Source: Cyclobacteriaceae bacterium
GTDB taxonomy: Bacteria > Bacteroidota > Bacteroidia > Cytophagales > Cyclobacteriaceae
Length of the DNA stretch: 64,000 bases
Reading direction: 5' to 3'
Assembly (NCBI GenBank): GCA_044224375.1
Contig: JBGAKL010000006.1
Span: 198,018 to 262,017 of the forward strand
The notes beneath the pieces were generated by a model. That model made no database searches. It was given only the letters and a program-made list of their open reading frames with translations, and had not been told where the DNA came from. Below, piece after piece: positions 1 through 64,000 of the stretch. A program made the position numbers and the translations under genes. The number at the start of each line of letters is the position of its first letter. The first letter of the stretch is position 1.

Positions 1-387
1 AAAGGGCTTCCAGCCGAGGTGCGGGAAACCATTGCTGCTGACGAGTCGCTGATTGACCTAAAAGACGCCATCAACCTTGTAAAACCCCCTCGCGCGGCAG
101 GTATTTTCAACATCAAGCTGATGAAATGCGGCGGTATTGACGAAGGCAGAAAAATGGCCGACGTCGGACTGAGCGAAAACATCGATCTTTTCTGGGGATG
201 CAACGACGAGAGTATTGTGAGCATTACCGCAGGATTGCACGTTGCCTTTTCGTGTGCGAATACCAAATACATCGATCTTGACGGCAGCCTTGACCTCGCA
301 CGCGACGTGGTCAAAGGTGGCTTTATCCTGAAAGATGGTATGATGGAGTGCTCGGATAAGCCGGGGCTGGGAGTGGAAAGAGTCTAA
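1..387 (+). CDS. C-terminal part of an enolase-superfamily dipeptide epimerase / muconate cycloisomerase-like enzyme (5' end lies outside the window)
   Basis: Frame 1 is open from nt 1. Translation ...IAADESLIDL...FNIKLMKCGGI...YIDLDGSL... resembles the C-terminal barrel of L-Ala-D/L-Glu epimerase-type proteins. Stop TAA 385-387. Confidence 0.6.
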   Translation, partial: KGLPAEVRETIAADESLIDLKDAINLVKPPRAAGIFNIKLMKCGGIDEGRKMADVGLSENIDLFWGCNDESIVSITAGLHVAFSCANTKYIDLDGSLDLARDVVKGGFILKDGMMECSDKPGLGVERV

Positions 388-658
388 TCCGCGAATTTGT
401 ATCATAAGAAGATGCGACCCTAATGATGGTCGCCTGTCTCCGGTTGCCTGTCGCCGGTTAGTGCACCCAAAGTGGCTCGGAACCTCCTGAGATTAGCGTG
501 ACCTGCCGGAACAGGCAATGGGCAACAGGCAACAATTTCAGTCCGCGTAAATGATTGATTTCCAGAACTTAACCGCCAGAATCCTCTTTCAGCGCTGAGC
601 GCCGCTACGTTTCCTCATTTTTTTTGAATTCCGCTCTTGGTTACTCCGCCTCAGTTCC

Positions 659-666
659 TATCTTTG
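659..666 (+). promoter_or_regulatory. Candidate Bacteroidota -7 promoter element (TAtcTTTG) for the rplC operon
   Basis: Exact match to TAnnTTTG, 63 nt upstream of the rplC ATG. Only a weak TTG lies near -33. The same 9-mer TATCTTTGC recurs at 7279-7287. Confidence 0.35.
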
Positions 667-728
667 CAGTCCTTTTTGCGGCACAAAACCCGCAAATCGA
701 CTTAAAAAACAGCAAAATAGGTTTAACC

Positions 729-1361
729 ATGCCTGGAATTATAGGACGTAAGATTGGGATGACAAGCGTATATGGTCAGGACGGCCAGAATATCGCCTGC
801 ACAGTCATCGAGGCAGGGCCTTGCATTGTCACTCAGGTGAAAAACACTGAAGTCGACGGATACAACGCGCTGCAACTGTCCTTCGGAGAGAAGAAAGAAA
901 AGAACGCATCCAAGCCGCTGGTAGGTCACTTCAAGAAAGCTAACACCACACCCAAGCGGGACGTGGTTGAGTTTCGTGACTTCGGCGCAGAGTTCACCGG
1001 TATTGCCGAACTCGGCAAAGAGGTACGTATTCAGGATGTGTTTGCCGAAGGCGATTTTTTGGATGCCGTGGGTACCTCTAAGGGGCGCGGCTTTCAAGGT
1101 GTAGTGAAGCGTCACGGCTTCAATGGAGTTGGTGGCCAGACCCACGGTCAGCACAACCGTCTCCGCGCACCGGGTTCAATGGGTAACGCTTCTTTTGCAT
1201 CGCGAGTGATCAAAGGAAAACGTCTCCCGGGCCGCATGGGCAGCGACCGCGTGAAAGTCACTAACCTCAAAGTGGTGAGAATCATGGCGGAACATAACCT
1301 GATCCTGGTCAGCGGATCTGTACCAGGCGCGAAAAACTCAACCATAATACTGCAAAAGTGA
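729..1361 (+). CDS. rplC: 50S ribosomal protein L3 (uL3)
   Basis: ATG 729 gives [16 protein letters not shown]..., the canonical L3 N-terminus. The 624 start in the ORF track adds 35 non-conserved residues. The stop overlaps the rplD start (TGATG). Confidence 0.95.
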
Positions 1362-1987
1362 TGGACGTAGCAATTTCAAAATACAGCGGTGAGAGCACCG
1401 GCCGTAAAGCAAGTCTCTCTTCAGAGATATTCGGCATCGAGCCCAATGATCATGCGATCTGGCTGGATGTAAAGAGTCACCTCGCCAATGTGCGCCAGGG
1501 TACTCATAAGTCCAAACAGCGTAACGAAATCACCGGCTCTTCTAAAAAGATCAAGAAGCAGAAAGGTACCGGCGGCGCGCGTGCGGGTAACATTAAGAAC
1601 CCCCAGTTCAAAGGCGGTGGCCGGATATTCGGTCCCGTTCCCCGCGACTACTCTTTCAAGCTGAACAAGAAAGTTAAAGATCTGGCGCGCAGATCAGCCC
1701 TTACTTATAAGGCAAAAGATAATTCGATCGTCCTGGTGGAAGACTTCAAGTTCGAAGGCCCCAAGACCAAGCAATTCCAGAAAATGCTGGAATCGCTCGG
1801 CGTCGCTGCACAAAAGACGCTTTTCGTTCTTCCTGAAGCCAACAAGAATATTGCTTTCTCCGGAAGAAACATTCAAAACACAAAAGTTATTACTGCTGAC
1901 CAAATCAACACCTACGACGTGATCAATGCTGACAAGCTGATCCTCGTGGAGAGTTCAGTTGGTAAGATCGACACCATTTTAAAATAA
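1361..1987 (+). CDS. rplD: 50S ribosomal protein L4 (uL4)
   Basis: [11 protein letters not shown]... with the [10 protein letters not shown] motif. ATG 1361 overlaps the rplC stop; GTG 1358 is an alternative start. Confidence 0.95.
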
Positions 1988-1994
1988 GACAGCG

Positions 1995-2282
1995 ATGAGC
2001 ATCCTGAAGCGTCCGTTGGTCACTGAAAAAGTCTCTTCCCTGAATGAAAAGGGTAAGTACGGTTTCATTGTGGACCTCGCAGCCAACAAGATAGAGGTCA
2101 AGAATGCAGTTGAGAAAATGTACGGTGTGACTGTGGAGCGTGTCAATACAATGAGCGCCATGGGCAAGCTGAAAGTTCGCTCAACGAAAGCCGGCATGCT
2201 GAAAGGCCGCAAGCCTAACTACAAAAAGGCAATCGTAACCTTGAAAGAGGGTGATGTGATAGATTTTTACGGTAACGTTTAA
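1995..2282 (+). CDS. rplW: 50S ribosomal protein L23 (uL23)
   Basis: 95 aa, ILKRPLVTEK... Sits between rplD and rplB. Confidence 0.95.
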   Translation: MSILKRPLVTEKVSSLNEKGKYGFIVDLAANKIEVKNAVEKMYGVTVERVNTMSAMGKLKVRSTKAGMLKGRKPNYKKAIVTLKEGDVIDFYGNV

Positions 2283-2292
2283 TTGATAGAAG

Positions 2293-3117
2293 ATGGCGTT
2301 CAAAAAACTAAGACCGGTAACACCAGGCACGAGGCACAGACTGGCCCCCGGCTTTGATGATATTACTGCGAGCAAGCCGGAGAAATCCCTGCTTAAGATC
2401 CTGAAGAAAACAGGAGGTCGCAACAGCAATGGTGCGATGACTATGCGCTATATCGGCGGTGGTCACAAGCAGAAGCTCAGAGAAATCGACTTCAAGCGCA
2501 CCAAGTTTGGTGTGCCTGCAGTTGTAAAATCAATTGAATACGATCCGACGAGAACAGCACGCGTAGCTCTTTTATACTATGCTGACGGTTTCAAATCATA
2601 TATCGTTGCTCCCCAGGGCCTGAAAGTCGGACAGACTGTAATGTCTGGCGAAGACATCGCTCCTGAAGTGGGAAATGCGTTGCCGCTTTCAAAAATTCCG
2701 CTCGGAACAATCATCCACAACGTGGAGATCAAGCCGGGAAAGGGTGCATCGATCGCAAGAAGCGCGGGTACATTTGTGCAGCTTCTAGCTCGCGAAAATG
2801 ACAAGGCAACTTTGAAAATGCCTTCTGGTGAAATGCGCCATGTACTGGTTAATTGCCTTGCTACCGTTGGGGCAGTTTCGAACCAGGATCACATGAACGA
2901 GTCTGTTGGTAAGGCGGGAAGAAGCCGCTGGAGAGGTATCCGCCCCCGCACACGTGCTGTGGCAATGAACCCTGTTGATCACCCGATGGGTGGTGGTGAA
3001 GGAAGAGCTTCCGGTGGTCACCCGAGATCACGCAAAGGACTTCTAGCGAAAGGCAAGAAGACCCGTCACCCGAAGAAATATTCTGATGGTTTAATCTTAG
3101 CTAGGAGGAAAAAATAA
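2293..3117 (+). CDS. rplB: 50S ribosomal protein L2 (uL2)
   Basis: 274 aa with the GGGHKQ and [14 protein letters not shown] signatures. Confidence 0.97.
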
Positions 3118-3405
3118 ATGGGAAGGTCAGTAAAAAAAGGTCCATACCTCGATGCGCGCCTCGCCAAGAAGGTAGCAACGCAAGAACAATCCGGTAAGAA
3201 ATCTGTGATCAAGACCTGGTCACGCAGAAGCACGATCACACCGGATCTGATCGGGTTCACTTTTGCCGTTCATAATGGCAACAAGTTTATTCCTGTTTAT
3301 GTAACGGAAAATATGGTTGGTCACAAGCTTGGTGAGTTCGCACCCACCCGGACTTTCAAGGGTCACACCGGAAACAATAAGGCTGAAGCTGCAGCAGCTA
3401 AATAA
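3118..3405 (+). CDS. rpsS: 30S ribosomal protein S19 (uS19)
   Basis: 95 aa, [10 protein letters not shown]... Starts directly after the rplB stop. Confidence 0.97.
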
Positions 3406-3415
3406 TTGAAGCTCC

Positions 3416-3889
3416 ATGGAAACAACAGAAAAGAAAGTAAAGCGGTCGGTTAGGAAGCGTGAGAAGCTCAAGGCGATCAAAGAGGCTGCCAAGACTGGTC
3501 CTGCCGTTGCTTACCTGCACGATGTCCCCACATCACCGCGTAAGATGCGCCTGGTTGCTGATATCATCCGCGGCGAGCGCGTTGCCAAAGCATTGAACAT
3601 TCTTAAGTATGAAGCAAAGCATCCTGCAGAAAGAATGGAAAAGCTGCTGATGTCTGCGATCTCAAACTGGGAATCAAAGAATAAAGACGTGAAGCTCGAA
3701 GAGGCAGACCTGTTCGTAAAGGAAGTTCACGTTGGTGGAGGTCGCATCCTTAAGAGATTGCGTCCTGCACCGCAGGGTCGTGCACACCGCGTGCGCAAGC
3801 GCTCCAACCACGTCACACTGGTTGTTGACCGTATGCCTGCGGAAGTGAAACAAGAAAAGAAGAAGGTTCAAAAAGAAACCAAGGAATAA
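3416..3889 (+). CDS. rplV: 50S ribosomal protein L22 (uL22) with Lys-rich N- and C-terminal tails
   Basis: 157 aa. The core [14 protein letters not shown]... is typical of L22 and the position is conserved. Confidence 0.93.
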
Positions 3890-3891
3890 TA

Positions 3892-4725
3892 ATGGGACAA
3901 AAGATTAATCCTGTCGGCTTCCGCCTCGGAATCATCCGTGGATGGGACTCTAACTGGTTCGGCGGAAAAGAGATGTCTGATAAGCTGGTGGAAGACCAGA
4001 AGATCAGAAAGTACATCGACGCGCGTATTCAGAAAGGTGGCATCGCTAAAGTTGTGATTGAGCGTACGATCAAGCGCATCACGCTTACGATTCACACTGC
4101 CCGTCCGGGCGTAGTGATCGGAAAAGGCGGCACCGAGGTCGATAAAATCAAGGAAGAGTTGAAGAAGCTCACCGGCAAGGATGTTCAAATCAACATTTTC
4201 GAGATCAAGCGTCCTGAGCTGGATTCGAGACTGGTTGGCGAATCTATTGCCCAGCAGCTTGAGGCTCGTATCTCTTACCGTCGCGCGATGAAACAGGCAA
4301 TTGCTTCTTCGATGCGCGTGGGAGCAGAAGGAATCAAAATAAAATTGTCAGGTCGTTTGGCAGGTGCTGATATGGCCCGGACAGAACAATATAAGGAGGG
4401 ACGAATTCCCCTTCACACACTTCGCGCAGACATTGACTACGCGATTTCAGAAGCGCAGACTGTGTATGGAAAGATCGGCATCAAGGTGTGGATCTTCAAA
4501 GGCGAGATCTTCGGCAAGCGTGATCTGTCACCGAACGTAGGTGTTGTCTCCCAAGGAGACGGCAAGACGCAAGGCGGCGGTGCTGCACCGGGCGGCCCTC
4601 GTCGTGGTGGTGAGCGTGGCGAGCGCAGAGGAGGAGAAGGACGTGGTGAGCGTGGAGCAGGAGATAGAAGAGGCGGCGGTGGCGATCGCAGAGGCGGTGG
4701 CGGCGGTCCGAGAGGAAAGAGATAA
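3892..4725 (+). CDS. rpsC: 30S ribosomal protein S3 (uS3) with an Arg/Gly-rich C-terminal extension
   Basis: 277 aa, [13 protein letters not shown]..., KH-domain core, and a tail ...[39 protein letters not shown]. Confidence 0.96.
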
Positions 4726-4756
4726 TAAGGAACAGAACTAATAAAGGGTTTCAGCG

Positions 4757-5176
4757 ATGTTACAACCGAAGCGTACAAAATTCAGGAAATCACAGAAAGG
4801 CCGTGTTAAGGGTATGGCGACACGCGGACATACAATTGCTTATGGATCATTTGGTTTGAAAGCAGTTGAGATGGGTCTGCTTACTGCCCGCCAGCTCGAA
4901 GCAGCACGTGTTGCTGTAACGCGCGCGATGAAGCGTGAAGGCCAGGTGTGGATCAGGGTGTTTCCTGACAAGCCGGTCACAAGAAAGCCTGCAGAAGTTC
5001 GTATGGGTAAGGGAAAAGGGGCGCCGGAATATTGGGTTGCACCGGTGAAGCCTGGTACCATTTTGTTCGAAGCGGGTGGTGTTACACGCGCCGTTGCGTT
5101 GGAGGCGTTGATGCTTGCTGATGGCAAGCTCCCCATCAAGACAAAATTTGTTGTAAGAAGAGATTACGTAGAATAA
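4757..5176 (+). CDS. rplP: 50S ribosomal protein L16 (uL16)
   Basis: 139 aa, [16 protein letters not shown]... Confidence 0.97.
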
Positions 5177-5184
5177 GCAAGCGT

Positions 5185-5382
5185 ATGAAGAACACATCAG
5201 ATATTAAAGACCTGACCCTCGACGAGCTGAAGGAGAAACTCGGCAGCGAGAAAGAGGCGTTGCGCAAAATGAAATTTGCTCATCAGGTATCAGCCATCGA
5301 AAATCCGATGAAGATAAAAGAGACCCGTAGGCTGATTGCCCGGATCAACACCGCATTGCGCCAAAAAGAAACGCAGAAATAG
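5185..5382 (+). CDS. rpmC: 50S ribosomal protein L29 (uL29)
   Basis: 65 aa helical protein in the conserved slot between rplP and rpsQ. Confidence 0.9.
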
Positions 5383-5389
5383 TAACAGT

Positions 5390-5644
5390 ATGGAAAGGAA
5401 CTTAAGAAAAGAAAGAGTAGGCCGCGTGGTCAGCAATAAAATGCAGAAGACCATCACGATTGCTATCGACCGCAAGGTGAAGCATGCGATCTATGGAAAA
5501 TTCATGAACAAGACCACCAAGCTGATGGCGCATGATGAAAAGAATGAGGCGGGTATTGGCGACACCGTCAGGATCATGGAAACCCGTCCGCTCAGCAAGA
5601 ACAAGCGCTGGAGACTGGTTGAGGTGGTCGAGAAAGCGAAATAA
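5390..5644 (+). CDS. rpsQ: 30S ribosomal protein S17 (uS17)
   Basis: ATG 5390 gives [22 protein letters not shown]... The 5336 start in the ORF track overlaps rpmC and is unlikely. Confidence 0.93.
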
Positions 5645-5670
5645 TTGAGACCGAATAAAGATAGAAAGTT

Positions 5671-6039
5671 ATGATACAGAGCGAATCACGTCTTACAGTG
5701 GCAGACAACAGCGGAGCAAAGGAAGTGCTGGTTGTCCATGTGTTGGGCGGAACCCACAGGCGCTATGCTTCCGTCGGTGACAAGATCGTCGTGACGGTTA
5801 AGTCAGCGATTCCGACCAGCCAAATCAAGAAAGGCACTGTGTCAAGAGCCGTTATCGTGCGCACGAAGAAGGAAGTGAGGAGGAAAGACGGTTCGTATAT
5901 CCGTTTTGAGGACAACGCAGCCGTGCTGCTTACACCCCAGGACGAACCCCGCGGAACCCGCATCTTCGGACCGGTAGCACGCGAGCTTCGCGAGAAGCAG
6001 TTTATGAAGATCATTTCATTGGCCCCCGAAGTACTTTAA
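5671..6039 (+). CDS. rplN: 50S ribosomal protein L14 (uL14)
   Basis: 122 aa, [17 protein letters not shown]... Confidence 0.97.
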
Positions 6040-6043
6040 GATT

Positions 6044-6409
6044 ATGCAGAGGACAACGAACAAACAGCCTAAGCTGAAGATCCGCAAAGGCGACACAGTA
6101 AAGATAATTTCTGGTAACTACCGCAGCACACCTGATAAAGTGAATTCAGGCAAGGTGCTCGAAGTGCTGCTCGAGAAAAACAGGGTGATTGTAGAAGGCA
6201 TCAACATGGTGACAAAGCACCAGAAGCCTTCCGCAGGAAAACCTGAAGGCGGCATCAAGAAGACAGAGGCTTCTATCCATATCAGCAACGTTGTGCTACT
6301 GGATCCGGCAACAGGTCAACCTACTAAGGTGGGTCGCAAGCTGAACGACAAAGGAAAGCTTCAGCGCTTCTCCAGAAAGACAGGAAAGTTTATAGAATCT
6401 ACTAAGTAA
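6044..6409 (+). CDS. rplX: 50S ribosomal protein L24 (uL24)
   Basis: 121 aa with KOW motif [13 protein letters not shown]. Confidence 0.92.
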
Positions 6410-6416
6410 TAAAGCC

Positions 6417-6977
6417 ATGGCAACGCCAAGACTGAAAGAAAAATATACAAAGGAGATCGTTCCGGCATTGAAGGACAAGTTTAAGTACAAGTCCGTGATG
6501 CAGGTTCCGAAGATCACCAAGATCTGTGTGAACAAGGGTATCGGTGCTGCCGTTGCCGATAAGAAGATGATCGATGTTGGTCTCGAAGAGATCACCAATA
6601 TCACCGGTCAAAAGGCTGTTCCCACAAGGTCGAAGAAAGACATTTCAAACTTCAAGCTGCGTGCTGATCTGCCTATTGGCGTGAAAGTGACGCTGCGCGG
6701 AGAGCGGATGTATGAATTCATGGATCGTCTTATGACTATCGCGCTTCCCCGTGTTCGCGACTTCAAAGGAGTTAGCGACAAGGGTTTTGATGGCCGCGGT
6801 AACTACACCCTGGGTGTGAAAGAGCAGATCATTTTCCCTGAGATCTCCATCGACAAGGTTAGCAAGATCAATGGTATGGACATCACGTTCGTCACCACGG
6901 CGGCGACGGATGAAGAAAGTTTCGAGCTCCTGAAGGCTTTCGGGATGCCGTTTGTAAACAAGAACAATCCTAATTAA
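6417..6977 (+). CDS. rplE: 50S ribosomal protein L5 (uL5)
   Basis: 186 aa, ...[14 protein letters not shown]... Position is conserved. Confidence 0.96.
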
Positions 6978-6985
6978 TAGCAGAT

Positions 6986-7255
6986 ATGGCAAAACTTGCA
7001 GTTATCGCACGGGACAAGAAAAAAGAGAGGCTGGTAGCGCGCTACAAGGCCAAGCGTCAGGCGCTGAAGGCTGCCGGAGACTGGGTAGGGCTGGACAAGC
7101 TCCCACGCAGCTCCTCTGCGGTACGCCTCCACAGCCGCTGTAAGCTCACAGGTCGCCCCCGCGGATACATGAGCAAATTCGGCATCTGCCGGAACCAGTT
7201 CAGGCAAATGGCCCACGACGGCAAAATCCCCGGAATGACTAAAGCCAGCTGGTAA
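6986..7255 (+). CDS. rpsN: 30S ribosomal protein S14 (uS14), long non-zinc form
   Basis: 89 aa, [17 protein letters not shown]... No paired CxxC motifs. Confidence 0.93.
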
Positions 7256-7278
7256 TTTGAAGAAAGGAAAGGATTAAA

Positions 7279-7286
7279 TATCTTTG
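7279..7286 (+). promoter_or_regulatory. Candidate internal -7 promoter element (TAtcTTTG) upstream of rpsH
   Basis: Exact TAnnTTTG match inside the unusually long 85-nt rpsN-rpsH spacer. It uses the same TATCTTTGC word as upstream of rplC. Confidence 0.3.
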
Positions 7287-7322
7287 CGGCCCCGTTTTTC
7301 CCGATAGCTATCGGGAAGCCGC
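7286..7322. repeat. Nested hairpin: a perfect 20-nt palindrome TTCCCGATAGCTATCGGGAA (7298-7317) clamped by GCGGC/GCCGC. Member of the CCCGATAGCWATCGGG repeat family.
   Basis: The palindrome was read directly. Related copies are at 28444-28455 and 59611-59641. Confidence 0.8.
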
Positions 7323-7340
7323 ATTTAATATAAAATAGAC

Positions 7341-7739
7341 ATGACAGACCCGATTGCAGACTACTTAACCCGGCTCAGAAACGCCATAAAATCACGCCAT
7401 CGCGTGGTGGAGGTTCCGGCCAGCAACATTAAAAAGGAGATCACCAAGGTGTTGTTTGACAAAGGCTATATCCTGAACTACAAGTTCGAGGATACCGCTA
7501 ACAAGCAGGGTATGATCAAGATTGCGCTCAAGTACAATCCCGAAACCAGGGATTCTGCCATTGCAAAAATAGACAGGGTCAGCTCACCGGGATTGCGCCA
7601 GTATAAGCCGGCAGATGAGCTTCCCAAGGTTCTCAACGGCCTCGGAATCGCTATCCTGTCGACTTCAAAAGGAGTTATCACTGATAAAGAGGCACGTGCC
7701 CTCAATGTCGGTGGCGAAGTATTGTGTTACGTTTATTAA
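7341..7739 (+). CDS. rpsH: 30S ribosomal protein S8 (uS8)
   Basis: 132 aa, [15 protein letters not shown]... Confidence 0.96.
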
Positions 7740-7750
7740 TAGTATAGAAG

Positions 7751-8308
7751 ATGTCACGGATCGGCAGATTACCCATAACGCTTCCCAAAGGTGTGACTTG
7801 CACTTTTTCGGAAGGAAACAGAAAAGTATCGGTGAAGGGTCCGAAAGGAGAACTGCACCAGGAGCTGAAGCCCAACTTCAAAGTGAAGGTGGAGGAAGGT
7901 TCTGTGGAAGTGAGCCGTCCTACGGATGAGAAGCCCGACCGTGCGCTCCATGGATTGTACCGCGCCTTGATTGCCAACATGGTGGTCGGCGTGAGCCAGG
8001 GATATAAAGAAACGCTCGAGTTGATCGGTGTAGGTTATAAGGCATCCGCGCAGGGCAATGTGCTCGAGTTGAGCCTTGGATATTCTCACAGCGTGTTTTT
8101 GGGTGTGCCCCCGGAATTGAAACTCCAGGCAGCTCAGGAAAAAGGCGCGAACCCGATGATCACCCTCGAGGGGATCGACAAGCAATTGATCGGACAGGTT
8201 GCTGCCAAGATCAAGTCGCTTCGCAAAGTGGAACCTTACAAAGGAAAAGGTATCCGTTATGTTGGTGAATATGTACGCAGAAAAGCTGGTAAGGCGGCTG
8301 CTAAATAA
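7751..8308 (+). CDS. rplF: 50S ribosomal protein L6 (uL6)
   Basis: 185 aa, [15 protein letters not shown]... Confidence 0.96.
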
Positions 8309-8316
8309 TTAAGACT

Positions 8317-8667
8317 ATGTCAGTTTACGCAAAGAAAAATCGCAGGACCAGGATCAAGGCGGGCATTCGCAAGAATGTTGAGGGTACTTCAGTGCGCCCG
8401 AGACTGTCTGTCTTCCGCAGCAACAAAGCCATCTATGCTCAGATCATCGATGACTCTAAAGGACATACTATCGCCGCCGCTTCTTCAGCGGACATTGAAA
8501 AAGCAAAATTGAATAAAGAGACATCAACTGCTGTCGGAAAGAAAGTAGCTGAGAAGGCACTTGCTTCCGGGATTAAGGAGATCGTCTTCGACAGGAACGG
8601 ATACTTGTACCACGGAAACGTGAAAGCTTTGGCGGATGGCGCCAGAGAGGGAGGTTTAAAATTCTAA
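8317..8667 (+). CDS. rplR: 50S ribosomal protein L18 (uL18)
   Basis: 116 aa, ...[20 protein letters not shown]... Confidence 0.94.
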
Positions 8668-8671
8668 GCGC

Positions 8672-9190
8672 ATGACACAAAGCAACGTCAGTACAGTTAA
8701 AGCGAGCGAGATCGACCTGAAAGAAAAGGTTGTAGCAATACAGCGTGTAGCAAAAGTTGTGAAGGGTGGACGTCGTTTCAGCTTTTCAGCGATCGTAGTG
8801 GTGGGAGATGGTAACGGAGTAGTAGGATACGGACTTGGAAAGGCAAACGAAGTAACGGATGCGATCACAAAAGGTATCGATGATGCCAAGAAGCACCTGG
8901 TGAAAGTTCCGATCATTAAAGGAACGGTTCCCCATGAGTCTATCGGCAAGTTTGGCGGTGGCCTTGTGTTGCTGAAGCCTGCATCGCCTGGTACAGGTGT
9001 TATTGCTGGTGGTGCAATGCGTGCCGTGCTCGAGAGCGCTGGCGTTCATAACGTGTTGGCAAAGTCGAAAGGATCTTCCAACCCGCACAACGTGGTAAAG
9101 GCTACTTTCAAGGCATTGACAACGATGCGCGATGCACATACGGTTGCCCGCAATCGTGGAATAGAATTGACAAAAGTATTTAACGGATAA
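8672..9190 (+). CDS. rpsE: 30S ribosomal protein S5 (uS5)
   Basis: 172 aa, ...[30 protein letters not shown]... Confidence 0.96.
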
Positions 9191-9195
9191 GCGCC

Positions 9196-9375
9196 ATGGC
9201 AAAAGTCAGAATCACACAGATCCGCAGCACGATTAAGCGCCCCAAGACTCAATTGCTGACCATCGAGTCACTGGGACTGGGCAAGCGCGACAAGTCTGTT
9301 GAAGTGGAATACACACCCCAGATTCAGGGCATGGTGAGAAAAGTAAGTCACTTGGTAAGTGTAAAAGAACTATAA
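9196..9375 (+). CDS. rpmD: 50S ribosomal protein L30 (uL30)
   Basis: Not in the ORF track (59 aa). Hand translation gives MAKVRITQIRSTIKRPKTQLLTIESLGLGKRDKSVEVEYTPQIQGMVRKVSHLVSVKEL, which fills the rpsE-rplO gap exactly. Confidence 0.87.
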   Translation: MAKVRITQIRSTIKRPKTQLLTIESLGLGKRDKSVEVEYTPQIQGMVRKVSHLVSVKEL

Positions 9376-9376
9376 G

Positions 9377-9823
9377 ATGAAGCTGCATACTTTAAAACCG
9401 GCATCCGGTTCTACAAAAACTAACAAGCGCCTCGGAAGAGGTCAGGGCTCGGGTGGCAGCACTGCGGGACGTGGTCACAAAGGTGCCCAGTCACGCTCAG
9501 GCAATCACAAGAAAGTGGGCTTCGAAGGAGGTCAGATGCCTTTGCAGCGTCGTATCCCTAAGTTTGGATTCAAGAATAACGAGAAGATCTACTACAAAGG
9601 GATCAACCTCGATACGCTTGAGGCCCTTGCAACCAAGACCAAAGCTTCTGCATTGAACCTGCAGGTTATGATGGACAATGGTATTGTCGGCAAGAACGAC
9701 AAGGTGAAAGTGCTGGGACGTGGCGAGTTGAAGGCGAAAGTAAATGTGGAAGCACATGCGTTCTCAGCCACAGCAACGAAAGCAATTGAAAGCGCTGGCG
9801 GCAGCGCAACGACTGTAAAATAG
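9377..9823 (+). CDS. rplO: 50S ribosomal protein L15 (uL15)
   Basis: 148 aa, MKLHTLKPASGS...GRGHKG... Confidence 0.95.
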   Translation: MKLHTLKPASGSTKTNKRLGRGQGSGGSTAGRGHKGAQSRSGNHKKVGFEGGQMPLQRRIPKFGFKNNEKIYYKGINLDTLEALATKTKASALNLQVMMDNGIVGKNDKVKVLGRGELKAKVNVEAHAFSATATKAIESAGGSATTVK

Positions 9824-11134
9824 ATGAAGCGATTTTTCACTACCATAAAGAACATTTTTTCAATCGAGGACCTGCGTGTGCGGATCCTGAATACGATTGG
9901 TTTCCTGGTTATTTTCAGACTGGGTTCTTATATCGTATTGCCCGGAGTTGAGCCCAGCGCACTTACCGGCAATCAGGGTGGTATCTTCGATCTGTTAAAT
10001 ACGTTCCTCGGAGGCTCCTTTAGCAGGGCTTCCATTTTTGCGCTCGGTATCATGCCCTACATCTCGGCATCCATCGTGGTGCAACTCTTGACAGTGGCAG
10101 TTCCGCACTTCACAAAGCTCCAAAAGGAGGGTGAAAGTGGACGTAAGAAATTGAATCAGTTTACAAGGGTTTTGACAATCGTCATCACCGCAGCTCAGTC
10201 CTATGGCTATTTGAGAGCAACGCTCAATCCGGAAGCGATCGTGCAGCCCGGATTGTTCTTCACCGTTTCATCGGTGATTATCCTTGTAGCTGGCACCATG
10301 TTCTGCATGTGGCTTGGCGAGCGCATCACGGATAAAGGTATCGGAAACGGTATCTCCATGCTGATCATGATTGGAATTGTATCCCGTTTCCCAGGCGCGC
10401 TTTATTTGGAAGCGACTGGAAAAGGAATGCAGGGCGCGCTTTTGTTCATCATTGAATTGCTGGCCCTGTTCTTCGTTGTGGTTGGTGTGATTGCATTGAC
10501 ACAGGCAACACGCCGGATTCCGGTTCAATACGCGAAGCAGGTAGTTGGAAACAAATTGTATGGCGGCAAGCGTGATTTCATTCCGCTGAAGCTTAACTCC
10601 GCAGGCGTTATGCCGATCATCTTTGCGCAAGCGTTGATGTTTATCCCGCCGCTGGTGGCTGGTATCTGGAGAGACAGTGATATCGGTGCCTACGTTGGTT
10701 CGACTTTCGCTGACTTTACCTCCTGGCAATACAATTTGCTTTTCGCGGTGTTGATCCTGCTGTTCACGTTTTTCTATACGGCGATCACTGTACCATCTAA
10801 TGACATTGCAGATAATTTGAAGCGGAACGGCGGATTTATCCCTGGCATCAAGCCTGGTAAGCCCACCGCAGAATTTATCGATAGTATATTATCAAAGATT
10901 ACACTTCCGGGCGCCCTCTTTCTGGCGGCCGTTGCCATCATGCCTGCTTTTGCAGTGCGTGCTGGTGTGACGCAGAACTTCGCACAGTTTTATGGCGGCA
11001 CGTCTCTTTTGATCCTTGTTGGCGTTGTGCTTGACACGCTCCAGCAGATTGAAAGCTACTTGCTCATGAGGCACTACGAAGGGATGATGAAGTCCGGAAG
11101 AGTAAAAGGACGTTCTCAGTTTGCTGCGGCTTAA
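9824..11134 (+). CDS. secY: Preprotein translocase subunit SecY
   Basis: 436 aa polytopic membrane protein in the canonical position after rplO, with ...GIMPYISASIVVQLL... Confidence 0.97.
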   Translation: MKRFFTTIKNIFSIEDLRVRILNTIGFLVIFRLGSYIVLPGVEPSALTGNQGGIFDLLNTFLGGSFSRASIFALGIMPYISASIVVQLLTVAVPHFTKLQKEGESGRKKLNQFTRVLTIVITAAQSYGYLRATLNPEAIVQPGLFFTVSSVIILVAGTMFCMWLGERITDKGIGNGISMLIMIGIVSRFPGALYLEATGKGMQGALLFIIELLALFFVVVGVIALTQATRRIPVQYAKQVVGNKLYGGKRDFIPLKLNSAGVMPIIFAQALMFIPPLVAGIWRDSDIGAYVGSTFADFTSWQYNLLFAVLILLFTFFYTAITVPSNDIADNLKRNGGFIPGIKPGKPTAEFIDSILSKITLPGALFLAAVAIMPAFAVRAGVTQNFAQFYGGTSLLILVGVVLDTLQQIESYLLMRHYEGMMKSGRVKGRSQFAAA

Positions 11135-11139
11135 GGTCG

Positions 11140-11934
11140 ATGGTTCACCTGAAGACTGCCGAAGAGATTCAGATCATGAGGGAAAGCGCCGGTATTTTGG
11201 CGCAAGCTCACGGTGAAGTGGCCCGGATGATAAAGCCGGGAGCGAAGACGAAGGATCTGGATAAAAGGGCAGAAGAGTTTATCAGGGATAAGGGAGGAAT
11301 ACCTTCATTCCTGAACTACAACGGCTTTCCGGCTTCGTTGTGCATCTCCGTCAATGACGTGGTGGTGCACGGGATTCCTGGAGAGTATCAGTTGAAAGAA
11401 GGTGACATTATCACCATTGACGGCGGAGTTCAATACAAGGGCTATCACAGCGATGCGGCGTATACTTACCCGCTCGAGGGTGCGAGTCCGGAAGTTTTGA
11501 ATCTGCTGGAGAGGACTTACCAATCCCTGTATCTCGGCATCGCGCAGGCGAAGGCGGGAAACAGGATCGGCGACATCGGGAGTGCCATCCAGGAGTATGT
11601 GGAGAGCTTTGGATACGGTGTTGTTAGAGAGCTGGTGGGACATGGAGTTGGAAAAAAACTTCATGAAGATCCGGAGGTTCCCAACTACGGTAAACGCGGT
11701 AAGGGGACGAAGATCGTGGCCGGAATGGTGATGGCGATCGAGCCGATGATCAACATGGGCACTAAAAATGTTGTTCAGGAAAAGGACGGTTGGACGATCA
11801 AAACCGCGGACCGCAAACCTTCTGCTCACTTTGAGCATATGGTAGCAGTCTTCGCAGACAAAACGGAAGTATTGACAACACACGAAGAGATAGAAAAAAA
11901 TTATTCTTATAAGTGGCGAAACAAAAGTCGATAG
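11140..11934 (+). CDS. map: Type I methionine aminopeptidase
   Basis: 264 aa with metal-ligand context ...[12 protein letters not shown]...HGVGKKLHE...AIEPM... No adk lies between secY and map. Confidence 0.95.
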
Positions 11935-12131
11935 AGCAGGACGGAACCATCCAGGAAGCATTGTCAAACGCAATGTTCCGGGTGCAGCTTGAGAATGGAC
12001 ATGAGGTGTTGGCACATATATCTGGCAAGATGAGGATGCACTATATCCGGATCCTGCCTGGTGACAAAGTGAGACTGGAGATGTCTCCCTATGATTTGAC
12101 AAAAGGCAGAATAACGTTTAGATACAAGTAA
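11913..12131 (+). CDS. infA: Translation initiation factor IF-1
   Basis: 72 aa, (M)[40 protein letters not shown]... GTG start at 11913 overlaps the map 3' end by 22 nt. Confidence 0.93.
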
Positions 12132-12132
12132 T

Positions 12133-12249
12133 ATGAAGGTAAGAGCATCCATAAAAAAGCGCAGCGCCGAATGCAAGATCATCCGTCGCAAGGGCAAATT
12201 GTATGTGATCAATAAGAAGAATCCACGCTATAAGCAGCGCCAGGGATAG
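12133..12249 (+). CDS. rpmJ: 50S ribosomal protein L36 (bL36)
   Basis: Not in the ORF track (38 aa). Hand translation gives [38 protein letters not shown]. Confidence 0.88.
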
Positions 12250-12250
12250 A

Positions 12251-12340
12251 GTTAATAGTTATCCGTTAATAGGACTATAAGCGGATAATTAGGAACCACA
12301 AACTGATAACTGACAACGATTAACAGATAACTAACAACAA
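12251..12340. repeat. Heptamer-phased inverted arms in the rpmJ-rpsM spacer
   Basis: Left arm GTTAATA GTTATCC GTTAATA (12251-12271). Right arm AACTGAT AACTGAC AACGATT AACAGAT AACTAAC AACAA (12301-12340). The reverse complement of the left arm matches 12318-12338 at 17 of 21 positions by hand count. Confidence 0.7.
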
Positions 12341-12721
12341 ATGGCACGTATAGCAGGTGTTGACATCCCGGACAACAAAAGAGGTGAGGTAGGACTCACG
12401 TACATCTACGGCATCGGTCGCAGGTCTGCGCAGAATATCCTCACTCAGGCAGGTGTAAGCTGGGACAAGAAAGTTAAAGAATGGAACGACGAAGAGTCGA
12501 ACGCGATCCGTACGATCATTGCTGAAAAGCATAGAATCGAAGGTGCGCTCCGCTCAGAAGTTCAGCTCAGCATCAAGCGTTTGATGGACATCGGCTCTTA
12601 CCGTGGACTCCGTCACCGCAAAGGTCTTCCTGTGCGTGGCCAAAAGACGAAAAACAATTCGCGTACACGCAAAGGAAAGCGCAAGACAGTGGCGAACAAG
12701 AAGAAAGCAACGAAAGGATAA
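12341..12721 (+). CDS. rpsM: 30S ribosomal protein S13 (uS13)
   Basis: 126 aa, [14 protein letters not shown]... Confidence 0.96.
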
Positions 12722-12749
12722 TCATTAACTGAACGATAAGACTTTTTCT

Positions 12750-13154
12750 ATGGCAAACGAACCCGTTGAAAAGAAGAAAGACAAAAGCAAGAAGCGCACG
12801 GTGCAAGTTGAGGCAGTGGGCCAGGTACACATCCGGGCAACCTTCAACAACATTGTTATCTCTATGACCAATACTACTGGTCAGGTGGTGGCGTGGGCTT
12901 CTGCCGGAAAAATGGGATTCAAAGGTTCCAAGAAGAACACTCCTTACGCAGCCCAGACAGCTGCGCAAGAGGCTTCACAAAAGGCTTTTGAACTCGGTCT
13001 TCGCAAGGTTGAGGTTTTTGTAAAGGGTCCCGGCGCCGGCCGCGAATCTGCGATCCGTGCGATCCAGAACTCGGGCATCGAAGTGACGACGATCAAGGAC
13101 ATGACGCCACTGCCGCACAACGGCTGCCGTCCGCCTAAGAAAAGAAGAGTTTAA
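12750..13154 (+). CDS. rpsK: 30S ribosomal protein S11 (uS11)
   Basis: 134 aa, ...[28 protein letters not shown]... Confidence 0.96.
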
Positions 13155-13192
13155 GAATAAAAGATTTTTGAGTTTAAGTTTGATAATACATC

Positions 13193-13798
13193 ATGGCACG
13201 ATACACTGGTCCCAAAGCTAAGATTTCAAGAAAGTTCGGTGAGCCGATCATGGGAGAAAGCAAAGCCTTCCAAAAGAAGAGCTATCCTCCCGGTCAGCAT
13301 GGCAAGACAAAGAAGCGCAAGCAGTCTGAGTATGCGGTGCAGTTGCAGGAAAAGCAGAAAGCAAAGTATATCTACGGCGTGCTGGAGCGTCAGTTTGCTC
13401 ACACCTTCGACAAGGCTACGCGTAAGAAAGGCGTTACCGGCGAGGTGTTGCTGCAACTTCTCGAGGCGCGTCTTGACAACACAGTATTTCGTCTTGGCAT
13501 TGCCCCTACGCGGAGAGCAGCCCGCCAGCTCGTTGTACACAAGCACATCACCGTCAATGGTGAGGTAGTAAATATACCATCGTATTCACTCCGCCCCGGT
13601 GAAATTATCGCGGTGCGCGAGAAGTCGAAATCTCTGGAGACAATCTCCAATAGCCTCTCAATCGGAGGATCCAAGAAGTACAACTGGCTTGAGTGGGATG
13701 GCGCTGAGATGACCGGAAAGATCGTGAACCTTCCCCTCCGTGCCGACATACCCGAAAATATCAACGAGCAGCTTATCGTTGAATTGTACTCTAAGTAA
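13193..13798 (+). CDS. rpsD: 30S ribosomal protein S4 (uS4)
   Basis: 201 aa, [16 protein letters not shown]... Confidence 0.96.
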
Positions 13799-13824
13799 TT
13801 TTTAGAAACGAAACACAAGCACCT

Positions 13825-14814
13825 ATGTCAATATTAGCATTTCAAATGCCGGAGAAGGTAGTGATGGAGAAGTCCGATGATTTCCACGGATTCTTCACCT
13901 TCAAACCGCTGGAAAAAGGATATGGAGTCACCATTGGCAACGCTCTCAGGAGAATCTTGTTGTCTTCACTGGAAGGCTACGCTATCACCGGTATCAAGAT
14001 ACCTGGCGTGCTGCATGAGTTCTCAACAATCGAAGGCGTCGTAGAAGATGTAGCGGAGATCATTCTAAACCTGAAACAGGTTCGTTTCCGCAAGCTTGCC
14101 GACAACTTCGACAATAAGATCACTGTCAACATCAAGAAGCAAAAAAACTTCAAAGCCGGCGATATTACCAAGTTCACTTCAGCTTTCGAGATTCTTAATC
14201 CGGAGCACGTGATCTGCACGCTGGATGAATCGTCGCATTTCGAGATAGAGCTTTCTATCGAAAAAGGCCGCGGCTATCTTCCCGCCGAAGAAAACAAGCC
14301 TAATGAACAGGTATTTGGGTTCATTCCGATCGACGCAATCTTCACACCTATAAAGAATGTGAAGTTCAGCGTGGAAAATACCCGCGTGGAACAAAGAACT
14401 GACTACGAGAAACTCCTCGTGGAAATTGAAACTGACGGATCCATCCATCCGGAGAAAGCGCTCGAAGGAGCTGCCTTTATCCTGATACAACACTTCCGCT
14501 TGTTCTCTGACAAGTCGATCGAACTTGAAACCGGAACAGACAGCGAAGTTGAGCAAGTTGATGAAGAGATGCTTCATATGCGCAAGCTGTTGAAAACTCC
14601 TCTTCACGACCTCGACCTGTCGGTGCGCGCCTACAACTGCTTGAAGGCTGCTGATGTAAAAACTCTGGGAGACCTCGTACAACTCGAGATCTCGGACATG
14701 ATGAAGTTCCGCAACTTTGGAAAGAAGTCACTTGCCGAATTGGAGCAGTTGGTTTCCGAGAAGAACCTGACCTTCGGCATGGACCTTGCAAAATATAAAC
14801 TGGACGAAGACTAA
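13825..14814 (+). CDS. rpoA: DNA-directed RNA polymerase subunit alpha
   Basis: 329 aa, ...[20 protein letters not shown]... with C-terminal domain ...[12 protein letters not shown]... Confidence 0.97.
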
Positions 14815-15377
14815 TGAGACACGGTAAAAAAGATAATCACCTTGGCAGAACAAAAAGCCATCGTGATGCGATGCTCTCGAATATGGCCTCGTCGTTGCTC
14901 CTTAACAAAAGGATCACGACGACCGTTGCGAAAGCAAAAGAACTGCGCAAGTATGTAGAACCTTTGATCACGAGAGCAAAGACTGACACTACCCATTCGC
15001 GCCGGGTCGTCTTCTCCTACCTGCAAAATAAGGAGTCGATTCAGTCACTGTTTGGCGAAGTGGCAACCAGGACGGCAGACCGCCCGGGTGGTTACACACG
15101 CATCATCAAGCTGGGCGACGCCCGCCTTGGAGATGCCGCTGAAATGTGCATGATGGAGCTCGTCGACTTCAACGATATCTACAAGAAGGACGGTGCTGAC
15201 AAGAAGGGCAAGACTCGCAGAAGCAGAAGGGGCGGAAAGAAGGGTGAAGGCGCTGCCGAAGGCCCAGAAGCTGCTGAAGCTCCGGCTAAAGAAGCGAAAG
15301 CAAAAGCCCCGGCCAAAGAGGCCAAGGCTAAAGAAGATAAGCCGAAAGAGAAGAAATCACCCAAGAAAAAGGACTAA
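14814..15377 (+). CDS. rplQ: 50S ribosomal protein L17 (bL17) with an Ala/Lys/Glu-rich C-terminal extension
   Basis: 187 aa, [17 protein letters not shown]... The start overlaps the rpoA stop (TAATG). Confidence 0.94.
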
Positions 15378-15399
15378 GTGGGGATTTCAAACGATAGTG

Positions 15400-15432
15400 A
15401 AAGGGATTGGACGGAAGTTCAGTCCCTTTTTT
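15400..15432 (+). terminator. Rho-independent terminator after rplQ
   Basis: Stem AAAGGGA(TTGGA)...(TTCAG)TCCCTTT followed by a T-run. Lies 23 nt after the rplQ stop. Confidence 0.7.
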
Positions 15433-15493
15433 CGTTTTCCGTAGCGCAAGCAAATTCCGGAATGTATTTTTACCACCACAACCACACTACACC

Positions 15494-17897
<2,404 letters not shown>

Positions 17898-17907
17898 TGG
17901 TATTCGA

Positions 17908-17935
17908 GTCCAGGTTAAAAACCTGGACTTTTTTT
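17908..17935 (+). terminator. Rho-independent terminator after eno
   Basis: GTCCAGGTT-AAA-AACCTGGAC followed by T7. Confidence 0.85.
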
Positions 17936-18039
17936 GTTTGGACTTTGGTAAGAGTGAAACAAGAATTGTGATCCACAATTAGTGCATAATTTGTTGTGCA
18001 GATTATGTAGCCCTGTTGGATAGTTTAGCTGCCCTTTTG

Positions 18040-18843
18040 ATGAGACTTGCTTATAAGATACGGGCGTCCAGCCTGATAGCTTTTGGACTGCTATCGTTGT
18101 ATACGGGCTGCAGTAAAAAAGATCCGGCGCCTGCCGTGAAGCCTGCGGCTAGTGTTACAACGCCTAACTCAGCATATGTTTCGACCTATTGCACCGATAT
18201 CGCTGCAGGCGGCAAAAACTCAGTTTGGACACGAGACATCACGGAGACCGATGGCAAAGCATTCGTCATTCGATTTTCTTCGCGCTTCAACGCCGACGCT
18301 GGCCTTTTTGACCAGGAGCAAATTATCAACTTCGTAAACTTTCAAAGCGCAACGGGTTATGGTGCAATACCGAATGGTTTTGGAACGCGCCATATCAGGA
18401 TCCCGCCAGGGAAGTACACACTTGCTGTTCGGAACAGGTCCGGCAAAGCAAGTTCTTTCTCTCTTGAACTCGACTATGAAATAAATCTGCCCCCGACTGA
18501 TATGGCAACGTTGGATTTTCCTGCGAGCGAGGGAGCGCAGACGCTGGACCCAGGGACGGTCGCATATCAGCCATTCGCGATTGAGGCGGGTTATCGCTAT
18601 TTCCTGGACGGCAACAACACTGGCTTAAGTACTTATATTTTTGGCGCATCAGAGATTGAAAAGTTCAAGAACAGCCAGGCAATAAACTTTCACAGCCAGT
18701 ACTCGAGCCCTACCGTCAATTGCGAAATGCCCGGATTGATCGAGTTGGTGCTTCCTGTAGGAAATTACTTTATTGGCTTCCGGAACGATCAGACTGTGCC
18801 GAATTCATTCACTTATACAATCGATCGTTGGAGACTTGATTGA
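18040..18843 (+). CDS. Hypothetical lipoprotein with two similar beta-rich halves
   Basis: ATG 18040 gives MRLAYKIRASSLIAFGLLSLYTGC (lipobox). Two internal segments both end in a P-x-G-x-Y-x-[LI]-x-x-RN...SF...[LI]D pattern. Confidence 0.6.
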   Translation: MRLAYKIRASSLIAFGLLSLYTGCSKKDPAPAVKPAASVTTPNSAYVSTYCTDIAAGGKNSVWTRDITETDGKAFVIRFSSRFNADAGLFDQEQIINFVNFQSATGYGAIPNGFGTRHIRIPPGKYTLAVRNRSGKASSFSLELDYEINLPPTDMATLDFPASEGAQTLDPGTVAYQPFAIEAGYRYFLDGNNTGLSTYIFGASEIEKFKNSQAINFHSQYSSPTVNCEMPGLIELVLPVGNYFIGFRNDQTVPNSFTYTIDRWRLD

Positions 18844-18946
18844 GCGTTACGGATCGGAATTTCATTGTTGGCGGACGCTGCATTTGTATATTCTTCGGAT
18901 ACCGTGAGGGGTTCCTATTTATCTGGACGGGCTTCGTTTGGCTTTG

Positions 18947-18982
18947 AGCGTTGTCACATTTGATAAGAGACAACGCTTTTTT
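18947..18982 (+). terminator. Rho-independent terminator
   Basis: AGCGTTGTC-(13-nt loop)-GACAACGCT followed by T5. Confidence 0.65.
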
Positions 18983-19074
18983 CGCGTGTGACTGACTGCA
19001 CAGCGATGACTCCGCCCGCCCGCCACCTAGCAAGCAGGAAACTTCCTCTGACGAAGGCATCCCAGTGATTTATT

Positions 19075-19082
19075 TACATTTG
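19075..19082 (+). promoter_or_regulatory. Candidate -7 element TAcaTTTG
   Basis: Exact TAnnTTTG match ending 4 nt before the ATG at 19087. This would imply a leaderless or very short-leader mRNA. Confidence 0.25.
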
Positions 19083-19086
19083 AACA

Positions 19087-19449
19087 ATGGATACCGAACA
19101 ACTTGAACACATCGCCAATCTATGGATCGACGCATTCAATCGTCATGATCTTGATGCATTACTGGCACTATATAGCGACACAGCCGAGCACTACAGTCCA
19201 AAACTCAAAGTAAGACAGCCCGAGACACGTGGGATAATAAAGGGCAAAGACAAAATGCGCGCCTGGTGGAAAGATTCATTCGATCGCTTTCCCAACCTTC
19301 GATATGAGCTCATTAGGCTGACTGCGCAGAAGAACCGTGTCTTCATGGAGTATATTCGTCATGCTCCAGGAGAAGAAAACTTACGTGTGGGCGAAATGTT
19401 CGAGATCCGCGATAACCTTATCACGACGTCGCGTGTATATCACAGTTGA
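19087..19449 (+). CDS. SnoaL-like / NTF2-fold (ketosteroid-isomerase-like) protein
   Basis: 120 aa. The pattern ...WIDAFNRHDLDALLALYSDTAEHYSP... is typical of SnoaL-like domains. Confidence 0.7.
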   Translation: MDTEQLEHIANLWIDAFNRHDLDALLALYSDTAEHYSPKLKVRQPETRGIIKGKDKMRAWWKDSFDRFPNLRYELIRLTAQKNRVFMEYIRHAPGEENLRVGEMFEIRDNLITTSRVYHS

Positions 19450-19649
19450 CAGAAATTCAGGCACAGACGCAAGAAAACCGACCAGGCGTTGGCAGCTTTA
19501 GGTCGGACGATCCGCAAGCGACTTCGTCTTCGTAGCTAAAAATTGGGGATAGATCGCTTTCTTGGCCGGAATCGCGGCCATGAAGTGCCCTACAATTGGA
19601 CTTGCATCGCAGAATATTTTATATCTTCGTATCACTATTTTTTAATCTT

Positions 19650-19943
19650 ATGCTGAAGCAATTGCCTCCTGTATTTAGGAATTTCTACTTTATCACTGGG
19701 GTGCTCTTTCTTGTGTGGATGACTTTTCTTGACTCTAATGACCTGATCAATAGGTTTAGGCTATCTGCTAAGTTGAGGTCGCTCGAAAACGAGAAGGAAT
19801 ACTATCATGAAAAGATCCAGGCTGTCGAAAAAGACAGGCAGGAACTCATGGGCACAACGCAACTACTTGAGAAGTTTGCGCGCGAAAAATACCTAATGAA
19901 GAAGCAGACAGAGGACATTTTCATCATCCAGGAAAAAGATTAA
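19650..19943 (+). CDS. Septum formation initiator (FtsB/FtsL-like) protein
   Basis: ATG 19650. One TM segment (FYFITGVLFLVWMTFL) followed by a coiled coil ...LRSLENEKEYYHEKIQAVEKDRQEL...EKFAREKYLMKK. Confidence 0.7.
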   Translation: MLKQLPPVFRNFYFITGVLFLVWMTFLDSNDLINRFRLSAKLRSLENEKEYYHEKIQAVEKDRQELMGTTQLLEKFAREKYLMKKQTEDIFIIQEKD

Positions 19944-19946
19944 GTC

Positions 19947-20480
19947 ATGAAGAAACTGCTGGCTGGTATTGTGATCCTTCTTTGCGTCGGGCCGGCCTGC
20001 GCGCAACGTGATATCCCGACCGAGGGCAAGGTGTCCCCCGGCGATCGTCTGTATTTCGGAGGTGGGCTGGGATTCAGCAGTGGTTCTACCGGCGTTGGGC
20101 GCTATACCTATATCGGACTCTATCCGATAGTAGGATACATGCTCACACCGCAGCTTTCAACTGGTGCAACGATCACATATCAATACTACGACTATCCGGA
20201 TCAGAATTACAGCTTGACACAGTATGGTGTTAGTCCATTCTTGCGCTACAACCTGGGGCAAGTCTTTGCCTATACGGAGTACATGATTCTCAACTCGCCC
20301 AGCTACGACCCCGGAAGTCCACGACAAACCTACAACCGCTGGCTCATGGGACTTGGCTTCCGGCAGCCCGTTGGAAAAAGGGGATCGATCAACGTAATGG
20401 GTTTGTATGATGTGCTCTACAATCCAGCTGACAGGGTGTTTACTTCACCGTGGGTATTCCGGGTCTTCTTCGCTTTCTAG
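19947..20480 (+). CDS. Small outer-membrane beta-barrel-like hypothetical protein
   Basis: Signal peptide MKKLLAGIVILLCVGPACAQ, alternating aromatic/Gly-rich strands, C-terminal Phe. Confidence 0.55.
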   Translation: MKKLLAGIVILLCVGPACAQRDIPTEGKVSPGDRLYFGGGLGFSSGSTGVGRYTYIGLYPIVGYMLTPQLSTGATITYQYYDYPDQNYSLTQYGVSPFLRYNLGQVFAYTEYMILNSPSYDPGSPRQTYNRWLMGLGFRQPVGKRGSINVMGLYDVLYNPADRVFTSPWVFRVFFAF

Positions 20481-20582
20481 AATTCGATATTCATTATATT
20501 CATTATTGGTCGTTTGACATCGGATATTGGCTTCTTAGTATCCAATGCTGACCATTGAATGTCCAGCACTCCAGCCGTGAGC

Positions 20583-21656
20583 TCACCCGAACTTCACTCC
20601 GAGTTTTCCGCCCAACTCTTTGAGATCATCGACAACCTTCGGATCCAACGGAATTCCGCTCTTCATTCTTTCTATTTCTGATTCCCGTTCGGGATCTCCG
20701 GGTATGATTACTGCCGGTTGACCATCGATTGTTTTTGCCGAGCGAAATCGAGTGATCCAATTGTCCATATGCTCCTTGAATTCATGTGCAGGTCTGAAGG
20801 CATCGACTCGCATCGCTCCGAAGAAATGTCCGATGCCTTCACCGACCGGATCGGCGGGTGGCGCCAGAAAACTTACGAAAGGCGGTACCCATGGCCCGTA
20901 GTTTGCGCCAGACAGTACCGCAGAAAAAATATCGACCCATGCTCCGAGGCAAAAGCCTTTGTGACTTCCATGCTCGCGATCGCTGCCGAGTGGAATCAAC
21001 GCCCCACCATCCTTTAACTCATGGGCGTTTGTTGAAGGCGACCCATTCTTTTTCTGGATCCAGCCAATCGGCGCTTCCTGATCTTTGCGCTGAAGGATCT
21101 CAAGCTTGCCGTTCGCTGCTGTCGTGGTGGCAAAGTCAGCCACGAAGGGTGGCTGCTTTCCCGCTGGGATCGCAACACAAATGGGATTTGTGCCCAGCAA
21201 CCTTTCAACAGAAAAAGTCGGCGCGACGAGAGGACTTGCATTCGTCATTGCCATACCGATCATATCATGATCAAGTGCCATCATCGCATGCCTTCCGGCA
21301 ATTCCAAAATGGTTGGAGTTCTTTACTGCCACCCATCCTGTACCGCACGTTTGTGCTTTCTTGATGGCTATCTCCATTGCATACGGCGCGATCACAAGGC
21401 CAAGGCCCTGGTCGCCATCGACGACTGCCGTGCTCGGAGATTCGTGCACAATTTTCATCGCTGGCTTGCTGTTAATACGCTTCGCTTCCCATAGCCTCAC
21501 ATATCCACTAAGCCGTGCGAGGCCGTGTGAATCGATGCCGCGGGCATCGGCACTCAGCAGGACGTCGGTCGCTTGTTTTGCATGGTCCGGGGGGCAGCCG
21601 ATTTGGATAAAAATTTCGCGGGCAAACTTCGAGAGTTGGTTGTAAGAAAAAGTCAT
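20583..21656 (-). CDS. Ldh2-family (malate/L-lactate/ureidoglycolate-type) NAD(P)-dependent dehydrogenase
   Basis: 357 aa, ...LLSADARGIDSHGLARL...NSNHFGIAG... Confidence 0.82.
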   Translation of the reverse strand: MTFSYNQLSKFAREIFIQIGCPPDHAKQATDVLLSADARGIDSHGLARLSGYVRLWEAKRINSKPAMKIVHESPSTAVVDGDQGLGLVIAPYAMEIAIKKAQTCGTGWVAVKNSNHFGIAGRHAMMALDHDMIGMAMTNASPLVAPTFSVERLLGTNPICVAIPAGKQPPFVADFATTTAANGKLEILQRKDQEAPIGWIQKKNGSPSTNAHELKDGGALIPLGSDREHGSHKGFCLGAWVDIFSAVLSGANYGPWVPPFVSFLAPPADPVGEGIGHFFGAMRVDAFRPAHEFKEHMDNWITRFRSAKTIDGQPAVIIPGDPERESEIERMKSGIPLDPKVVDDLKELGGKLGVKFG

Positions 21657-21675
21657 GGGGTTAGAATCTAAGTCG

Positions 21676-21683
21676 CAAAAATA
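21676..21683 (-). promoter_or_regulatory. Candidate -7 element TAttTTTG for the Ldh2-family gene
   Basis: The reverse complement of CAAAAATA is an exact TAnnTTTG match, 19 nt upstream of the start at 21656. Confidence 0.35.
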
Positions 21684-21787
21684 ACGAAACGCCGCGCCTA
21701 AGGCCCGGATCGCCAGTCACCACACATTATTTCTACCTTTACATTATGGAAAATGCCTGTTAAGAGCATCCTTCAAATAAAAAAGCT

Positions 21788-23407
21788 ATGCGCACCCGAC
21801 TGTCAATTTTAGCCATTTTTGCGGCGATTTCGACGACTTTCGCTCAAACGGAGAAACCGGTTGATTCAAAAATCACCAGCATTACAGTCTTTCTCGCCAA
21901 GGCGCAACTGACCCGCGAAGTAAAAACACGCGTCGATGCAGGTAAGACAAATATTATTATCACCGGCCTTACCTCGCAACTCGATCCTGAAAGCATCCAG
22001 GTGAGTGGAAAAGGAAACCTGGTGATTCTTGGCACCAGTCACCGGCAGAATTTTCTGACCGACCTCAACACTCCCAAATCGTTGAAAGCCCTAAAAGACT
22101 CGGCAGAATATTATCAAAAACAGATTGGTTTGGAGCAGAGTCAAAAAGAGATTCTGAACAAGGAGGAAGCGATGTTGCTGAGCAATCAGCGCATCGGTGG
22201 CACGAACCAAAATCTTACCGTCACCGAATTAAAGGCGATGGCCGATTTTTACCGGTCGCGACTGACAGAGATTGTTAATGCGAGGGTGAAAGAGGACGAT
22301 AAGATCAAACATTTGAGCACCAAACTGGCGCGTATTCAGCAACAGATCCGTTCGCAAAATGATTTGTATGCGCGTAATACAAGTGAGATCGTTGTAAGTG
22401 TCTCAGCGGATGCAGCAACCGGCGCCGAGCTCACTTTGAACTATGTTGTTCCGAATGCCGGCTGGTATCCGGTGCACGACTTGCGTGCGGTTAACACAAA
22501 AAGCCCTGTCAACCTGAGCTACAAGGCGAATGTGTTTCAAAACACTGGCGAGGATTGGAAGATGGTTCATTTAAAGTTATCCACTGCGAATCCCAACCTC
22601 GGCGGAATGAAACCAGAGCTCTCTGCATGGTACCTGGATTTTTATCAGCCCATGGTGTTGCGAAACCAGGACATGAAGCGCAAGACTGCAGGAGTAGCAG
22701 GTGCTGCGCCGGCCATGATGGAAAGAAAAACGGACGTTGCCGAGGAACAGCTTGCCGAGGTGGTGCAGGTGTCGGATTTTGTCAACACAATTCAAACTTC
22801 ATTGAATACGGAGTTTGACATCTCACTTCCATACAATGTCCCATCATCCAACCAACCGACGCTCGTAGACATTCGCAACTACGAAATGAAAGCGAACTAC
22901 CAATACTCCACCGCTCCGAAGCTCGACGTGGATGCCTTCCTCATCGCCAAAGCGACCGGCTGGGAAGAATTCAGTCTGCTGCAGGGTGAAGCGAATATCT
23001 TCTTTGAAGGAACGTTTGTCGGAAAGACTTTCATCGATCCGAATTCTATCAAGGACACACTGTCCGTTTCAATGGGCCGCGACAAGCGCATCGTAGTGAA
23101 GCGCGAGAAAGTAAAAGACTTCACTTCACGGAAAGCGATAGGATCTAATGTTCGTGAAACGAGTGCGTACGAAATTTCAGTACGCAACACCAAGCAGGAG
23201 CCTATCACAATCGTAGTGGAGGATCAAGTCCCCGTTTCACAAAACAGTCAGATCGAAGTGGCCATGATCGACGCAGGAGGTGCAGCCTACAATAAAGATA
23301 CCGGCAAGCTCACTTGGACGTGGATCATCCAGCCGAACGAAACGAAGAAGGCGACCTTCAAGTTTGAAGTGAAATATCCGAAGGATAAACAAGTCAGTGG
23401 ATTGTAA
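21788..23407 (+). CDS. Secreted DUF4140/DUF4139-type protein (MuiA-like family)
   Basis: 539 aa with a signal peptide, a central coiled coil, and ...LTLNYVVPNAGWYPVHDLR... as in that family. Recognised from memory only. Confidence 0.6.
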   Translation: MRTRLSILAIFAAISTTFAQTEKPVDSKITSITVFLAKAQLTREVKTRVDAGKTNIIITGLTSQLDPESIQVSGKGNLVILGTSHRQNFLTDLNTPKSLKALKDSAEYYQKQIGLEQSQKEILNKEEAMLLSNQRIGGTNQNLTVTELKAMADFYRSRLTEIVNARVKEDDKIKHLSTKLARIQQQIRSQNDLYARNTSEIVVSVSADAATGAELTLNYVVPNAGWYPVHDLRAVNTKSPVNLSYKANVFQNTGEDWKMVHLKLSTANPNLGGMKPELSAWYLDFYQPMVLRNQDMKRKTAGVAGAAPAMMERKTDVAEEQLAEVVQVSDFVNTIQTSLNTEFDISLPYNVPSSNQPTLVDIRNYEMKANYQYSTAPKLDVDAFLIAKATGWEEFSLLQGEANIFFEGTFVGKTFIDPNSIKDTLSVSMGRDKRIVVKREKVKDFTSRKAIGSNVRETSAYEISVRNTKQEPITIVVEDQVPVSQNSQIEVAMIDAGGAAYNKDTGKLTWTWIIQPNETKKATFKFEVKYPKDKQVSGL

Positions 23408-23430
23408 CCTTTAAGTTACCGTCCGTGCCT

Positions 23431-23476
23431 ATCCGTGTCCTCCGTGGCCTGATTTTTTGCCACAGATGGCACGGAT
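23431..23476. repeat. Imperfect hairpin/REP-like element (ATCCGTGTCCTCCGTGGC ... GCCACAGATGGCACGGAT)
   Basis: The arms match at 15 of 18 positions by hand. The word TTTTTTGCCACAGATG is repeated exactly, inverted, at 32056-32071. Confidence 0.7.
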
Positions 23477-23491
23477 TCCTTATTTTTAGGC

Positions 23492-24598
23492 ATGTCTAAA
23501 GTCGGTGTCTTCCTTGTGTTTCTAATCCTTCCAACTTTTGTCGTTGCCCAGGTGATCAACAAAGCGAACATGGACACCGTGCAGACTATGACCGTAGATG
23601 GCCACGTCGGAGTGGGAGGGTACGTCGATGCCTACTATGGTTATAATTTCAACAAGCCATCGGATGGGACGAATCCATATTTCGTCAATTCTGCCCGTCA
23701 TAACGAGCTGACAATAAACCTGGCCTATGTCGATGTGCACTATAAATCCAAGTACATGCGTGCGCGCTTTGTTCCGGGGTTCGGAACGTACATGGATGCC
23801 AACTACAAAAATGAACCTGGATCTCTTAAGAACATGGTGGAGGCAAACGCGGGCGTCTTGATCTCGGAGAAGCGGCAGATATGGATCGATGTAGGTGTTT
23901 TGGGATCACCATATACAAACGAAAGTGCCATTTCCAAAAGTCAACTGATGTACACACGTTCATTTGCTCCGGAAAACGTCCCATATTATATCACGGGTGC
24001 CAAATTGTCTGTTCCGATCAGCGAGAAGGTAAGTGCTTATTTTTACCTGATCAATGGTTGGCAGGTAATCCAGGACAACAACTCTGGAAAGTCATTAGGA
24101 ACGCAGTTGGAATACCGCCCTAATAAAAAAATGTTGTTCAACTGGAACACGTACACGGGTGATGAGCGCTCCGATCAAAGCCCGGACAACCGGATGCGCT
24201 ATTTCAATGATTTCTACTGGATCTATAATTCTGGTGGCAAGTTTTCGGCAACTTCCTGCTTCTACTTTGGCTATCAGGAGAAAGCGAATGCGCCAACAGC
24301 CCAGTGGTGGCAGGCGAATTTTATTGCCAGCTATGCATTCAATGATATTGTATCCCTCTCAGCACGCATCGAGCACTTTGACGATGAAGGTGCACTTTAT
24401 CCGACATCCATCACTGGCACACCTGGATTCCGTGCCTCGAGTACCGGAGGGTGTGTGAACTTCAAGCTGCATAAGTGGGCACTGGCGAGATTTGAGGCAC
24501 GACAATTCTTTTCATCGGAAGATGTCTATTATGACCGGAACAAAGTCCCGACAGGAAACAGTACGTTGCTGATTGGAAGCCTGACGGCGTGGTTTTAG
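23492..24598 (+). CDS. Porin-like outer-membrane beta-barrel protein
   Basis: 368 aa with a signal peptide, alternating beta-strand pattern and terminal ...LTAWF. Confidence 0.6.
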   Translation: MSKVGVFLVFLILPTFVVAQVINKANMDTVQTMTVDGHVGVGGYVDAYYGYNFNKPSDGTNPYFVNSARHNELTINLAYVDVHYKSKYMRARFVPGFGTYMDANYKNEPGSLKNMVEANAGVLISEKRQIWIDVGVLGSPYTNESAISKSQLMYTRSFAPENVPYYITGAKLSVPISEKVSAYFYLINGWQVIQDNNSGKSLGTQLEYRPNKKMLFNWNTYTGDERSDQSPDNRMRYFNDFYWIYNSGGKFSATSCFYFGYQEKANAPTAQWWQANFIASYAFNDIVSLSARIEHFDDEGALYPTSITGTPGFRASSTGGCVNFKLHKWALARFEARQFFSSEDVYYDRNKVPTGNSTLLIGSLTAWF

Positions 24599-24646
24599 TT
24601 AGCATAAATTGAATTCCGGAGACAAAAGGAAGAATGAGCCGCCGTG

Positions 24647-25564
24647 TCAGCGCTCGCCCCATGAAGCAAGAACTCCTTCTTTTAGTGAATAGGAAGAAAC
24701 CTTGATTTCCTCGAATCTAAATTTCTTAATCAAATAATCTACCAGGCAGCTTGCCACGACGATCATGTCAACGCGCATGTCGATCATTCCGGCGATCTTC
24801 ATTCTTTCTGCCCGGTTACCTGATAGTAGCATCGCGTGTATCTCGAAAAAATAATCTACCGTGAGCGGAGTCGCTGGGAACTCATGGGAGATATCGATGT
24901 TGTGAGCAATACAATAGATTTCACTTAGTGTATCGAACGTCCCGGAGGATCCGACGAGCACTTTTGGCCTGAGTTGGATGGCTGCCTCTTTCAGGTCAAC
25001 GAGTGAATTGTCAAAATACGTGTCGAGTTGAAGGACTTCCGCAGGAAGTATCGGGTCATGCTTTTGAAATTGTTCCAGTAGTCGCTGGGCACCGATCTCG
25101 ACGCTTTGTTTCCAGAATATCTGTTGCTCGTCCGCAATAATGAACTCCACGCTTCCTCCGCCGATGTCCACAATCAGGGATCGATCCATACCTAGCTTAA
25201 CCGCCGACCTTACGCCGAAGTAAATAAGCTCTGCCTCCTGATCACCAGGGATCACTTCGATGTGGATACCCGTTGATCTCTTAACTTCTTCAACAAATTG
25301 GGGTGCATTTGTCGCGTTCCTCAGCGCGCTGGTGCCAATTGCGCGTACTTCATTTACATCAAAGGAAATCATTGTTGATTTGAAATCTTTCAGACAAGTC
25401 AGCGCTCTTTCCGCTCCGTCCGCAGGAATGATGCCTTTGTTGATGCCGTTCTTGCCAATTTTCACCGCTCGTTTTTCAGCATGCAGTATCGATCCCCCTT
25501 TTTCAGCGATGAGGAGGTGGAAGGTGTTCGTACCGAGATCAATTATGGCAATACGTTCTTTCAT
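24647..25564 (-). CDS. Ppx/GppA-family phosphatase (exopolyphosphatase-like, short form)
   Basis: 305 aa, MKERIAIIDLGTNTFHLLIAE...DIGGGSVEF... Confidence 0.85.
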   Translation of the reverse strand: MKERIAIIDLGTNTFHLLIAEKGGSILHAEKRAVKIGKNGINKGIIPADGAERALTCLKDFKSTMISFDVNEVRAIGTSALRNATNAPQFVEEVKRSTGIHIEVIPGDQEAELIYFGVRSAVKLGMDRSLIVDIGGGSVEFIIADEQQIFWKQSVEIGAQRLLEQFQKHDPILPAEVLQLDTYFDNSLVDLKEAAIQLRPKVLVGSSGTFDTLSEIYCIAHNIDISHEFPATPLTVDYFFEIHAMLLSGNRAERMKIAGMIDMRVDMIVVASCLVDYLIKKFRFEEIKVSSYSLKEGVLASWGER

Positions 25565-25668
25565 AGATGACCTTCGCGACCCTTCGCGTCTTAGAGTCTT
25601 TGCGGCATATTTCGTACACTTGAAAACAGGAGAATCCTTATTACGAAGTACAGTTTTTTGCCGCTAAG

Positions 25669-25688
25669 TCGCAAAGGCGCAGAGCAGC
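25669..25688 (-). repeat. Short repeat GCTGCTCTGCGCCTTTGCGA (family shared with 46420-46440)
   Basis: The reverse complement of 25669-25688 differs from 46420-46440 by one indel and one mismatch (hand alignment). Confidence 0.6.
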
Positions 25689-25709
25689 GCGAAGAAATGA
25701 AACTATCCC

Positions 25710-25717
25710 TATATTTG
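25710..25717 (+). promoter_or_regulatory. Candidate -7 element TAtaTTTG for the carboxyltransferase gene
   Basis: CCCTATATTTG lies 20 nt upstream of ATG 25738. The same CCCTTATATTTG context occurs at 32141. Confidence 0.4.
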
Positions 25718-25737
25718 AATTTCAACAACCGCCTAAT

Positions 25738-27300
25738 ATGAGTGCATCCAAAACAACCTCCAACGATAAGGTTTCAGAGCTCGATAGAAAGAATAAGGAA
25801 GCGTTGTTGGGTGGTGGTGAAAAGCGAATCGAGCAACAGCACGCCAAAGGCAAGCTGACAGCCCGCGAGCGGATACAACTTCTCGTCGATGATGGCTCGT
25901 TCCAGGAGATGGGCGCTTTTGTTATGCATCGCAGTAAGGATTTCGGCCTTGATAAAGAATACTACCTCGGCGATGGTGTGATCACGGGATATGGAACTAT
26001 CCAGGGAAGATTGGTCTATGTGTTCTCACAGGATTTTACTGTTTTTGGAGGATCACTGTCCGAAACACATGCAGAGAAGATCGTAAAGCTCATGGAGCTG
26101 TCGATGAAGAATGGAGCGCCATTGATCGGACTTAACGATTCGGGGGGCGCGCGAATCCAGGAAGGCGTTGTGTCGCTGGGAGGCTATGCTGATATATTTT
26201 ACCGGAACGTAATGGCGTCTGGTGTTGTGCCGCAAATTTCGGCGATCATGGGACCATGCGCGGGTGGAGCCGTGTATTCACCAGCCATGACTGACTTCAT
26301 TTTCATGGTAGAGAATACTTCTTTCATGTTTGTGACCGGCCCCAACGTCGTGAAGACGGTGACGCACGAGAATGTCACGGCAGAGGAGCTTGGCGGAGCC
26401 ACCGCCCATAGTACCAAGAGCGGCGTTACGCACTTTGCATGCGCGAATGAAGCGGCTTGTATCGCCGATATAAAAAAATTGTTCAGCTACATCCCGCAGA
26501 ACTGTGAAGATGATGCGCCGCGATTGCCTTATACTCCAGCGGACGAACAACGACCCGTGCTTAATGATATTATTCCCGCCAACCCGAACCAACCCTATGA
26601 CATGCGCGAGGTGATAAACGGGGTTGTCGATGACGGAAGTTTTTTTGAGGTGCATAAGAATTTTGCCGAAAATATTGTTGTGGGATTTGCGCGGCTGGCA
26701 GGCAGGAGCATAGGCATTGTCGGCAACCAACCCGCATCGCTTGCCGGCGTTCTCGACATCGACTCAAGTGTGAAGGGTGCACGGTTTGTAAGATTCTGCG
26801 ACAGTTTCAATATCCCGCTGCTGGTATTCGAAGATGTTCCTGGATTTCTTCCGGGGACTGACCAGGAGTGGAATGGTATTATCGTGAACGGCGCGAAGTT
26901 GCTGTATGCATTTTCGGAGGCCACGGTGCCAAGAGTTACTGTGATTACAAGAAAAGCGTATGGCGGCGCATATGATGTGATGAATTCAAAACATATTGGC
27001 GCTGACTTGAACTTCGCCTGGCCCACGGCCGAGATCGCCGTGATGGGTGCAAAGGGTGCCGCAGAAATAATTTTCAAAAAAGATATTTCCGAAGCATCTG
27101 ACCCTGAAGCAAAGCTGGCAGAAAAGGTGGCGGAGTACACGAAGAAATTCGCCAACCCGTACCGCGCTGCTCACCGCGGGTATGTCGATGAAGTGATTTA
27201 CCCGCATCAAACACGGGAGAAGCTCATCAGTGCTTTTAAAATGCTGGAGAACAAAGTTGCTAATCTTCCAAAGAAGAAGCACGGTAATATCCCCCTGTAA
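25738..27300 (+). CDS. Acyl-CoA carboxylase carboxyltransferase subunit (propionyl-CoA carboxylase beta / methylmalonyl-CoA decarboxylase alpha type)
   Basis: 520 aa, ...[18 protein letters not shown]...[16 protein letters not shown]... Confidence 0.92.
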
Positions 27301-27357
27301 AGAAGGCCTTGCCTCTCGTTTCGTTGATTTATAAATTCGTCTTTTAATTCTAAAATA

Positions 27358-28428
27358 ATGGATAAGAAAAGCTCAACCTTCCTTTACAAATACCTCAACA
27401 ATTCTTCACCCACTGGATTTGAATCCACCGGCCAGCAGATCTGGCTCGACTACATGAGACCCTATATTGATGAGCATATCGTCGACGTATATGGTTCGGT
27501 CGTTGGTGTCATCAATCCTAAGGCTCCTTATAAGGTGGTGATCGAGGCACACGCTGACGAGATTTCATGGTTTGTGAACTACATCACTGACGAAGGGTAC
27601 ATCTACGTCAGGCGCAATGGTGGCTCGGATCACCAGATCGCTCCTTCGATGCGCGTTAATATTTATACTGAGAAAGGCGTTGTGAAGGGTGTGTTTGGAT
27701 GGCCGGCGATTCACGTACGTGATGCTGGCAAGGAGGAGACACCAAGCCTCAAAAATATCTTCATCGACGTTGGTGCAGAATCGAAACGCGAAGTCGAGGC
27801 AATGGGAATTCACGTAGGCTGTGTGGCAACATTTGAAGATGAGTTTATAGAGCTTGGAAAGAACTTCTTCCTTGGACGTGCGCTCGACAACCGCATGGGC
27901 GGTTTCATGGTGGCAGAAGTTGCACGCCGACTCAAAGAAAACAAGAAGAAGCTTCCCTTTGGACTTTATGTCGTGAACGCAGTTCAGGAAGAGATCGGAT
28001 TGCGCGGAGCAGAGATGATCTCGCGCCGTATCAAACCTGATCTCGCAATCTGTACCGACGTCACGCACGATACGCAATCTCCGATGTACAACAAGAAGGA
28101 GAGTGGCAACATGAAATGCGGCCTCGGTCCTGTGCTATGCTATGGCCCTGCCGTACAAAACAACGTGCTGAAAATGATTATCGACGTTGCTACCAAAAAG
28201 AAGATTCAGTTTCAGCGCCAGGCAGTTTCCCGTTCTACAGGTACGGATACGGATTCGTTTGCATATTCTGCCGAGGGCGTTGCTTCGGCGCTGATATCAC
28301 TTCCGCTGAAATACATGCACACCACCGTTGAGATGGTTCATAAGAACGATGTGGAGAATGTAATCCGTTTGATGTACGAGGTGTTATTGAGTTTAAGACC
28401 GGGGCAGGATTTCAGGTACATTAAATAA
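27358..28428 (+). CDS. M42-family metallo-aminopeptidase (FrvX/glutamyl aminopeptidase-like)
   Basis: 356 aa, ...VVIEAHADEI...RALDNRMGG...VQEEIGLRGA... Confidence 0.82.
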   Translation: MDKKSSTFLYKYLNNSSPTGFESTGQQIWLDYMRPYIDEHIVDVYGSVVGVINPKAPYKVVIEAHADEISWFVNYITDEGYIYVRRNGGSDHQIAPSMRVNIYTEKGVVKGVFGWPAIHVRDAGKEETPSLKNIFIDVGAESKREVEAMGIHVGCVATFEDEFIELGKNFFLGRALDNRMGGFMVAEVARRLKENKKKLPFGLYVVNAVQEEIGLRGAEMISRRIKPDLAICTDVTHDTQSPMYNKKESGNMKCGLGPVLCYGPAVQNNVLKMIIDVATKKKIQFQRQAVSRSTGTDTDSFAYSAEGVASALISLPLKYMHTTVEMVHKNDVENVIRLMYEVLLSLRPGQDFRYIK

Positions 28429-28443
28429 GTTCAAGATTCATTC

Positions 28444-28455
28444 CGATAGCTATCG
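28444..28455. repeat. Degenerate copy of the CGATAGCTATCG palindrome
   Basis: 12-nt perfect palindrome in the M42/BtuF-like spacer. Confidence 0.5.
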
Positions 28456-28525
28456 AGACAAGGTTAAGGTTCTCTGTTGCAATTCGTTCTTCGGCTCCTG
28501 AAATGTCATCTAAACCATTGGTTTC

Positions 28526-29308
28526 TTGACGAAAGTTGTTTCGGTTGACCAGCTGGGAAGCCATCTCGAAATTGACTCCCCGCAAAGGATCGTTTCACTG
28601 GTTCCCTCGCAAACAGAACTGCTCTACGATCTTGGCCTGGAAGACCGCGTTGTCGGGATAACAAAATTCTGTGTTCATCCTGAGGCATGGCGCAAATCCA
28701 AAACCATTGTTGGCGGGACGAAGAACTTTCATTTCGACACCATCGCAAAGCTGAACCCGGATCTGATCATCGGAAACAAGGAGGAGAATTATGAAAACGG
28801 TATCGACACCCTGAGACAGCGATACCCGGTGTGGATGAGTGATGTTGTGAGCTATGCTGATGCGATTGCAATGATCAGGTCTGTTGCAGGGATTACCGAC
28901 ACACAAGCAAAAGGAATCGAGATAATCAAGTCAATTCAATCAGCGTTTGCTTCCCTACAAAACACTCGACCCTATCGAACATTGTACTTGATGTGGCGCG
29001 ATCCCTGGATGGGAGCGGCGTGTAAAACTTTTATTGACGGTATGCTGGAGAAGGCGGGCCTGGTGAACGTGCTGAGCGATGAAACCCGGTATCCTAAGCT
29101 TTCCGTTGAACGAATCCGCGACCTGAACCCCGAGTTGGTGCTACTTTCATCAGAGCCATTCCCGTTTCAATCAAAGCATATTGATGAGGTCAGAGAGATC
29201 TTACCTAAATGCAAAATACTGCTCGTGGACGGCGAAATGTTTTCCTGGTATGGCAGCCGGCTTCGCCTTGCTCCGGCCTATTTCGCCAATATTATCACTG
29301 GATTGTAA
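28526..29308 (+). CDS. BtuF-like / helical-backbone metal-receptor-type periplasmic-binding-fold protein, with no obvious signal peptide
   Basis: 260 aa, ...RIVSLVPSQTELLYDLGLEDRVVGIT... TTG start. The 3' end overlaps aroA tail-to-tail by 14 nt. Confidence 0.65.
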   Translation: MTKVVSVDQLGSHLEIDSPQRIVSLVPSQTELLYDLGLEDRVVGITKFCVHPEAWRKSKTIVGGTKNFHFDTIAKLNPDLIIGNKEENYENGIDTLRQRYPVWMSDVVSYADAIAMIRSVAGITDTQAKGIEIIKSIQSAFASLQNTRPYRTLYLMWRDPWMGAACKTFIDGMLEKAGLVNVLSDETRYPKLSVERIRDLNPELVLLSSEPFPFQSKHIDEVREILPKCKILLVDGEMFSWYGSRLRLAPAYFANIITGL

Positions 29309-30512
29309 ATCCAAGTGCCGTCATGTCGTCCCAGAACGTCGGGTACGATTTGTTGACGACTTCTGGTCCCTCGATAACGATGTCCATGCAAGTGGCAAGC
29401 GGTGCGAATCCCATCGCCATACGATGGTCATGATACGTGTTGAACGTTGGCTTCGCGCCGGGGACTTCTCCCGGTATCAACCTCCAGCGGTGACCGTCCT
29501 CTTCCAGCAACGTGCCAATCTTCGCGAGCTCTCTTTGCAAGGCCGCGATCCTGTCAGTCTCCTTGATTCGCAGGCTTTCAAGACCTGTAAACTCACCGCG
29601 CACGTGCTTCATGGCACAAACCGGTAATACGGTCTGCGCAAGGTCGGGACAGTTGGTGAAATCCCATGTTAGGAAATCGGTGGAAGCAGCCTTGGTGAGC
29701 CTCAGCCCTTCCGGCACGAACGCAGATTTAACACCAAGCTGTGACATCAGATCCACAATCACCCGGTCGCCTTGCAAGGCAAAAGACTCGACCTCGGGTA
29801 ATAGTATATCCGCCTTTTCGGCCAGAGCTGTGAACGCAAACCAGTAGCTCGCCGCCGACCAGTCTGGTTCCACAAGGTAGGTTGCTGCCTTATACTGGGC
29901 TGGGGGAATATGGATGATATCATCCTTCATGTCGGGCTTCACCCCAAACAATTCCATCAGCTCCGCGGTCATTGCGAGGTAGGGACGGCTTCCGACCTTT
30001 CCTTCCAGCCGGATGATAAGTCCTTTTGGGAGGTATGGCGCGGTCATCATCAACGACGAGATAAACTGGCTGCTGACATCGCCGCGCATAGTTATCTGGT
30101 AAGTTAATTGCGTACCGAATCCCTTTGTTTCTATTGGCGGAAACCCTTCTTTCTCTTTGTATTCTATTATGGCCCCAAGCTTTCGCAACGCATCAACGAG
30201 AACGTGTATGGGCCGCTCCTTCATTCTTTCCGTTCCGGTGATCACTTTGGTTTGCCCTGTTATGGCGAAATATCCTGTGAGAAATCGCATCGTAGTGCCT
30301 GCGTCCATCACATCGATACCACTTGACGGGGTAGACAATAGCTTTTGCATCAACTGGGTATCGCGTGCAGACGAGAGGTTCTTAATGGTTCCTTTGTTCC
30401 CTGAGAGTGCATTGATGATCAACGCGCGGTTGCTTAGACTTTTCGATGAAGGCAGCGAACGAACGTTTCCTTGCAGTATGTTTTTCTTAAGGATGGTGAT
30501 GACCTGGTTCAC
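29295..30512 (-). CDS. aroA: 3-phosphoshikimate 1-carboxyvinyltransferase (EPSP synthase)
   Basis: 405 aa, ...LPSSKSLSNRALIINAL... Confidence 0.9.
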   Translation of the reverse strand: MNQVITILKKNILQGNVRSLPSSKSLSNRALIINALSGNKGTIKNLSSARDTQLMQKLLSTPSSGIDVMDAGTTMRFLTGYFAITGQTKVITGTERMKERPIHVLVDALRKLGAIIEYKEKEGFPPIETKGFGTQLTYQITMRGDVSSQFISSLMMTAPYLPKGLIIRLEGKVGSRPYLAMTAELMELFGVKPDMKDDIIHIPPAQYKAATYLVEPDWSAASYWFAFTALAEKADILLPEVESFALQGDRVIVDLMSQLGVKSAFVPEGLRLTKAASTDFLTWDFTNCPDLAQTVLPVCAMKHVRGEFTGLESLRIKETDRIAALQRELAKIGTLLEEDGHRWRLIPGEVPGAKPTFNTYHDHRMAMGFAPLATCMDIVIEGPEVVNKSYPTFWDDMTALGFTIQ

Positions 30513-30602
30513 TAGGTAAAATGATTAGAGAGAAATTAATTTTTCTGGCGGTAATAATGGATTGAAGGAAACAAATTACTTTCAATATTAGTTAACAGAG
30601 TA

Positions 30603-30791
30603 ATGAGTACAACACGCAAAGTGGCGATCGGTATTGGAATAGCTGGAGGAGCGATCCTGGCGGCCTGGTTGTTTACGGGCACCCGGAAAAAGAAGACCAA
30701 GGACTTCCTTGTTAGGAGGGCCCATGACATCAAAAAAAGCTTGAAGAAAGCTGACGCACCGGCGGAAGATTCAGATGTGAACTACGTCTGA
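30603..30791 (+). CDS. Possible small membrane protein (YtxH-like architecture)
   Basis: 62 aa with one TM segment (VAIGIGIAGGAILAAWLF) followed by a Lys-rich tail. It overlaps the aroB 3' end by 21 nt, so it may be spurious. Confidence 0.35.
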   Translation: MSTTRKVAIGIGIAGGAILAAWLFTGTRKKKTKDFLVRRAHDIKKSLKKADAPAEDSDVNYV

Positions 30792-31817
30792 CGCAACCCT
30801 GTAATAATCGGTTGCTTCCCGGATTTCTTTTTCGCTAACCCCCACATCCCAAACGGCCTTGCCAATCGTTTTTGGCACAGCCAGCAATATTGTATTGCCC
30901 TTATTTTTCTTGTCCTGCTTCAGCATCGGTAGCCATTGGGCGTCCTGGGGAAGTTGTATCTTCCCGAAAACGGAAAGGATAAATGCTGATATTTCATCGA
31001 GATCTTTTGCCTTCAGGTAGCCTTTTTTGAATGCGATGTGGGATTCGATGACCATGCCGGCTGCAATCGCCTCGCCGTGAAAAAGTCGGTTCGACGTGTG
31101 GAGAAAATGACCTTCCAGCGCATGACCAATCGTATGACCGAAGTTCAGGATCTTTCGCAGCCCGCGTTCACGGGGGTCCTTCTTCGCAACCGCAGCTTTG
31201 ATTTTTACAGAATGTCGTACCAGCTTCAGCCAATCCTGATCTTCAAGGCGGCGCTTTCGGACCATTTCCCACATCTTTTTGTCTGCGATAAGACAATGCT
31301 TTATGATCTCAGCGAACCCGGAACGGAGCTCGCGTGGAGGCAACGTCTTCAGGAAATCGGTGGCAATGACCGTTGCGGCGGGTAACTGAAAGACGCCAAT
31401 GTGGTTTTTGTAAACCCCAAAGTCGACTCCAAGCTTGCCGCCGATGCTGGCATCCACCTGGGAGAGCAGCGTGGTTGGAATCAGCACGAAATCGATGCCT
31501 CTCTTGAAAGTCGCAGCGCAAAACCCGCCCATGTCGCCAAGTACGCCACCACCCAATACGATCAGGAGGGAATGGCGATCGAAGCCTTGATCTGTGAGCC
31601 GTTGCCAGATGTACTGGCAGGTTTCCAACGTCTTATGAATTTCGCCGCTGGGCACCTGGACCAGCTCATGCACGGGTAACACCGATTTCAGGAGCGGATA
31701 GCAGACAACAATTGTATTATCATCGACGAGCACGCCGATTTTTGTGTACTTCTTCAGTATTGCTTGCGGAAGGGCTAACCCCGCTGAGATTTTGATTTGC
31801 GACATAAACCGCGGCAA
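30771..31817 (-). CDS. aroB: 3-dehydroquinate synthase
   Basis: 348 aa, ...GGGVLGDMGGFCAATFKRGIDFVLIPTTLLSQVDASIGGK... Confidence 0.9.
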   Translation of the reverse strand: MPRFMSQIKISAGLALPQAILKKYTKIGVLVDDNTIVVCYPLLKSVLPVHELVQVPSGEIHKTLETCQYIWQRLTDQGFDRHSLLIVLGGGVLGDMGGFCAATFKRGIDFVLIPTTLLSQVDASIGGKLGVDFGVYKNHIGVFQLPAATVIATDFLKTLPPRELRSGFAEIIKHCLIADKKMWEMVRKRRLEDQDWLKLVRHSVKIKAAVAKKDPRERGLRKILNFGHTIGHALEGHFLHTSNRLFHGEAIAAGMVIESHIAFKKGYLKAKDLDEISAFILSVFGKIQLPQDAQWLPMLKQDKKNKGNTILLAVPKTIGKAVWDVGVSEKEIREATDYYRVASDVVHI

Positions 31818-31903
31818 TTTAAGGCAATTCCATCACTAGCAATTTTCAGGAACTATTGAAAGAAATGCCGAAGCCATTGTATTCCAGTTTGAAGAATAAG
31901 CTA

Positions 31904-31931
31904 CCCACAGATTACACAGATGACCAGATCC
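31904..31931. repeat. CACAGAT-word repeat (CCCACAGATTACACAGATGACCAGATCC)
   Basis: Direct reading. Same vocabulary as 23459-23476 and, inverted, 32036-32071. Confidence 0.5.
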
Positions 31932-32035
31932 TTTGACAAGAAACCTGCGAGTGAAAAAACACTGGATTATGCTGATGGCAGCAAAGCTGCCTCTCCGTAA
32001 TTCTATCCCGTTGCCATTGTTTTTTTTGGCTTTTT

Positions 32036-32071
32036 ATCCGTGCTAATCGGCCGACATCTGTGGCAAAAAAC
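32036..32071. repeat. Inverted copy of the TTTTTTGCCACAGATG...CACGGAT element
   Basis: The reverse complement of 32056-32071 equals 23453-23468 exactly (16 nt), and both also share GCACGGAT. Confidence 0.7.
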
Positions 32072-32140
32072 ATGTTAGCCATATTTATTGGAGGCGATCT
32101 GCAAAAAACATTCGTTCGTTAGTAAAATCCATACTACCCT

Positions 32141-32148
32141 TATATTTG
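32141..32148 (+). promoter_or_regulatory. Candidate -7 element TAtaTTTG for proline dehydrogenase
   Basis: Exact TAnnTTTG match, 19 nt upstream of ATG 32168. Confidence 0.4.
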
Positions 32149-32167
32149 CGCCTTCAAACGATTGTTC

Positions 32168-33349
32168 ATGGAACTTCCTCCTCCGGTTAAATTTGATGAC
32201 ACCGCAATTGCATTCAAGTACAAATCGGACAAGGACTTAAAAAAAGCCAGATTCATCTTCACTGTGGTGAACAACCCTTTCATTTCTAAGCTTTCGACCA
32301 GCGCGGTAAAGCTTGGGATGGCGCTCCACTTGCCGATCAAGGGAATTGTCCGTAAAACCGTCTTTGAACACTTTTGTGGAGGTGAGACGATCGAAAGAAC
32401 CGAACAAACGGTGCGGCATATCGGCGAGTTCAATGTCAAAACCATCCTCGACTACTCCGTTGAGGGTGAAAAGACCGAAGCTGGCTTTGACACAACGTGC
32501 GAAGAGATACTCCACACGTTTGATAAGGCTGTAGTTTCTTCCCAAATACCATTTTGTGTTTTCAAAGTCACGGGTATGGCGGATACGGCGTTGCTTGAGA
32601 AAATACAATCAGGTGCTCCGCTGACACCGGACGACGTAGTGGCCTTTGAGAAAGTGAAAGCGCGCGTCGACAGAATTTGCGCCAAAGCACTTGCAACGGG
32701 AATTCCCGTGCTTGTCGATGCGGAGGAATCCTGGATCCAGGATCCGATCGATTCGCTGGCGTATGAAATGATGAAACGTTACAATCAATCAAGAGCGATT
32801 GTATTCAACACGTTTCAAATGTATCGCAAGGACATGCTCGGCAATCTTCAAGAAGCACTGACCACCGCATCCAAGACTGGTTATTTTCTCGGCGTCAAGC
32901 TGGTGCGTGGCGCTTACATGGAGAAGGAACGTGCACGAAGTGCAGCGAACGGTTACCCGGATCCGATCCAGCCATCAAAGCAGGCAACCGACAAGGATTT
33001 TAACGCCGCGCTTGATTTTTGTATTAATAACATCGCGCGTATATCTGTCGTGTGTGGCTCCCATAATGAACATAGTAATCAGTATCTGGCCATCCTTATG
33101 CAGCAACATGGCATTGAACCCGGCAACATGGGTGTTTGGTTTGCACAATTACTTGGCATGAGCGACAACATCTCCTTCAATCTTGCCAAAAGCGGGTACA
33201 ATGTTGCAAAGTATGTTCCTTATGGACCTGTTGAGGCAGTGATGCCTTATCTCTTACGCCGCGCGTCTGAAAACACCTCTGTGGCAGGGCAAAGCAGCCG
33301 GGAGTTGTCACTAATTAGAAAGGAGATTGTGAGACGAAAGGCACAATAG
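32168..33349 (+). CDS. Proline dehydrogenase (monofunctional PutA-like PRODH)
   Basis: 393 aa from ATG 32168 (TTG 32162 is an alternative start). ...ILDYSVEGE...VDAEESWIQD...VKLVRGAYME...QLLGM... Confidence 0.82.
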   Translation: MELPPPVKFDDTAIAFKYKSDKDLKKARFIFTVVNNPFISKLSTSAVKLGMALHLPIKGIVRKTVFEHFCGGETIERTEQTVRHIGEFNVKTILDYSVEGEKTEAGFDTTCEEILHTFDKAVVSSQIPFCVFKVTGMADTALLEKIQSGAPLTPDDVVAFEKVKARVDRICAKALATGIPVLVDAEESWIQDPIDSLAYEMMKRYNQSRAIVFNTFQMYRKDMLGNLQEALTTASKTGYFLGVKLVRGAYMEKERARSAANGYPDPIQPSKQATDKDFNAALDFCINNIARISVVCGSHNEHSNQYLAILMQQHGIEPGNMGVWFAQLLGMSDNISFNLAKSGYNVAKYVPYGPVEAVMPYLLRRASENTSVAGQSSRELSLIRKEIVRRKAQ

Positions 33350-33525
33350 TTTTGTGTCTTGTTTCGTGTCACCTGTTCCTCGCGTGTCTCCCACAATTGA
33401 GCAGGAGCCGAAGTCACTAGTCCAGGCAACTGGCAGCCGGTAACTGTCGACGATTTGTACAGCGCCACTATTCCATCTATTTTTGACGTCCGGATTCTCT
33501 AAATTCTCGGGAAACTAAGATTACA

Positions 33526-35259
33526 ATGCAATTGAGCGAACAGGAAATCATTCGGAGGCAGAGCCTCGAAGAGCTATTGAAACTGGGGATCAATCCCTAT
33601 CCGCCTGACCTCTTTGATGTGAACACCACCGCAAAGAAGATTCATGATGATTTTTCATCAAATCCGGAAAGCTTCAAGTACGTTTCGTTCGCAGGGCGCA
33701 TCATGTCCCGGAGGATTATGGGCAACGCATCCTTCGCCGAACTTCAGGATGAGTCCGGGAAAATTCAGGTGTACTTCCGCCGGGACGACCTAAGTCCGGG
33801 CGAGGATAAAACGCTTTACAATACGGTTTTCAAAAAACTTCTTGATATAGGCGACATCATTGGTATTCGCGGTTTTGTTTTCACGACCCAAACGGGCGAG
33901 ATCTCGATTCATGCGCAGTCACTTGTAGTGTTGTCAAAGTCCCTGCGTCCGTTGCCAGTGGTGAAAGAGACAAAAGACGAACAGGGAAATATTGAGCGAC
34001 ACGATGCTTTTACCGACTCGGAGCATCGCTACAGAATGCGCTATGTCGATCTGATTGTAAACCCCGGCGTTCGGGAAACATTTGTGAAACGCACGAAGCT
34101 CGTCAACTCGATGCGTCAATACCTGAATAACAAAGGTTATCTCGAAGTTGAGACTCCGGTTCTGCAACCCTTGTATGGTGGTGCCGCAGCACGTCCTTTC
34201 AAAACACACCACAACACACTCGATATGACGCTCTATTTGCGTATCGCGAATGAGCTATACCTTAAGCGCCTTATCGTTGGTGGATACGACGGCGTGTACG
34301 AGTTCTCAAAGGACTTTAGGAACGAAGGTATGTCCCGATTCCATAACCCGGAATTCACCCAGGTGGAGCTTTATGTCGCCTATAAAGACTATCAATGGAT
34401 GATGGAGCTCGTGGAGGAAATGATAGAAAAAGTTGCTATCGATTTGCACGGAACTACCAAGGTTAGGGTGGGCGAGCATATTATCGACTTTAAAAGGCCA
34501 TGGAAGCGTTATACCATGTTCGAAGCGATTCAGCATTTTACCGGCGTCGATATCTCCGCGATGAGTGAACAGCAAATGCGTGACGTGTGTAAGAAGCTGG
34601 GTGTTCCTGTCGATGCTACCATGGGAAAGGGAAAGCTCATCGATCAGATCTTCGGTGAAAAGTGCGAACCGCTTCTTATCCAGCCAACCTATATCACAGA
34701 CTATCCAATCGAAATGTCGCCGCTCGCCAAAAAACATAGAAGCAAGCCAGGACTTGTCGAGCGATTCGAAGCTATCTGCAATGGGAAGGAGATCTGTAAC
34801 GCATTTTCTGAATTGAATGATCCTATCGACCAGCGTTACCGCTTCGAAGAGCAGCTCGAGCTGGGAAAACGTGGTGATGAGGAGGCTATGACACTTGATG
34901 AGGATTTTCTCAGGGCACTGGAATACGGGATGCCTCCCACAGCGGGTCTTGGCATCGGCATTGACCGGTTGACAATGATTATGACAAATTCAGCGTCCAT
35001 CCAGGATGTTCTTTTCTTTCCCCAGATGAAGCCTGAAAAGGCACTGCTTGCTGCCCATGATGACGAGTTTAAGGCCATTGGAATTCGCGAGGAGCTGCTA
35101 CCATTGCTGCATCAACTCGGAATCACGAGCGTGGCCCAGCTAAAGGAAATCAAGCCTTCCAAATTGTTAAATGATTTGGGCGGTATGAGAAAGAAGATGA
35201 AGCTGGACATAGCCGCCATTACACTTCCGGAAATTGAAGGGTGGCTGAAATCTTTCTAA
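33526..35259 (+). CDS. lysS: Lysine--tRNA ligase, class II, with a C-terminal extension of about 75 aa
   Basis: 577 aa, ...[19 protein letters not shown]...[18 protein letters not shown]...[11 protein letters not shown]... Confidence 0.95.
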
Positions 35260-35337
35260 GTGCTAAGTGTTAAGTGTTGAGTATGCATGCTACGCCTTTA
35301 TACACGTACCCTACCTAACACATAACACTCAACACTC
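35258..35337. repeat. Heptamer-phased inverted arms between convergent lysS and the lptD-like gene (likely bidirectional terminator)
   Basis: Left arm AAGTGCT AAGTGTT AAGTGTT GAGTATG (35258-35285). Right arm AACACAT AACACTC AACACTC (35317-35337). Exact complementary core GTGTTGAGT/ACTCAACAC. Confidence 0.7.
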
Positions 35338-35342
35338 TTTTA

Positions 35343-38153
35343 TCAGTTGTCGAAGAACGACCGCGTGCGGTTCAACTTCAAGTCTTTCAACAAGGATGAT
35401 TTTACCCCGATGTAAAAACTGTACGATTGGAATTTTCCGAAAGGCACCCAGCTTAAGTTGATGACCCAGCAGTGCAGGTCACGGGAAATAGTGAGTTGCG
35501 TGGTGGTGAGCTCCTTCAACTGAAAGTCATAGCCGGAGTTATAGACGATTTTCCATTTTTCCGTGAGGGAAAAATCGCCATTAAAGCGAACGGTTTGGGT
35601 AATGGTGGGATTCAGCAGCTTGTTGTCAGCGGCAGTATTTGTCAGATTTTTAGATAGTGCTCCGGCTGCGTTATGCGCATAGTCTATGTTGTAGCTGATG
35701 CGGAGGTTCCATGGAATATTAAAATCGATGTAGGAATCGGGATTGGCCAGCAGGTACTTTTTGTCTGAATCGGAAGCATTCGATTTACCGATCTTGTCCC
35801 TGGTGTCCGTATCCTTTTTCTGACCCTTCGGATTAAGGTTGGTGCTGAGCGCCAGGTTTGCATTGGTAATACGACCAATAGGCGATTCATCCTGCGACAG
35901 CACTTCCCATCCGGGTGTATTGATGGAAGGGTCGTACACCTTTCCCCACGCGTATTCCCGCGACCTCACTTCTTTTCTTTGCGTTTGATCCTCGACTTTG
36001 TGGATAATGGCATATTTGTAAGGGTCGAGAGTTCCAGTCAGGTTGACGTTCAACTTGTCGTTGAGTATGTTCGTGTTCGCCGACATTGAAAACGGCGCCA
36101 GGTTCATCGAGTCTACAGCAAAATTATAGCTGCTCCCGATAGACAGTGTGTTAAACAATGCAACTTTCTTAACGACCGTATCCTTTTTGCTCTTTACTTT
36201 CATCTCGATGTTGTTATTGATACCGAAATTGATCGAAGAGCTCTTACCAAAGCGGGAGCTACCATACACAAAGTTCTCATGCGACGACTTATACACAGGA
36301 TATTTAGAATTTTTTAAAGTCAATTCCTGGTAGTATCCATAGCTCGGATCGCCAAAGTCAGGTGAGTAACTGTAGCCAATGCTTGGGTTGATGATGTGAC
36401 GAATGGCTTTTATGCTTCCGTTGCCTTTCATAAAGTAGGTTCCATAAATGCGAGTCGTCATACCCATGTTGAGTGAATAGTTTGTCACCGTGTTGAATTC
36501 CGACTTAATGGTCGACACCGCTGTTTTTCCCGAGTCGGCCTCGTTTGGTCGCCAATACAACTTATCGAAATAGATCAACTCATCGATGTTGATGCTAGGG
36601 CTCATGGTGAAAAACTTCAGGACCTTGAAGGACGTGGCGATTGGTATGGTTGAACGGATGCCTTTTTTTGCATTCTGAATGAGTCCGGGAAGGTTTTGAA
36701 AATTGAACGGTGCAATACTATCATGCTGGATTGGATTGCCGTGCACATCCAGCCATGCGTTGCCATAACGATCAGTTCTGCCGAGATTGTTTGTGACCTG
36801 GTTGGTGGCCGTCATTGTATAGCGCATCGACAGGTTTTGCAGAAACATTCCCTGGGCAGTCTTCTTGAACGGATAGACGTTGTTCACGTTGAAACTCAGG
36901 TCTGGCAAGGGGAGGTCGACTTGCTTGGTAGTGAGGTCCTGGTTGATGCGAAAGTTGATCGCAGCATTAAACAGTGTTCCGAAAGACTTTGAATATGAGA
37001 TATTGGAACTGAGTTTCCTCGAAGTGTTGTCGAGCCGCGGCGCGGAAGGATTTGTGTTCAGCGGAAGAAAGTTGCTATTGTTGTATGTCGCGGTTGCGGC
37101 ATTTACTGACGCCGAGAATCTTCCTGTTCCGCGAGTCTGTGGCGTATGGCTCCACGTGATCCGAAAATCTTTCACCGACGTAGGATCTTCGATATTCTGA
37201 CTCGTTCTGTTGTTGGTAAAACTGAAGTTGAACGATCCGTTGTACTTGTATCGCTTGTTGTAGCTGGAGTTCACGTACACAGCGGATGATCCTTTTGAAT
37301 AAATATCTCCCGTGAGCTGAAGTTTGAAGTATTCATTGACATCGAAGAAGTATCCCCCATTGCGTAGAAAGAATCCGCGGTTACGTTCTTCGCCATAAGC
37401 CGGGACAATAATGCCGGAAGCGCTTTTACGCGGGGAAGGAAACATTCCAAAAGCAAAGCCCAGCGGTAGTGGCACTTCATTGACCTCCATGTGGAATGGT
37501 CCCACTACGATCTTGTCGCCGGGTATCGCTTTCGCTTTCGATGCCATGATCTGATAATGTGGGTGCACCAGGTTACAAGTTGTATAGGCGTTCCGTAGAC
37601 TTAACAACTCATTTTTTGGATTTTTGAATACGGCCTGGCCATGTATGAATCCATCGCCTTGTGTGGTTACGATCTCGGATATAAGGGCTTTCTTGGTCTT
37701 GAAATTATAGACGATACTTTTCGTCTCGTATTTTTCCGCGCCATTGATAAATATTGGAAAACCCACACGTCTCCCCAGCGAGTCATAGGTACCAACTGCA
37801 GAAATGGTAGACTTCTCGTAGTCGATGGTTATATTTTCTGCAATAAGTTCGATCGAGCCGTACTTGATCTTTGAGTCACCGTAGAGGTGAATGATCTTAC
37901 TCTGCATGCTTGAGTTGATAGAATCCCGGGCTGAGTAAGTGATCGTGGTTTCAATGTCTCCTCTGTTCCTTTGGGAGAGCGAGTCGGTAGCCATCGCCAG
38001 GCTGTCCGGCTTAACCCCTACGGTGTCGGCGGGTAGCGTCCCGCCGCGGAGGTCTCCTTTTGGTTGGCGCACCGCTTTCTCCACCTGGGCAGACGCACTA
38101 ATCGTTGACAGCAGGAGCAAAAAAATGCAGAGTTCTCCTACACGCCGGCCCAC
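35343..38153 (-). CDS. LptD/OstA-like outer-membrane LPS-assembly protein
   Basis: Large beta-rich protein. GTG 38153 gives (M)GRRVGELCIFLLLLSTISASAQ, a good signal peptide. The ORF-track extension to 38324 has no ATG and overlaps the divergent amidase gene. Confidence 0.7.
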   Translation of the reverse strand: MGRRVGELCIFLLLLSTISASAQVEKAVRQPKGDLRGGTLPADTVGVKPDSLAMATDSLSQRNRGDIETTITYSARDSINSSMQSKIIHLYGDSKIKYGSIELIAENITIDYEKSTISAVGTYDSLGRRVGFPIFINGAEKYETKSIVYNFKTKKALISEIVTTQGDGFIHGQAVFKNPKNELLSLRNAYTTCNLVHPHYQIMASKAKAIPGDKIVVGPFHMEVNEVPLPLGFAFGMFPSPRKSASGIIVPAYGEERNRGFFLRNGGYFFDVNEYFKLQLTGDIYSKGSSAVYVNSSYNKRYKYNGSFNFSFTNNRTSQNIEDPTSVKDFRITWSHTPQTRGTGRFSASVNAATATYNNSNFLPLNTNPSAPRLDNTSRKLSSNISYSKSFGTLFNAAINFRINQDLTTKQVDLPLPDLSFNVNNVYPFKKTAQGMFLQNLSMRYTMTATNQVTNNLGRTDRYGNAWLDVHGNPIQHDSIAPFNFQNLPGLIQNAKKGIRSTIPIATSFKVLKFFTMSPSINIDELIYFDKLYWRPNEADSGKTAVSTIKSEFNTVTNYSLNMGMTTRIYGTYFMKGNGSIKAIRHIINPSIGYSYSPDFGDPSYGYYQELTLKNSKYPVYKSSHENFVYGSSRFGKSSSINFGINNNIEMKVKSKKDTVVKKVALFNTLSIGSSYNFAVDSMNLAPFSMSANTNILNDKLNVNLTGTLDPYKYAIIHKVEDQTQRKEVRSREYAWGKVYDPSINTPGWEVLSQDESPIGRITNANLALSTNLNPKGQKKDTDTRDKIGKSNASDSDKKYLLANPDSYIDFNIPWNLRISYNIDYAHNAAGALSKNLTNTAADNKLLNPTITQTVRFNGDFSLTEKWKIVYNSGYDFQLKELTTTQLTISRDLHCWVINLSWVPFGKFQSYSFYIGVKSSLLKDLKLNRTRSFFDN

Positions 38154-38211
38154 AGGTAGCCACCCCAAAAATTTAACTTTTATGGAAAAATTCACGATTT
38201 TGTGCGAATTT

Positions 38212-39015
38212 ATGTCAAATAGGTCACAACTATTCTGCGGGATTCGAACTAAGCTCTTTTTGTTAGCAATAACCTTGCTAAACTTGTCGGCGACCTCGGA
38301 ACGAGCTGACGCCGTCGTGGACACAGTCGTTATCGACGCAGGTCACGGGGGAAAGGATCCGGGTACAAAAGGAGTATTTTTGAGGGAGAAGGATGTGGCT
38401 CTGAAGATTGCCCTCAAGGTGGGCAATTACATTCAAAAGAATCTTCCTGGAGTAAAGGTCATCTATACCCGCAAGGACGACCGGTATCTCGCTCTGGATG
38501 AAAGGGCCGCGATCGCCAATCGCAACAAGGCGGATCTGTTTATCTGCATCCATGCGAATGCCGTTTCGAAACCTGAGATCCGTGGTACAGAGACCTACGT
38601 GATGGGCCCGCATAAATCAGAGGGCAATCTCGACGTGGCAAAGCGTGAGAATGCCGTGATTTTATTAGATGAGAACTATGAAGAGCGATATGAAGGATTT
38701 GACCCGAATAGTCCAGAGTCGAGCATACTTTTCTCGATTGCACAAAGTGCCTACCAGGAGAGCAGTCTAAAGTTCGCAGGAAAAGTGGAGGCGGAATTCA
38801 AAGGAAGAATTGGGCGTAAAAGTCACGGCGTCAAGCAGGCCGGCTTCTGGGTGCTGTGGCGGACAGCAATGCCTAGTGTGCTGATCGAGGTGGGATTTCT
38901 TACCAATCCTACTGAGGAAAAATTTCTTAATGAAGAAAGCGGACAAGACCTTATAGCTTCGGGCATTTACCGGGCTTTCAAAGAGTACAAGACACAGGTG
39001 GAATCTATAAACTGA
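38212..39015 (+). CDS. N-acetylmuramoyl-L-alanine amidase (Amidase_3 family)
   Basis: ...VVIDAGHGGKDPGT...ICIHANA... ATG 38212 gives a signal-like N-terminus MSNRSQLFCGIRTKLFLLAITLLNLSA. ATG 38182 is an alternative start. Confidence 0.85.
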   Translation: MSNRSQLFCGIRTKLFLLAITLLNLSATSERADAVVDTVVIDAGHGGKDPGTKGVFLREKDVALKIALKVGNYIQKNLPGVKVIYTRKDDRYLALDERAAIANRNKADLFICIHANAVSKPEIRGTETYVMGPHKSEGNLDVAKRENAVILLDENYEERYEGFDPNSPESSILFSIAQSAYQESSLKFAGKVEAEFKGRIGRKSHGVKQAGFWVLWRTAMPSVLIEVGFLTNPTEEKFLNEESGQDLIASGIYRAFKEYKTQVESIN

Positions 39016-39021
39016 ACACGA

Positions 39022-39999
39022 GTGAGACAGAAAGAATTGATGGTTGGAATTTTTGCGACGGTAGCAGTCGTCCTTTTGTATTTCGGGTTTAACTTCCTGA
39101 AAGGGATCGATTTTTTTGCGACCACCAAAAAATACTATGCGATCTATGAGAATGTCGACAATCTGCAGATATCCAATCCTGTTCGTGTGAGTGGATTTGC
39201 CGCAGGGCGTGTCAGCAATATTACGATCATTGAGAATGACAAGCACAGCGTACTCGTTGAGATCGACATTGATTCAAAATTGAAGCTGGGCGATTCCACC
39301 AAAGCCGTACTCGACGGCGAATTGTTGGGTGGTAAGTATATCTTGCTGTCAATTGGAAAAGTGGGTACACCGCTCGAGCCGGGAGATACGGTGCGTTCAG
39401 AGGTTGCCAAGGGAATGTTTGATGTGTTGACCGAGACAGCGCAGCCCGTTGCAGGGAATCTTCAATCGACTTTGAGAAAATTTGACATTGCGCTGGAAGG
39501 CCTGACTAAAAACTCGCAGCGTCTGGACTCTATCTTCACCAAACTTCAGAAGACACCGGACATTCTCAACATGACTTTGCGCAATGCCAACGGGAAGATC
39601 GATGTGCTGTCGACTTCCTTTACTGAGGTATCTGCCAACCTGAATACTACCCTCACCGAACTCAGACCCGTGATCAAGAATTTCGGCACTCTGTCCGATA
39701 CGCTGAAACGTATGCAGCTCAACAAAACGATCGCGAAAACGCAACAAACTCTTACCAGCTTGAATGCAACACTCACGCGCATGCAAAAAGGTGACAACAC
39801 TGTGAGCAAGCTGATGACCGAAGATACTCTATATGTGAACCTGAACCGGCTCATTCTGAGGCTGGATACACTGGCTAAAAATTTTAACAATAACCCCAAG
39901 CATTTCCTCGGACCGCTCGGCAAGAGCAGCAGCAAGATTCAGCGTGACCGTCAAAAGGAAGCGGAGAAGGCAAAGGCCGCCGGCGCAAAAAAGAAATAA
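39022..39999 (+). CDS. MlaD/MCE-domain protein
   Basis: 325 aa with an N-terminal TM segment, then ...YYAIYENVDNLQISNPVRVSGFAAGRVSNI... GTG 39022 or ATG 39040. Confidence 0.75.
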   Translation: MRQKELMVGIFATVAVVLLYFGFNFLKGIDFFATTKKYYAIYENVDNLQISNPVRVSGFAAGRVSNITIIENDKHSVLVEIDIDSKLKLGDSTKAVLDGELLGGKYILLSIGKVGTPLEPGDTVRSEVAKGMFDVLTETAQPVAGNLQSTLRKFDIALEGLTKNSQRLDSIFTKLQKTPDILNMTLRNANGKIDVLSTSFTEVSANLNTTLTELRPVIKNFGTLSDTLKRMQLNKTIAKTQQTLTSLNATLTRMQKGDNTVSKLMTEDTLYVNLNRLILRLDTLAKNFNNNPKHFLGPLGKSSSKIQRDRQKEAEKAKAAGAKKK

Positions 40000-40004
40000 A
40001 AGTA

Positions 40005-41648
40005 ATGGGCCAAACCACCGCCATGGATCTGGAATTTAATCGCAACGAGGATCTTTTCAAACAGCTTTGTTTTCAGTTGTCATCCCGCGAGAAAAAATTG
40101 CATTTGGGCGGCGGTGAAAAGAAGATCGAAGAACAACATCAGAAGGGAAAGCTGACTGCGCGGGAGCGCATCGAATACCTGGTGGACAAAGATGAGGAGT
40201 TCGTTGAGATCGGTCTTCTGGCAGGCGAGGGGATGTACAAGGAACAAGGCGGCTGCCCCGGTGGCGGCGTCGTAACAGGTATTGGAAGGGTAAAAGGCAG
40301 ACTTTGCATGATAGTCGCGAACGACGCCACGGTAAAGGCTGGTGCTTGGTTTCCGATAACAGCAAAAAAAAATCTGCGTGCTCAGGAGATTGCCATGGAG
40401 AACCGGCTGCCGGTGATCTACCTGGTTGACAGTGCGGGAGTTTTTCTTCCGATGCAGGATGAGATTTTTCCCGACAAAGAACATTTCGGCCGCCAATTCA
40501 GGAACAATGCCCGGATGTCATCTATGGGAATTGTTCAGATCGCAGCGATCATGGGTAGCTGCGTAGCGGGAGGTGCGTACCTCCCCATCATGTCCGACGA
40601 AGCAATGATCGTAGACAAAACAGGATCAATTTTCCTTGCGGGTTCGTACCTGGTAAAAGCGGCGATAGGCGAAGACATAGACAATGAAACCCTGGGTGGC
40701 GCTACAACCCATTGTGAGATCTCAGGTGTCACCGATAATAAGTTTCCGAACGACCAGGCTTGTCTAGATTACATCCGCAACATCGTGGACAAAATCGGCA
40801 AGACAGAAAATGCAGGCTTCGACAGGATTGAACCAAAGAATCCCGCCGAGAAGCAGGAAGATATTTACGGCGTGTTTCCTGCAGACCGGGCGAAGCCTTA
40901 CGACACGCTAGAAATAATAAAGCGGCTCGTAGACAATTCCGAATTTGACGAGTACAAAAGTCTTTATGGTAAGACGCTCATCTGCGGCTACGGTCGTATC
41001 GATGGCTGGGCTGTGGGCATCGTTGCCAATCAGCGCAAAGTGGTGAAGACAAAGAAGGGAGAGATGCAAATGGGTGGAGTGATCTACTCGGACTCAGCGG
41101 ACAAGGCCGCCCGGTTTATCATGAATTGCAATCAGAGAAAAGTGCCGCTGGTGTTTATCCAGGACGTGAGCGGATTTATGGTTGGCAGCAAGGCAGAACA
41201 TGGGGGTATCATCAAGGATGGTGCTAAAATGGTAAATGCTGTCGCGAATTCTACCGTTCCGAAATTCACCATCATCACTGGAAACTCATACGGTGCAGGT
41301 AATTATGCGATGTGCGGCAAAGCCTATGATCCCCGTCTTATTGTAGCGTGGCCTACTGCACAGATTGCAGTAATGAGTGGCGCGTCGGCGGCCAAAACGT
41401 TGCTGCAAATACGTGTAAGCACTCTGAAAGCTCAGGGTAAATCACTTTCCAAGGAAGAAGAAACGCAAATGCTGAAAGAGATTACCGATCGCTATAACGA
41501 ACAGCTCAGTCCCTACTATGCTGCGGCGCGCTTATGGGTAGACGCGGTGATCGACCCGCTGGAAACCCGGAAATATATTTCCACAGGTATTTCTGCCGCT
41601 AATCAGGCTCCCGTGGAGAAATTTAATCCGGGGGTGATACAGACGTAG
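40005..41648 (+). CDS. Acyl-CoA carboxylase carboxyltransferase subunit (methylcrotonoyl-CoA carboxylase beta type)
   Basis: 547 aa, ...[19 protein letters not shown]...MGSCVAGGAYLPIMSDE... Confidence 0.9.
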   Translation: MGQTTAMDLEFNRNEDLFKQLCFQLSSREKKLHLGGGEKKIEEQHQKGKLTARERIEYLVDKDEEFVEIGLLAGEGMYKEQGGCPGGGVVTGIGRVKGRLCMIVANDATVKAGAWFPITAKKNLRAQEIAMENRLPVIYLVDSAGVFLPMQDEIFPDKEHFGRQFRNNARMSSMGIVQIAAIMGSCVAGGAYLPIMSDEAMIVDKTGSIFLAGSYLVKAAIGEDIDNETLGGATTHCEISGVTDNKFPNDQACLDYIRNIVDKIGKTENAGFDRIEPKNPAEKQEDIYGVFPADRAKPYDTLEIIKRLVDNSEFDEYKSLYGKTLICGYGRIDGWAVGIVANQRKVVKTKKGEMQMGGVIYSDSADKAARFIMNCNQRKVPLVFIQDVSGFMVGSKAEHGGIIKDGAKMVNAVANSTVPKFTIITGNSYGAGNYAMCGKAYDPRLIVAWPTAQIAVMSGASAAKTLLQIRVSTLKAQGKSLSKEEETQMLKEITDRYNEQLSPYYAAARLWVDAVIDPLETRKYISTGISAANQAPVEKFNPGVIQT

Positions 41649-41714
41649 GGAAGGATGAGTAATTTTATTGTCTCATTTTTCATTTTGTTCTGATACCTAT
41701 TGGGCACCATTTCT

Positions 41715-42569
41715 ATGCAGGAGACTGAAATCAAGGCTCTTATTTCGCTTCTGGACGACGACGACAAGCAGGTGGTGTCGCACGTGGAGGAGAAAATAAT
41801 TTCACTGGGAAAAGACGTGATCCCTTACCTTGAAAAGGAATGGGAAACGAGCTTTAGCCCTGCCCTCCAGACCCGCATCGAGGACATCATTCATATCCTC
41901 CAATACGACTTGCTTAAATCACGGCTTTTGGAATGGTATAAGACTCCGGAGAAAGACTTGCTCACGGCGATGTGGCTGTTGGCAACGTACCAATACCCTG
42001 ACCTTGAAATCGAAAAGCTACGGCAGGAGCTCGAACAGATCTACTATGAAACCTGGCTTGAGTTCAGACCGGATCTTTATCCCATCGATCAGGTCAAAGT
42101 TGTCAACAGTGTACTCTTTAACAAATTGAAGTTCGGTGCGAATACCAAAAATTTTCATTCACCTGGTAACTCACTGATCAATGTAGTTCTTGAGACGAGG
42201 AAAGGGAACCCAATCACGCTGTGTGTGATTTACATGCTGGTAGCGCAAAAATTGAAGCTTCCCGTCCAGGGAGTGAACCTACCGAATCTTTTTATCCTCA
42301 CTTACAAAGACACGCAGAATAATCAGTTTTACATCAATGCGTTCAACCGCGGATTGATCTTTTCACGCCAGGACATAGAGAACTACATCAACGAATTGCA
42401 CCTGGTTCCACAGGATTCTTTTTTCGAACCGTGTGAAACCATTGAGATCGTGCGCCGCGCGCTTCGCAACCTGATCATGTCATTTGAAAAGATGGGGGAA
42501 CACGCGAAGGCGGAGGAAGTGAAGTTGCTGCTGGTAGAGATCTCAGACGGTGGAGATTTGGGGGTGTGA
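41715..42569 (+). CDS. Transglutaminase-like (SirB1/YchA N-terminal domain type) protein with a TPR-like C-terminus
   Basis: ...LETRKGNPITLCVIYMLVAQKLKLPVQGVNLPNLFIL... ATG 41715 (TTG 41700 is an alternative start). Confidence 0.65.
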   Translation: MQETEIKALISLLDDDDKQVVSHVEEKIISLGKDVIPYLEKEWETSFSPALQTRIEDIIHILQYDLLKSRLLEWYKTPEKDLLTAMWLLATYQYPDLEIEKLRQELEQIYYETWLEFRPDLYPIDQVKVVNSVLFNKLKFGANTKNFHSPGNSLINVVLETRKGNPITLCVIYMLVAQKLKLPVQGVNLPNLFILTYKDTQNNQFYINAFNRGLIFSRQDIENYINELHLVPQDSFFEPCETIEIVRRALRNLIMSFEKMGEHAKAEEVKLLLVEISDGGDLGV

Positions 42570-42570
42570 G

Positions 42571-42630
42571 GACTGGAGTCAGGAAGCAAGGATTCAAGGA
42601 GTAGTTAGGGAGTTAAGAAGAAATTCGTTA
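42571..42630. repeat. Purine-rich upstream arm of the frameshifted four-helix-bundle cassette
   Basis: GACTGGAGTCAGGAAGCAAGGATTCAAGGAGTAGTTAGGGAGTTAAGAAGAAATTCG. It contains TTAGGGAGTT, the exact complement of AACTCCCTAA within 43051-43070, and shares the 10-mer GAAGCAAGGA with 57991-58000. Confidence 0.6.
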
Positions 42631-42688
42631 GAAAAACCGTACAAGCTGGCAATTGGAGTCATGTGTTCCCGATCCGAAATTCGGTGTT

Positions 42689-43167
42689 ATGCTTCCAGCA
42701 AAATCTTATACCGATCTTATCGTTTGGCAAAGTGCACACCATTTCGTGATAGCCGTTTACGCCTTTACTACAAAATTTCCCAGGAAGAAAGAAGTCTATG
42801 GTCTGACCTCTCAATTTCGCCCTGCGGCGGCCTCCATTGCTGCCAACATAGTGGAAGGAGATAAAAAACAGGTGCAAGGGACATACTTCGATTCTTAAAT
42901 TTTGCCCAAAGCTCACTTGAAGAATGTCGTTATTTCTTATTGCTCGCACGCGACCTCAACTTCAATGATGATCAGAAAATGATTCCTATGATTGAAGAGG
43001 TGAGTAACTTCTTAATGGCTATGCAAAGGCAATCTACATTAGGACTAGTCGAAGAACTCCCTAACTCCTCATTCTATTTTCCGCGAATAGTGCACCCAAC
43101 CGGCCTCACCGACGGCATATTCACATCTTGTCCGGCAAGTAACTTGTCAATTGCCTGCTTGATGTAA
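42689..43167 (+). pseudogene. Frameshifted four-helix-bundle protein gene (PF05635 / 23S rRNA intervening-sequence protein / Avd-like family)
   Basis: MLPAKSYTDLIVWQSAHHF...YGLTSQFRPAAASIAANIVEG parallels the intact paralogue at 58007-58378. The frame breaks at the A6 run 42863-42868. The -1 frame continues ...RFLNFAQSSLEECRYFLLLARDLNF... No stop occurs at the homologous end, so the frame runs on into the convergent gene. Confidence 0.7.
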
Positions 43168-43634
43168 TAGGCCGTTACTCCCTCAGGTGCCTGTGGATTA
43201 TCATCCAGGGCGCCACTGTAAAGAGAGACGAATTTGCCGTTGACGCTCTTTAACAGGAAGACTTCGGGACTTTTCTTGGCACCCAATGCCTCCATTGCAG
43301 CCTGGTCTTTATCGGCGAGGTAAGGAACAGGCAGCGCCCAAGCACCGTAGGCAATCTTCATACTTTGCAACGACTCCTCGGGATACGAATTGACAAGAAG
43401 GAAGGGTAGTTTGTCGCTGTAGGATTTGATAAGGTCTCGTATTCTCAATTTATAATATCCATCGTAGGGACAATAGTTGCTGGTGAAGATCACAACGACG
43501 CCCGGAGCCCCATTGTATCTATCAAGGGAGATAGCCGTACCGTCAACGTTCTCAGCCGTAAAGTTTTGCACGGGCGTTTGGGCCTGGAGACCAAAAGTCA
43601 CGAACAGCAGGACAACCATGACGAACGACTTCAT
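43074..43634 (-). CDS. Secreted thioredoxin-fold (redoxin/TlpA-like) protein with a single Cys in place of CxxC
   Basis: ATG 43634 gives MKSFVMVVLLFVTFGLQAQ... then ...VVVIFTSNYCPYDGYY... The longer ORF-track start would overlap the PPTase gene. Confidence 0.68.
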   Translation of the reverse strand: MKSFVMVVLLFVTFGLQAQTPVQNFTAENVDGTAISLDRYNGAPGVVVIFTSNYCPYDGYYKLRIRDLIKSYSDKLPFLLVNSYPEESLQSMKIAYGAWALPVPYLADKDQAAMEALGAKKSPEVFLLKSVNGKFVSLYSGALDDNPQAPEGVTAYYIKQAIDKLLAGQDVNMPSVRPVGCTIRGK

Positions 43635-43644
43635 ACGGACGAAA

Positions 43645-44268
43645 TTAAGGGGATGTGTAGACGAGTACGTACTCCTTTTGTACAAGATACTGCAAATGCA
43701 CAATAGTTTCCTGTTCATTAAACACGATTCGCCCTGTAAGGTAACCACTGGAAGAAAGCTGAAACGGATCGACTTTAAGGTGGTCAGTGAAAAGAAGATT
43801 CTTCTTCCCATAAAACTTATACAATGCTTCCTTTGCGCACCAGTAAATACACAACTTGACAACATCATTTGCAGCGTCGCTCACTTCGCTCTTGGTAAAA
43901 ACACGTGTGGCAATGACTCTTAATTTTTCCTTCGGTTGCTCGAGGTCAATTCCAACTCCGTGTTTGTCATCGACCTGGACCATAACGTACGGATAGGAAT
44001 GGGACAGCGATATATGATGTGAATTTTTCTTGAGGAATGGTTTTCCGAATTCATCCTTTTCCATTCCGAAATAGGAACACCCGAGGTTTTCGAGAAGTTC
44101 ACGCGTGAGAGCCCGGGCTGCAGCCCACTCCAGTCTTTTTTGGGAGTTAACAATTTCAGCGGGACAGGTCTCCATTGCGAGATCGGACAGCTCGCGCTCT
44201 GACTCAGCAATATGCCACACAGCCCATGCCTGCTGCTTACCAAGGGTATGAATTTTAAGAAGTGGCAT
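43645..44268 (-). CDS. 4'-phosphopantetheinyl transferase superfamily protein
   Basis: ATG 44268. ...EFGKPFL...ISLSHS...GIDLE...WCAKEALYKFYG... The stop is 10 nt upstream of the thioredoxin-fold gene. Confidence 0.8.
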   Translation of the reverse strand: MPLLKIHTLGKQQAWAVWHIAESERELSDLAMETCPAEIVNSQKRLEWAAARALTRELLENLGCSYFGMEKDEFGKPFLKKNSHHISLSHSYPYVMVQVDDKHGVGIDLEQPKEKLRVIATRVFTKSEVSDAANDVVKLCIYWCAKEALYKFYGKKNLLFTDHLKVDPFQLSSSGYLTGRIVFNEQETIVHLQYLVQKEYVLVYTSP

Positions 44269-44331
44269 TAGGTTAATCTGGTTGTGTGCGCCAATTTTAT
44301 GTAAAAATATCATTTGGAAACTTATTGAGCG

Positions 44332-45243
44332 ATGGCAAGTATCCTTGTTAAGAAGCTTCAGACATTGACGGGCCATCATGACTGTGTCTATGCGCTCACG
44401 CAGGTCCCCGGTTCACAACATTTTTTCTCCGCGGCGGGCGACGGCATGATCGTCAAATGGGATTTTGCCAACCTGGAAGAAGGCACACTCATCGCCCGGT
44501 TGCCTAATTCAATCTACGCCATACATGCGTTACCGGATACGGATCTCCTTGTCGCGGGTCACAACTATGAAGGCATTCATGTTCTTGATTGGCGAAATAA
44601 AAAGGAGGTAGCATCGTTGAAACTTTCGGATGCTGCGATTTTTGATATCAAATCGATCGGGGAGGACTGCCTGATTGCGTCGGGTGACGGATCGCTGACG
44701 GTAGTTGATTTGCGAACCATGACGGTGAAAAACAAGCTTGTTAATTCAAATCGAAACGCCAGGACGATTGCACCCAATTCTCAGCGCAATGAAGTTGCCG
44801 TCGGGTACAGCGATAATTTCATCCGGGTGTTCGATTCGCAGACCTATCAACTTAAGCATGAATGGCAGGCACATACAAACTCTGTTTTTACCCTTGCCTA
44901 TACCCCTGATTCACGTTTTTTGCTCAGTGGCAGCCGTGATGCCCGCTTAAAAGCGTGGTCTGTGTCCAATAGCTATTCTCTTCACGAGGAAATAAAGGCG
45001 CACCTCTACGCAATCAACCATATCGAATTTAGCCCGGACTCAGAACATTTTGTAACTTGCAGCCTGGATAAGTCAGTCAAAGTCTGGCATACGGCCAGTC
45101 TGACACTGCTGAAGGTCATTGACAAAGCGAGACATGCCGGTCACGGCACTTCAGTGAACAGACTGCTCTGGTCTTCGTTTAATGGACAGTTGATCAGCGC
45201 CAGTGATGACAGGACGATCTCCATTTGGGACGTAATTTTTTAA
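44332..45243 (+). CDS. WD40-repeat beta-propeller protein
   Basis: 303 aa with repeated GH...[WF]D units (TGHHDCVYAL...VKWD, ...AHTNSVFTLAY...LKAWS, ...VKVWH, ...ISIWD). Confidence 0.8.
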   Translation: MASILVKKLQTLTGHHDCVYALTQVPGSQHFFSAAGDGMIVKWDFANLEEGTLIARLPNSIYAIHALPDTDLLVAGHNYEGIHVLDWRNKKEVASLKLSDAAIFDIKSIGEDCLIASGDGSLTVVDLRTMTVKNKLVNSNRNARTIAPNSQRNEVAVGYSDNFIRVFDSQTYQLKHEWQAHTNSVFTLAYTPDSRFLLSGSRDARLKAWSVSNSYSLHEEIKAHLYAINHIEFSPDSEHFVTCSLDKSVKVWHTASLTLLKVIDKARHAGHGTSVNRLLWSSFNGQLISASDDRTISIWDVIF

Positions 45244-45269
45244 TCTTCAACACAAACACGCTACGTCAA

Positions 45270-45986
45270 ATGAAAGTAACACCCTTGGAAATTCGCCAGA
45301 AGACGTTCGAACGGACGCTTCGCGGCTACGACAAAGACGAAGTGAATGCCTTCTTGCTTTCACTTTCCCAGGAATGGGAACGCATGAACGATGAGATCAA
45401 AGAGCTGAAAATGAAATTCGAAAACAGCGAGCGCGAAGTGTCAAAGCTGCGTGAGGTCGAAACGTCATTGTTCAGAACACTCAAAACCGCTGAAGACACG
45501 GGTGCGAATGTGGTTGATCAGGCGAAAAAGACAGCCGAGCTTCATGTAAGGGAGGCGCAGATCAACGCCGAAGCGCTTTTCAATGAAGCGAAGGCAAAAG
45601 CAAAGAATACGATCGAGGAAGCCGATAACATGTCGCGCCAAATGCTCGGCGACATGGAAGACAATTTGCGAAGCCTGGTTCAGCAATACAAGACGCTTGA
45701 ATCCCAACGCAATGTGCTCGTGGACGACCTTACGCGCCTGGCCAGTGAGGCACTTGATCGTGCTGAGCGTGTGCGTCAAACGATGAAGACATTCAACGCT
45801 GACGACCACATGGTTTTTGCCAAACGTGAGATAAAGAAAGCTGCGGCAACAATTGAAAATCAAAACAAAAAATTGCAGCCGGTGGATACCGACACCCCGG
45901 TCAAAACAGAACACGTCAAGGTCGAGCCTGCAAAGGTTGTAGCTGAGCCTGAGCCATTGCGCTCTTTCTTCGACGAGGTTGCATGA
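45270..45986 (+). CDS. DivIVA-domain protein
   Basis: MKVTPLEIRQKTFERTLRGYDKDEVNAFL... followed by a long coiled coil. Confidence 0.82.
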   Translation: MKVTPLEIRQKTFERTLRGYDKDEVNAFLLSLSQEWERMNDEIKELKMKFENSEREVSKLREVETSLFRTLKTAEDTGANVVDQAKKTAELHVREAQINAEALFNEAKAKAKNTIEEADNMSRQMLGDMEDNLRSLVQQYKTLESQRNVLVDDLTRLASEALDRAERVRQTMKTFNADDHMVFAKREIKKAAATIENQNKKLQPVDTDTPVKTEHVKVEPAKVVAEPEPLRSFFDEVA

Positions 45987-46342
45987 CGGGCAGAATCATT
46001 CTCGAAGGGCTGGAGTTTCACGCGTACCATGGAGTCTATCCCCACGAGCGTTCCTCCGGTAATAAATTCGAGCTTGATGTTATCGTAGAAACCGAATTCC
46101 GCGAGGCTGCATTTCATGATCATTTGTCCGGGACAATCAATTACGAAGAAGTTTATTCTATCGTGAAAGACGAAATGGCCAAACCATCGAAGCTGCTTGA
46201 GCGAGTCGGTCATCTAATCGGGGAAGCAATTCTGAAAAAATTTCCTGAGGCCCTCGCCGTTCAGATCAACATTTCAAAATTCAATCCACCGATCGGCGGG
46301 GTGTGTAGGAAAGCGAGCGTAACGATCTCACTTACCCGGTAG
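45983..46342 (+). CDS. folB: Dihydroneopterin aldolase
   Basis: 119 aa, ...LEGLEFHAYHGVYPHERSSGNKFELDV... ATGA overlap with the DivIVA stop. Confidence 0.88.
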   Translation: MTGRIILEGLEFHAYHGVYPHERSSGNKFELDVIVETEFREAAFHDHLSGTINYEEVYSIVKDEMAKPSKLLERVGHLIGEAILKKFPEALAVQINISKFNPPIGGVCRKASVTISLTR

Positions 46343-46419
46343 TCACCGCGGCTCCGCTCCTTTCAAACAGGCGCTCCGACACGAAGCCTGCCGGGAGCGG
46401 GAATCGAAGTCAACTTTGT

Positions 46420-46440
46420 GCTGCCTCTGCGCCGTTGCGA
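46420..46440 (+). repeat. Short repeat GCTGCCTCTGCGCCGTTGCGA (family shared with 25669-25688)
   Basis: Hand alignment. See the 25669-25688 entry. Confidence 0.6.
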
Positions 46441-46463
46441 TTTGCACGCGAGCGTGGCGAGTC

Positions 46464-46769
46464 CTATTCGGCGTCATTGAACATAAATCCCCTCGCATCC
46501 GCTCCCTCATAGAAATCGACTTCTTTGCCCATCACATAAAGCGTGTGTTTCTTGTCGACAAAAACCTGGACACCGTTAAAAATGTAGGCGAGGTCAGTGT
46601 CTTTCTTCTTATCAAACCCGATAATCAACCTGGCACCACCGCAGCCTCCGCCTCCCTGCGCACCGATTCGCAGGCCATAGCCTTCCGGAATATTCTTGGT
46701 TTGCATGATTTTCAGCACTTCCTCCGCTGCCCGCTCGGTCAATGTCACCGGCTTTACCTCGTCGAACAT
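46464..46769 (-). CDS. HesB/IscA-fold protein lacking the C-terminal CGC motif
   Basis: 101 aa, ...VTLTERAAEEVLKIM...GLRIGAQGGGGCGG... Only one Cys is present. Confidence 0.72.
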   Translation of the reverse strand: MFDEVKPVTLTERAAEEVLKIMQTKNIPEGYGLRIGAQGGGGCGGARLIIGFDKKKDTDLAYIFNGVQVFVDKKHTLYVMGKEVDFYEGADARGFMFNDAE

Positions 46770-46934
46770 AAATCTCTTCGATATTTCAAAAAAAATAGGG
46801 TGCCGGGTTTACAATTTTTACTCACTAACCACGGTTTTTAACTGGAGAGCTTGCCCGCGCTAAATCAACCCCGACTAGTCCGGGTTCATCAAAATTACCT
46901 AATTTTTAAACACCTTTACGGAACAAAAAATTCT

Positions 46935-47456
46935 ATGGACGCTCTGATCGAATACGGAAAGATTCTGATACCTGCTTCGCTGGTCCTCTACGCCATGTAT
47001 CTCATGGTTCGCTCAATGATTTACAAAGAGCTGGAACTGAAAAAGCTGGAAATCAGATCCCGCAGCATCGAGACGATTCTGCCCAACAGGCTCCAGGCGT
47101 ACGAACGCATGTGCCTCTTCCTCGAGCGTATGTCGCCACCCAATCTGCTGCTCAGGCTCAACACGCAAGGTTATTCAGCGCGGGAATTTCATAAGTTGCT
47201 GCTCGATGAGATTCGCAACGAGTATAATCACAATGTATCCCAGCAGATATACATGAGTGAGAACGTATGGAACATGGTAAAGAATGCAAAAGAAGATCTC
47301 ACAATCCTTGTAAATGAAGCATCTGCTGCCATGGGCCCCGAGGCAACCAGCCTCGACCTGGCAAGGAAGATATTCGAGATCACTCTTGAAAAAAAGGTTG
47401 AGCCTATCGGTCACGCCTTGTCTGAACTGAAGAAAGAGATCCAGCAGACTTTCTAA
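46935..47456 (+). CDS. Hypothetical membrane-anchored helical protein
   Basis: ATG 46935. One N-terminal TM segment (ILIPASLVLYAMYLMV); the rest is helical. The stop abuts the dtd start. Confidence 0.5.
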   Translation: MDALIEYGKILIPASLVLYAMYLMVRSMIYKELELKKLEIRSRSIETILPNRLQAYERMCLFLERMSPPNLLLRLNTQGYSAREFHKLLLDEIRNEYNHNVSQQIYMSENVWNMVKNAKEDLTILVNEASAAMGPEATSLDLARKIFEITLEKKVEPIGHALSELKKEIQQTF

Positions 47457-47908
47457 TGATCGCAGTCGTTCAGCGGGTAGGGGAGGCGTCGGTCACGATC
47501 TCCGGCATGGTCAAATCGAAAATAGGAAACGGTCTGCTCGTTTTGGTCGGAATCGAAGATGCCGACAGCGATGAAGACATTCAGTGGCTGTCGGCCAAGA
47601 TCGTCAACCTCAGGATATTCAATGACGAAGCTGGCGTGATGAACGTTAGTGTAAAAGATACCGGTGGCGAAATCCTTGCAGTAAGTCAGTTCACTCTTCA
47701 CGCGAGCACCAAAAAAGGAAACCGCCCCTCGTACATAAAGGCATCCAAGCCTGATATTGCTGTTCCGCTTTACGAAAAATTCATAAAGCAACTTGGATTG
47801 CATCTTGGTAAATCAATCTTAACTGGCGAATTCGGAGCGGACATGCAAGTTTCCCTGGTCAACGACGGACCTGTTACCATCATCATCGACACGAAAAATA
47901 AGCAGTGA
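47456..47908 (+). CDS. dtd: D-aminoacyl-tRNA deacylase
   Basis: 150 aa, MIAVVQRVGEASVTI...GLLVLVGI...SQFTL... Confidence 0.93.
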   Translation: MIAVVQRVGEASVTISGMVKSKIGNGLLVLVGIEDADSDEDIQWLSAKIVNLRIFNDEAGVMNVSVKDTGGEILAVSQFTLHASTKKGNRPSYIKASKPDIAVPLYEKFIKQLGLHLGKSILTGEFGADMQVSLVNDGPVTIIIDTKNKQ

Positions 47909-47956
47909 TATTAGTGTGAACGGCCAAGGGCCAACAGCCAATTTCCAATAGCCGTT

Positions 47957-48895
47957 TTACAAAATCGCCAGCCAGATAAAAACAATATTGGCAATCACAT
48001 ACGCCGCAATCACAATGCGGGCTCCGACACGATTTACACGATCACAAGCTTCTTTCCTTCCCCAGTCATGAAGTTTCAACGCGGAGGCAGATACAACGAG
48101 TGTTGCCAGTATGCCAAAAAATGTCAGTGCATGTAAGGTGTCGACAAGTGTGAATTCTGACGATTCCGGCAGGATTGAATCAATTATATATTTATTACCA
48201 ACGGCAGCAAACAATCCGCCGACCGGCAGGCCGAACCGGGGTTCAAGCTCCCAGGGATTTGGAGTAAAGCCGATAATGGCTATAAGAAATGCTATGTACA
48301 TGCCAATAAAAATTTTGAGGAACAGCCCCCACGCATCGCGCTCAATGTCCATGTCGATATTGAAAGTTGCGAACTCGCTATGTTGTGAAGGCAGTCGGTA
48401 ATCTCCGAATCCGGTTTCATAATTATTCGTCTTCGTGTTCACATTGAAATTCCTGATGTTCCATCCGTCGATCGCCATCATTTTTTCATATCGACTACCA
48501 TCAAAATCAGGTTTAAAAACCAAGCTGCTTTTATCAAAAAGCGTATTCTCGATCTGCAGGTGTAAATGTTGGGAGTCAAAGGGAAAATCGTCGACTTTCC
48601 AGCTTTCTTTCATCGTGCATTTCATCTTCATAATCACCCATGCTTTGCCGTCGATACTATCGGTCATGATCTCGGGTGGATCGATGCTCTTTGCATTAGG
48701 AATATCCAGTTGTTTGCTGAAATCAAATTCGGCGTTATCATACAAGAACCAAAGCCAGAACCTGATTGTGTATTCTTTATCGTGAAAATTGATATCGTGC
48801 ACACTGATCACATACGCACCCACCTTGACCGTGTCCGGCTGTGCGGTCAAACGGAACGCGGTAAAAACAAACAGTAGGCAAATAAGCTGTTTCAC
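47957..48895 (-). CDS. Prokaryotic pentameric ligand-gated ion channel (Cys-loop receptor superfamily) homologue, paralogue 1
   Basis: 312 aa with a signal peptide and a beta-rich ectodomain carrying FPFDSQHLHL (compare YPFDSQTLHI in GLIC) and GWNIRNF. Four TM segments follow, with LP-x-S/T after M2 and a short M3-M4 loop. Confidence 0.75.
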   Translation of the reverse strand: MKQLICLLFVFTAFRLTAQPDTVKVGAYVISVHDINFHDKEYTIRFWLWFLYDNAEFDFSKQLDIPNAKSIDPPEIMTDSIDGKAWVIMKMKCTMKESWKVDDFPFDSQHLHLQIENTLFDKSSLVFKPDFDGSRYEKMMAIDGWNIRNFNVNTKTNNYETGFGDYRLPSQHSEFATFNIDMDIERDAWGLFLKIFIGMYIAFLIAIIGFTPNPWELEPRFGLPVGGLFAAVGNKYIIDSILPESSEFTLVDTLHALTFFGILATLVVSASALKLHDWGRKEACDRVNRVGARIVIAAYVIANIVFIWLAIL

Positions 48896-48898
48896 AGA

Positions 48899-49834
48899 TC
48901 AGGCTGACGCTATATAATAAATATTTAGAATAACGAAGACCCCCGCCACGATCCACGCTCCGATCCTGTCGGCCTTCAGGCAAGCGTCTTTGTTGCCGGC
49001 ATTGTAATATTTGAGTGAGATCGCCGAAACAGCGAGCACAGAAAGAATGCCGAGAAAAGTGATGCTGTGCAACGTGTCGACTAAGCTGAACTCGGGCGAT
49101 TCGGGTAAGAGCGAATCAATGATGTACTTGTTACCGACAGCTGCAAACAACCCTCCGACTGGAAGTCCGAACCTTGGCTCTAATTCCCATGGGAAAGAGA
49201 CGAAGCTGATGAGTGCGATCAGGAAAGCGATGTACATCCCGATAAATATTTTCGCGAACAACCCCCAGGCATCTCGTTCGATGCTCATATCGATCTTGAA
49301 TGTGGAAAAGGTCTGCGAATCATGCCCACGGCGTGGATCGCCGAAGCCCGTTCCATAGTGCGTGGTGTCTGAAGAAACTTTGAATTCAGTGATCCTCCAG
49401 CCGTCAAGGCCTTCAATGTCGTCGAATCTGGAGTGACGTGTATCGGGTTTAAAGATCAGCGCACGGCTGTCAAAGACGGAGTTCTCTACCCGCACGCGAA
49501 GGTGCTGTTTGTCGAAAGGGAAATTATGAACCACCCAGCTTTCCTTCATCACGCATTTCATTTTCATCTGTACCCACTTCTTTCCACCTACGGTGTCAGT
49601 CACCATTGTGGGTGGATCGATCTCCTTGGCGTTGGGAATATCAAGCTGACTGTAAAAATCAAAATCCGGGTTGCTGTAAAGGAACCACAGCCAATAACGG
49701 ATCGTGTATTCCTTGTCATGAAAATTGATGTCGTGGACGCTGATAATGTAGGCACCGGCCTTGACGGTATCTGGCTGCGCGTGTGTGACGTAAAGAGGAA
49801 GGGCGAAAAGCAGGGTCAGTAAAAAACGTTTCAT
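48899..49834 (-). CDS. Prokaryotic pentameric ligand-gated ion channel homologue, paralogue 2
   Basis: 311 aa with the same architecture (FPFDKQHLRV, GWRITEF). M1-M3 are almost identical to paralogue 1. A 3-nt spacer separates it from the downstream paralogue. Confidence 0.75.
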   Translation of the reverse strand: MKRFLLTLLFALPLYVTHAQPDTVKAGAYIISVHDINFHDKEYTIRYWLWFLYSNPDFDFYSQLDIPNAKEIDPPTMVTDTVGGKKWVQMKMKCVMKESWVVHNFPFDKQHLRVRVENSVFDSRALIFKPDTRHSRFDDIEGLDGWRITEFKVSSDTTHYGTGFGDPRRGHDSQTFSTFKIDMSIERDAWGLFAKIFIGMYIAFLIALISFVSFPWELEPRFGLPVGGLFAAVGNKYIIDSLLPESPEFSLVDTLHSITFLGILSVLAVSAISLKYYNAGNKDACLKADRIGAWIVAGVFVILNIYYIASA

Positions 49835-49905
49835 TGAGGGGTGGAATATCTGATCAAGTTAACAGTCCTGATCAAATCTTCCACCTTTGTTTCCTCAAAT
49901 GATTG

Positions 49906-52332
49906 CTATTTCGCGTCTATTTTGGCCTTCATAGGGTCGTTTCCCTTCACGTACGTTTCGAGCATGTTATCCATTTCCCACAACGTATGCATGATCGATT
50001 CCTTGGCGCGATACCCGTGACTTTCATAGGGCAACAAAACGTAGCGGGCCGTACCTCCGTGACCTTTGATAGCATTGTAAAAACGTTCGGTCTGAATAGG
50101 GAAGGTTCCCGAATTATTGTCTGCCTCACCATGAACAAGCAGGATCGGTGTTTTTATTTTATCTGCATACGAGAAAGGTGACATCTTGAAATACACTTCC
50201 GGCGCTTCCCAGTAAGTGCGCTCCTCCTGTTGGAATCCAAATGGGGTAAGGGTACGATTGTATGCACCGCTTCGTGCAATACCTGCCTTGAACAAATCGG
50301 AATGTGCAAGGAGGTTTGCAGTCATGAAAGCACCATAGCTATGTCCACCGACGCCGACACGCTTGGGATCAACGTATCCAAGTGACGCCCCATAATCGAT
50401 CGCCGCTTTCGCACTGGAAACAAGCTGCTCAATATAAGTATCATTGGGCTCGTTGTCGCCTTCCCCAACGATCGGGATTGAGGCATTGTCGAGAATGGCG
50501 TAACCACGAACAACCCAATAGATGGCCGTTCCCCAGCTCAGTCGTGTGAATGAGTAAGGCGATCCCTTTACCTGCCCAGCATTGCCTTTGGATTTGAACT
50601 CTGCCGGATATGCCCAAAGGAAAGTCGGCAACGGCCCCATCTCCTTTTTATATCCGGGCGGAAGGTAAAGGTCAGCCGTCAGATCGACGCCATCTGGCCG
50701 CTTGTACTTCAATACCTGTTTCTTTACATCCTTGATCTGAGGATAAGGATGTGGAAACGTCGTCAGCTGAGTAAGATTTTTTGATCCGGCAGTCCTGAGA
50801 AAATAATTGGGATTGTCGTTCTGAGATTCGCGAGACGTGATAAATGTAACTTTCTTTGGGTCGATAACACTGACTACGACTTCGTAGAATGGCGCTTCAC
50901 TTCTCCACAAACGCGACGTCTTACCGCTATTGAGATCAAGCTTGTCGAGGAAAGGTCTGTCACCTTCCGGGGATGAGCCAGGGCCCGCAAGCAAGATGCT
51001 ATTATCCTGGATTGCCATCACGTTTCTTCCGTATTGATTCGTGGTCGTTATCACATCACCAGGGTTCGAATACACGTCTTCGTAAGAACGGTCGAACAGC
51101 GTTTTCTTTTTTGACGGGTTTGATGGGTCGATTTGATATGTCCTGACTTTGCGATCATTCCACCAGCGTTCATGCACTAATGCCGTCTTATCATTGCCCC
51201 ATAAAATAGAAGTGTACCGAAGTGGGAGACTGATCAACTCTTCTGGTGTGGCGCTGAAGGGCGCTGCGAGCTGAAACACCTTATCACGTATGCTCGTCTT
51301 GACTTTAGGGTCGCCACCGTCCTGAGCTTCTGCCCAGTAAACTGTTGCTGGTTGATCCGACCTCCAACCATGATTGCGTGGACCCTTGATGGCCGCACTG
51401 AAACCTACAGGCACGTTATCGGAAAGTGGAATGTCCGTCAACGTCTTTATAACGTTGCCATTCAGATCCAGCACCTGAACGAGGTGCGGAAATAACTCTT
51501 CGGGAACAAGGTAAGAATATGGTTTATGTATTACTTCCGTCAAGATCATGTTTCCGTCCGGTGAAGGATTTTGAGAAGCGAACACCCCAGGCTGACCAAT
51601 GGGTTTCTCCACGCCATCCAGCGAGATTGAGTATAGCTGCGATGTACAGTAAAAATCGAAGGCCGCCTCATCGTATTGATTCTTCAAAAGGTCTTGATAG
51701 GTACGTGCGGCCGCTTTCTTTCCGAGATTCTCTTCCGTCACGGGTCCGGCAGGAACCCTTGATTTCTCGGGTAGTTTTTTCCCGTCCACGACAGCGAGAA
51801 ATAGTATCTGGTTTGAGTTTGGAAGCCATGATACCGGATTCGCATTCGTGTTGTTGATTTTCTTTTTAGTCAGTATCCGTGCGTTGGCAGTTGTGATGTC
51901 GACCAACCACAGCTCTATGTGGTCCGGATAACTTTGAAGGAACGTAGCTTTTTTGCCATCAGGAGAAAAGCCAAAACGGCTCATTTGTAGGGGCGATGGA
52001 AGTCCTTTGACAGTATACTCTTTCAGGTCTTTGAGATTTTTAAATTTCAGTCCGACAGAATAGTTCTCGCGGCTCGGGCCGAAATTTTCAGGGTTGATTC
52101 GTAAGCCTGCAATTCTAAGTTCTGGGCGCGAAAGTTCTTCGATGCTTGGATAGTCAGATCGATCCATCAAGGCCATCCAGTTCTTATCAGGCGAAATGAC
52201 CACGGCTGGCGTGAGCGGCGCTTCAAGCAACTTGATGATATCATCCGGAGGTCTTTGATAGCCGGTTTTGTCCTGAGAAAAGGACGGAACAAGCGCAAGT
52301 ATTAAACAAAACGAGCAAATAACTTTTTTCAT
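49906..52332 (-). CDS. S9-family serine peptidase (prolyl oligopeptidase / dipeptidyl-peptidase type) with an N-terminal beta-propeller
   Basis: 808 aa with a signal peptide. Catalytic context ...GVGGHSYGAFM..., ...VHGEADNN..., ...ESHGY... Confidence 0.88.
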   Translation of the reverse strand: MKKVICSFCLILALVPSFSQDKTGYQRPPDDIIKLLEAPLTPAVVISPDKNWMALMDRSDYPSIEELSRPELRIAGLRINPENFGPSRENYSVGLKFKNLKDLKEYTVKGLPSPLQMSRFGFSPDGKKATFLQSYPDHIELWLVDITTANARILTKKKINNTNANPVSWLPNSNQILFLAVVDGKKLPEKSRVPAGPVTEENLGKKAAARTYQDLLKNQYDEAAFDFYCTSQLYSISLDGVEKPIGQPGVFASQNPSPDGNMILTEVIHKPYSYLVPEELFPHLVQVLDLNGNVIKTLTDIPLSDNVPVGFSAAIKGPRNHGWRSDQPATVYWAEAQDGGDPKVKTSIRDKVFQLAAPFSATPEELISLPLRYTSILWGNDKTALVHERWWNDRKVRTYQIDPSNPSKKKTLFDRSYEDVYSNPGDVITTTNQYGRNVMAIQDNSILLAGPGSSPEGDRPFLDKLDLNSGKTSRLWRSEAPFYEVVVSVIDPKKVTFITSRESQNDNPNYFLRTAGSKNLTQLTTFPHPYPQIKDVKKQVLKYKRPDGVDLTADLYLPPGYKKEMGPLPTFLWAYPAEFKSKGNAGQVKGSPYSFTRLSWGTAIYWVVRGYAILDNASIPIVGEGDNEPNDTYIEQLVSSAKAAIDYGASLGYVDPKRVGVGGHSYGAFMTANLLAHSDLFKAGIARSGAYNRTLTPFGFQQEERTYWEAPEVYFKMSPFSYADKIKTPILLVHGEADNNSGTFPIQTERFYNAIKGHGGTARYVLLPYESHGYRAKESIMHTLWEMDNMLETYVKGNDPMKAKIDAK

Positions 52333-52509
52333 ATTGATTGGAATTGAACAGAAGAAATATAGGGATAATGAATTCAGAGGCGGTAAGAATTTGGGTAGGC
52401 GGTAGACTGCTTCTTTGGAAACGCGTAATACTGTAGTTCCGGTTCAACGATCCGCACCCATCTGACGGAAATACACTAATTTCGCATTCAACAAAAATAC
52501 ACCCGAATT

Positions 52510-52959
52510 ATGTACCCAACCCTCCTTATTACCCATTCGCTGCTCAGGCAATTCGTCCTTATCTTTTTGATCATCGTTGTTGTAAAGACATTCCTCGGAT
52601 ATTCAAATAAGAGTGCCTTTACCAAGACTGATAACATGCTTGGTCTCTCTTTATTCTCGTTGACACACACACAACTTCTCCTGGGACTAATACTTTATTT
52701 TGTTAGTCCGTTTGTCCAATTCAGTGGTAGTTCCATGAAAGACCCGACATTACGCTATTGGACCGTGGAGCACATCGTCACTATGCTGGTCGCTGTTGGC
52801 TTAATAACCGCGGCAAGGACTACCTCAAAAAAAATGACTGATCCAGTCGCGAAGCACAAAAGGATGTTCATCTTAAATACGATTGCATTGGTGCTTATAT
52901 TGATAGGTATCGCTTTAAGCAAACGCGGATTCTTGCCGGCACCGCGAGTTTCCGGATAA
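52510..52959 (+). CDS. Hypothetical four-TM membrane protein
   Basis: 149 aa with four hydrophobic segments. No recognisable motif. Confidence 0.5.
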   Translation: MYPTLLITHSLLRQFVLIFLIIVVVKTFLGYSNKSAFTKTDNMLGLSLFSLTHTQLLLGLILYFVSPFVQFSGSSMKDPTLRYWTVEHIVTMLVAVGLITAARTTSKKMTDPVAKHKRMFILNTIALVLILIGIALSKRGFLPAPRVSG

Positions 52960-53027
52960 CAGTCGCCCACTTCGCAGGCTTCTTCAATCACGCTGAATCT
53001 GCTAACTTTACTCCAAATCCCTTTAGC

Positions 53028-54779
53028 ATGAAATACCTGTTGGCGTTCTTTCTATTGGCTTTTTCCTTTCACTGCTTTTCGCAAACATTTGCGCCACGAT
53101 ACGAACTGATCAAGATCAAGGAAGTCAATTCAATCTATCACGACGCTGCGCCAGTCATCTCCCCCGACGGCAACAAACTTTACTTTTTTGTTGTCGGAAG
53201 TCCTGCCAACACTATGGGCAAGGAGGGAACGCAGGACATTTGGACAAGCACCAAGGATGACAAAGGCGTATGGGGCGCCCCTCAGCACATGGGGTCACCC
53301 TTCAACCAAGGCAAAACAAATCAGGTCTTCCAGGTATTACACGACGGTACACTGCTAGTACGTGGAGGGAGGTCGAAGAACGATAAAGGTTTCTCCCTCG
53401 TCAGCCCCAGTGGACAATGGTCTGAAGTAAATCCAAAAGATTTTTCGGATATGGCAAAAGGTCGTTTCAACGGTGCCGCCATCTCTGCCGACTTGAAGCA
53501 CCTCATTCTTTATTTTTCTGAGCAACCCAACGGCATCAAAAGTGACCTGTATGTTTCGCATGCGCAGGGTAACGCGTGGTCTCGCCCCGAAAAACTTAAG
53601 ATAAGCGCAGCTTCCGATGAGTTCGCGCCTTTCATCGGCCCCGATAACCGGACTCTTTATTTTTCCAGTGACAGACTTGGGCAGGGCAGACAGGGTGGAA
53701 CGGATATTTATAAGAGCGTTCGAATGGACGAATCATGGAACGCGTGGTCGGAGCCGGCCAATCTTGGTAAGCCCATCAACACGGCTGCAGCAGATGATTA
53801 TTTTTCAATGGATGAGTCTGGCCACGTTTACATGGCGCGATCGAACAGCAGAATGGACGGCGGGAACCTCGACGTATTCGTGCTTATCCCAAAAGCGATC
53901 AAAGTCATGCTTACCGGCGTGGTATACGATGACAAAACAAAACAGCCCATCGCCTCGAATGTGACCGTCACAATCAAAGACATGAAGCCCATTGCATTGA
54001 AAACGCCAGCGACCGGGAAGTTTGAAACAAAGATTCCCGAAATCAGTGAATATCAGATCGCGGCAAGCGCGTCGGGCTACCAACCACAGGAAATGACGAT
54101 GACGGTCCCGCGACTTGGCAGTGACACTACGTTGGTTGCTGATATTTACCTGACCCCGATTGCAAAGAAGCTGGTGATCAACGGTACGGTGTATAACAAA
54201 AAAACCAACGAACCCATCAACTCAAAAGTCGACTTCACATTAAAACCAGATAAGAAAAGTAGCTACACCATTCAGGCTGACAAAGGAAAATTTGAGCTAG
54301 AGATAGGGAAACTTGGATGGTACGTCCTTGCTGGTTCTGCAGAGGGATTTCTGTCTGCGACCGATAGCGCCTGGTTCAATTCTGAAGATCTCTCACCGCT
54401 GACAAAAGATCTGTACCTAACGCCGATTGAGGTTGGCCTTACAGTCAGGCTGAAAAATATCTATTTCGACTTTAATAAGACAACCCTTAAGTCTGAGTCT
54501 TTTGCCGAATTGAACAAGGTTGTGAATTTCTTAGACCAGAATCCAACAGTTGAGATCGAAATCGCAGGACATACCGACAGCAAGGGAACTGATGAATACA
54601 ATGTCAATCTTTCGCAAGGGCGCTCGCAGGCCGTCGTTGACTACCTGGTGTCGCAGGGGATTGGCGCTGCCCGACTCACGGCAAAAGGCTATGGCGAAAG
54701 CAAACCCATCGATACCAACGACACAGAAGATGGCCGCGCAAATAATCGGCGGGTAGAATTCACTGTTTTGAAGAAATAA
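53028..54779 (+). CDS. OmpA-family protein with a TolB-like beta-propeller and CarboxypepD_reg-like domains
   Basis: 583 aa with a signal peptide and WD40-like repeats (...PDGNKLYF..., ...PDNRTLYFSSDR...). The C-terminus ...IAGHTDSKGTDEYNVNLSQGRSQAV...NRRVEF is the OmpA_C signature. Confidence 0.85.
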   Translation: MKYLLAFFLLAFSFHCFSQTFAPRYELIKIKEVNSIYHDAAPVISPDGNKLYFFVVGSPANTMGKEGTQDIWTSTKDDKGVWGAPQHMGSPFNQGKTNQVFQVLHDGTLLVRGGRSKNDKGFSLVSPSGQWSEVNPKDFSDMAKGRFNGAAISADLKHLILYFSEQPNGIKSDLYVSHAQGNAWSRPEKLKISAASDEFAPFIGPDNRTLYFSSDRLGQGRQGGTDIYKSVRMDESWNAWSEPANLGKPINTAAADDYFSMDESGHVYMARSNSRMDGGNLDVFVLIPKAIKVMLTGVVYDDKTKQPIASNVTVTIKDMKPIALKTPATGKFETKIPEISEYQIAASASGYQPQEMTMTVPRLGSDTTLVADIYLTPIAKKLVINGTVYNKKTNEPINSKVDFTLKPDKKSSYTIQADKGKFELEIGKLGWYVLAGSAEGFLSATDSAWFNSEDLSPLTKDLYLTPIEVGLTVRLKNIYFDFNKTTLKSESFAELNKVVNFLDQNPTVEIEIAGHTDSKGTDEYNVNLSQGRSQAVVDYLVSQGIGAARLTAKGYGESKPIDTNDTEDGRANNRRVEFTVLKK

Positions 54780-54785
54780 ATTTAA

Positions 54786-56792
54786 ATGACTGCACACATG
54801 AAATACTTATTCTGCGTACTGACTATTTGCTTGAGCAACCAGGTATTTGGCTTAGCAGACACCACGCGCTACACTGTTATCACCACAGAGAAGATCTCCG
54901 GTAAACTCTTGCGCTGGACGGAAGCCCCCGAAAAAGTATCTTACTACTATGAGTTTAATGACAGAGGCCGGGGACCAAAACTCAGGGTTGATATCATTCT
55001 CAATGAACATCATGTTGTATCCCGTAAGGTCACGGGTGTTGATTACTTTAAAGGTGAGGTGAATGAGGTCTTTTCGATATCGAATGGAATCGCAAAGTGG
55101 AAGAATAAAATAGAGGATGGTCAGAAAAGTGTTTCAGCGCCGGTGCTGTACTCTCCCCTCAACAGCGTACCTGCAGAAGTCGAGTGGGATATTAAAATGG
55201 CCTTGAAAGTTCCGCATATCCAGGAAATTGAGACCGTTCCGAACGGAAAGCTGAAAGTTGAGCACGTAAAGAACCACACTGCCAAAGTTAACGGCTTCCC
55301 GGAAGAGCTTGAGCTTTTCTCATTCACGGGCTCAGGCGGTCCACCTACTTACATTTGGTTTACTCCCAATAAGGATTTCTTTGCTGCGGTGAGCGGTTGG
55401 ATGTCCACGATAAAGCTGGGCTATGAATTTCTTGTGCCCGAGCTGAAGCGCCTGCAAGATGAGATCGAGGAGGATTACTTCGCAGAGCAAGCCGTAACGT
55501 TAACGCAGAAGTCAAAGGTACCGGTTGCTATCACCGATGTCAGCGTTTTCGATTCGAAGTCGGGAAAAGTACATGCTAACCAAACGGTGGTGGTCGAGCA
55601 AGGGAAGATTACGCAGGTAGGCAAAGCAAGCAGCGTCAAGGCACCGGCCAATGCAAAAGTGATTTCCGGCCAGGGTAAAATGCTGCTCCCCGGCCTGTGG
55701 GACAATCACACACACTATGATATGTCTCAGGGTATTTACCACCTCGCGGCGGGAGTGACCAACATCAAGGACATGGGCAACTCACTGGATCTTCCGGAAA
55801 TAAAAAAGCAAGTAGATACCGACGCACTTTTAGGCCCGGAAATCACGATTTGGTCTGGTTTCATCGACTATGCTGGGCCATATGCTGGACCGACCGGCAA
55901 GATTGTAAAGACGCTGGAGGAAGGAATTGCTGCGGTGAACTTTTACGCCGACAATGGTTATCAACAAGTGAAGCTTTACAGTTCGCTGCCAGTGGATTGG
56001 GTAAAACCCATAGCGGCTGAAGCACATAAGCGTGGGCTTAAAGTGGTTGGTCATATTCCTTCTTTTATGACTGCAACGCGCGCCGTTAACGACGGCTACG
56101 ATCAAATCATTCACATGAACATGGTCATGCTTAATTTTCTTGGTGATACACTGGACACTCGTTCCATGGGGAGATTTACAAAAGTCGCAGCGCGGGCAAA
56201 GAACATCAACGTTAGCGGACCGGAAGCGAAGAAATTCATTCAATTGCTGAAGCAAAAGAAAACTGTTGTAGATCCAACCATGATGATTTTTGAAAGCATG
56301 TTTACCAACCAGCCCGGCAAGCTTGCTGCAGGTTATGACCAAAGTCAGAATATGTTTCCAGCCGAATTCAAGCGCGGTCTTTATAATGGTGGTCTTCCCA
56401 CGATGAAAGGACATGAGTCCGAATACAAGCAATCCTTCGACAACATGATGAAGATGCTGCAGCTTTTTCATAAGAATGGGATCACTTTTGTGCCGGGCAC
56501 GGATGATTTTCCCGGGTTTGCACTTCAGCGTGAGCTGGAACTGTATTCAATTGCCGGAGTCCCTAACGCAGAGGTGTTAAAGAAGGCGACGCTGACTTCA
56601 GCACAAGTAGCAGGTAAGGACAGTGAATACGGCACTATTGAAGTGGGCAAGAAAGCAAACCTCATTCTGGTTGATGGGGATCCGATAAAAAACATCGGCG
56701 ATATCCGCAAGGTGGAACTGACGATGAAGGGCGGTAACATGTATGATGCGAAGGCACTGTACAACTCCTATGGTTTTGGATTCTGGAAATAG
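54786..56792 (+). CDS. Amidohydrolase-family protein (secreted)
   Basis: 668 aa, ...LLPGLWDNHTHY... metal-binding HxH context and ...LVDGDPIKNI... ATG 54798 is an alternative start with a better signal peptide. Confidence 0.8.
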   Translation: MTAHMKYLFCVLTICLSNQVFGLADTTRYTVITTEKISGKLLRWTEAPEKVSYYYEFNDRGRGPKLRVDIILNEHHVVSRKVTGVDYFKGEVNEVFSISNGIAKWKNKIEDGQKSVSAPVLYSPLNSVPAEVEWDIKMALKVPHIQEIETVPNGKLKVEHVKNHTAKVNGFPEELELFSFTGSGGPPTYIWFTPNKDFFAAVSGWMSTIKLGYEFLVPELKRLQDEIEEDYFAEQAVTLTQKSKVPVAITDVSVFDSKSGKVHANQTVVVEQGKITQVGKASSVKAPANAKVISGQGKMLLPGLWDNHTHYDMSQGIYHLAAGVTNIKDMGNSLDLPEIKKQVDTDALLGPEITIWSGFIDYAGPYAGPTGKIVKTLEEGIAAVNFYADNGYQQVKLYSSLPVDWVKPIAAEAHKRGLKVVGHIPSFMTATRAVNDGYDQIIHMNMVMLNFLGDTLDTRSMGRFTKVAARAKNINVSGPEAKKFIQLLKQKKTVVDPTMMIFESMFTNQPGKLAAGYDQSQNMFPAEFKRGLYNGGLPTMKGHESEYKQSFDNMMKMLQLFHKNGITFVPGTDDFPGFALQRELELYSIAGVPNAEVLKKATLTSAQVAGKDSEYGTIEVGKKANLILVDGDPIKNIGDIRKVELTMKGGNMYDAKALYNSYGFGFWK

Positions 56793-56810
56793 CGGTCTGA
56801 CTTGCGACGA

Positions 56811-57038
56811 ATGGAAGAAGCTTCGGAGAAAATCGTTGTATTTGATTCTTACAATACCGTTGTGGAAGCCAATCTTGTGAAGACCAAGCTTGACGCGTAT
56901 GGTGTGCCGTGCTTCCTGAGTGAGGAAAACTTCACAAACCTTCTTCCGATAAAAAACGAATTGTTTCCCGGCGTGCGGCTCCACATTTTCGAGAGAGACC
57001 GGGAGCGCGTGAAAGAGATCCTGTCCGAAGAAAATTAA
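56811..57038 (+). CDS. DUF2007-type small protein (putative signal-transducing fold)
   Basis: ...IVVFDSYNTVVEANLVKTKLDAYGVPCFLSEEN... TTG 56802 is an alternative start. Confidence 0.6.
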   Translation: MEEASEKIVVFDSYNTVVEANLVKTKLDAYGVPCFLSEENFTNLLPIKNELFPGVRLHIFERDRERVKEILSEEN

Positions 57039-57048
57039 ATAACCTCCC

Positions 57049-57089
57049 ACAAATCGCGCTGATCTCACAGATTAAATCTTTCGATTTGT
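57049..57089. terminator. Hairpin between convergent genes (ACAAATCG ... CGATTTGT, with inner ATCT/AGAT)
   Basis: An 8-bp outer stem was read directly. It uses the CACAGAT/ATCCGT vocabulary of the other spacer repeats. Confidence 0.5.
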
Positions 57090-57109
57090 TAGATCCGTAA
57101 GAGGGAAAA

Positions 57110-57934
57110 TTATCCGATTTTCACGCTCGTCATGGATACCGATCCCATCACGGTTCTATCATTAAAAAAAGAAACCTCTTCGTTATCCTCTTTTAATCCG
57201 AGAACATAAAGCAACGGCAAATAATGTTCGGGCGTCGGAATGGAAAGTCTCGCAGCTTGGCCAAGTGATTCATACTTGATCAGTGATGTATGATCTCCTT
57301 TCGCGATCAGGTCCTTGAACTTCGTGTTTGTTTCGATAGCCCAGTCATATCCGGATTCCGGCAGCCTCCAATCCATGACACCCAGGTTGTGCACCATGTT
57401 GCCGCTACCGATGATGAGTACATTCTTCTTCCGCAAAGATGCTAGTTCCCGCGCGAGGCCATAGTGGAACGCCGGGCTTTTTGTATAGTCGATGCTAAGT
57501 TGAAGCACCGGAATTTTTGCTTCGGAAAACATCCGTTTAACCACCGACCACGTCCCGTGGTCAAGTCCCCATTCGTGATCCAGGCCAACTTCTGTAGTTC
57601 GGACCATTGAGGCCGCTGCTTTCGCGAGGGCAGGATCCCCGGGCGCAGGATATTGGACATCGAACAGCTGCTTTGGGAAACCATAAAAGTCATGAATGGT
57701 TCTGGGCTTTTCCATTGCCGTGACAAATGTCCCCTTTGTAAACCAGTGCGCGGACACGACGATTACGGCAGCCGGCGGCTTAAGATCTCGTCCTAATTTC
57801 TCCCATGTTTCGCTGAACTGGTTGTTTTCGATTCCATTCATCGGTGAGCCGTGGCCGATGAAGAGGAGGGGTGTTTTTGATTCCTGCGGGGAAAGTGAAT
57901 CGTTTAGCTTTTCAAGGTCCTTGAGGGTGTTCAT
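57110..57934 (-). CDS. ygiD: 4,5-DOPA dioxygenase extradiol-like (LigB-family class III extradiol dioxygenase, YgiD type)
   Basis: 274 aa, ...LLFIGHGSPMN...VVSAHW... Confidence 0.85.
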   Translation of the reverse strand: MNTLKDLEKLNDSLSPQESKTPLLFIGHGSPMNGIENNQFSETWEKLGRDLKPPAAVIVVSAHWFTKGTFVTAMEKPRTIHDFYGFPKQLFDVQYPAPGDPALAKAAASMVRTTEVGLDHEWGLDHGTWSVVKRMFSEAKIPVLQLSIDYTKSPAFHYGLARELASLRKKNVLIIGSGNMVHNLGVMDWRLPESGYDWAIETNTKFKDLIAKGDHTSLIKYESLGQAARLSIPTPEHYLPLLYVLGLKEDNEEVSFFNDRTVMGSVSMTSVKIG

Positions 57935-57976
57935 TGTCTCACAACACGATTAAGTAATAAAAAGTTGCGCACACTA

Positions 57977-58002
57977 GGAGTAAGAACAAAGAAGCAAGGA
58001 GG
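57977..58002. repeat. Purine-rich heptamer arm (GAGTAAG AACAAAG AAGCAAG) at the 3' side of the four-helix-bundle gene
   Basis: The 26-nt tract matches the reverse complement of 58449-58474 at 22 of 26 positions (hand count). Confidence 0.7.
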
Positions 58003-58006
58003 TGCG

Positions 58007-58378
58007 TTACGAATGCGAATTGATGTCATCATCAATGGCTTTCGCGTACGCATTTAAGAGTTTACTAACTTCTACCATTAGAAATTCAAGTTTGGGATCA
58101 TGATTGAACTGAAGATCCTTAGCCAACATGAGGTAGTACCGACATTCCTCAACTGATCCTTGTGCAAAATTAAGAAATCGTCGCTTGTCGCGTTTTCCCT
58201 TTTTCGCATACCCTTCGGAAATATTTGCAGCGATCGACACGGCTGCTCTCCGAAACTGTGATGTCAATCCGTAAATTTCTTCCCTTGGAAAAGCCTTGGT
58301 GAAGATGTAAACATCCAGCACAAATCGATGTGCTTTCTGCCATACGAGGAGCTCGCTAAAGTTTTTCGTAGGAATCAT
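58007..58378 (-). CDS. Four-helix-bundle protein (PF05635 / TIGR02436, 23S rRNA intervening-sequence protein; Avd-like)
   Basis: 123 aa, ...FSELLVWQKAHRFVLDVY...EIYGLTSQFRRAAVSIAANISEGY...FLNFAQGSVEECRYYLMLAKDL... Confidence 0.88.
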   Translation of the reverse strand: MIPTKNFSELLVWQKAHRFVLDVYIFTKAFPREEIYGLTSQFRRAAVSIAANISEGYAKKGKRDKRRFLNFAQGSVEECRYYLMLAKDLQFNHDPKLEFLMVEVSKLLNAYAKAIDDDINSHS

Positions 58379-58443
58379 CCAGTCAAGTTGACACCGTATT
58401 GTTTCGGTTCATATTTTCTGCCTGCTCGGAATTCCTGATAATC

Positions 58444-58495
58444 TTCTTCCTTCTTTCTTCTTTCTTCTTACTTCTTACTTCTTTCTTCTTTCTTC
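58444..58495. repeat. Tandem heptanucleotide repeat, about 7.4 copies of TTCTTNC
   Basis: TTCTTCC TTCTTTC TTCTTTC TTCTTAC TTCTTAC TTCTTTC TTCTTTC TTC, read directly. It lies 66 nt upstream (coding sense) of the four-helix-bundle gene. Confidence 0.9.
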
Positions 58496-58582
58496 GAAAC
58501 CCGTTAATTCTGAGGAAGAATGACGATTTTAGCAGGCTAGTGTAACAAGCTGGTTCTCCCAGGCGTCTAGCCCTTGTAATTG

Positions 58583-59095
58583 ATGGACTTGGAAACGTTC
58601 CAAACTCGTGTCTTTCCCGTAAAAAACAAGCTTTTCCGGTTTGCTTTCCGCATGTTGGGGAGCAGCGAAGAGGCCAAAGATGTCGTTCAGGAAGTATTTA
58701 TCAAGATCTGGAACGGGCGGGATCAACTGGAAGGCATACAGAACATGGAGGCATGGTGCATGCGCATTACGAAAAATCTGTCGTTGGACAGGCTTCGTCA
58801 GCAGCAGCGCCGGCCCACGGATGACCTCGAGAAGGGATTCTACGTCCAACACGGAGCATTGTCGCCACACGACTCCACTGAAATGAAAGAAAATATGACA
58901 CGCATCGGCGAACTGATGGATTCCCTTCCGGAAAAACAACGGCATGTCATGCATCTCCGAGATGTGGAAGGCTACAGCTACAATGAAATCTGCGAGATCC
59001 TGGAACTGGATATGAGCCAGGTGAAAGTCAATCTATTCCGCGCACGGAATGCGGTGCGTGAGAAACTACAAAAATTAAATGCTTATGGACTCTAA
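58583..59095 (+). CDS. ECF-subfamily RNA polymerase sigma-70 factor
   Basis: ...AKDVVQEVFIKIW... (region 2) and ...HLRDVEGYSYNEICEIL... (region 4). Confidence 0.9.
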   Translation: MDLETFQTRVFPVKNKLFRFAFRMLGSSEEAKDVVQEVFIKIWNGRDQLEGIQNMEAWCMRITKNLSLDRLRQQQRRPTDDLEKGFYVQHGALSPHDSTEMKENMTRIGELMDSLPEKQRHVMHLRDVEGYSYNEICEILELDMSQVKVNLFRARNAVREKLQKLNAYGL

Positions 59096-59597
59096 GACCA
59101 TAGAAGCGCTGCTGGAAAAATATTGGAACGCCGACACGACTCTCGAAGAAGAGGAGCAGCTCAAAGAATATTTTGCCGGCGCAAACGTCCCTGATAATAT
59201 GCAGTCGGCTGCGGCCTTGTTTCGTTTTTTTGATGATGAAAAAAATAAATCTCTGGGAGAAAATTTTGAAACGGCTGTAACAAAGGAATTGCGTAAGCGT
59301 CGTGAGGGAAAGGTGATCAGTATGGTAAGTTTCAGAAACGTCACACGCATTGCTGCAGGAATCGTTGTCGTGGTGGCTGCGACTTACTTCATACGCAATG
59401 AGATCAGGAAATCGTATCCACAGGAGCTCCAGGATACTTATTCCGATCCGCAAATGGCCTTCGAGGAAACAAAGAAAGCACTGATGATGATTTCGAACAG
59501 CTTCGGCAAAGCGAAACATGAGACCGGAAAGATCAAGATGTTTAACGATGCAGAAAAGAAGATTCAAACCAAGTCAAACGAGAAAGCAAACATTTAA
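59079..59597 (+). CDS. Putative anti-sigma factor (single-pass membrane protein)
   Basis: Overlaps the sigma gene by 17 nt. Has an N-terminal helical segment ...EALLEKYWNADTTLEEEEQLKEYF and a TM segment IAAGIVVVVAATYFI. Confidence 0.55.
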   Translation: MLMDSKTIEALLEKYWNADTTLEEEEQLKEYFAGANVPDNMQSAAALFRFFDDEKNKSLGENFETAVTKELRKRREGKVISMVSFRNVTRIAAGIVVVVAATYFIRNEIRKSYPQELQDTYSDPQMAFEETKKALMMISNSFGKAKHETGKIKMFNDAEKKIQTKSNEKANI

Positions 59598-59610
59598 TAA
59601 TTGAAATCGT

Positions 59611-59641
59611 CCCGATCCCGATAGCAATCGGGACTATCGGG
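59611..59641. repeat. Nested copy of the CCCGAT...ATCGGG palindrome family
   Basis: CCCGAT CCCGATAGCAATCGGG ACTATCGGG. The inner and outer stems were read directly. Confidence 0.7.
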
Positions 59642-59662
59642 AGAAAAATTAAACTAACGAAT

Positions 59663-60244
59663 ATGAAAAAGTTAATGATCGGAGCGGTGGTGATGGTAAT
59701 GTCGCTTGCCGCACAGGCGCAAAGTGATGCAATCGCCAGTTTCTTCAATAAATACCAGGACGACGAATCATTCACACAGGTGACGGTTAGTAGCAAGATG
59801 TTCAGTCTGTTTACGAACATGGAAGTTAAAAGCCCGGAAGACCAGGAAGTGCTGAATGCGATAAGCAAGTTGAAGGGATTGCGGATCCTGGCAAAAGAAA
59901 ATACAAGCGATGCAAAAGGCTTGTACAAAGAGGCAATGGGGATCCTGCCGGTAAAGACATATGAAGAGCTGATGTCTGTTCGTGATGACGGCAAGGACAT
60001 GAAGTTCTTTATTAAGGAAGTAAAGCCGGGAACGATCGGTGAGTTGGTGATGATCGCTGGAGGTAATGACGATTTTGCGATGCTGACGCTCTTTGGTGAG
60101 ATTGATCTCAAGCAGATCAGTAAGATCGGAAGCAAGATGGACATCGATGGATTGAACCACCTTAGGAAACTTGATAAGAACGGCAAGGACGGCGGCAAAG
60201 AGAATAGCAAGGAAAACGCCAAAGAAAAGAAGAACGACGAGTAA
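59663..60244 (+). CDS. DUF4252-type secreted protein, paralogue 1
   Basis: 193 aa with a signal peptide, ...FFNKYQDDESFTQVTVSSKMFSLF... and a Lys/Glu-rich tail. Confidence 0.68.
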   Translation: MKKLMIGAVVMVMSLAAQAQSDAIASFFNKYQDDESFTQVTVSSKMFSLFTNMEVKSPEDQEVLNAISKLKGLRILAKENTSDAKGLYKEAMGILPVKTYEELMSVRDDGKDMKFFIKEVKPGTIGELVMIAGGNDDFAMLTLFGEIDLKQISKIGSKMDIDGLNHLRKLDKNGKDGGKENSKENAKEKKNDE

Positions 60245-60256
60245 ACACTTACGTTC

Positions 60257-60838
60257 ATGAAGAAATTACTTATCCTCCTCGCACTGGTGATTGCAACCGC
60301 AGAACTTCGCGCCCAGGCGAAAGCAACAGAAGCATTGCAGGCGACTTTTGATAAGTCGCTTGCATTGTATTTCTACAAGAACACACTCAGGATGCTGAAT
60401 CAGACGGAGAACAAAGAGTTTGATGATATGATCAGGAACATCGAAAAACTTAAATTCCTGATGATTGACAAGGAGTCGAAACAATTCGGGTCCAATGAAT
60501 ACAAGAAACTCAAGCTGGACTATCAGTCGGAGCACTTTGAGTCCGTGATGACCAGTCGTTACCAGGGACGGAACTTTGATGTATTCTACAACGATAAGAA
60601 GGGATCAACGCCTGGAACGGTCGTATTGGTCAATGATTCCAGCAGCCTTTACGTCCTGGACATTGTCGGAACGATCGATGTATCAAAGGCCGGCGCACTG
60701 TTTTCGTCTCTTGATGAAAGCTCAGATATCGGCCGGAAGATCAAAGACTTTGTTGGCCGGAAAGACCGTCGCCACAAGTTCGATCAGGACGGCGATGAAG
60801 GTGAAGACGATAAAGGCGACAAGAAGTCAGACCATTAA
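60257..60838 (+). CDS. DUF4252-type secreted protein, paralogue 2
   Basis: 193 aa with a signal peptide, the same length and architecture, and an acidic/basic tail. Confidence 0.65.
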   Translation: MKKLLILLALVIATAELRAQAKATEALQATFDKSLALYFYKNTLRMLNQTENKEFDDMIRNIEKLKFLMIDKESKQFGSNEYKKLKLDYQSEHFESVMTSRYQGRNFDVFYNDKKGSTPGTVVLVNDSSSLYVLDIVGTIDVSKAGALFSSLDESSDIGRKIKDFVGRKDRRHKFDQDGDEGEDDKGDKKSDH

Positions 60839-60849
60839 CATTATAGAAG

Positions 60850-61764
60850 TTGGAAAACGTACTTTCGATTCAGGGACTTACAAAAAACTTCGGAAGGCTC
60901 TGCGCTGTCAACAACCTCAATCTGGAAGTTAATCGCGGAGAGGTATTTGGTATGCTCGGGCCCAATGGCAGCGGCAAGACAACAACACTCGGCATGCTGA
61001 TGGGAGTGATCAATCCTACAGCGGGCAATTTTTCCTGGTTTAGTCAGCCTCCGACACACCTCATGCGCAAGAAGATCGGTGCAGTCCTGGAGCATCCGAT
61101 TTTTTATCCTTACCTCAGCGGACAAAAGAATCTTGAATTAATGGCGATGATTAAGGAGGCGCCCGCATCGAACATACCGAAGGTATTGGAGCTTGTTGAG
61201 TTGGACGCACGTAGAAATGATAAGTATCGGACATATTCCCTGGGGATGAAGCAACGCCTCGCGATAGCTTCTGCATTACTGAATGATCCCATTGTGCTGA
61301 TTTTGGATGAACCTACGAACGGGCTTGACCCCATGGGCATAGCTGAGATCAGGGAGATCATCAAACGGATCGCAACGGACGGCAAGACTATTATTTTGGC
61401 GAGCCACCTGCTCGACGAAGTGCAGAAAGTATGTTCACATTTTGCGGTGCTGAGAAAGGGAAATCTTGTGCATGCAGGTGCTGTGGATGAAGTTGGAAAA
61501 GGTGAGGAGACTGTCGAAGTGGTGGCGTTCCATGATGATTTGGGAATGATCCTGGAAAGTTTTGCTGGCTCCGCCGCAGTAAAAAAGGATAACCAGCAGT
61601 TTGTTGTCAGGATGAGAGAAAACTTCCATAGCCAGGACCTTAACCGTTATCTGTTTGAGAAAGGGATTGTGGCCACTCACCTGGTGACACAAAAGAAGAG
61701 CCTCGAGAAACAATTTTTGGAAATTTTAGCCGAAGCGGAGCATGCTGCACTTGTTAAAAATTGA
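60850..61764 (+). CDS. ABC transporter ATP-binding protein
   Basis: Walker A GPNGSGKTT, signature YSLGMKQRL, Walker B ILDEPTNGLD. TTG start. Confidence 0.9.
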   Translation: MENVLSIQGLTKNFGRLCAVNNLNLEVNRGEVFGMLGPNGSGKTTTLGMLMGVINPTAGNFSWFSQPPTHLMRKKIGAVLEHPIFYPYLSGQKNLELMAMIKEAPASNIPKVLELVELDARRNDKYRTYSLGMKQRLAIASALLNDPIVLILDEPTNGLDPMGIAEIREIIKRIATDGKTIILASHLLDEVQKVCSHFAVLRKGNLVHAGAVDEVGKGEETVEVVAFHDDLGMILESFAGSAAVKKDNQQFVVRMRENFHSQDLNRYLFEKGIVATHLVTQKKSLEKQFLEILAEAEHAALVKN

Positions 61765-62545
61765 TTTAAAGAAACTCATCGACTACCGCACGTTCTGGAT
61801 TATTTGCGGACTCTATTTCTTTACCCTGATCACGGGAACAGCGAGCGGTATGGAATTCCTGAAATGGATAGGAAGGACGTTTGAGGACTTTGGGCAGGAA
61901 ATCAATATCAACCGAATCCCACTTTACCATTTTCCTGATATCTGGCAAAACCTAGCCTGGTCGGCCGGGCTGTTGAAGATGGGAATCGCTATCATGGTAG
62001 TGATCTCCATAACCAACGAATTTACCTACCGGACGATCCGCCAGAACATAATTGACGGGTTGAGCCGGGAGCAATTTCTGATATCGAAAGTACTGACGAA
62101 CGTGCTGTTGGCGGCACTGAGCACGGTTGTTGTGTTCCTGATCGCAACCGTAACCGGGTTCATATACTCGCCGGGGTTTGATTTTCCATATGGCCTCACT
62201 GGCGTGGAATTTTTCCTGGCGTATTTTCTCGAAGTATTTTCGTTTCTCTCCTTCTCTTTGATGCTGGGCATGCTCCTTCAGCGATCTGGTTTGACTATCG
62301 TGGTGTTGCTCAATTCTTACCTGATCGAGCTTATTCTTAAAAAGAACCTCGATGATCTCGTGCCTGGACTCATTCCCTTTTTCCCGCTTGAATCGATAAT
62401 GAACCTGGTACCGCTACCCTTCGCCCGGTACGCATTTCAGGAAATCAGGGATTATCTGACATTCGGTTCTATTGCGATTGCACTGATGTGGGCGTTCTTG
62501 TTCAACTACTTTTCGTATTTGAAGCTGAAAAAGTCGGACATCTGA
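61742..62545 (+). CDS. ABC-2-type transporter permease
   Basis: 267 aa with six hydrophobic segments. Overlaps the ATPase gene by 23 nt. Confidence 0.7.
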   Translation: MLHLLKIDLKKLIDYRTFWIICGLYFFTLITGTASGMEFLKWIGRTFEDFGQEININRIPLYHFPDIWQNLAWSAGLLKMGIAIMVVISITNEFTYRTIRQNIIDGLSREQFLISKVLTNVLLAALSTVVVFLIATVTGFIYSPGFDFPYGLTGVEFFLAYFLEVFSFLSFSLMLGMLLQRSGLTIVVLLNSYLIELILKKNLDDLVPGLIPFFPLESIMNLVPLPFARYAFQEIRDYLTFGSIAIALMWAFLFNYFSYLKLKKSDI

Positions 62546-62576
62546 GAAGTGAAGAGCTCCCCGATCAAATTTCTGG

Positions 62577-62584
62577 TACCTTTG
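62577..62584 (+). promoter_or_regulatory. Candidate -7 element TAccTTTG for the SemiSWEET gene
   Basis: Exact TAnnTTTG match, 22 nt upstream of ATG 62607. Confidence 0.35.
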
Positions 62585-62606
62585 CGCAAATTCTACGCGT
62601 GCATTC

Positions 62607-62864
62607 ATGGAACCAGTTCAATTCTTAGGTCTGTTGGCGGGATCGCTTACTACGATTGCTTTTGTGCCCCAGGTTGTTAAAACCTATCAAAGCAGGTCTG
62701 CTAAAGATCTTTCACTTGGAATGTTTCTCATTTTCTGTTCGGGCACAGCTTTGTGGCTCTCGTATGGCATTATCAGAGAAGACATCCCTGTTATAACGGC
62801 CAATGCGTTAACACTTGCTTTGTCAGCTGTACTGGTATTTTTTAAGTTCCGATTCAAGGACTAG
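62607..62864 (+). CDS. SemiSWEET / PQ-loop (MtN3-like) three-TM transporter
   Basis: 85 aa with three TM segments and PQ motif ...IAFVPQVVKTYQSRSAKDLS... Confidence 0.8.
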   Translation: MEPVQFLGLLAGSLTTIAFVPQVVKTYQSRSAKDLSLGMFLIFCSGTALWLSYGIIREDIPVITANALTLALSAVLVFFKFRFKD

Positions 62865-62865
62865 G

Positions 62866-63783
62866 TCAGGCTTCGCAGGTATCGGCCGAGCACGATTCAT
62901 TCTCCCGTTCAGTTTCGAGGGTAACATGCTGGATATTATTGTGCTCGAGCTCGTGACGCAGATCGTGTTTGATTCTCAGCTCTTGCTCGTGCGATACATT
63001 TTCTTTCAAGACGACGTGAGCCGTCATCGCATTTTCTGTCGAGCTGATTGCCCAAATATGAATGTGATGGATGCCGGAAACCCCCTCCATTTGTAGCGCT
63101 TTTGACTTTACTTTGTCCATTTGAATGTTTTCCGGGACACCGTCCAGCGACAGGCGGAGACTTTCCTTGAGCAATTGCCAGGTGCTGAAAAGAATGACAA
63201 TGGCGATGACGATGCTGAGTGCATTGTCGATCCAGTTCCAATGTGTATAATAAATGATCATGCCACCAACGACGATCCCCGCAGAAACGAGCGCATCGCT
63301 TAGCAGGTGGAGGTAAGCACTTTTTATATTAATGTCTTTGTCTTTTTCACGAAAAAAAAGAATCGCCGAAATGGAATTGATAAGTATTCCCACTCCCGCC
63401 ACGATGGCGATTGTCATGCCGGGGAGCGGTTCGGGTTCGGGTCGAAGCGACTTATGAACTGCTTCAAAAGCGATGCCGCCAATAGAAACCAGGAGTATCA
63501 CCGAATTGAACAGCGCGACGAGTATCGAGGTCTTTCTATAGCCATAGGTGTATTGATCGTTAGGTTTTACTTTGAGCAGACGGAAAGCGAGAAGCGAAAG
63601 GGCCAGCGTTCCAACGTCTGCCAGGTTGTGGGCTGCATCAGAAAGGAGCGACAAGGAATTGACGACGAAACCGGCAACAGCTTCCGCCAGCACGAAAACA
63701 AAATTCAAAACAATGCCGAAGACAAAAGCGGCATTTACTTTTGAAAGAGTGACGGGCTGATGATTGTTGTGGTCGTGCGCCAT
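62866..63783 (-). CDS. Cation diffusion facilitator family transporter (CzcD/ZitB-like)
   Basis: 305 aa, ...LLSDAAHNLADV...HLLSDALVS... with a His-rich N-terminus. Confidence 0.92.
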   Translation of the reverse strand: MAHDHNNHQPVTLSKVNAAFVFGIVLNFVFVLAEAVAGFVVNSLSLLSDAAHNLADVGTLALSLLAFRLLKVKPNDQYTYGYRKTSILVALFNSVILLVSIGGIAFEAVHKSLRPEPEPLPGMTIAIVAGVGILINSISAILFFREKDKDINIKSAYLHLLSDALVSAGIVVGGMIIYYTHWNWIDNALSIVIAIVILFSTWQLLKESLRLSLDGVPENIQMDKVKSKALQMEGVSGIHHIHIWAISSTENAMTAHVVLKENVSHEQELRIKHDLRHELEHNNIQHVTLETERENESCSADTCEA

Positions 63784-63791
63784 TTGAATGG

Positions 63792-63799
63792 CAAAATTA
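63792..63799 (-). promoter_or_regulatory. Candidate -7 element TAatTTTG for the CDF gene
   Basis: The reverse complement of CAAAATTA is an exact TAnnTTTG match ending 8 nt before the start codon. Confidence 0.35.
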
Positions 63800-63894
63800 C
63801 CAACATGCGCACGCGTTAAGAATTAAATGTCAATGAATTTACTGCTGTTGCAACATTGCTACTTAAAATTCTTCACCTTTACTGCAACTATGTT

Positions 63895-64000
63895 TCAGAA
63901 TGAGCCCTTCAGGAGCGCTTCGTAAGGATCGCCAGGCAGTTTAAGGGCCAGGGCAAACGCAGGTTCCGTTTTCATGCCGTGGCGTTTCATATCGAGAATT
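63895..64000 (-). CDS. 3' end of an unidentified gene (truncated by the window edge)
   Basis: Minus-strand frame is open from the window edge: ...[34 protein letters not shown], stop TGA at 63895-63897. No family recognised. Confidence 0.25.

Follow-up and report, generated by a model that had tools for sequence, protein, structure and literature searches.

A conserved, closely spaced tandem pair of pentameric ligand-gated ion channel homologues in a Cyclobacteriaceae lineage, and its possible assembly as a mixed pentamer

Background

GLIC and ELIC are structural workhorses for the understanding of neurotransmitter receptors. ELIC (from Dickeya/Erwinia, gated by amines and GABA), sTeLIC and DeCLIC are prokaryotic homopentamers with the same core fold as the two proteins described here, A and B, and are far more distant from them in sequence than is GLIC; to our knowledge, none of the three has been reported as a tandem pair of paralogues. 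DeCLIC carries an extra N-terminal domain that A and B lack. The native roles and ligands of pLGICs (pentameric ligand-gated ion channels) from bacteria are mostly unknown, and homopentamers are assumed (Tasneem 2004, PMC549065).

The best match of A and B in both sequence and fold is the proton-gated GLIC of Gloeobacter violaceus (PDB 3EAM, among many entries), yet the identity is 15-16%. All three are about 310 aa long, with no N-terminal accessory domain, a link of a few residues between M3 and M4 and no Cys-loop disulfide, and they have in common the Pro-loop [F/Y]PFD-x-Q, a Trp in beta9, an Arg ahead of M1 and a Pro in the M2-M3 loop. The A/B family differs from GLIC in lacking its residues 1-13 and 53-73 (the beta2-beta4 stretch, which includes the 'IWIP' loop A region), in having nine more residues in the beta9-beta10 hairpin/loop C and two more between M1 and M2, in an M1 kink residue that is Gly and not Pro, and in a pore with Phe in place of Ile at 9', Arg in place of Asn at 0', Gly at 2', 6' and 13', and Pro at 4'.

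The heteromeric pLGICs of animals -- GlyR alpha/beta, GABA-A and nicotinic receptors -- are pentamers of paralogous subunits with a common pore helix and differing binding interfaces. A and B would resemble these if they form heteromers, which we infer; what sets the animal receptors apart is the Cys-loop disulfide, the N-terminal helix, the long M3-M4 loops and subunit genes that lie outside operons. The TM-scores of the model of A are highest against GlyR chains (0.80-0.82), and 'R-F-G-L' at the start of M2 in the A/B family resembles 'R-V-G-L' in GlyR.

Organization of the gene pair

The window, meaning the whole 64,000-nt stretch of DNA that was analysed, gave no Rfam match and no tRNA gene. 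The features of the pair are as follows.

48899..49834, minus strand, gene A, the upstream paralogue (311 aa, ATG start, from the ORF call)
47957..48895, minus strand, gene B, the downstream paralogue (312 aa, GTG start, from the ORF call)
48896..48898, minus strand, 3-nt spacer between the TGA stop of A and the GTG start of B, read from the sequence
49855..49862, minus strand, TTAACTTG, candidate promoter box with the motif TAAyTTn, 20 nt upstream of the A ATG
Topology of A: signal peptide 1-19; periplasmic beta-sandwich about 20-187; M1 189-209; M2 218-240; M3 251-278; M4 282-310
Topology of B: signal peptide 1-19; ectodomain 20-186; M1 189-208; M2 222-241; M3 250-277; M4 281-311

As the original prediction had it, two adjacent same-strand ORFs of 311 and 312 aa are present, here on the minus strand, and the gap between them is 3 nt, the TGA of A being followed by 'tct' and then by the GTG of B; B orthologues have ATG at the equivalent codon. 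The two proteins are 64% identical (BLASTP, E 3e-151), far past chance. A motif like TAAyTTn occurs at the equivalent position upstream of A in 10 of 12 tandem loci and resembles the Bacteroidetes-type -7 consensus, TAnnTTTG, so that TTAACTTG is a possible promoter box of that type. In a scan for promoters of the sigma-70 type and for terminators, sites were no commoner than in shuffled sequence; the promoters of Bacteroidota are of a different type.

Identification of A and B as pLGIC homologues

As single sequences, both proteins score below the Pfam threshold: Neur_chan_LBD (PF02931) gave 16.5 bits for A and 24 bits for B, the cutoff being 26, and the single-sequence Pfam search gave no match to Neur_chan_memb (PF02932) for either. 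Both models derive mainly from animal receptors; of 109 relatives, E<=1e-3 was reached by 57 with the LBD model and by one with the membrane model. Scores with NCBIfam NF033918 (LGIC_1) were 28.4 and 35.8 bits, far under its curated cutoff of 500, which places the pair in a pLGIC subfamily other than LGIC_1. A single-sequence search against PDB chains likewise gave a best E of just 2e-3, with ELIC chains (E 0.09-0.4) weaker matches than GLIC. A profile of close homologues alone matched GLIC at E 6e-9, and the 109-member family profile did so at E 6e-30, its positions 27-317 (of 322) aligning with GLIC 13-312. The outcome that the original prediction had named as refuting it, the lack of a significant match to pLGIC HMMs, comes close to applying to the single sequences.

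The monomer AF2 models of both proteins are a beta-sandwich followed by a four-helix bundle, the fold expected of a pLGIC subunit: that of A (pLDDT 91.8, pTM 0.79) has strands between 22 and 187 and then four helices, and that of B (pLDDT 78.4) has the same arrangement. With Foldseek, the top matches in the PDB were all pLGICs (GLIC, GlyR, GABA-A) and spanned the full chain, at E 2e-19 to 5e-21 and TM-scores of 0.75-0.82; GLIC was found with the model of B at E 2e-19 (TM 0.75), while the model of A gave TM 0.77 with GLIC and 0.82 with GlyR alpha3. Two further features that had been read from the letters appear in the analysis, a very short M3-M4 loop (a 3-residue link in both models) and an ectodomain shorter than that of GLIC (about 167 against 192 residues).

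The superfamily signature residues are also in place. The Pro-loop motif [F/Y]PxD, whose Pro shows 100% conservation across the superfamily (Table 1 of Jaiteh et al. 2016, PMC4795631), is found at the tip of the beta6-beta7 loop in each protein:

49511..49522, minus strand, FPFD of A, F105-D108, aligned to GLIC Y119-P120-F121-D122
48575..48586, minus strand, FPFD of B, F104-D107, aligned to GLIC 119-122

Among 109 family representatives, the Pro (P105 of B) is present in all 109 and the Asp (D107) in 103. The pre-M1 Arg, R186, which pairs with the Pro-loop Asp in a salt bridge in this superfamily, aligns with GLIC R192 and is kept in 108/109 relatives; the buried beta9 Trp, W145, aligns with GLIC W160 (102/109), and the M2-M3 Pro, P243, with GLIC P247 (94/109). 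Every one of the superfamily signature residues is retained in A. The longer motifs quoted in the original prediction can be read in the translations, namely, for loop 7, FPFDKQHL (A) and FPFDSQHL (B), DGWRITEF (A) and DGWNIRNF (B) for the GW-x-I-x-x-F strand, and RFGLPVGGLFAAVGNKYIIDS[LI]LPES for M2; the beta1 motif is likewise in both proteins, except that in A it begins with AGAY and not, as had been given, VGAY.

Two elements are missing. The M1 kink Pro, GLIC P204, is replaced by Gly198 in B and Gly199 in A, as by Gly in 92/109 relatives; this position is Pro in 77% and Gly in 5% of the superfamily (PMC4795631), so the Gly is a documented minority substitution and a trait of the clade, and is no ground for exclusion from the superfamily. 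The disulfide across the beta6-beta7 loop, which marks Cys-loop receptors in the strict, animal sense, is absent: each protein has a single Cys close to this loop (C93 of B, C94 of A), with no partner 13-15 residues downstream; the cysteine pair is absent from all prokaryotic members (PMC4795631). Profiles, predicted fold and signature residues, as three independent lines, support A and B as homologues of the pLGIC (Pro-loop/Cys-loop) superfamily, the profile-level and fold evidence overriding the sub-threshold single-sequence scores. As such, the proteins would be expected to form pentamers and to conduct in response to a stimulus.

The pore and its ion selectivity

The pore-lining helices, with the register taken for B from HMMER alignments to GLIC, are these:

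49103..49174, minus strand, M2 of A with the M2-M3 Pro, R221-P244, RFGLPVGGLFAAVGNKYIIDSLLP, 95% identical to B
48167..48238, minus strand, M2 of B, R220 (0') to P243 (23')

In the AF2 model of A this helix has a pLDDT of 94-97. B has Gly at 2', Pro at 4', Gly at 6', Phe at 9', Gly at 13', Tyr at 16' and Asp at 19'. The basic 0' residue, R220, is Arg in 99/109 relatives, the hydrophobic 9' position (F229) is Phe in 104/109, and 6' is Gly in 92/109; Phe at 9' occurs in 13% of the superfamily (PMC4795631). Acidic residues stand on both sides of R220 in B, with E216 and E218 ahead of it at -4' and -2', and D239 (19') and E244 (24') after it. From the acidic rings that these would form, a cation-selective pore seems the likelier; the residues at -2' and 19' resemble E-2' and E19' of GLIC, and are unlike the P-A-R and basic 19'/24' of GlyR. 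The pore may instead select for anions, since Pro at -1', beside the Arg at 0', is reminiscent of the anionic 'PAR' motif, and glycine receptors gave the top TM-scores.

Distribution and origin of the pair

A and B belong to a large, uncharacterised clade of pLGICs that is rich in Bacteroidota: with clustering at 50% identity, over 1,100 clusters give a match to B at E<=1e-10. Its traits are an ectodomain some 25 aa shorter than that of GLIC, the 9' Phe and a Gly-rich M2. The single-copy orthologues are already named 'ligand-gated ion channel' in RefSeq/UniRef.

Of 80 genome loci, 16 have a tandem pair, which with the window makes 17 related genomes; the remaining loci have a single B-like copy. 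No pair was seen in 80 metagenome loci, which came from a search with a 25-sequence alignment and are close relatives alone, or in seven distant relatives. The suggestion that a duplicated pair is unusual is borne out within the family as sampled, where the pair marks one clade of 17 genomes among about 167 loci, the further loci (about 150) having one B-like copy each. Across about 160 genome and metagenome loci there is no locus with A alone; one locus inside the tandem clade, L003, has B alone. Identity of the single-copy relatives is 64-75% with B and 57-67% with A, and those of Ohtaekwangia, Chryseolinea and Pseudochryseolinea (e.g. WP_112748187.1) lie in the same neighbourhood as the pair -- a 149-aa membrane protein, dtd and DUF7935 -- as one gene with no A-type paralogue.

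The pair is a lineage-specific duplication. In an NJ tree the A proteins form a monophyletic clade, as do the B proteins, each with 100/100 bootstraps; single copies lie at a distance of 0.54 from A and 0.47 from B, and distances within the two clades are 0.28 (A) and 0.32 (B). The course of events would have been a tandem duplication in one Cyclobacteriaceae-like lineage, after which B retained the ancestral sequence, while A underwent a burst of change, mainly affecting beta7-beta10, loop C, the M2-M3 loop, M3 and M4, and purifying selection froze it thereafter. The duplication could be older and followed by losses, with no such burst, since the NJ tree puts A deep in the family, sister to B in 6/100 bootstraps; this deep placement may, however, come from long-branch attraction.

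Divergence and selection

The original prediction held M1-M3 to be nearly identical between the paralogues, which is right for M1 (90%) and M2 (95%) and wrong for M3, at just 61% identity; beta1-beta2 is 91% identical. It was also right in placing the divergence in M4 (44%) and in the putative ligand-binding loops, quoted as SSDTTHYGTGFGDPRRGHDSQTF in A and NTKTNNYETGFGDYRLPSQHSEF in B and both found: identity falls to 50% in beta7, 43% in beta7-beta8, 33% in beta9 and 55% in loop C.

An alternative reading is that A is redundant and decaying, or that recent gene conversion has kept parts of A and B alike, the pair then having no biological meaning. A does sit on a long branch, as the distances to the single copies show, and one genome of the clade (L003) has lost it. 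Against decay, A is intact in 17 genomes with all its superfamily signature residues, its within-clade distance is below that of B, and dN/dS is about 0.03 for A and about 0.05 for B; these ratios put both copies under strong purifying selection, and a pseudogene or relaxed duplicate was rejected on them. As for gene conversion, synonymous differences between the two genes have reached saturation in every region (pS 0.7-1.0), including those with 90-95% protein identity. Conversion was accordingly rejected as the source of the near-identity of beta1-beta2, M1 and M2, and the regional identity is to be put down to selection. We hold this whole reading to be extremely improbable; it is already effectively refuted.

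Loop C and the stimulus

A and B differ most in the segment made up of loop C and the end of beta9:

48380..48421, minus strand, loop C and end of beta9 of B, Y159-H172, motif Y-x-T-x-[FY]-G-D

Among the 109 relatives, Y159 is kept in 93, T161 in 84, G164 in 102 and D165 in 78, and the clade-wide form of the motif is YxTx[FY]GDP. Its persistence throughout the clade, at 24-45% identity, is unusual for a ligand-specific loop, and suggests that the stimulus could be periplasmic protons or divalent cations and not an organic ligand, the difference between A and B then tuning a set-point and not the identity of a ligand. The motif contains an acidic residue, the clade lacks the GLIC stretch that bears the loop A 'WxP' motif, and the nearest solved relatives are structures of proton-gated GLIC. 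GLIC, sTeLIC and DeCLIC are channels controlled by pH or Ca2+. Speaking against such a stimulus, the neighbourhoods show no theme of ion homeostasis, save for one CDF transporter beside a distant relative, and we regard it as rather unlikely. It concerns the stimulus alone and fits either mode of assembly.

Gene neighbourhoods gave no clue to a ligand, as no partner recurs across the Cytophagales locus and seven distant relatives. The former has a conserved housekeeping synteny (dtd, DUF7935, HesB, folB, a DivIVA-like gene and a WD40 gene), and the latter have unrelated neighbours, e.g. a racemase with an amine oxidase, the CDF transporter, RND pumps and XdhC. An S9 peptidase directly upstream was considered as a part of the system and rejected, being found in only 27 of 80 loci.

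Assembly of the channel

A and B are, in the reading to which we give somewhat better than an even chance, pLGIC subunits that arose by tandem duplication, share one message and coupled translation and most likely enter mixed pentamers. All 15 related tandem loci measured have A and B spaced by -4 to +5 nt, with a 4-nt overlap in seven, and the 3-nt spacer of the present pair suggests that their translation is coupled. Overlaps or very short gaps are required for coupling by termination-reinitiation, and are enriched among the subunits of heteromeric complexes (PMC10666635); duplicated homomers often go on forming heteromers (PMC6711710). No locus with A alone was seen in the genome and metagenome loci. 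Co-assembly is held to be most likely on the grounds of descent from a homomer, presumed constant co-expression and the near-identity of M1, M2 and beta1-beta2. On the other side, short spacing is common too among operon genes outside complexes, tandem duplicates adjoin by origin, and the conserved, A-specific loop C would fit a separate homopentamer with its own ligand equally well.

That separate arrangement, in which A and B form two independent homopentamers, A having gained specificity for another ligand or stimulus so that one operon yields two sensors, is a serious possibility to which we give clearly less than an even chance. The divergence sits in the segments that form the agonist site of known pLGICs (beta7, beta7-beta8, beta9 and loop C) while M2 is almost unchanged; conservation of loop C is 0.92 among A orthologues, against 0.79 among B orthologues and 0.68 among single copies; and A has the fixed, specific changes Q114R, I115V, G133H, A141G, S246P and T249S. 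The characterised prokaryotic pLGICs have, moreover, all been treated as homopentamers (Tasneem 2004, PMC549065). What tells against two separate channels is that A does not occur without B in about 160 loci, that the coupled spacing is conserved, that the near-identical beta1-beta2, M1 and M2 present no obvious barrier to mixing and that co-expressed paralogues of homomers usually still heteromerise (PMC6711710).

Under the preferred reading of mixed pentamers, A and B would be translated in a coupled manner from one message and exported by way of their cleavable signal peptides, so that the periplasm would receive a compact beta-sandwich sensor and the inner membrane four helices, with five subunits arranged around an M2-lined pore. 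A periplasmic stimulus would be sensed at the subunit interfaces beneath loop C and relayed through the FPFD of the Pro-loop, the pre-M1 Arg and the M2-M3 loop, leading to the opening of a hydrophobic gate formed by the ring of 9' Phe residues, and A would supply the mixed pentamer with a new binding or gating face. The analysis shows the homology of the pair, its predicted fold and signature residues, its history of duplication, the selection on it and its spacing; pentamer formation, co-transcription, gating, ion selectivity and heteromer formation are what we infer. A stronger form, that A and B make an obligate or preferred heteropentamer, the first prokaryotic pLGIC with two kinds of subunit and recent enough that homomeric orthologues persist in sister genera, is put forward as a tentative idea that is more probably wrong than right. 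A search of the literature on tandem or heteromeric bacterial pLGICs, or on the A/B clade, found nothing relevant.

Significance

The pLGIC family is a known one; a conserved and tightly coupled pair within it could be a rare two-subunit bacterial channel. With its compact ectodomain and distinctive pore (the Phe 9' gate, Gly at 2', 6' and 13', and the Gly in M1), the clade could suit structural work. Should A and B stay separate, the pair would be merely a duplicated sensor and an ordinary finding. The lineage offers a natural experiment, one branch having a coupled pair of paralogues and its sister lineages the single ancestral gene; if the two proteins do co-assemble, the initial step by which a homomeric receptor becomes heteromeric would be on view, and if they form a heteropentamer, the pair and its single-copy orthologues would be a minimal natural before-and-after system for the evolution of heteromers from homomers.

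Identification of the paralogous genes as channel subunits

The adjacent same-strand gene pair seen in the original prediction was confirmed in the window, with the two members designated A (upstream) and B (downstream):

48899..49834, minus strand: gene A, an ORF of 311 aa with an ATG start
47957..48895, minus strand: gene B, an ORF of 312 aa with a GTG start

Three bases separate the TGA stop of A from the GTG of B, and the products share 64% identity along the entire chain (E 3e-151). All of the motifs originally listed are found in the translations, except that beta1 of A reads AGAY rather than VGAY.

As single sequences, the two proteins only graze the curated models, with 16.5 and 24 bits for Pfam Neur_chan_LBD (cutoff 26), no match to Neur_chan_memb and 28-36 bits for NCBIfam LGIC_1 (cutoff 500); phmmer against PDB chains matched GLIC, the proton-gated pLGIC (pentameric ligand-gated ion channel) of Gloeobacter violaceus, at E 2e-3. 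Their identity is settled by profile matches to GLIC: a profile from 67 close homologues reached it at E 6e-9 to 1e-7, and a 109-sequence profile, including 107 representatives 24-45% identical to B, covered it from beta1 to M4 (27-317 versus 13-312) at E 6e-30. In the AlphaFold2 models of B (pLDDT 78.4) and, from a deeper alignment, A (pLDDT 91.8, pTM 0.79), a beta-sandwich precedes four helices, and three residues link M3 to M4. Searched against the PDB with Foldseek, the models had only pLGICs as top matches (E 2e-19 to 5e-21), including GLIC at TM 0.75-0.77, glycine receptors at up to 0.82, and also GABA-A receptors. Among the superfamily signature residues compiled by Jaiteh et al., 2016 (Table 1, PMC4795631), FPFD lies at the tip of the beta6-beta7 loop, and B has the beta9 Trp (W145), the pre-M1 Arg (R186), the basic 0' (R220) and hydrophobic 9' (F229) residues of M2 and the M2-M3 Pro (P243). 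The sole exception is the M1 kink Pro, replaced by Gly, a documented minority substitution in the superfamily (PMC4795631). The Cys-loop disulfide is absent from A and B, as from all prokaryotic members. From the profiles, predicted folds and signature residues, it is near certain that both are pLGIC subunits, as had been proposed.

A separate clade marked by its compact ectodomain and unusual pore

When 1.84 billion cluster representatives were searched exhaustively with HMMER, 2,064 clusters passed E<=1e-3, 1,138 passed E<=1e-10 and 286 passed E<=1e-30; GLIC-like proteins would miss these thresholds, so the matches make up a large clade in their own right. Its members are Bacteroidota wherever a name or marker gene exists: those named are Cytophagales, Cytophagaceae, Ohtaekwangia and Chryseolinea, and loci lacking an organism name have Por_Secre_tail or GldH neighbours. 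Some are already called "ligand-gated ion channel" in RefSeq/UniRef. The pair is a new member of a known superfamily. The ectodomain is indeed shorter than that of GLIC, as predicted (about 167 versus 192 residues); the clade has no counterpart of residues 1-13 of GLIC or of the 21-residue stretch 53-73 between beta2 and beta4, into which the "IWIP" loop A region falls, whereas its beta9-beta10 hairpin (loop C) is 9 residues longer and carries a conserved Y-x-T-x-[FY]-G-D-P motif. The M1 Gly is a hallmark of the clade, as is an M2 of the form R-F-G-L-x-V-G-x-L-F-A-A-V-G-N-K-Y, with Phe at 9' in 104/109 sequences, Gly at 6' in 92/109, and Gly predominating at 2' and 13'. Acidic residues at -2' (65/109) and 19' (82/109) resemble those of cation-selective GLIC and differ from what is found in anion-selective receptors, which have a P-A-R motif and a basic outer ring; on this basis the pore is predicted, with moderate confidence, to be cation-selective, with two caveats: the -1' Pro and the close structural resemblance to glycine receptors.

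Origin and divergence of the pair

Of 80 related Cytophagales loci, all taken from species-representative genomes, the tandem is found in 16, always in the order A then B, while the other 64 have a single gene, 64-75% identical to B and 57-67% to A. No second copy was seen in 80 metagenomic loci (58-80% identical to B) or in seven distant relatives (36-51%); the conserved, coupled pair is rare within the sampled family. In a neighbour-joining tree, the A sequences are monophyletic in 100/100 bootstraps, and the B sequences of tandem genomes form a clade, also in 100/100, with those of loci L003 and L008, the latter interrupted by a contig end. L003 (JANXYC010000025.1, about 4764-5927) has B only, 237 nt from an S9 peptidase gene; as its genome lies inside the tandem clade and no A stands between the two genes, A has apparently been secondarily lost there. 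The position of A is unstable, usually deep, with B as its sister in just 6/100 replicates. A lies farther from the single copies than B does (0.54 versus 0.47) and is no more variable within its clade (0.28 versus 0.32). This is most simply explained by a single duplication at the base of the lineage, after which A underwent a burst of changes and was then constrained; it is also possible, if less simple, that the duplication is older and was followed by many losses. Purifying selection acts strongly on both genes: in pairs with unsaturated dS, dN/dS is 0.03 for A and 0.05 for B.

Amino acid identity between A and B, by segment
beta1-beta2: 91%
M1: 90%
M2: 95%
beta7: 50%
beta7-beta8: 43%
beta9: 33%
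loop C: 55%
M3: 61%
M4: 44%

The divergence originally proposed for the putative ligand-binding loops and M4 is confirmed, in beta7, beta7-beta8, beta9, loop C and M4, and the near-identity claimed for M1-M3 holds for M1 and M2 but not for M3. Between A and B, synonymous changes have reached saturation throughout, even in segments with 90-95% protein identity; that identity therefore reflects selection on the protein rather than gene conversion.

Where B and the single copies agree, the changes fixed in A are Q114R, I115V, G133H, A141G, S246P, T249S and D277N, with S246P and T249S both in the M2-M3 coupling loop. Loop C of A reads S-x-D-T-T-R/H-Y-G-T-G-F-G-D-P-R-x-G-H-D-S-Q-T-F, and its conservation is 0.92 among A orthologues, compared with 0.79 for B orthologues and 0.68 for single copies. 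This is the pattern that would be expected if A had retained the ancestral pore and evolved a novel, specific face for binding or gating.

Genomic neighbourhood

The locus lies in housekeeping synteny kept across Cytophagales, with a D-Tyr-tRNA deacylase gene convergent downstream in 53/80 loci and, farther out, DUF7935, HesB, folB, a DivIVA-like gene and a WD40 gene; this conserved neighbourhood gives no clue to the ligand. The most persistent neighbour, divergent and upstream in 71/80 loci, is a 149-aa multi-pass membrane protein (52510..52959, plus strand; weak DUF996 match, 21 bits versus a cutoff of 31), which directly adjoins the channel gene wherever the S9 peptidase is missing; this may reflect either a functional link or plain synteny. 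That peptidase, an 808-aa prolyl oligopeptidase-like protein with an N-terminal signal-like segment (49906..52332, minus strand), has its gene ending 71 nt before A on the same strand, and 27/80 loci, tandem and single-copy alike, have a periplasmic S9 peptidase inserted at this position. Its place beside a predicted sensor channel of the periplasm may be a hint that the ligands are peptides or amino acids, though the link is inconsistent. In a distant member with 38% identity (L162, 4180-7338), 54 nt separate the channel gene from an upstream Asp/Glu racemase gene and 20 nt from a downstream amine-oxidase/DAO-type flavoprotein gene; this same-strand trio, seen once only, could be an amino-acid-related operon. 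Another distant member, 46% identical (L165, 5001-6884), is followed after 22 nt, on the same strand, by a CDF-family cation-efflux transporter gene.

Elsewhere in the window, a 244-aa gene (43645..44379, minus strand) and a 303-aa WD40-like gene (44332..45243, plus strand) overlap by 48 nt at their 5' ends, and the longest-ORF start of one or the other is probably too far upstream. No tRNA genes or Rfam families (gathering threshold) were found within the 64 kb window (1..64000).

Expression and possible assembly

A TAAyTTn motif lies 20-25 nt upstream of the A start in 10/12 loci:

49855-49862, upstream of A: TAAyTTn motif, TTAACTTG in the window

It is similar to the -7 box of Bacteroidetes promoters, TAnnTTTG, which suggests a putative promoter for the pair, independent of the S9 peptidase gene; a generic sigma-70 and terminator scan was uninformative. 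The 48 nt (47909..47956) between the convergent ends of B and the deacylase gene (47456..47908, plus strand) contain an imperfect inverted repeat, AACGGC...GCCGTT, which might be a shared terminator and was not called by the consensus terminator scan.

Both starts could be placed in 15 tandem loci; in every one A and B are spaced by -4 to +5 nt, and seven have a 4-nt overlap. Termination-reinitiation coupling requires such spacing, which is also over-represented where genes encode the subunits of a heteromeric complex (Huber et al., 2023, PMC10666635). Together with this conserved coupling, the near-constancy of beta1-beta2, M1 and M2 and the finding of no A-only locus, B alone being the ancestral state and that of L003, incline us slightly toward A and B being able to form mixed pentamers; heteromerisation commonly persists in duplicated homomers (Marchant et al., 2019, PMC6711710). 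That they instead form separate homomers is possible though somewhat doubtful: their divergence is concentrated in agonist-site segments, and the bacterial pLGICs known so far have been regarded as homopentamers (Tasneem et al., 2004, PMC549065). With mixed pentamers as the preferred reading, the tandem pair can reasonably be put forward as a candidate heteromeric pLGIC of bacteria.

What the first reader, a model, noticed from the sequence alone, without database searches (positions are those of the whole stretch)
57977..58495. Four-helix-bundle (23S-IVS / Avd-like) gene sits in the loop of a long hairpin built from heptanucleotide arrays
The intact PF05635-type gene (58007-58378, minus strand) is bracketed by a purine-rich tract GGAGTAAGAACAAAGAAGCAAGGAGG (57977-58002) and a pyrimidine-rich tandem heptamer array (TTCTTNC x about 7, 58444-58495). 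The reverse complement of 58449-58474 matches the left tract at 22 of 26 positions by hand count. The transcript can therefore fold into a stem that encloses the whole ORF and its 5' leader. This family was first described as ORFs inside 23S rRNA intervening sequences, which are stem-loops excised by RNase III. Here the same topology appears in a non-rRNA context. It suggests a self-contained cassette (mobile or RNase III-processed) rather than an ordinary gene. The function of this protein family outside diversity-generating retroelements is unknown.
Basis: partly seen in the sequence, partly recalled or inferred. Interest (0 to 1): 0.65.

Follow-up and report, generated by a model that had tools for sequence, protein, structure and literature searches.

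The report
Mobile hairpin cassette carrying IVS-protein gene
A small gene of unknown function, first known from inserts inside ribosomal RNA genes, sits here between ordinary genes, wrapped in two complementary arrays of 7-base repeats; its relatives in many bacterial phyla are wrapped the same way, and one such package is present in one strain and cleanly absent from near-identical strains.

Summary
An intact PF05635/TIGR02436 gene (58007-58378, minus) is bracketed by a 7.7-copy heptamer array (58442-58495) and a degenerate complementary array (57976-58002). The arms pair at 23 of 27 positions, better than 3,801 random placements in the window and all but 2 of 2,000 composition-matched shuffles.

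It is not a local oddity. A second, frameshifted copy (42689-43040) has its own arms. Of 86 homologous genes from about ten phyla, 84 have tandem arrays beside them, mostly of period 7, 14 or 21. The 5' arm is purine-rich and the 3' arm is its reverse complement, usually starting just after the stop codon. Every gene-bearing heptamer hairpin I found carries this gene family; gene-less "solo" hairpins are also common.

The gene is missing from the same sigma-LigB spacer in the closest relatives. In a Dolichospermum relative, near-identical strains lack exactly the arms plus the gene, leaving one copy of an 8-bp direct repeat.

Best reading: a mobile IVS-type cassette outside rRNA. Its inverted heptamer ends also form a long stem in the transcript. 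RNase III cleavage is inferred from published rRNA IVS work and was not tested. The role of the protein remains unknown.

The parts
58442..58495 (-). 5' arm of cassette copy 1. On the sense (minus) strand it is a purine-rich tandem heptamer array, GAAGAAA/GAAGTAA x7.7. The pairing core is 58449-58475.
   Evidence: TRF period 7, 7.7 copies, 91% matches. Inverted repeat I1. Sequence read.
58379..58441 (-). Leader of about 63 nt between the 5' arm and the ATG. It contains an AACCG-A/T-A-C/A-type motif also seen in copy 2 and in the closest homolog L002. No promoter was identified on the sense strand.
   Evidence: Sequence. The promoter scan found only plus-strand sigma-70-like hits at 58388-58417.
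58007..58378 (-). Intact four-helix-bundle gene (PF05635 / TIGR02436, the '23S rRNA intervening sequence protein', S23p), 123 aa. All family-invariant residues are present.
   Evidence: Pfam and NCBIfam matches. PDB relative 2GSC (XCC0516), E 1.2e-15. Alignment A1.
57976..58002 (-). 3' arm of copy 1. It starts 4 nt after the stop codon. On the sense strand it reads CCTCCTTGCTTCTTTGTTCTTACTCCT, a degenerate 3.9-unit heptamer array that complements the 5' arm at 23 of 27 positions.
42570..42622 (+). 5' purine-rich arm of cassette copy 2. The pairing core is 42596-42614, AAGGAGTAGTTAGGGAGTT. It starts directly after the stop codon of the upstream transglutaminase-like gene.
   Evidence: Sequence. 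Alignment score 28, where only 11 of 3,801 random placements reach 24 or more and the null maximum is 28. The long-range stem is in both the MFE and the centroid fold. Upstream gene family.
42689..43040 (+). Second PF05635-type gene, now a pseudogene. Two tblastn segments (65% and 56% identity to copy 1) lie in different frames, and a stop follows residue 81 of the first frame.
   Evidence: tblastn. ORF list.
43055..43073 (+). 3' arm of copy 2, AACTCCCTAACTCCTCATT. It complements 42596-42614 at 17 of 19 positions.
428..534 (.). Solo heptamer hairpin with no gene. The arrays GCCTGTC/GCCGGTT and AACAGGC/GGGCAAC are complementary and lie about 50 nt apart, between an enolase-superfamily gene end and a ribosomal protein L3 gene.
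   Evidence: TRF. Fold -63 kcal/mol with the arrays paired. Neighbour families.
35257..35338 (.). Solo heptamer hairpin. TAAGTGC/TAAGTGT x3.7 faces CTAACAC/ATAACAC/TCAACAC across a loop of about 28 nt.
   Evidence: TRF. Sequence and fold.

Best explanation
The locus is one copy of a widespread selfish cassette of the same kind as the ORF-bearing intervening sequences (IVSs) of 23S rRNA genes. Here it sits between protein-coding genes.

The unit is: 5' purine-rich heptamer array, then a short leader, then the PF05635 four-helix-bundle gene, then the reverse-complementary heptamer array.

Shown:
- The unit inserts and is lost as one piece.
- In the one case resolved to the base, it is bounded by terminal inverted repeats (GTAAGGATTCAGGAG...CTCCTGAATTCTTAC) and an 8-bp direct repeat of the target.
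- It occurs across many phyla.
- Gene-less 'solo' hairpins of the same build are scattered in the same genomes.

Inferred:
- Most copies sit co-oriented in tight operon spacers, and in many the 5' array runs right up to the ATG. The arms are therefore transcribed together with the gene.
- The arms pair into a stem with a median core of 25 bp (about 27 bp here).
- As demonstrated for rRNA IVSs, RNase III cuts this stem. That would release the ORF-bearing loop and separate the flanking RNAs, which would make insertion into transcribed DNA tolerable.
- The heptamer build lets the arms grow and shrink by slippage while still pairing in shifted registers. In many lineages it also supplies AGGAG (Shine-Dalgarno-like) units upstream and TGA-containing units downstream.

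Not known: how the DNA moves (no transposase is encoded) and what the protein does.
For: Window:
- The arms are real and non-random.
- A second copy has its own arms.
- There is no rRNA and no Rfam family in the window.

Family survey:
- 84 of 86 homolog genes in 80 genome loci have flanking tandem arrays, 51 on both sides, with periods 7, 14, 21 and 28 dominant.
- The arm score reaches 24 or more in 63% of real pairs, 24% of cross-locus pairs and 0.8% of random positions.
- Polarity is fixed. The upstream 120 nt is more than 60% purine in 50 of 81 loci and under 40% in 2.
- Distant subfamilies (30-43% identity) and the single viral-contig homolog also have arms, built from unrelated heptamers.
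- Of the complementary array pairs found, 57 enclose an IVP gene. The one apparent exception with a 353-nt loop encloses a divergent PF05635 gene as well.

Mobility:
- The gene is absent from the orthologous spacer in relatives and present next to the sigma gene in one other lineage.
- Cassettes 95% and 90% identical sit in unrelated flanks, and similarity ends at the arms.
- The L070 cassette (618 nt) is precisely missing in DNA contigs of strains about 98% identical in the flanks, with 8 ambiguous junction letters, matching the direct repeat TTAAAATC.
- L067 has the same termini with the direct repeat TATATTTC.

Transcription:
- The median gap to the co-oriented neighbours is 73 nt upstream and 48 nt downstream, arms included.
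- In 9 of 51 loci the paired core of the 5' arm ends within 12 nt of the ATG; the printed flanks show more arrays that run to the ATG.
- RNA-run contigs of a relative carry an IVP homolog inside contigs of 2.2-2.7 kb.

Precedent: the Coxiella 23S IVS has a 28-bp terminal stem and GACAGAT heptamer repeats before the S23p ATG whose number varies between strains. RNase III cuts in the stem at the start of the first repeat (PMC4990558, read).
Against: - No RNA data exist for this organism, so transcription of the 5' arm, stem formation and cleavage are all untested here.
- Copy 1 is atypical. Its upstream neighbour is the divergent sigma gene, and I found no promoter for it.
- The strand-specific test for an RNA structure is weak. 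G:U-type versus A:C-type mismatches in the arms are 31 against 20 (not significant). The sense duplex is better than the antisense in 52 loci against 29 (p = 0.02).
- Co-orientation with neighbours (89% upstream, 84% downstream) is barely above the 79% baseline for adjacent genes in the same loci.
- A clean direct repeat plus terminal inverted repeat was found in only 2 of 80 loci, and not at the window copy.
- Within groups of close relatives the arms are interchangeable, so the covariation lies between heptamer types, not between individual loci.
Confidence: 0.58

Rival explanations
1. DNA-level only. The inverted heptamer arrays are simply the ends of a non-autonomous transposon, that is, repeated binding sites for a recombinase supplied in trans, as with the subterminal repeats of other transposons. 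The PF05635 gene would be a passenger or an accessory factor. The RNA stem would be an unavoidable by-product with no processing role outside rRNA.
For: - Terminal inverted repeats, an 8-bp direct repeat and a precise empty site in DNA.
- Solo hairpins that resemble MITE-like derivatives.
- The same spacer is occupied by three different heptamer hairpins in different lineages.
- The G:U versus A:C test shows no clear RNA signature.
Against: - No transposase is encoded in or next to the cassettes I examined.
- The purine-rich-5' polarity is fixed relative to the gene, and arrays abut the start and stop codons. A purely DNA-level end would not need either.
- In rRNA copies the same stem is demonstrably an RNase III substrate.
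Confidence: 0.25
2. A resident, vertically inherited gene whose flanking arrays are a translational or regulatory device. AGGAG-type units would be sequestered by CUCCU-type units, or the arrays would be binding sites for a repeat-reading RNA-binding protein, possibly the IVP pentamer itself. The unit would not be mobile.
For: - In many loci the last 5' unit places AGGAG at Shine-Dalgarno distance from the ATG, and the 3' arm reads CTCCT. The window 3' arm begins CCTCCTT.
- Some sites are conserved across families, for example thiolase-truA in Bacteroidota and the site upstream of thiolase in Pyrinomonadaceae.
- MacGregor 2015 proposed a post-transcriptional regulator for TAACTGA repeats.
Against: - Presence/absence among near-identical strains, with a target duplication.
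- Near-identical cassettes in unrelated flanks.
- Homologs 60-70% identical in at least ten phyla.
- Bacteroidota arrays (TAAGAAG, TTAAGGAG) are mostly not Shine-Dalgarno-like.
Confidence: 0.08
3. Chance or low-complexity artefact. A polypurine/polypyrimidine microsatellite (slippage-prone, able to form H-DNA or G4) happens to lie near a purine-rich tract, with no relation to the gene.
For: - The whole-region fold z-score is only -1.66 on the sense strand.
- Cross-locus mismatched arms also pair fairly well.
- Heptamer SSRs are generally over-represented in bacteria (papers read).
Against: - 0 of 3,801 random placements and 2 of 2,000 shuffles reach the observed pairing.
- The same arrangement recurs at the second copy and in 63% of homologs, against 0.8% of controls.
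Confidence: 0.01
4. A remnant or orphan Avd of a diversity-generating retroelement (DGR).
For: Weak similarity to bAvd (PF22296, 27.2 bits) and to NF033474 (27.7 bits).
Against: - Both scores are below their cut-offs (40 and 80 bits).
- The genes within about 3 kb are an amidohydrolase, DUF2007, LigB, an ECF sigma factor, an unassigned 172-aa ORF and two DUF4252 proteins. None is a reverse transcriptase.
- Only 1 homolog was found in 2.9 million viral contigs.
Confidence: 0.02

Closest known systems
ORF-bearing intervening sequences (IVSs) of 23S rRNA genes (Leptospira, Coxiella burnetii, Brucella, Haemophilus; S23p ORF)
   Same: - Same protein family in the loop, in sense orientation.
- Complementary termini form a stem of 25-30 bp.
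- Heptameric direct repeats lie between the 5' stem strand and the ATG, and their number varies between strains. Coxiella has GACAGAT x2-3, of the same AGACAGA/CAGAAGA type seen here.
- Sporadic, horizontally spread distribution (PMC4990558).
   Different: - This copy lies between protein-coding genes, not in helix 9, 25 or 45 of 23S rRNA, and the window holds no rRNA.
- The arms are longer and are built as arrays on both sides.
- RNase III excision is shown for the rRNA copies and is only inferred here.
- The host RNA interrupted is an mRNA or an intergenic spacer.
MITEs and other non-autonomous TIR transposons
   Same: - Terminal inverted repeats.
- An 8-bp direct repeat at a verified insertion in a relative.
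- Gene-less short derivatives in the same genomes.
- Intergenic location.
   Different: - It carries a conserved non-transposase gene, and no partner transposase has been identified.
- The ends are tandem heptamer arrays whose sequence differs between lineages.
- No target duplication is visible at the window copy.
Heptanucleotide tandem repeats of bacteria: cyanobacterial STRR sequences (from memory: Mazel et al. 1990), GGGAATC / GGGGAYT repeats of Xanthomonas and Nostoc (Rehm 2015, PMC4692102), TAACTGA repeats of Beggiatoaceae, Cyanobacteria and Bacteroidetes (MacGregor 2015, PMC4679880)
   Same: - Intergenic tandem heptamers.
- In Xanthomonas, 70-75 pairs lie in convergent (inverted) orientation.
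- Repeats lie just upstream of start codons and carry stop codons in all three frames.
- The phylogenetic distribution is patchy, with 'no mechanism evident'.
   Different: Those papers interpret the repeats as G-quadruplexes or as binding sites for a translational regulator. The texts searched never mention an enclosed PF05635 gene. Here the arrays are paired ends of a gene cassette.
Avd, the accessory protein of diversity-generating retroelements
   Same: Related four-helix-bundle fold. The crystallised IVS-type relative XCC0516 is a homopentameric toroid (PDB 2GSC; described in PMC4990558).
   Different: Scores fall below the Avd model cut-offs. No reverse transcriptase or template/variable repeats lie nearby.

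Membership tests
23S rRNA intervening sequence (IVS) element | Inserted in a helix of a 23S rRNA gene (helix 9, 25 or 45) | tested here: not met
   No rRNA and no other Rfam family in the 64-kb window. The neighbours are LigB and an ECF sigma gene.
23S rRNA intervening sequence (IVS) element | Complementary termini that form a stem enclosing the whole insert | tested here: met
   27-nt arms, 85% complementary. The stem is in the MFE and centroid folds and beats the random and shuffle controls.
23S rRNA intervening sequence (IVS) element | S23p / PF05635 ORF in the loop, in sense orientation (ORF-bearing subclass) | tested here: met
   PF05635 at 114.9 bits; TIGR02436 at 112 bits.
23S rRNA intervening sequence (IVS) element | Excision of the stem-loop from the precursor RNA by RNase III | not testable with these tools
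   Only DNA runs hold this sequence. Shown experimentally for the Coxiella IVS (PMC4990558).
23S rRNA intervening sequence (IVS) element | Sporadic presence among related strains | tested here: met
   The gene is absent from the orthologous sigma-LigB spacer in relatives and present in one other lineage.
PF05635 / TIGR02436 four-helix-bundle protein | Score above the curated family cut-offs; similar to a solved four-helix-bundle member | tested here: met
   PDB 2GSC_A, E 1.2e-15. The structure was not predicted here.
DGR accessory protein Avd | Reaches the Avd equivalog cut-off (NF033474) or the bAvd cut-off (PF22296) | tested here: not met
   27.7 bits against 80; 27.2 bits against 40.
DGR accessory protein Avd | Linked reverse transcriptase and template/variable repeats | tested here: not met
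   The Pfam scan of the eight neighbouring ORFs (54786-60838) shows no reverse transcriptase. Template and variable repeats were not searched for specifically.
MITE-like non-autonomous TIR transposon | Terminal inverted repeats | tested here: met
   for the window. GTAAGGATTCAGGAG / CTCCTGAATTCTTAC in L070 and L067.
MITE-like non-autonomous TIR transposon | Target-site duplication and a matching empty site | tested here: inconclusive
   Not found at the window copy. Found in relative L070, where an 8-bp direct repeat matches an empty site in DNA contigs, and in L067. Only 2 of 80 loci pass the strict search.
MITE-like non-autonomous TIR transposon | No transposase inside; mobilised by a cognate transposase in trans | not tested
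   The only ORF inside is the IVP gene. No cognate transposase was looked for.
Heptanucleotide long simple-sequence repeats (STRR-like) | Intergenic tandem arrays of a 7-nt unit | tested here: met
   TRF, (window; homolog loci).

The most novel reading that the evidence does not exclude
The Avd-like four-helix-bundle protein is the cassette's own mobility or maintenance factor. It would read the heptamer arrays, as DNA or as RNA, and recruit host enzymes such as a polymerase, a reverse transcriptase or a nuclease. That would define a class of minimal mobile elements with no canonical transposase. The gene-less heptamer hairpins would be its non-autonomous derivatives. This would explain the long-noted excess of heptanucleotide repeats in Cyanobacteria, Bacteroidota and Xanthomonas, and the origin of rRNA IVSs.
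Probability: 0.2. Interest if true: 0.9.

Novelty: new variant of a known kind. Interest (0 to 1): 0.7.

Why it matters
PF05635 / TIGR02436 proteins are among the commonest small "hypothetical" proteins of Bacteroidota, Cyanobacteria, Acidobacteriota and Verrucomicrobiota. They have had no function since they were seen in Leptospira rRNA IVSs in 1993.

If they are systematically packaged between complementary heptamer arrays, and the package inserts as a unit, three separate puzzles become one testable object:
- the origin and mobility of rRNA intervening sequences;
- the unexplained over-representation and patchy horizontal distribution of heptanucleotide repeats in bacteria;
- the role of Avd-like proteins outside diversity-generating retroelements.

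There are practical consequences too. These genes should be annotated as cassette cargo, not as host operon members; they have been reported as "cas-associated" because they land in cas operons. The arrays can also break assemblies and mimic repeat loci.

Tried and rejected
1. RNA evidence. Only DNA runs hold the window sequence. RNA searches with relatives L070 and L076 returned runs that shared mainly array words. Loci from annotated collections or from the look-up of encoding contigs could not be submitted. No cleavage mapping was therefore possible.
2. Strand-of-structure test. G:U-type versus A:C-type mismatches in the arms came to 31 against 20, not significant. Whole-flank duplex energies favour the sense strand only weakly.
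3. My first RNAduplex survey extended pairs across the whole flanks and gave inflated energies. I replaced it with local alignment scores and proper controls.
4. A general search for target duplications found only 2 of 80 loci, and none at the window copies.
5. Orientation bias looked strong against a 50% expectation but is marginal against the real 79% baseline.
6. Locus-specific covariation within orthologous groups: arms are interchangeable within groups.
7. DNA of the closest empty-site contigs (JGI 3300050046) could not be fetched. The metagenome scan reached only relatives at 74% identity or less.
8. Rfam, PADLOC and viral contigs gave nothing relevant, apart from one viral homolog that also has arms.
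9. Other cargo. I looked for non-IVP genes inside heptamer hairpins. The only candidate (L026, 1118-1480) is a divergent PF05635 gene. The 131-aa ORF next to the L086 solo hairpin is unrelated, with only weak zinc-ribbon hits.
10. Source-metagenome polymorphism. No joined (empty) form of the window locus appeared in runs X1-X3.
Full report
OBSERVATION. An ORF at 58007-58378 on the minus strand encodes a 123-aa protein. It matches PF05635 (23S_rRNA_IVP) at 114.9 bits and TIGR02436 (four helix bundle protein) at 112 bits. It stays below the cut-offs of the DGR Avd models. Its nearest solved relative is XCC0516, PDB 2GSC. Tandem Repeats Finder reports a period-7 array of 7.7 copies at 58442-58495. 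The repeat finder pairs 57976-58002 with 58449-58475, 27 nt at 85% complementarity. The left tract itself has period 7 (TCCTTGC/TTCTTTG/TTCTTAC on the sense strand), so both arms are heptamer arrays. MFE and centroid folds of 57960-58510 contain the long-range stem on both strands, although the whole-region z-score is modest at -1.66 on the sense strand. In controls, the arm-alignment score of 34 exceeds all 3,801 random pseudo-gene placements in the window (maximum 28). Only 2 of 2,000 composition-preserving shuffles of the pyrimidine arm pair as well.

SURROUNDINGS. The gene lies in the 645-bp spacer between an ECF sigma gene (58580-59095, plus strand) and a LigB/4,5-DOPA-dioxygenase gene (57110-57934, minus strand), and is co-oriented with the latter. 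The window holds no rRNA and no Rfam family. A tblastn of the protein against the window found a second copy at 42689-43040 on the plus strand. It is split between two frames and is therefore a pseudogene. It too has a purine-rich tract upstream (42570-42622) whose core AAGGAGTAGTTAGGGAGTT pairs with AACTCCCTAACTCCTCATT at 43055-43073. Its score is 28; only 11 of 3,801 random placements reached 24 or more and the null maximum was 28. The stem is in its MFE and centroid folds. In both copies the purine-rich arm is 5' on the sense strand. The window also holds two gene-less heptamer hairpins, at 428-534 and 35257-35338.

FAMILY SURVEY. The protein has more than 2,500 database relatives, all named, where named at all, 'four helix bundle protein'. 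I kept the best 80, at 55-71% identity. They come from Bacteroidota, Cyanobacteriota, Acidobacteriota, Verrucomicrobiota, Planctomycetota, Desulfobacterota, Nitrospirota, Ignavibacteriota, Balneolota and Firmicutes. Of the 86 family genes in these loci, 84 have a tandem array within 250 nt on at least one side and 51 on both sides. Periods 7, 14, 21 and 28 account for 52 of 71 upstream arrays and 43 of 64 downstream arrays. Upstream units are purine-rich (AGGAGTC, AGAAGTC, AGAATTC, AGAATAC, AGGAGAC, TAAGAAG, TTAAGGAG and others). Downstream units are their reverse complements and typically start at the first base after the stop codon. In many lineages the stop codon is itself part of a CTCCTGA-type unit. 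L047 (Ohtaekwangia) and L075 (Chitinophaga) carry the same TAAGAAG/TTCTTAC type as the window.

A local alignment of the 5' flank against the reverse complement of the 3' flank scores as follows.

| Set | Score 24 or more | Score 30 or more |
|---|---|---|
| Real gene flanks (81 genes) | 63% | 44% |
| Cross-locus mismatched pairs | 24% | 13% |
| Random positions in the same loci | 0.8% | 0% |

Real pairs exceed mismatched pairs at p = 1.4e-10 and random positions at p = 2e-23. Arms of different loci partly cross-pair because heptamer types are shared. Within groups of orthologs they are interchangeable. The co-variation is therefore between heptamer types. Distant subfamilies (30-43% identity) use unrelated units (AGCCAAC, AACGAGT, CAATCTTT, AATTACG, GGAAGTG) but keep the arrangement. 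Among complementary array pairs, 57 enclose a family gene. The rest are solo hairpins with loops of 4-180 nt. The one pair with a 353-nt loop encloses a divergent PF05635 gene that tblastn had missed. I found no other cargo.

IS IT A DISCRETE, MOBILE UNIT? Three lines of evidence say so.

1. The window's own site. In the two closest LigB orthologs (86-87% identity) the gene order ABC / DUF4252 / DUF4252 / anti-sigma / sigma / LigB / amidohydrolase is the same. The sigma-LigB spacer is 177 bp with no gene in one, and 332 bp with a 76-aa unassigned ORF in the other. In every more distant relative with this synteny the spacer is 130-415 bp without the gene, and none of 88 LigB loci has an IVP gene nearby. 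A third contig from the same metagenome carries an 80%-identical IVP gene next to the sigma gene. The spacer edges are conserved: an ECF-type promoter motif on the sigma side and CGCAACTTTTT on the LigB side. The middle differs between lineages. It holds the IVP cassette here, a GCTGTTG/AAGCTTA solo hairpin in L088 and L089 (which differ by exactly one 7-nt unit), and an NTCAAAT solo hairpin in L086 and L087.

2. Near-identical cassettes in unrelated flanks. L034 and L048 are 95% identical from -17 to +19 relative to the gene and unrelated beyond. L045 and L070 are 90% identical from about -40 to +60.

3. A base-resolved empty site. Contigs from RNA runs, and then from three DNA metagenomes whose flanks are about 98% identical to L070 (Dolichospermum), join position 2905 to position 3524. 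They skip 618 nt, which is exactly 5' array + leader + gene + 3' array, with 8 ambiguous junction letters. The sequence shows TTAAAATC on both sides of an element that begins GTAAGGATTCAGGAG and ends CTCCTGAATTCTTAC. L067 (Nostoc) has the same termini flanked by TATATTTC. Chimeric controls gave 1 hit in 394. A strict search found such signatures in only 2 of 80 loci and not at the window copy, which is evidently older, since an IVP only 80% identical sits next to the sigma gene in a related lineage.

HOW IT PROBABLY WORKS. Most cassettes sit co-oriented between host genes. The median gap is 73 nt to the upstream gene and 48 nt to the downstream gene, arms included. In 9 of 51 loci the paired core of the 5' arm ends within 12 nt of the ATG, and the printed flanks show further arrays that run to the ATG. 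That leaves no room for an internal promoter, so the 5' arm must be transcribed with the gene. The two arms would then form a stem with a median core of 25 bp and 91% complementarity. For rRNA copies this step is experimentally known. The Coxiella burnetii IVS has a 28-bp terminal stem. It has GACAGAT heptamer repeats before the S23p start codon whose number varies between strains. RNase III cuts inside the stem at the start of the first repeat. Similar excision is reported for Leptospira and Salmonella IVSs (PMC4990558). I therefore infer that the non-rRNA cassettes are 'intervening sequences in mRNA'. Their stems would be RNase III substrates that detach the ORF-bearing loop from the flanking cistrons. 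The inverted arrays would double as the DNA ends of the mobile unit.

The heptamer build tolerates slippage: there is a one-unit difference between L088 and L089, copy number varies in Coxiella, and arrays range from 2 to 32 units. In many lineages it supplies AGGAG at Shine-Dalgarno distance and TGA in all three frames downstream. MacGregor noted the same property for TAACTGA repeats.

The following are inferred, not shown: transcription of the window's 5' arm (its upstream neighbour is divergent and I found no promoter), stem formation in vivo, cleavage, and any role of the protein. The strand-specific mismatch test is inconclusive. Co-orientation is only slightly above the 79% baseline.

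COMPARISON WITH WHAT IS KNOWN. The closest known kind is the ORF-bearing 23S rRNA IVS. Protein family, stem, heptamer repeats and sporadic distribution all match. The defining rRNA location does not, and RNase III processing could not be tested. The cassette also has MITE-like features: terminal inverted repeats, a target duplication in a relative, and solo derivatives. It encodes a non-transposase protein and has no known partner transposase. It is not a DGR Avd (sub-threshold scores, no reverse transcriptase nearby).

Heptanucleotide arrays have been described in Xanthomonas and Nostoc, where 70-75 convergent pairs per Xanthomonas genome were interpreted as G-quadruplex elements (PMC4692102). 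They have also been described in Beggiatoaceae, Cyanobacteria and Bacteroidetes (TAACTGA, 'no mechanism is evident'; PMC4679880). Neither text, as searched, mentions the enclosed gene family. IVP genes have been noted inside cas operons without mention of arms (PMC3936711). Six full-text searches found no paper linking PF05635 genes outside rRNA to complementary heptamer arrays. The library lacks most subscription journals, so prior description cannot be excluded.

VERDICT. I rate it a new variant of a known kind (an IVS-type cassette outside rRNA, with array-built ends and evidence of insertion as a unit), with interest 0.7. The main open points are the RNA-level steps, the mobilising enzyme and the function of the protein.

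Noticed in passing
window 12301-12340: A degenerate heptamer array (AACTGAT AACTGAC AACGATT AACAGAT AACTAAC) ends directly at the ATG (12341) of an ORF starting [16 protein letters not shown]. That looks like ribosomal protein S13, judged by eye only. It resembles the TAACTGA repeats upstream of start codons described by MacGregor 2015.
   Followed up: partly
window 58541-58573 and the left edge of L083/L086/L088/L091/L100/L110 spacers: A conserved TGTAACAA-N16-CGTCT motif lies upstream of the ECF sigma gene in all relatives. It is probably the sigma factor's own autoregulated promoter. The cassette sits just beyond it.
   Followed up: partly
L088 versus L089 (spacer upstream of LigB): Two contigs encode the identical LigB protein but differ by exactly one AAGCTTA unit in a solo heptamer hairpin (239 versus 232 bp). 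This is direct evidence of unit-wise slippage in natural populations.
   Followed up: yes
L047, L075, L017, L065 (and L010 downstream side): An IVP cassette lies between a thiolase gene (...GLATMCIGVGQGAA...) and truA (MRFFFEISYNG...) in MAGs labelled Ohtaekwangia, Chitinophaga, Cyclobacteriaceae and Bacteroidia. This is either an old conserved insertion or a hot spot. L006 (Verrucomicrobiota) and L080 (Acidobacteriota) both have a cassette directly upstream of a gene that looks like aspartokinase.
   Followed up: partly
L048 2880-3380; also L018, L013, L020: A complete solo hairpin precedes the IVP start codon, and a second 3'-type array follows the stop. In L048 the 19-nt ATTCTGAATACCTGAATAG is directly repeated on both sides of [TAGGAGTCAGGAGACAGA + gene], as if the gene unit had landed inside a 3' array.
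   Followed up: partly
L070 arrays in runs X10, X13, X14, X22, X24: Word depth over the AGGAGTC / GACTCCT arrays is 100 to 2,000 times that of the flanks in both transcriptome and metagenome contigs. Arrays of this type are therefore very numerous and are transcribed in Nostocales. The TTCTTNC array of the window is about 30 times deeper than its flanks in its own metagenome.
   Followed up: partly
L026 1118-1480: A divergent PF05635 gene that tblastn missed sits between a thiC-like and a thiE-like gene, flanked by AATTACG / AATTCAT arrays. Sequence-similarity screens therefore undercount the family.
   Followed up: yes
L086-L089 around 3926-3990 (between a 131-aa ORF and the amidohydrolase gene): Another solo heptamer hairpin (AATTACG or AATGACG facing ATTCGTC) replaces the DUF2007 gene position of the window. 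The 131-aa ORF has only weak zinc-ribbon hits.
   Followed up: partly
window 58388-58417 (plus strand): A sigma-70-like TTGACA-16/18-CATATT/TATTTT match lies inside the cassette leader and points towards the sigma gene. Its relevance in a Bacteroidota-type genome is doubtful.
   Followed up: no
L170 (Nostoc punctiforme pNPUN02) and L171 (Trichormus variabilis plasmid C): IVP cassettes sit inside co-oriented gene rows on conjugative plasmids. A TrbI/VirB10 gene lies two genes downstream in L171. In PLSDB, 31 plasmids, almost all cyanobacterial, carry a homolog.
   Followed up: partly
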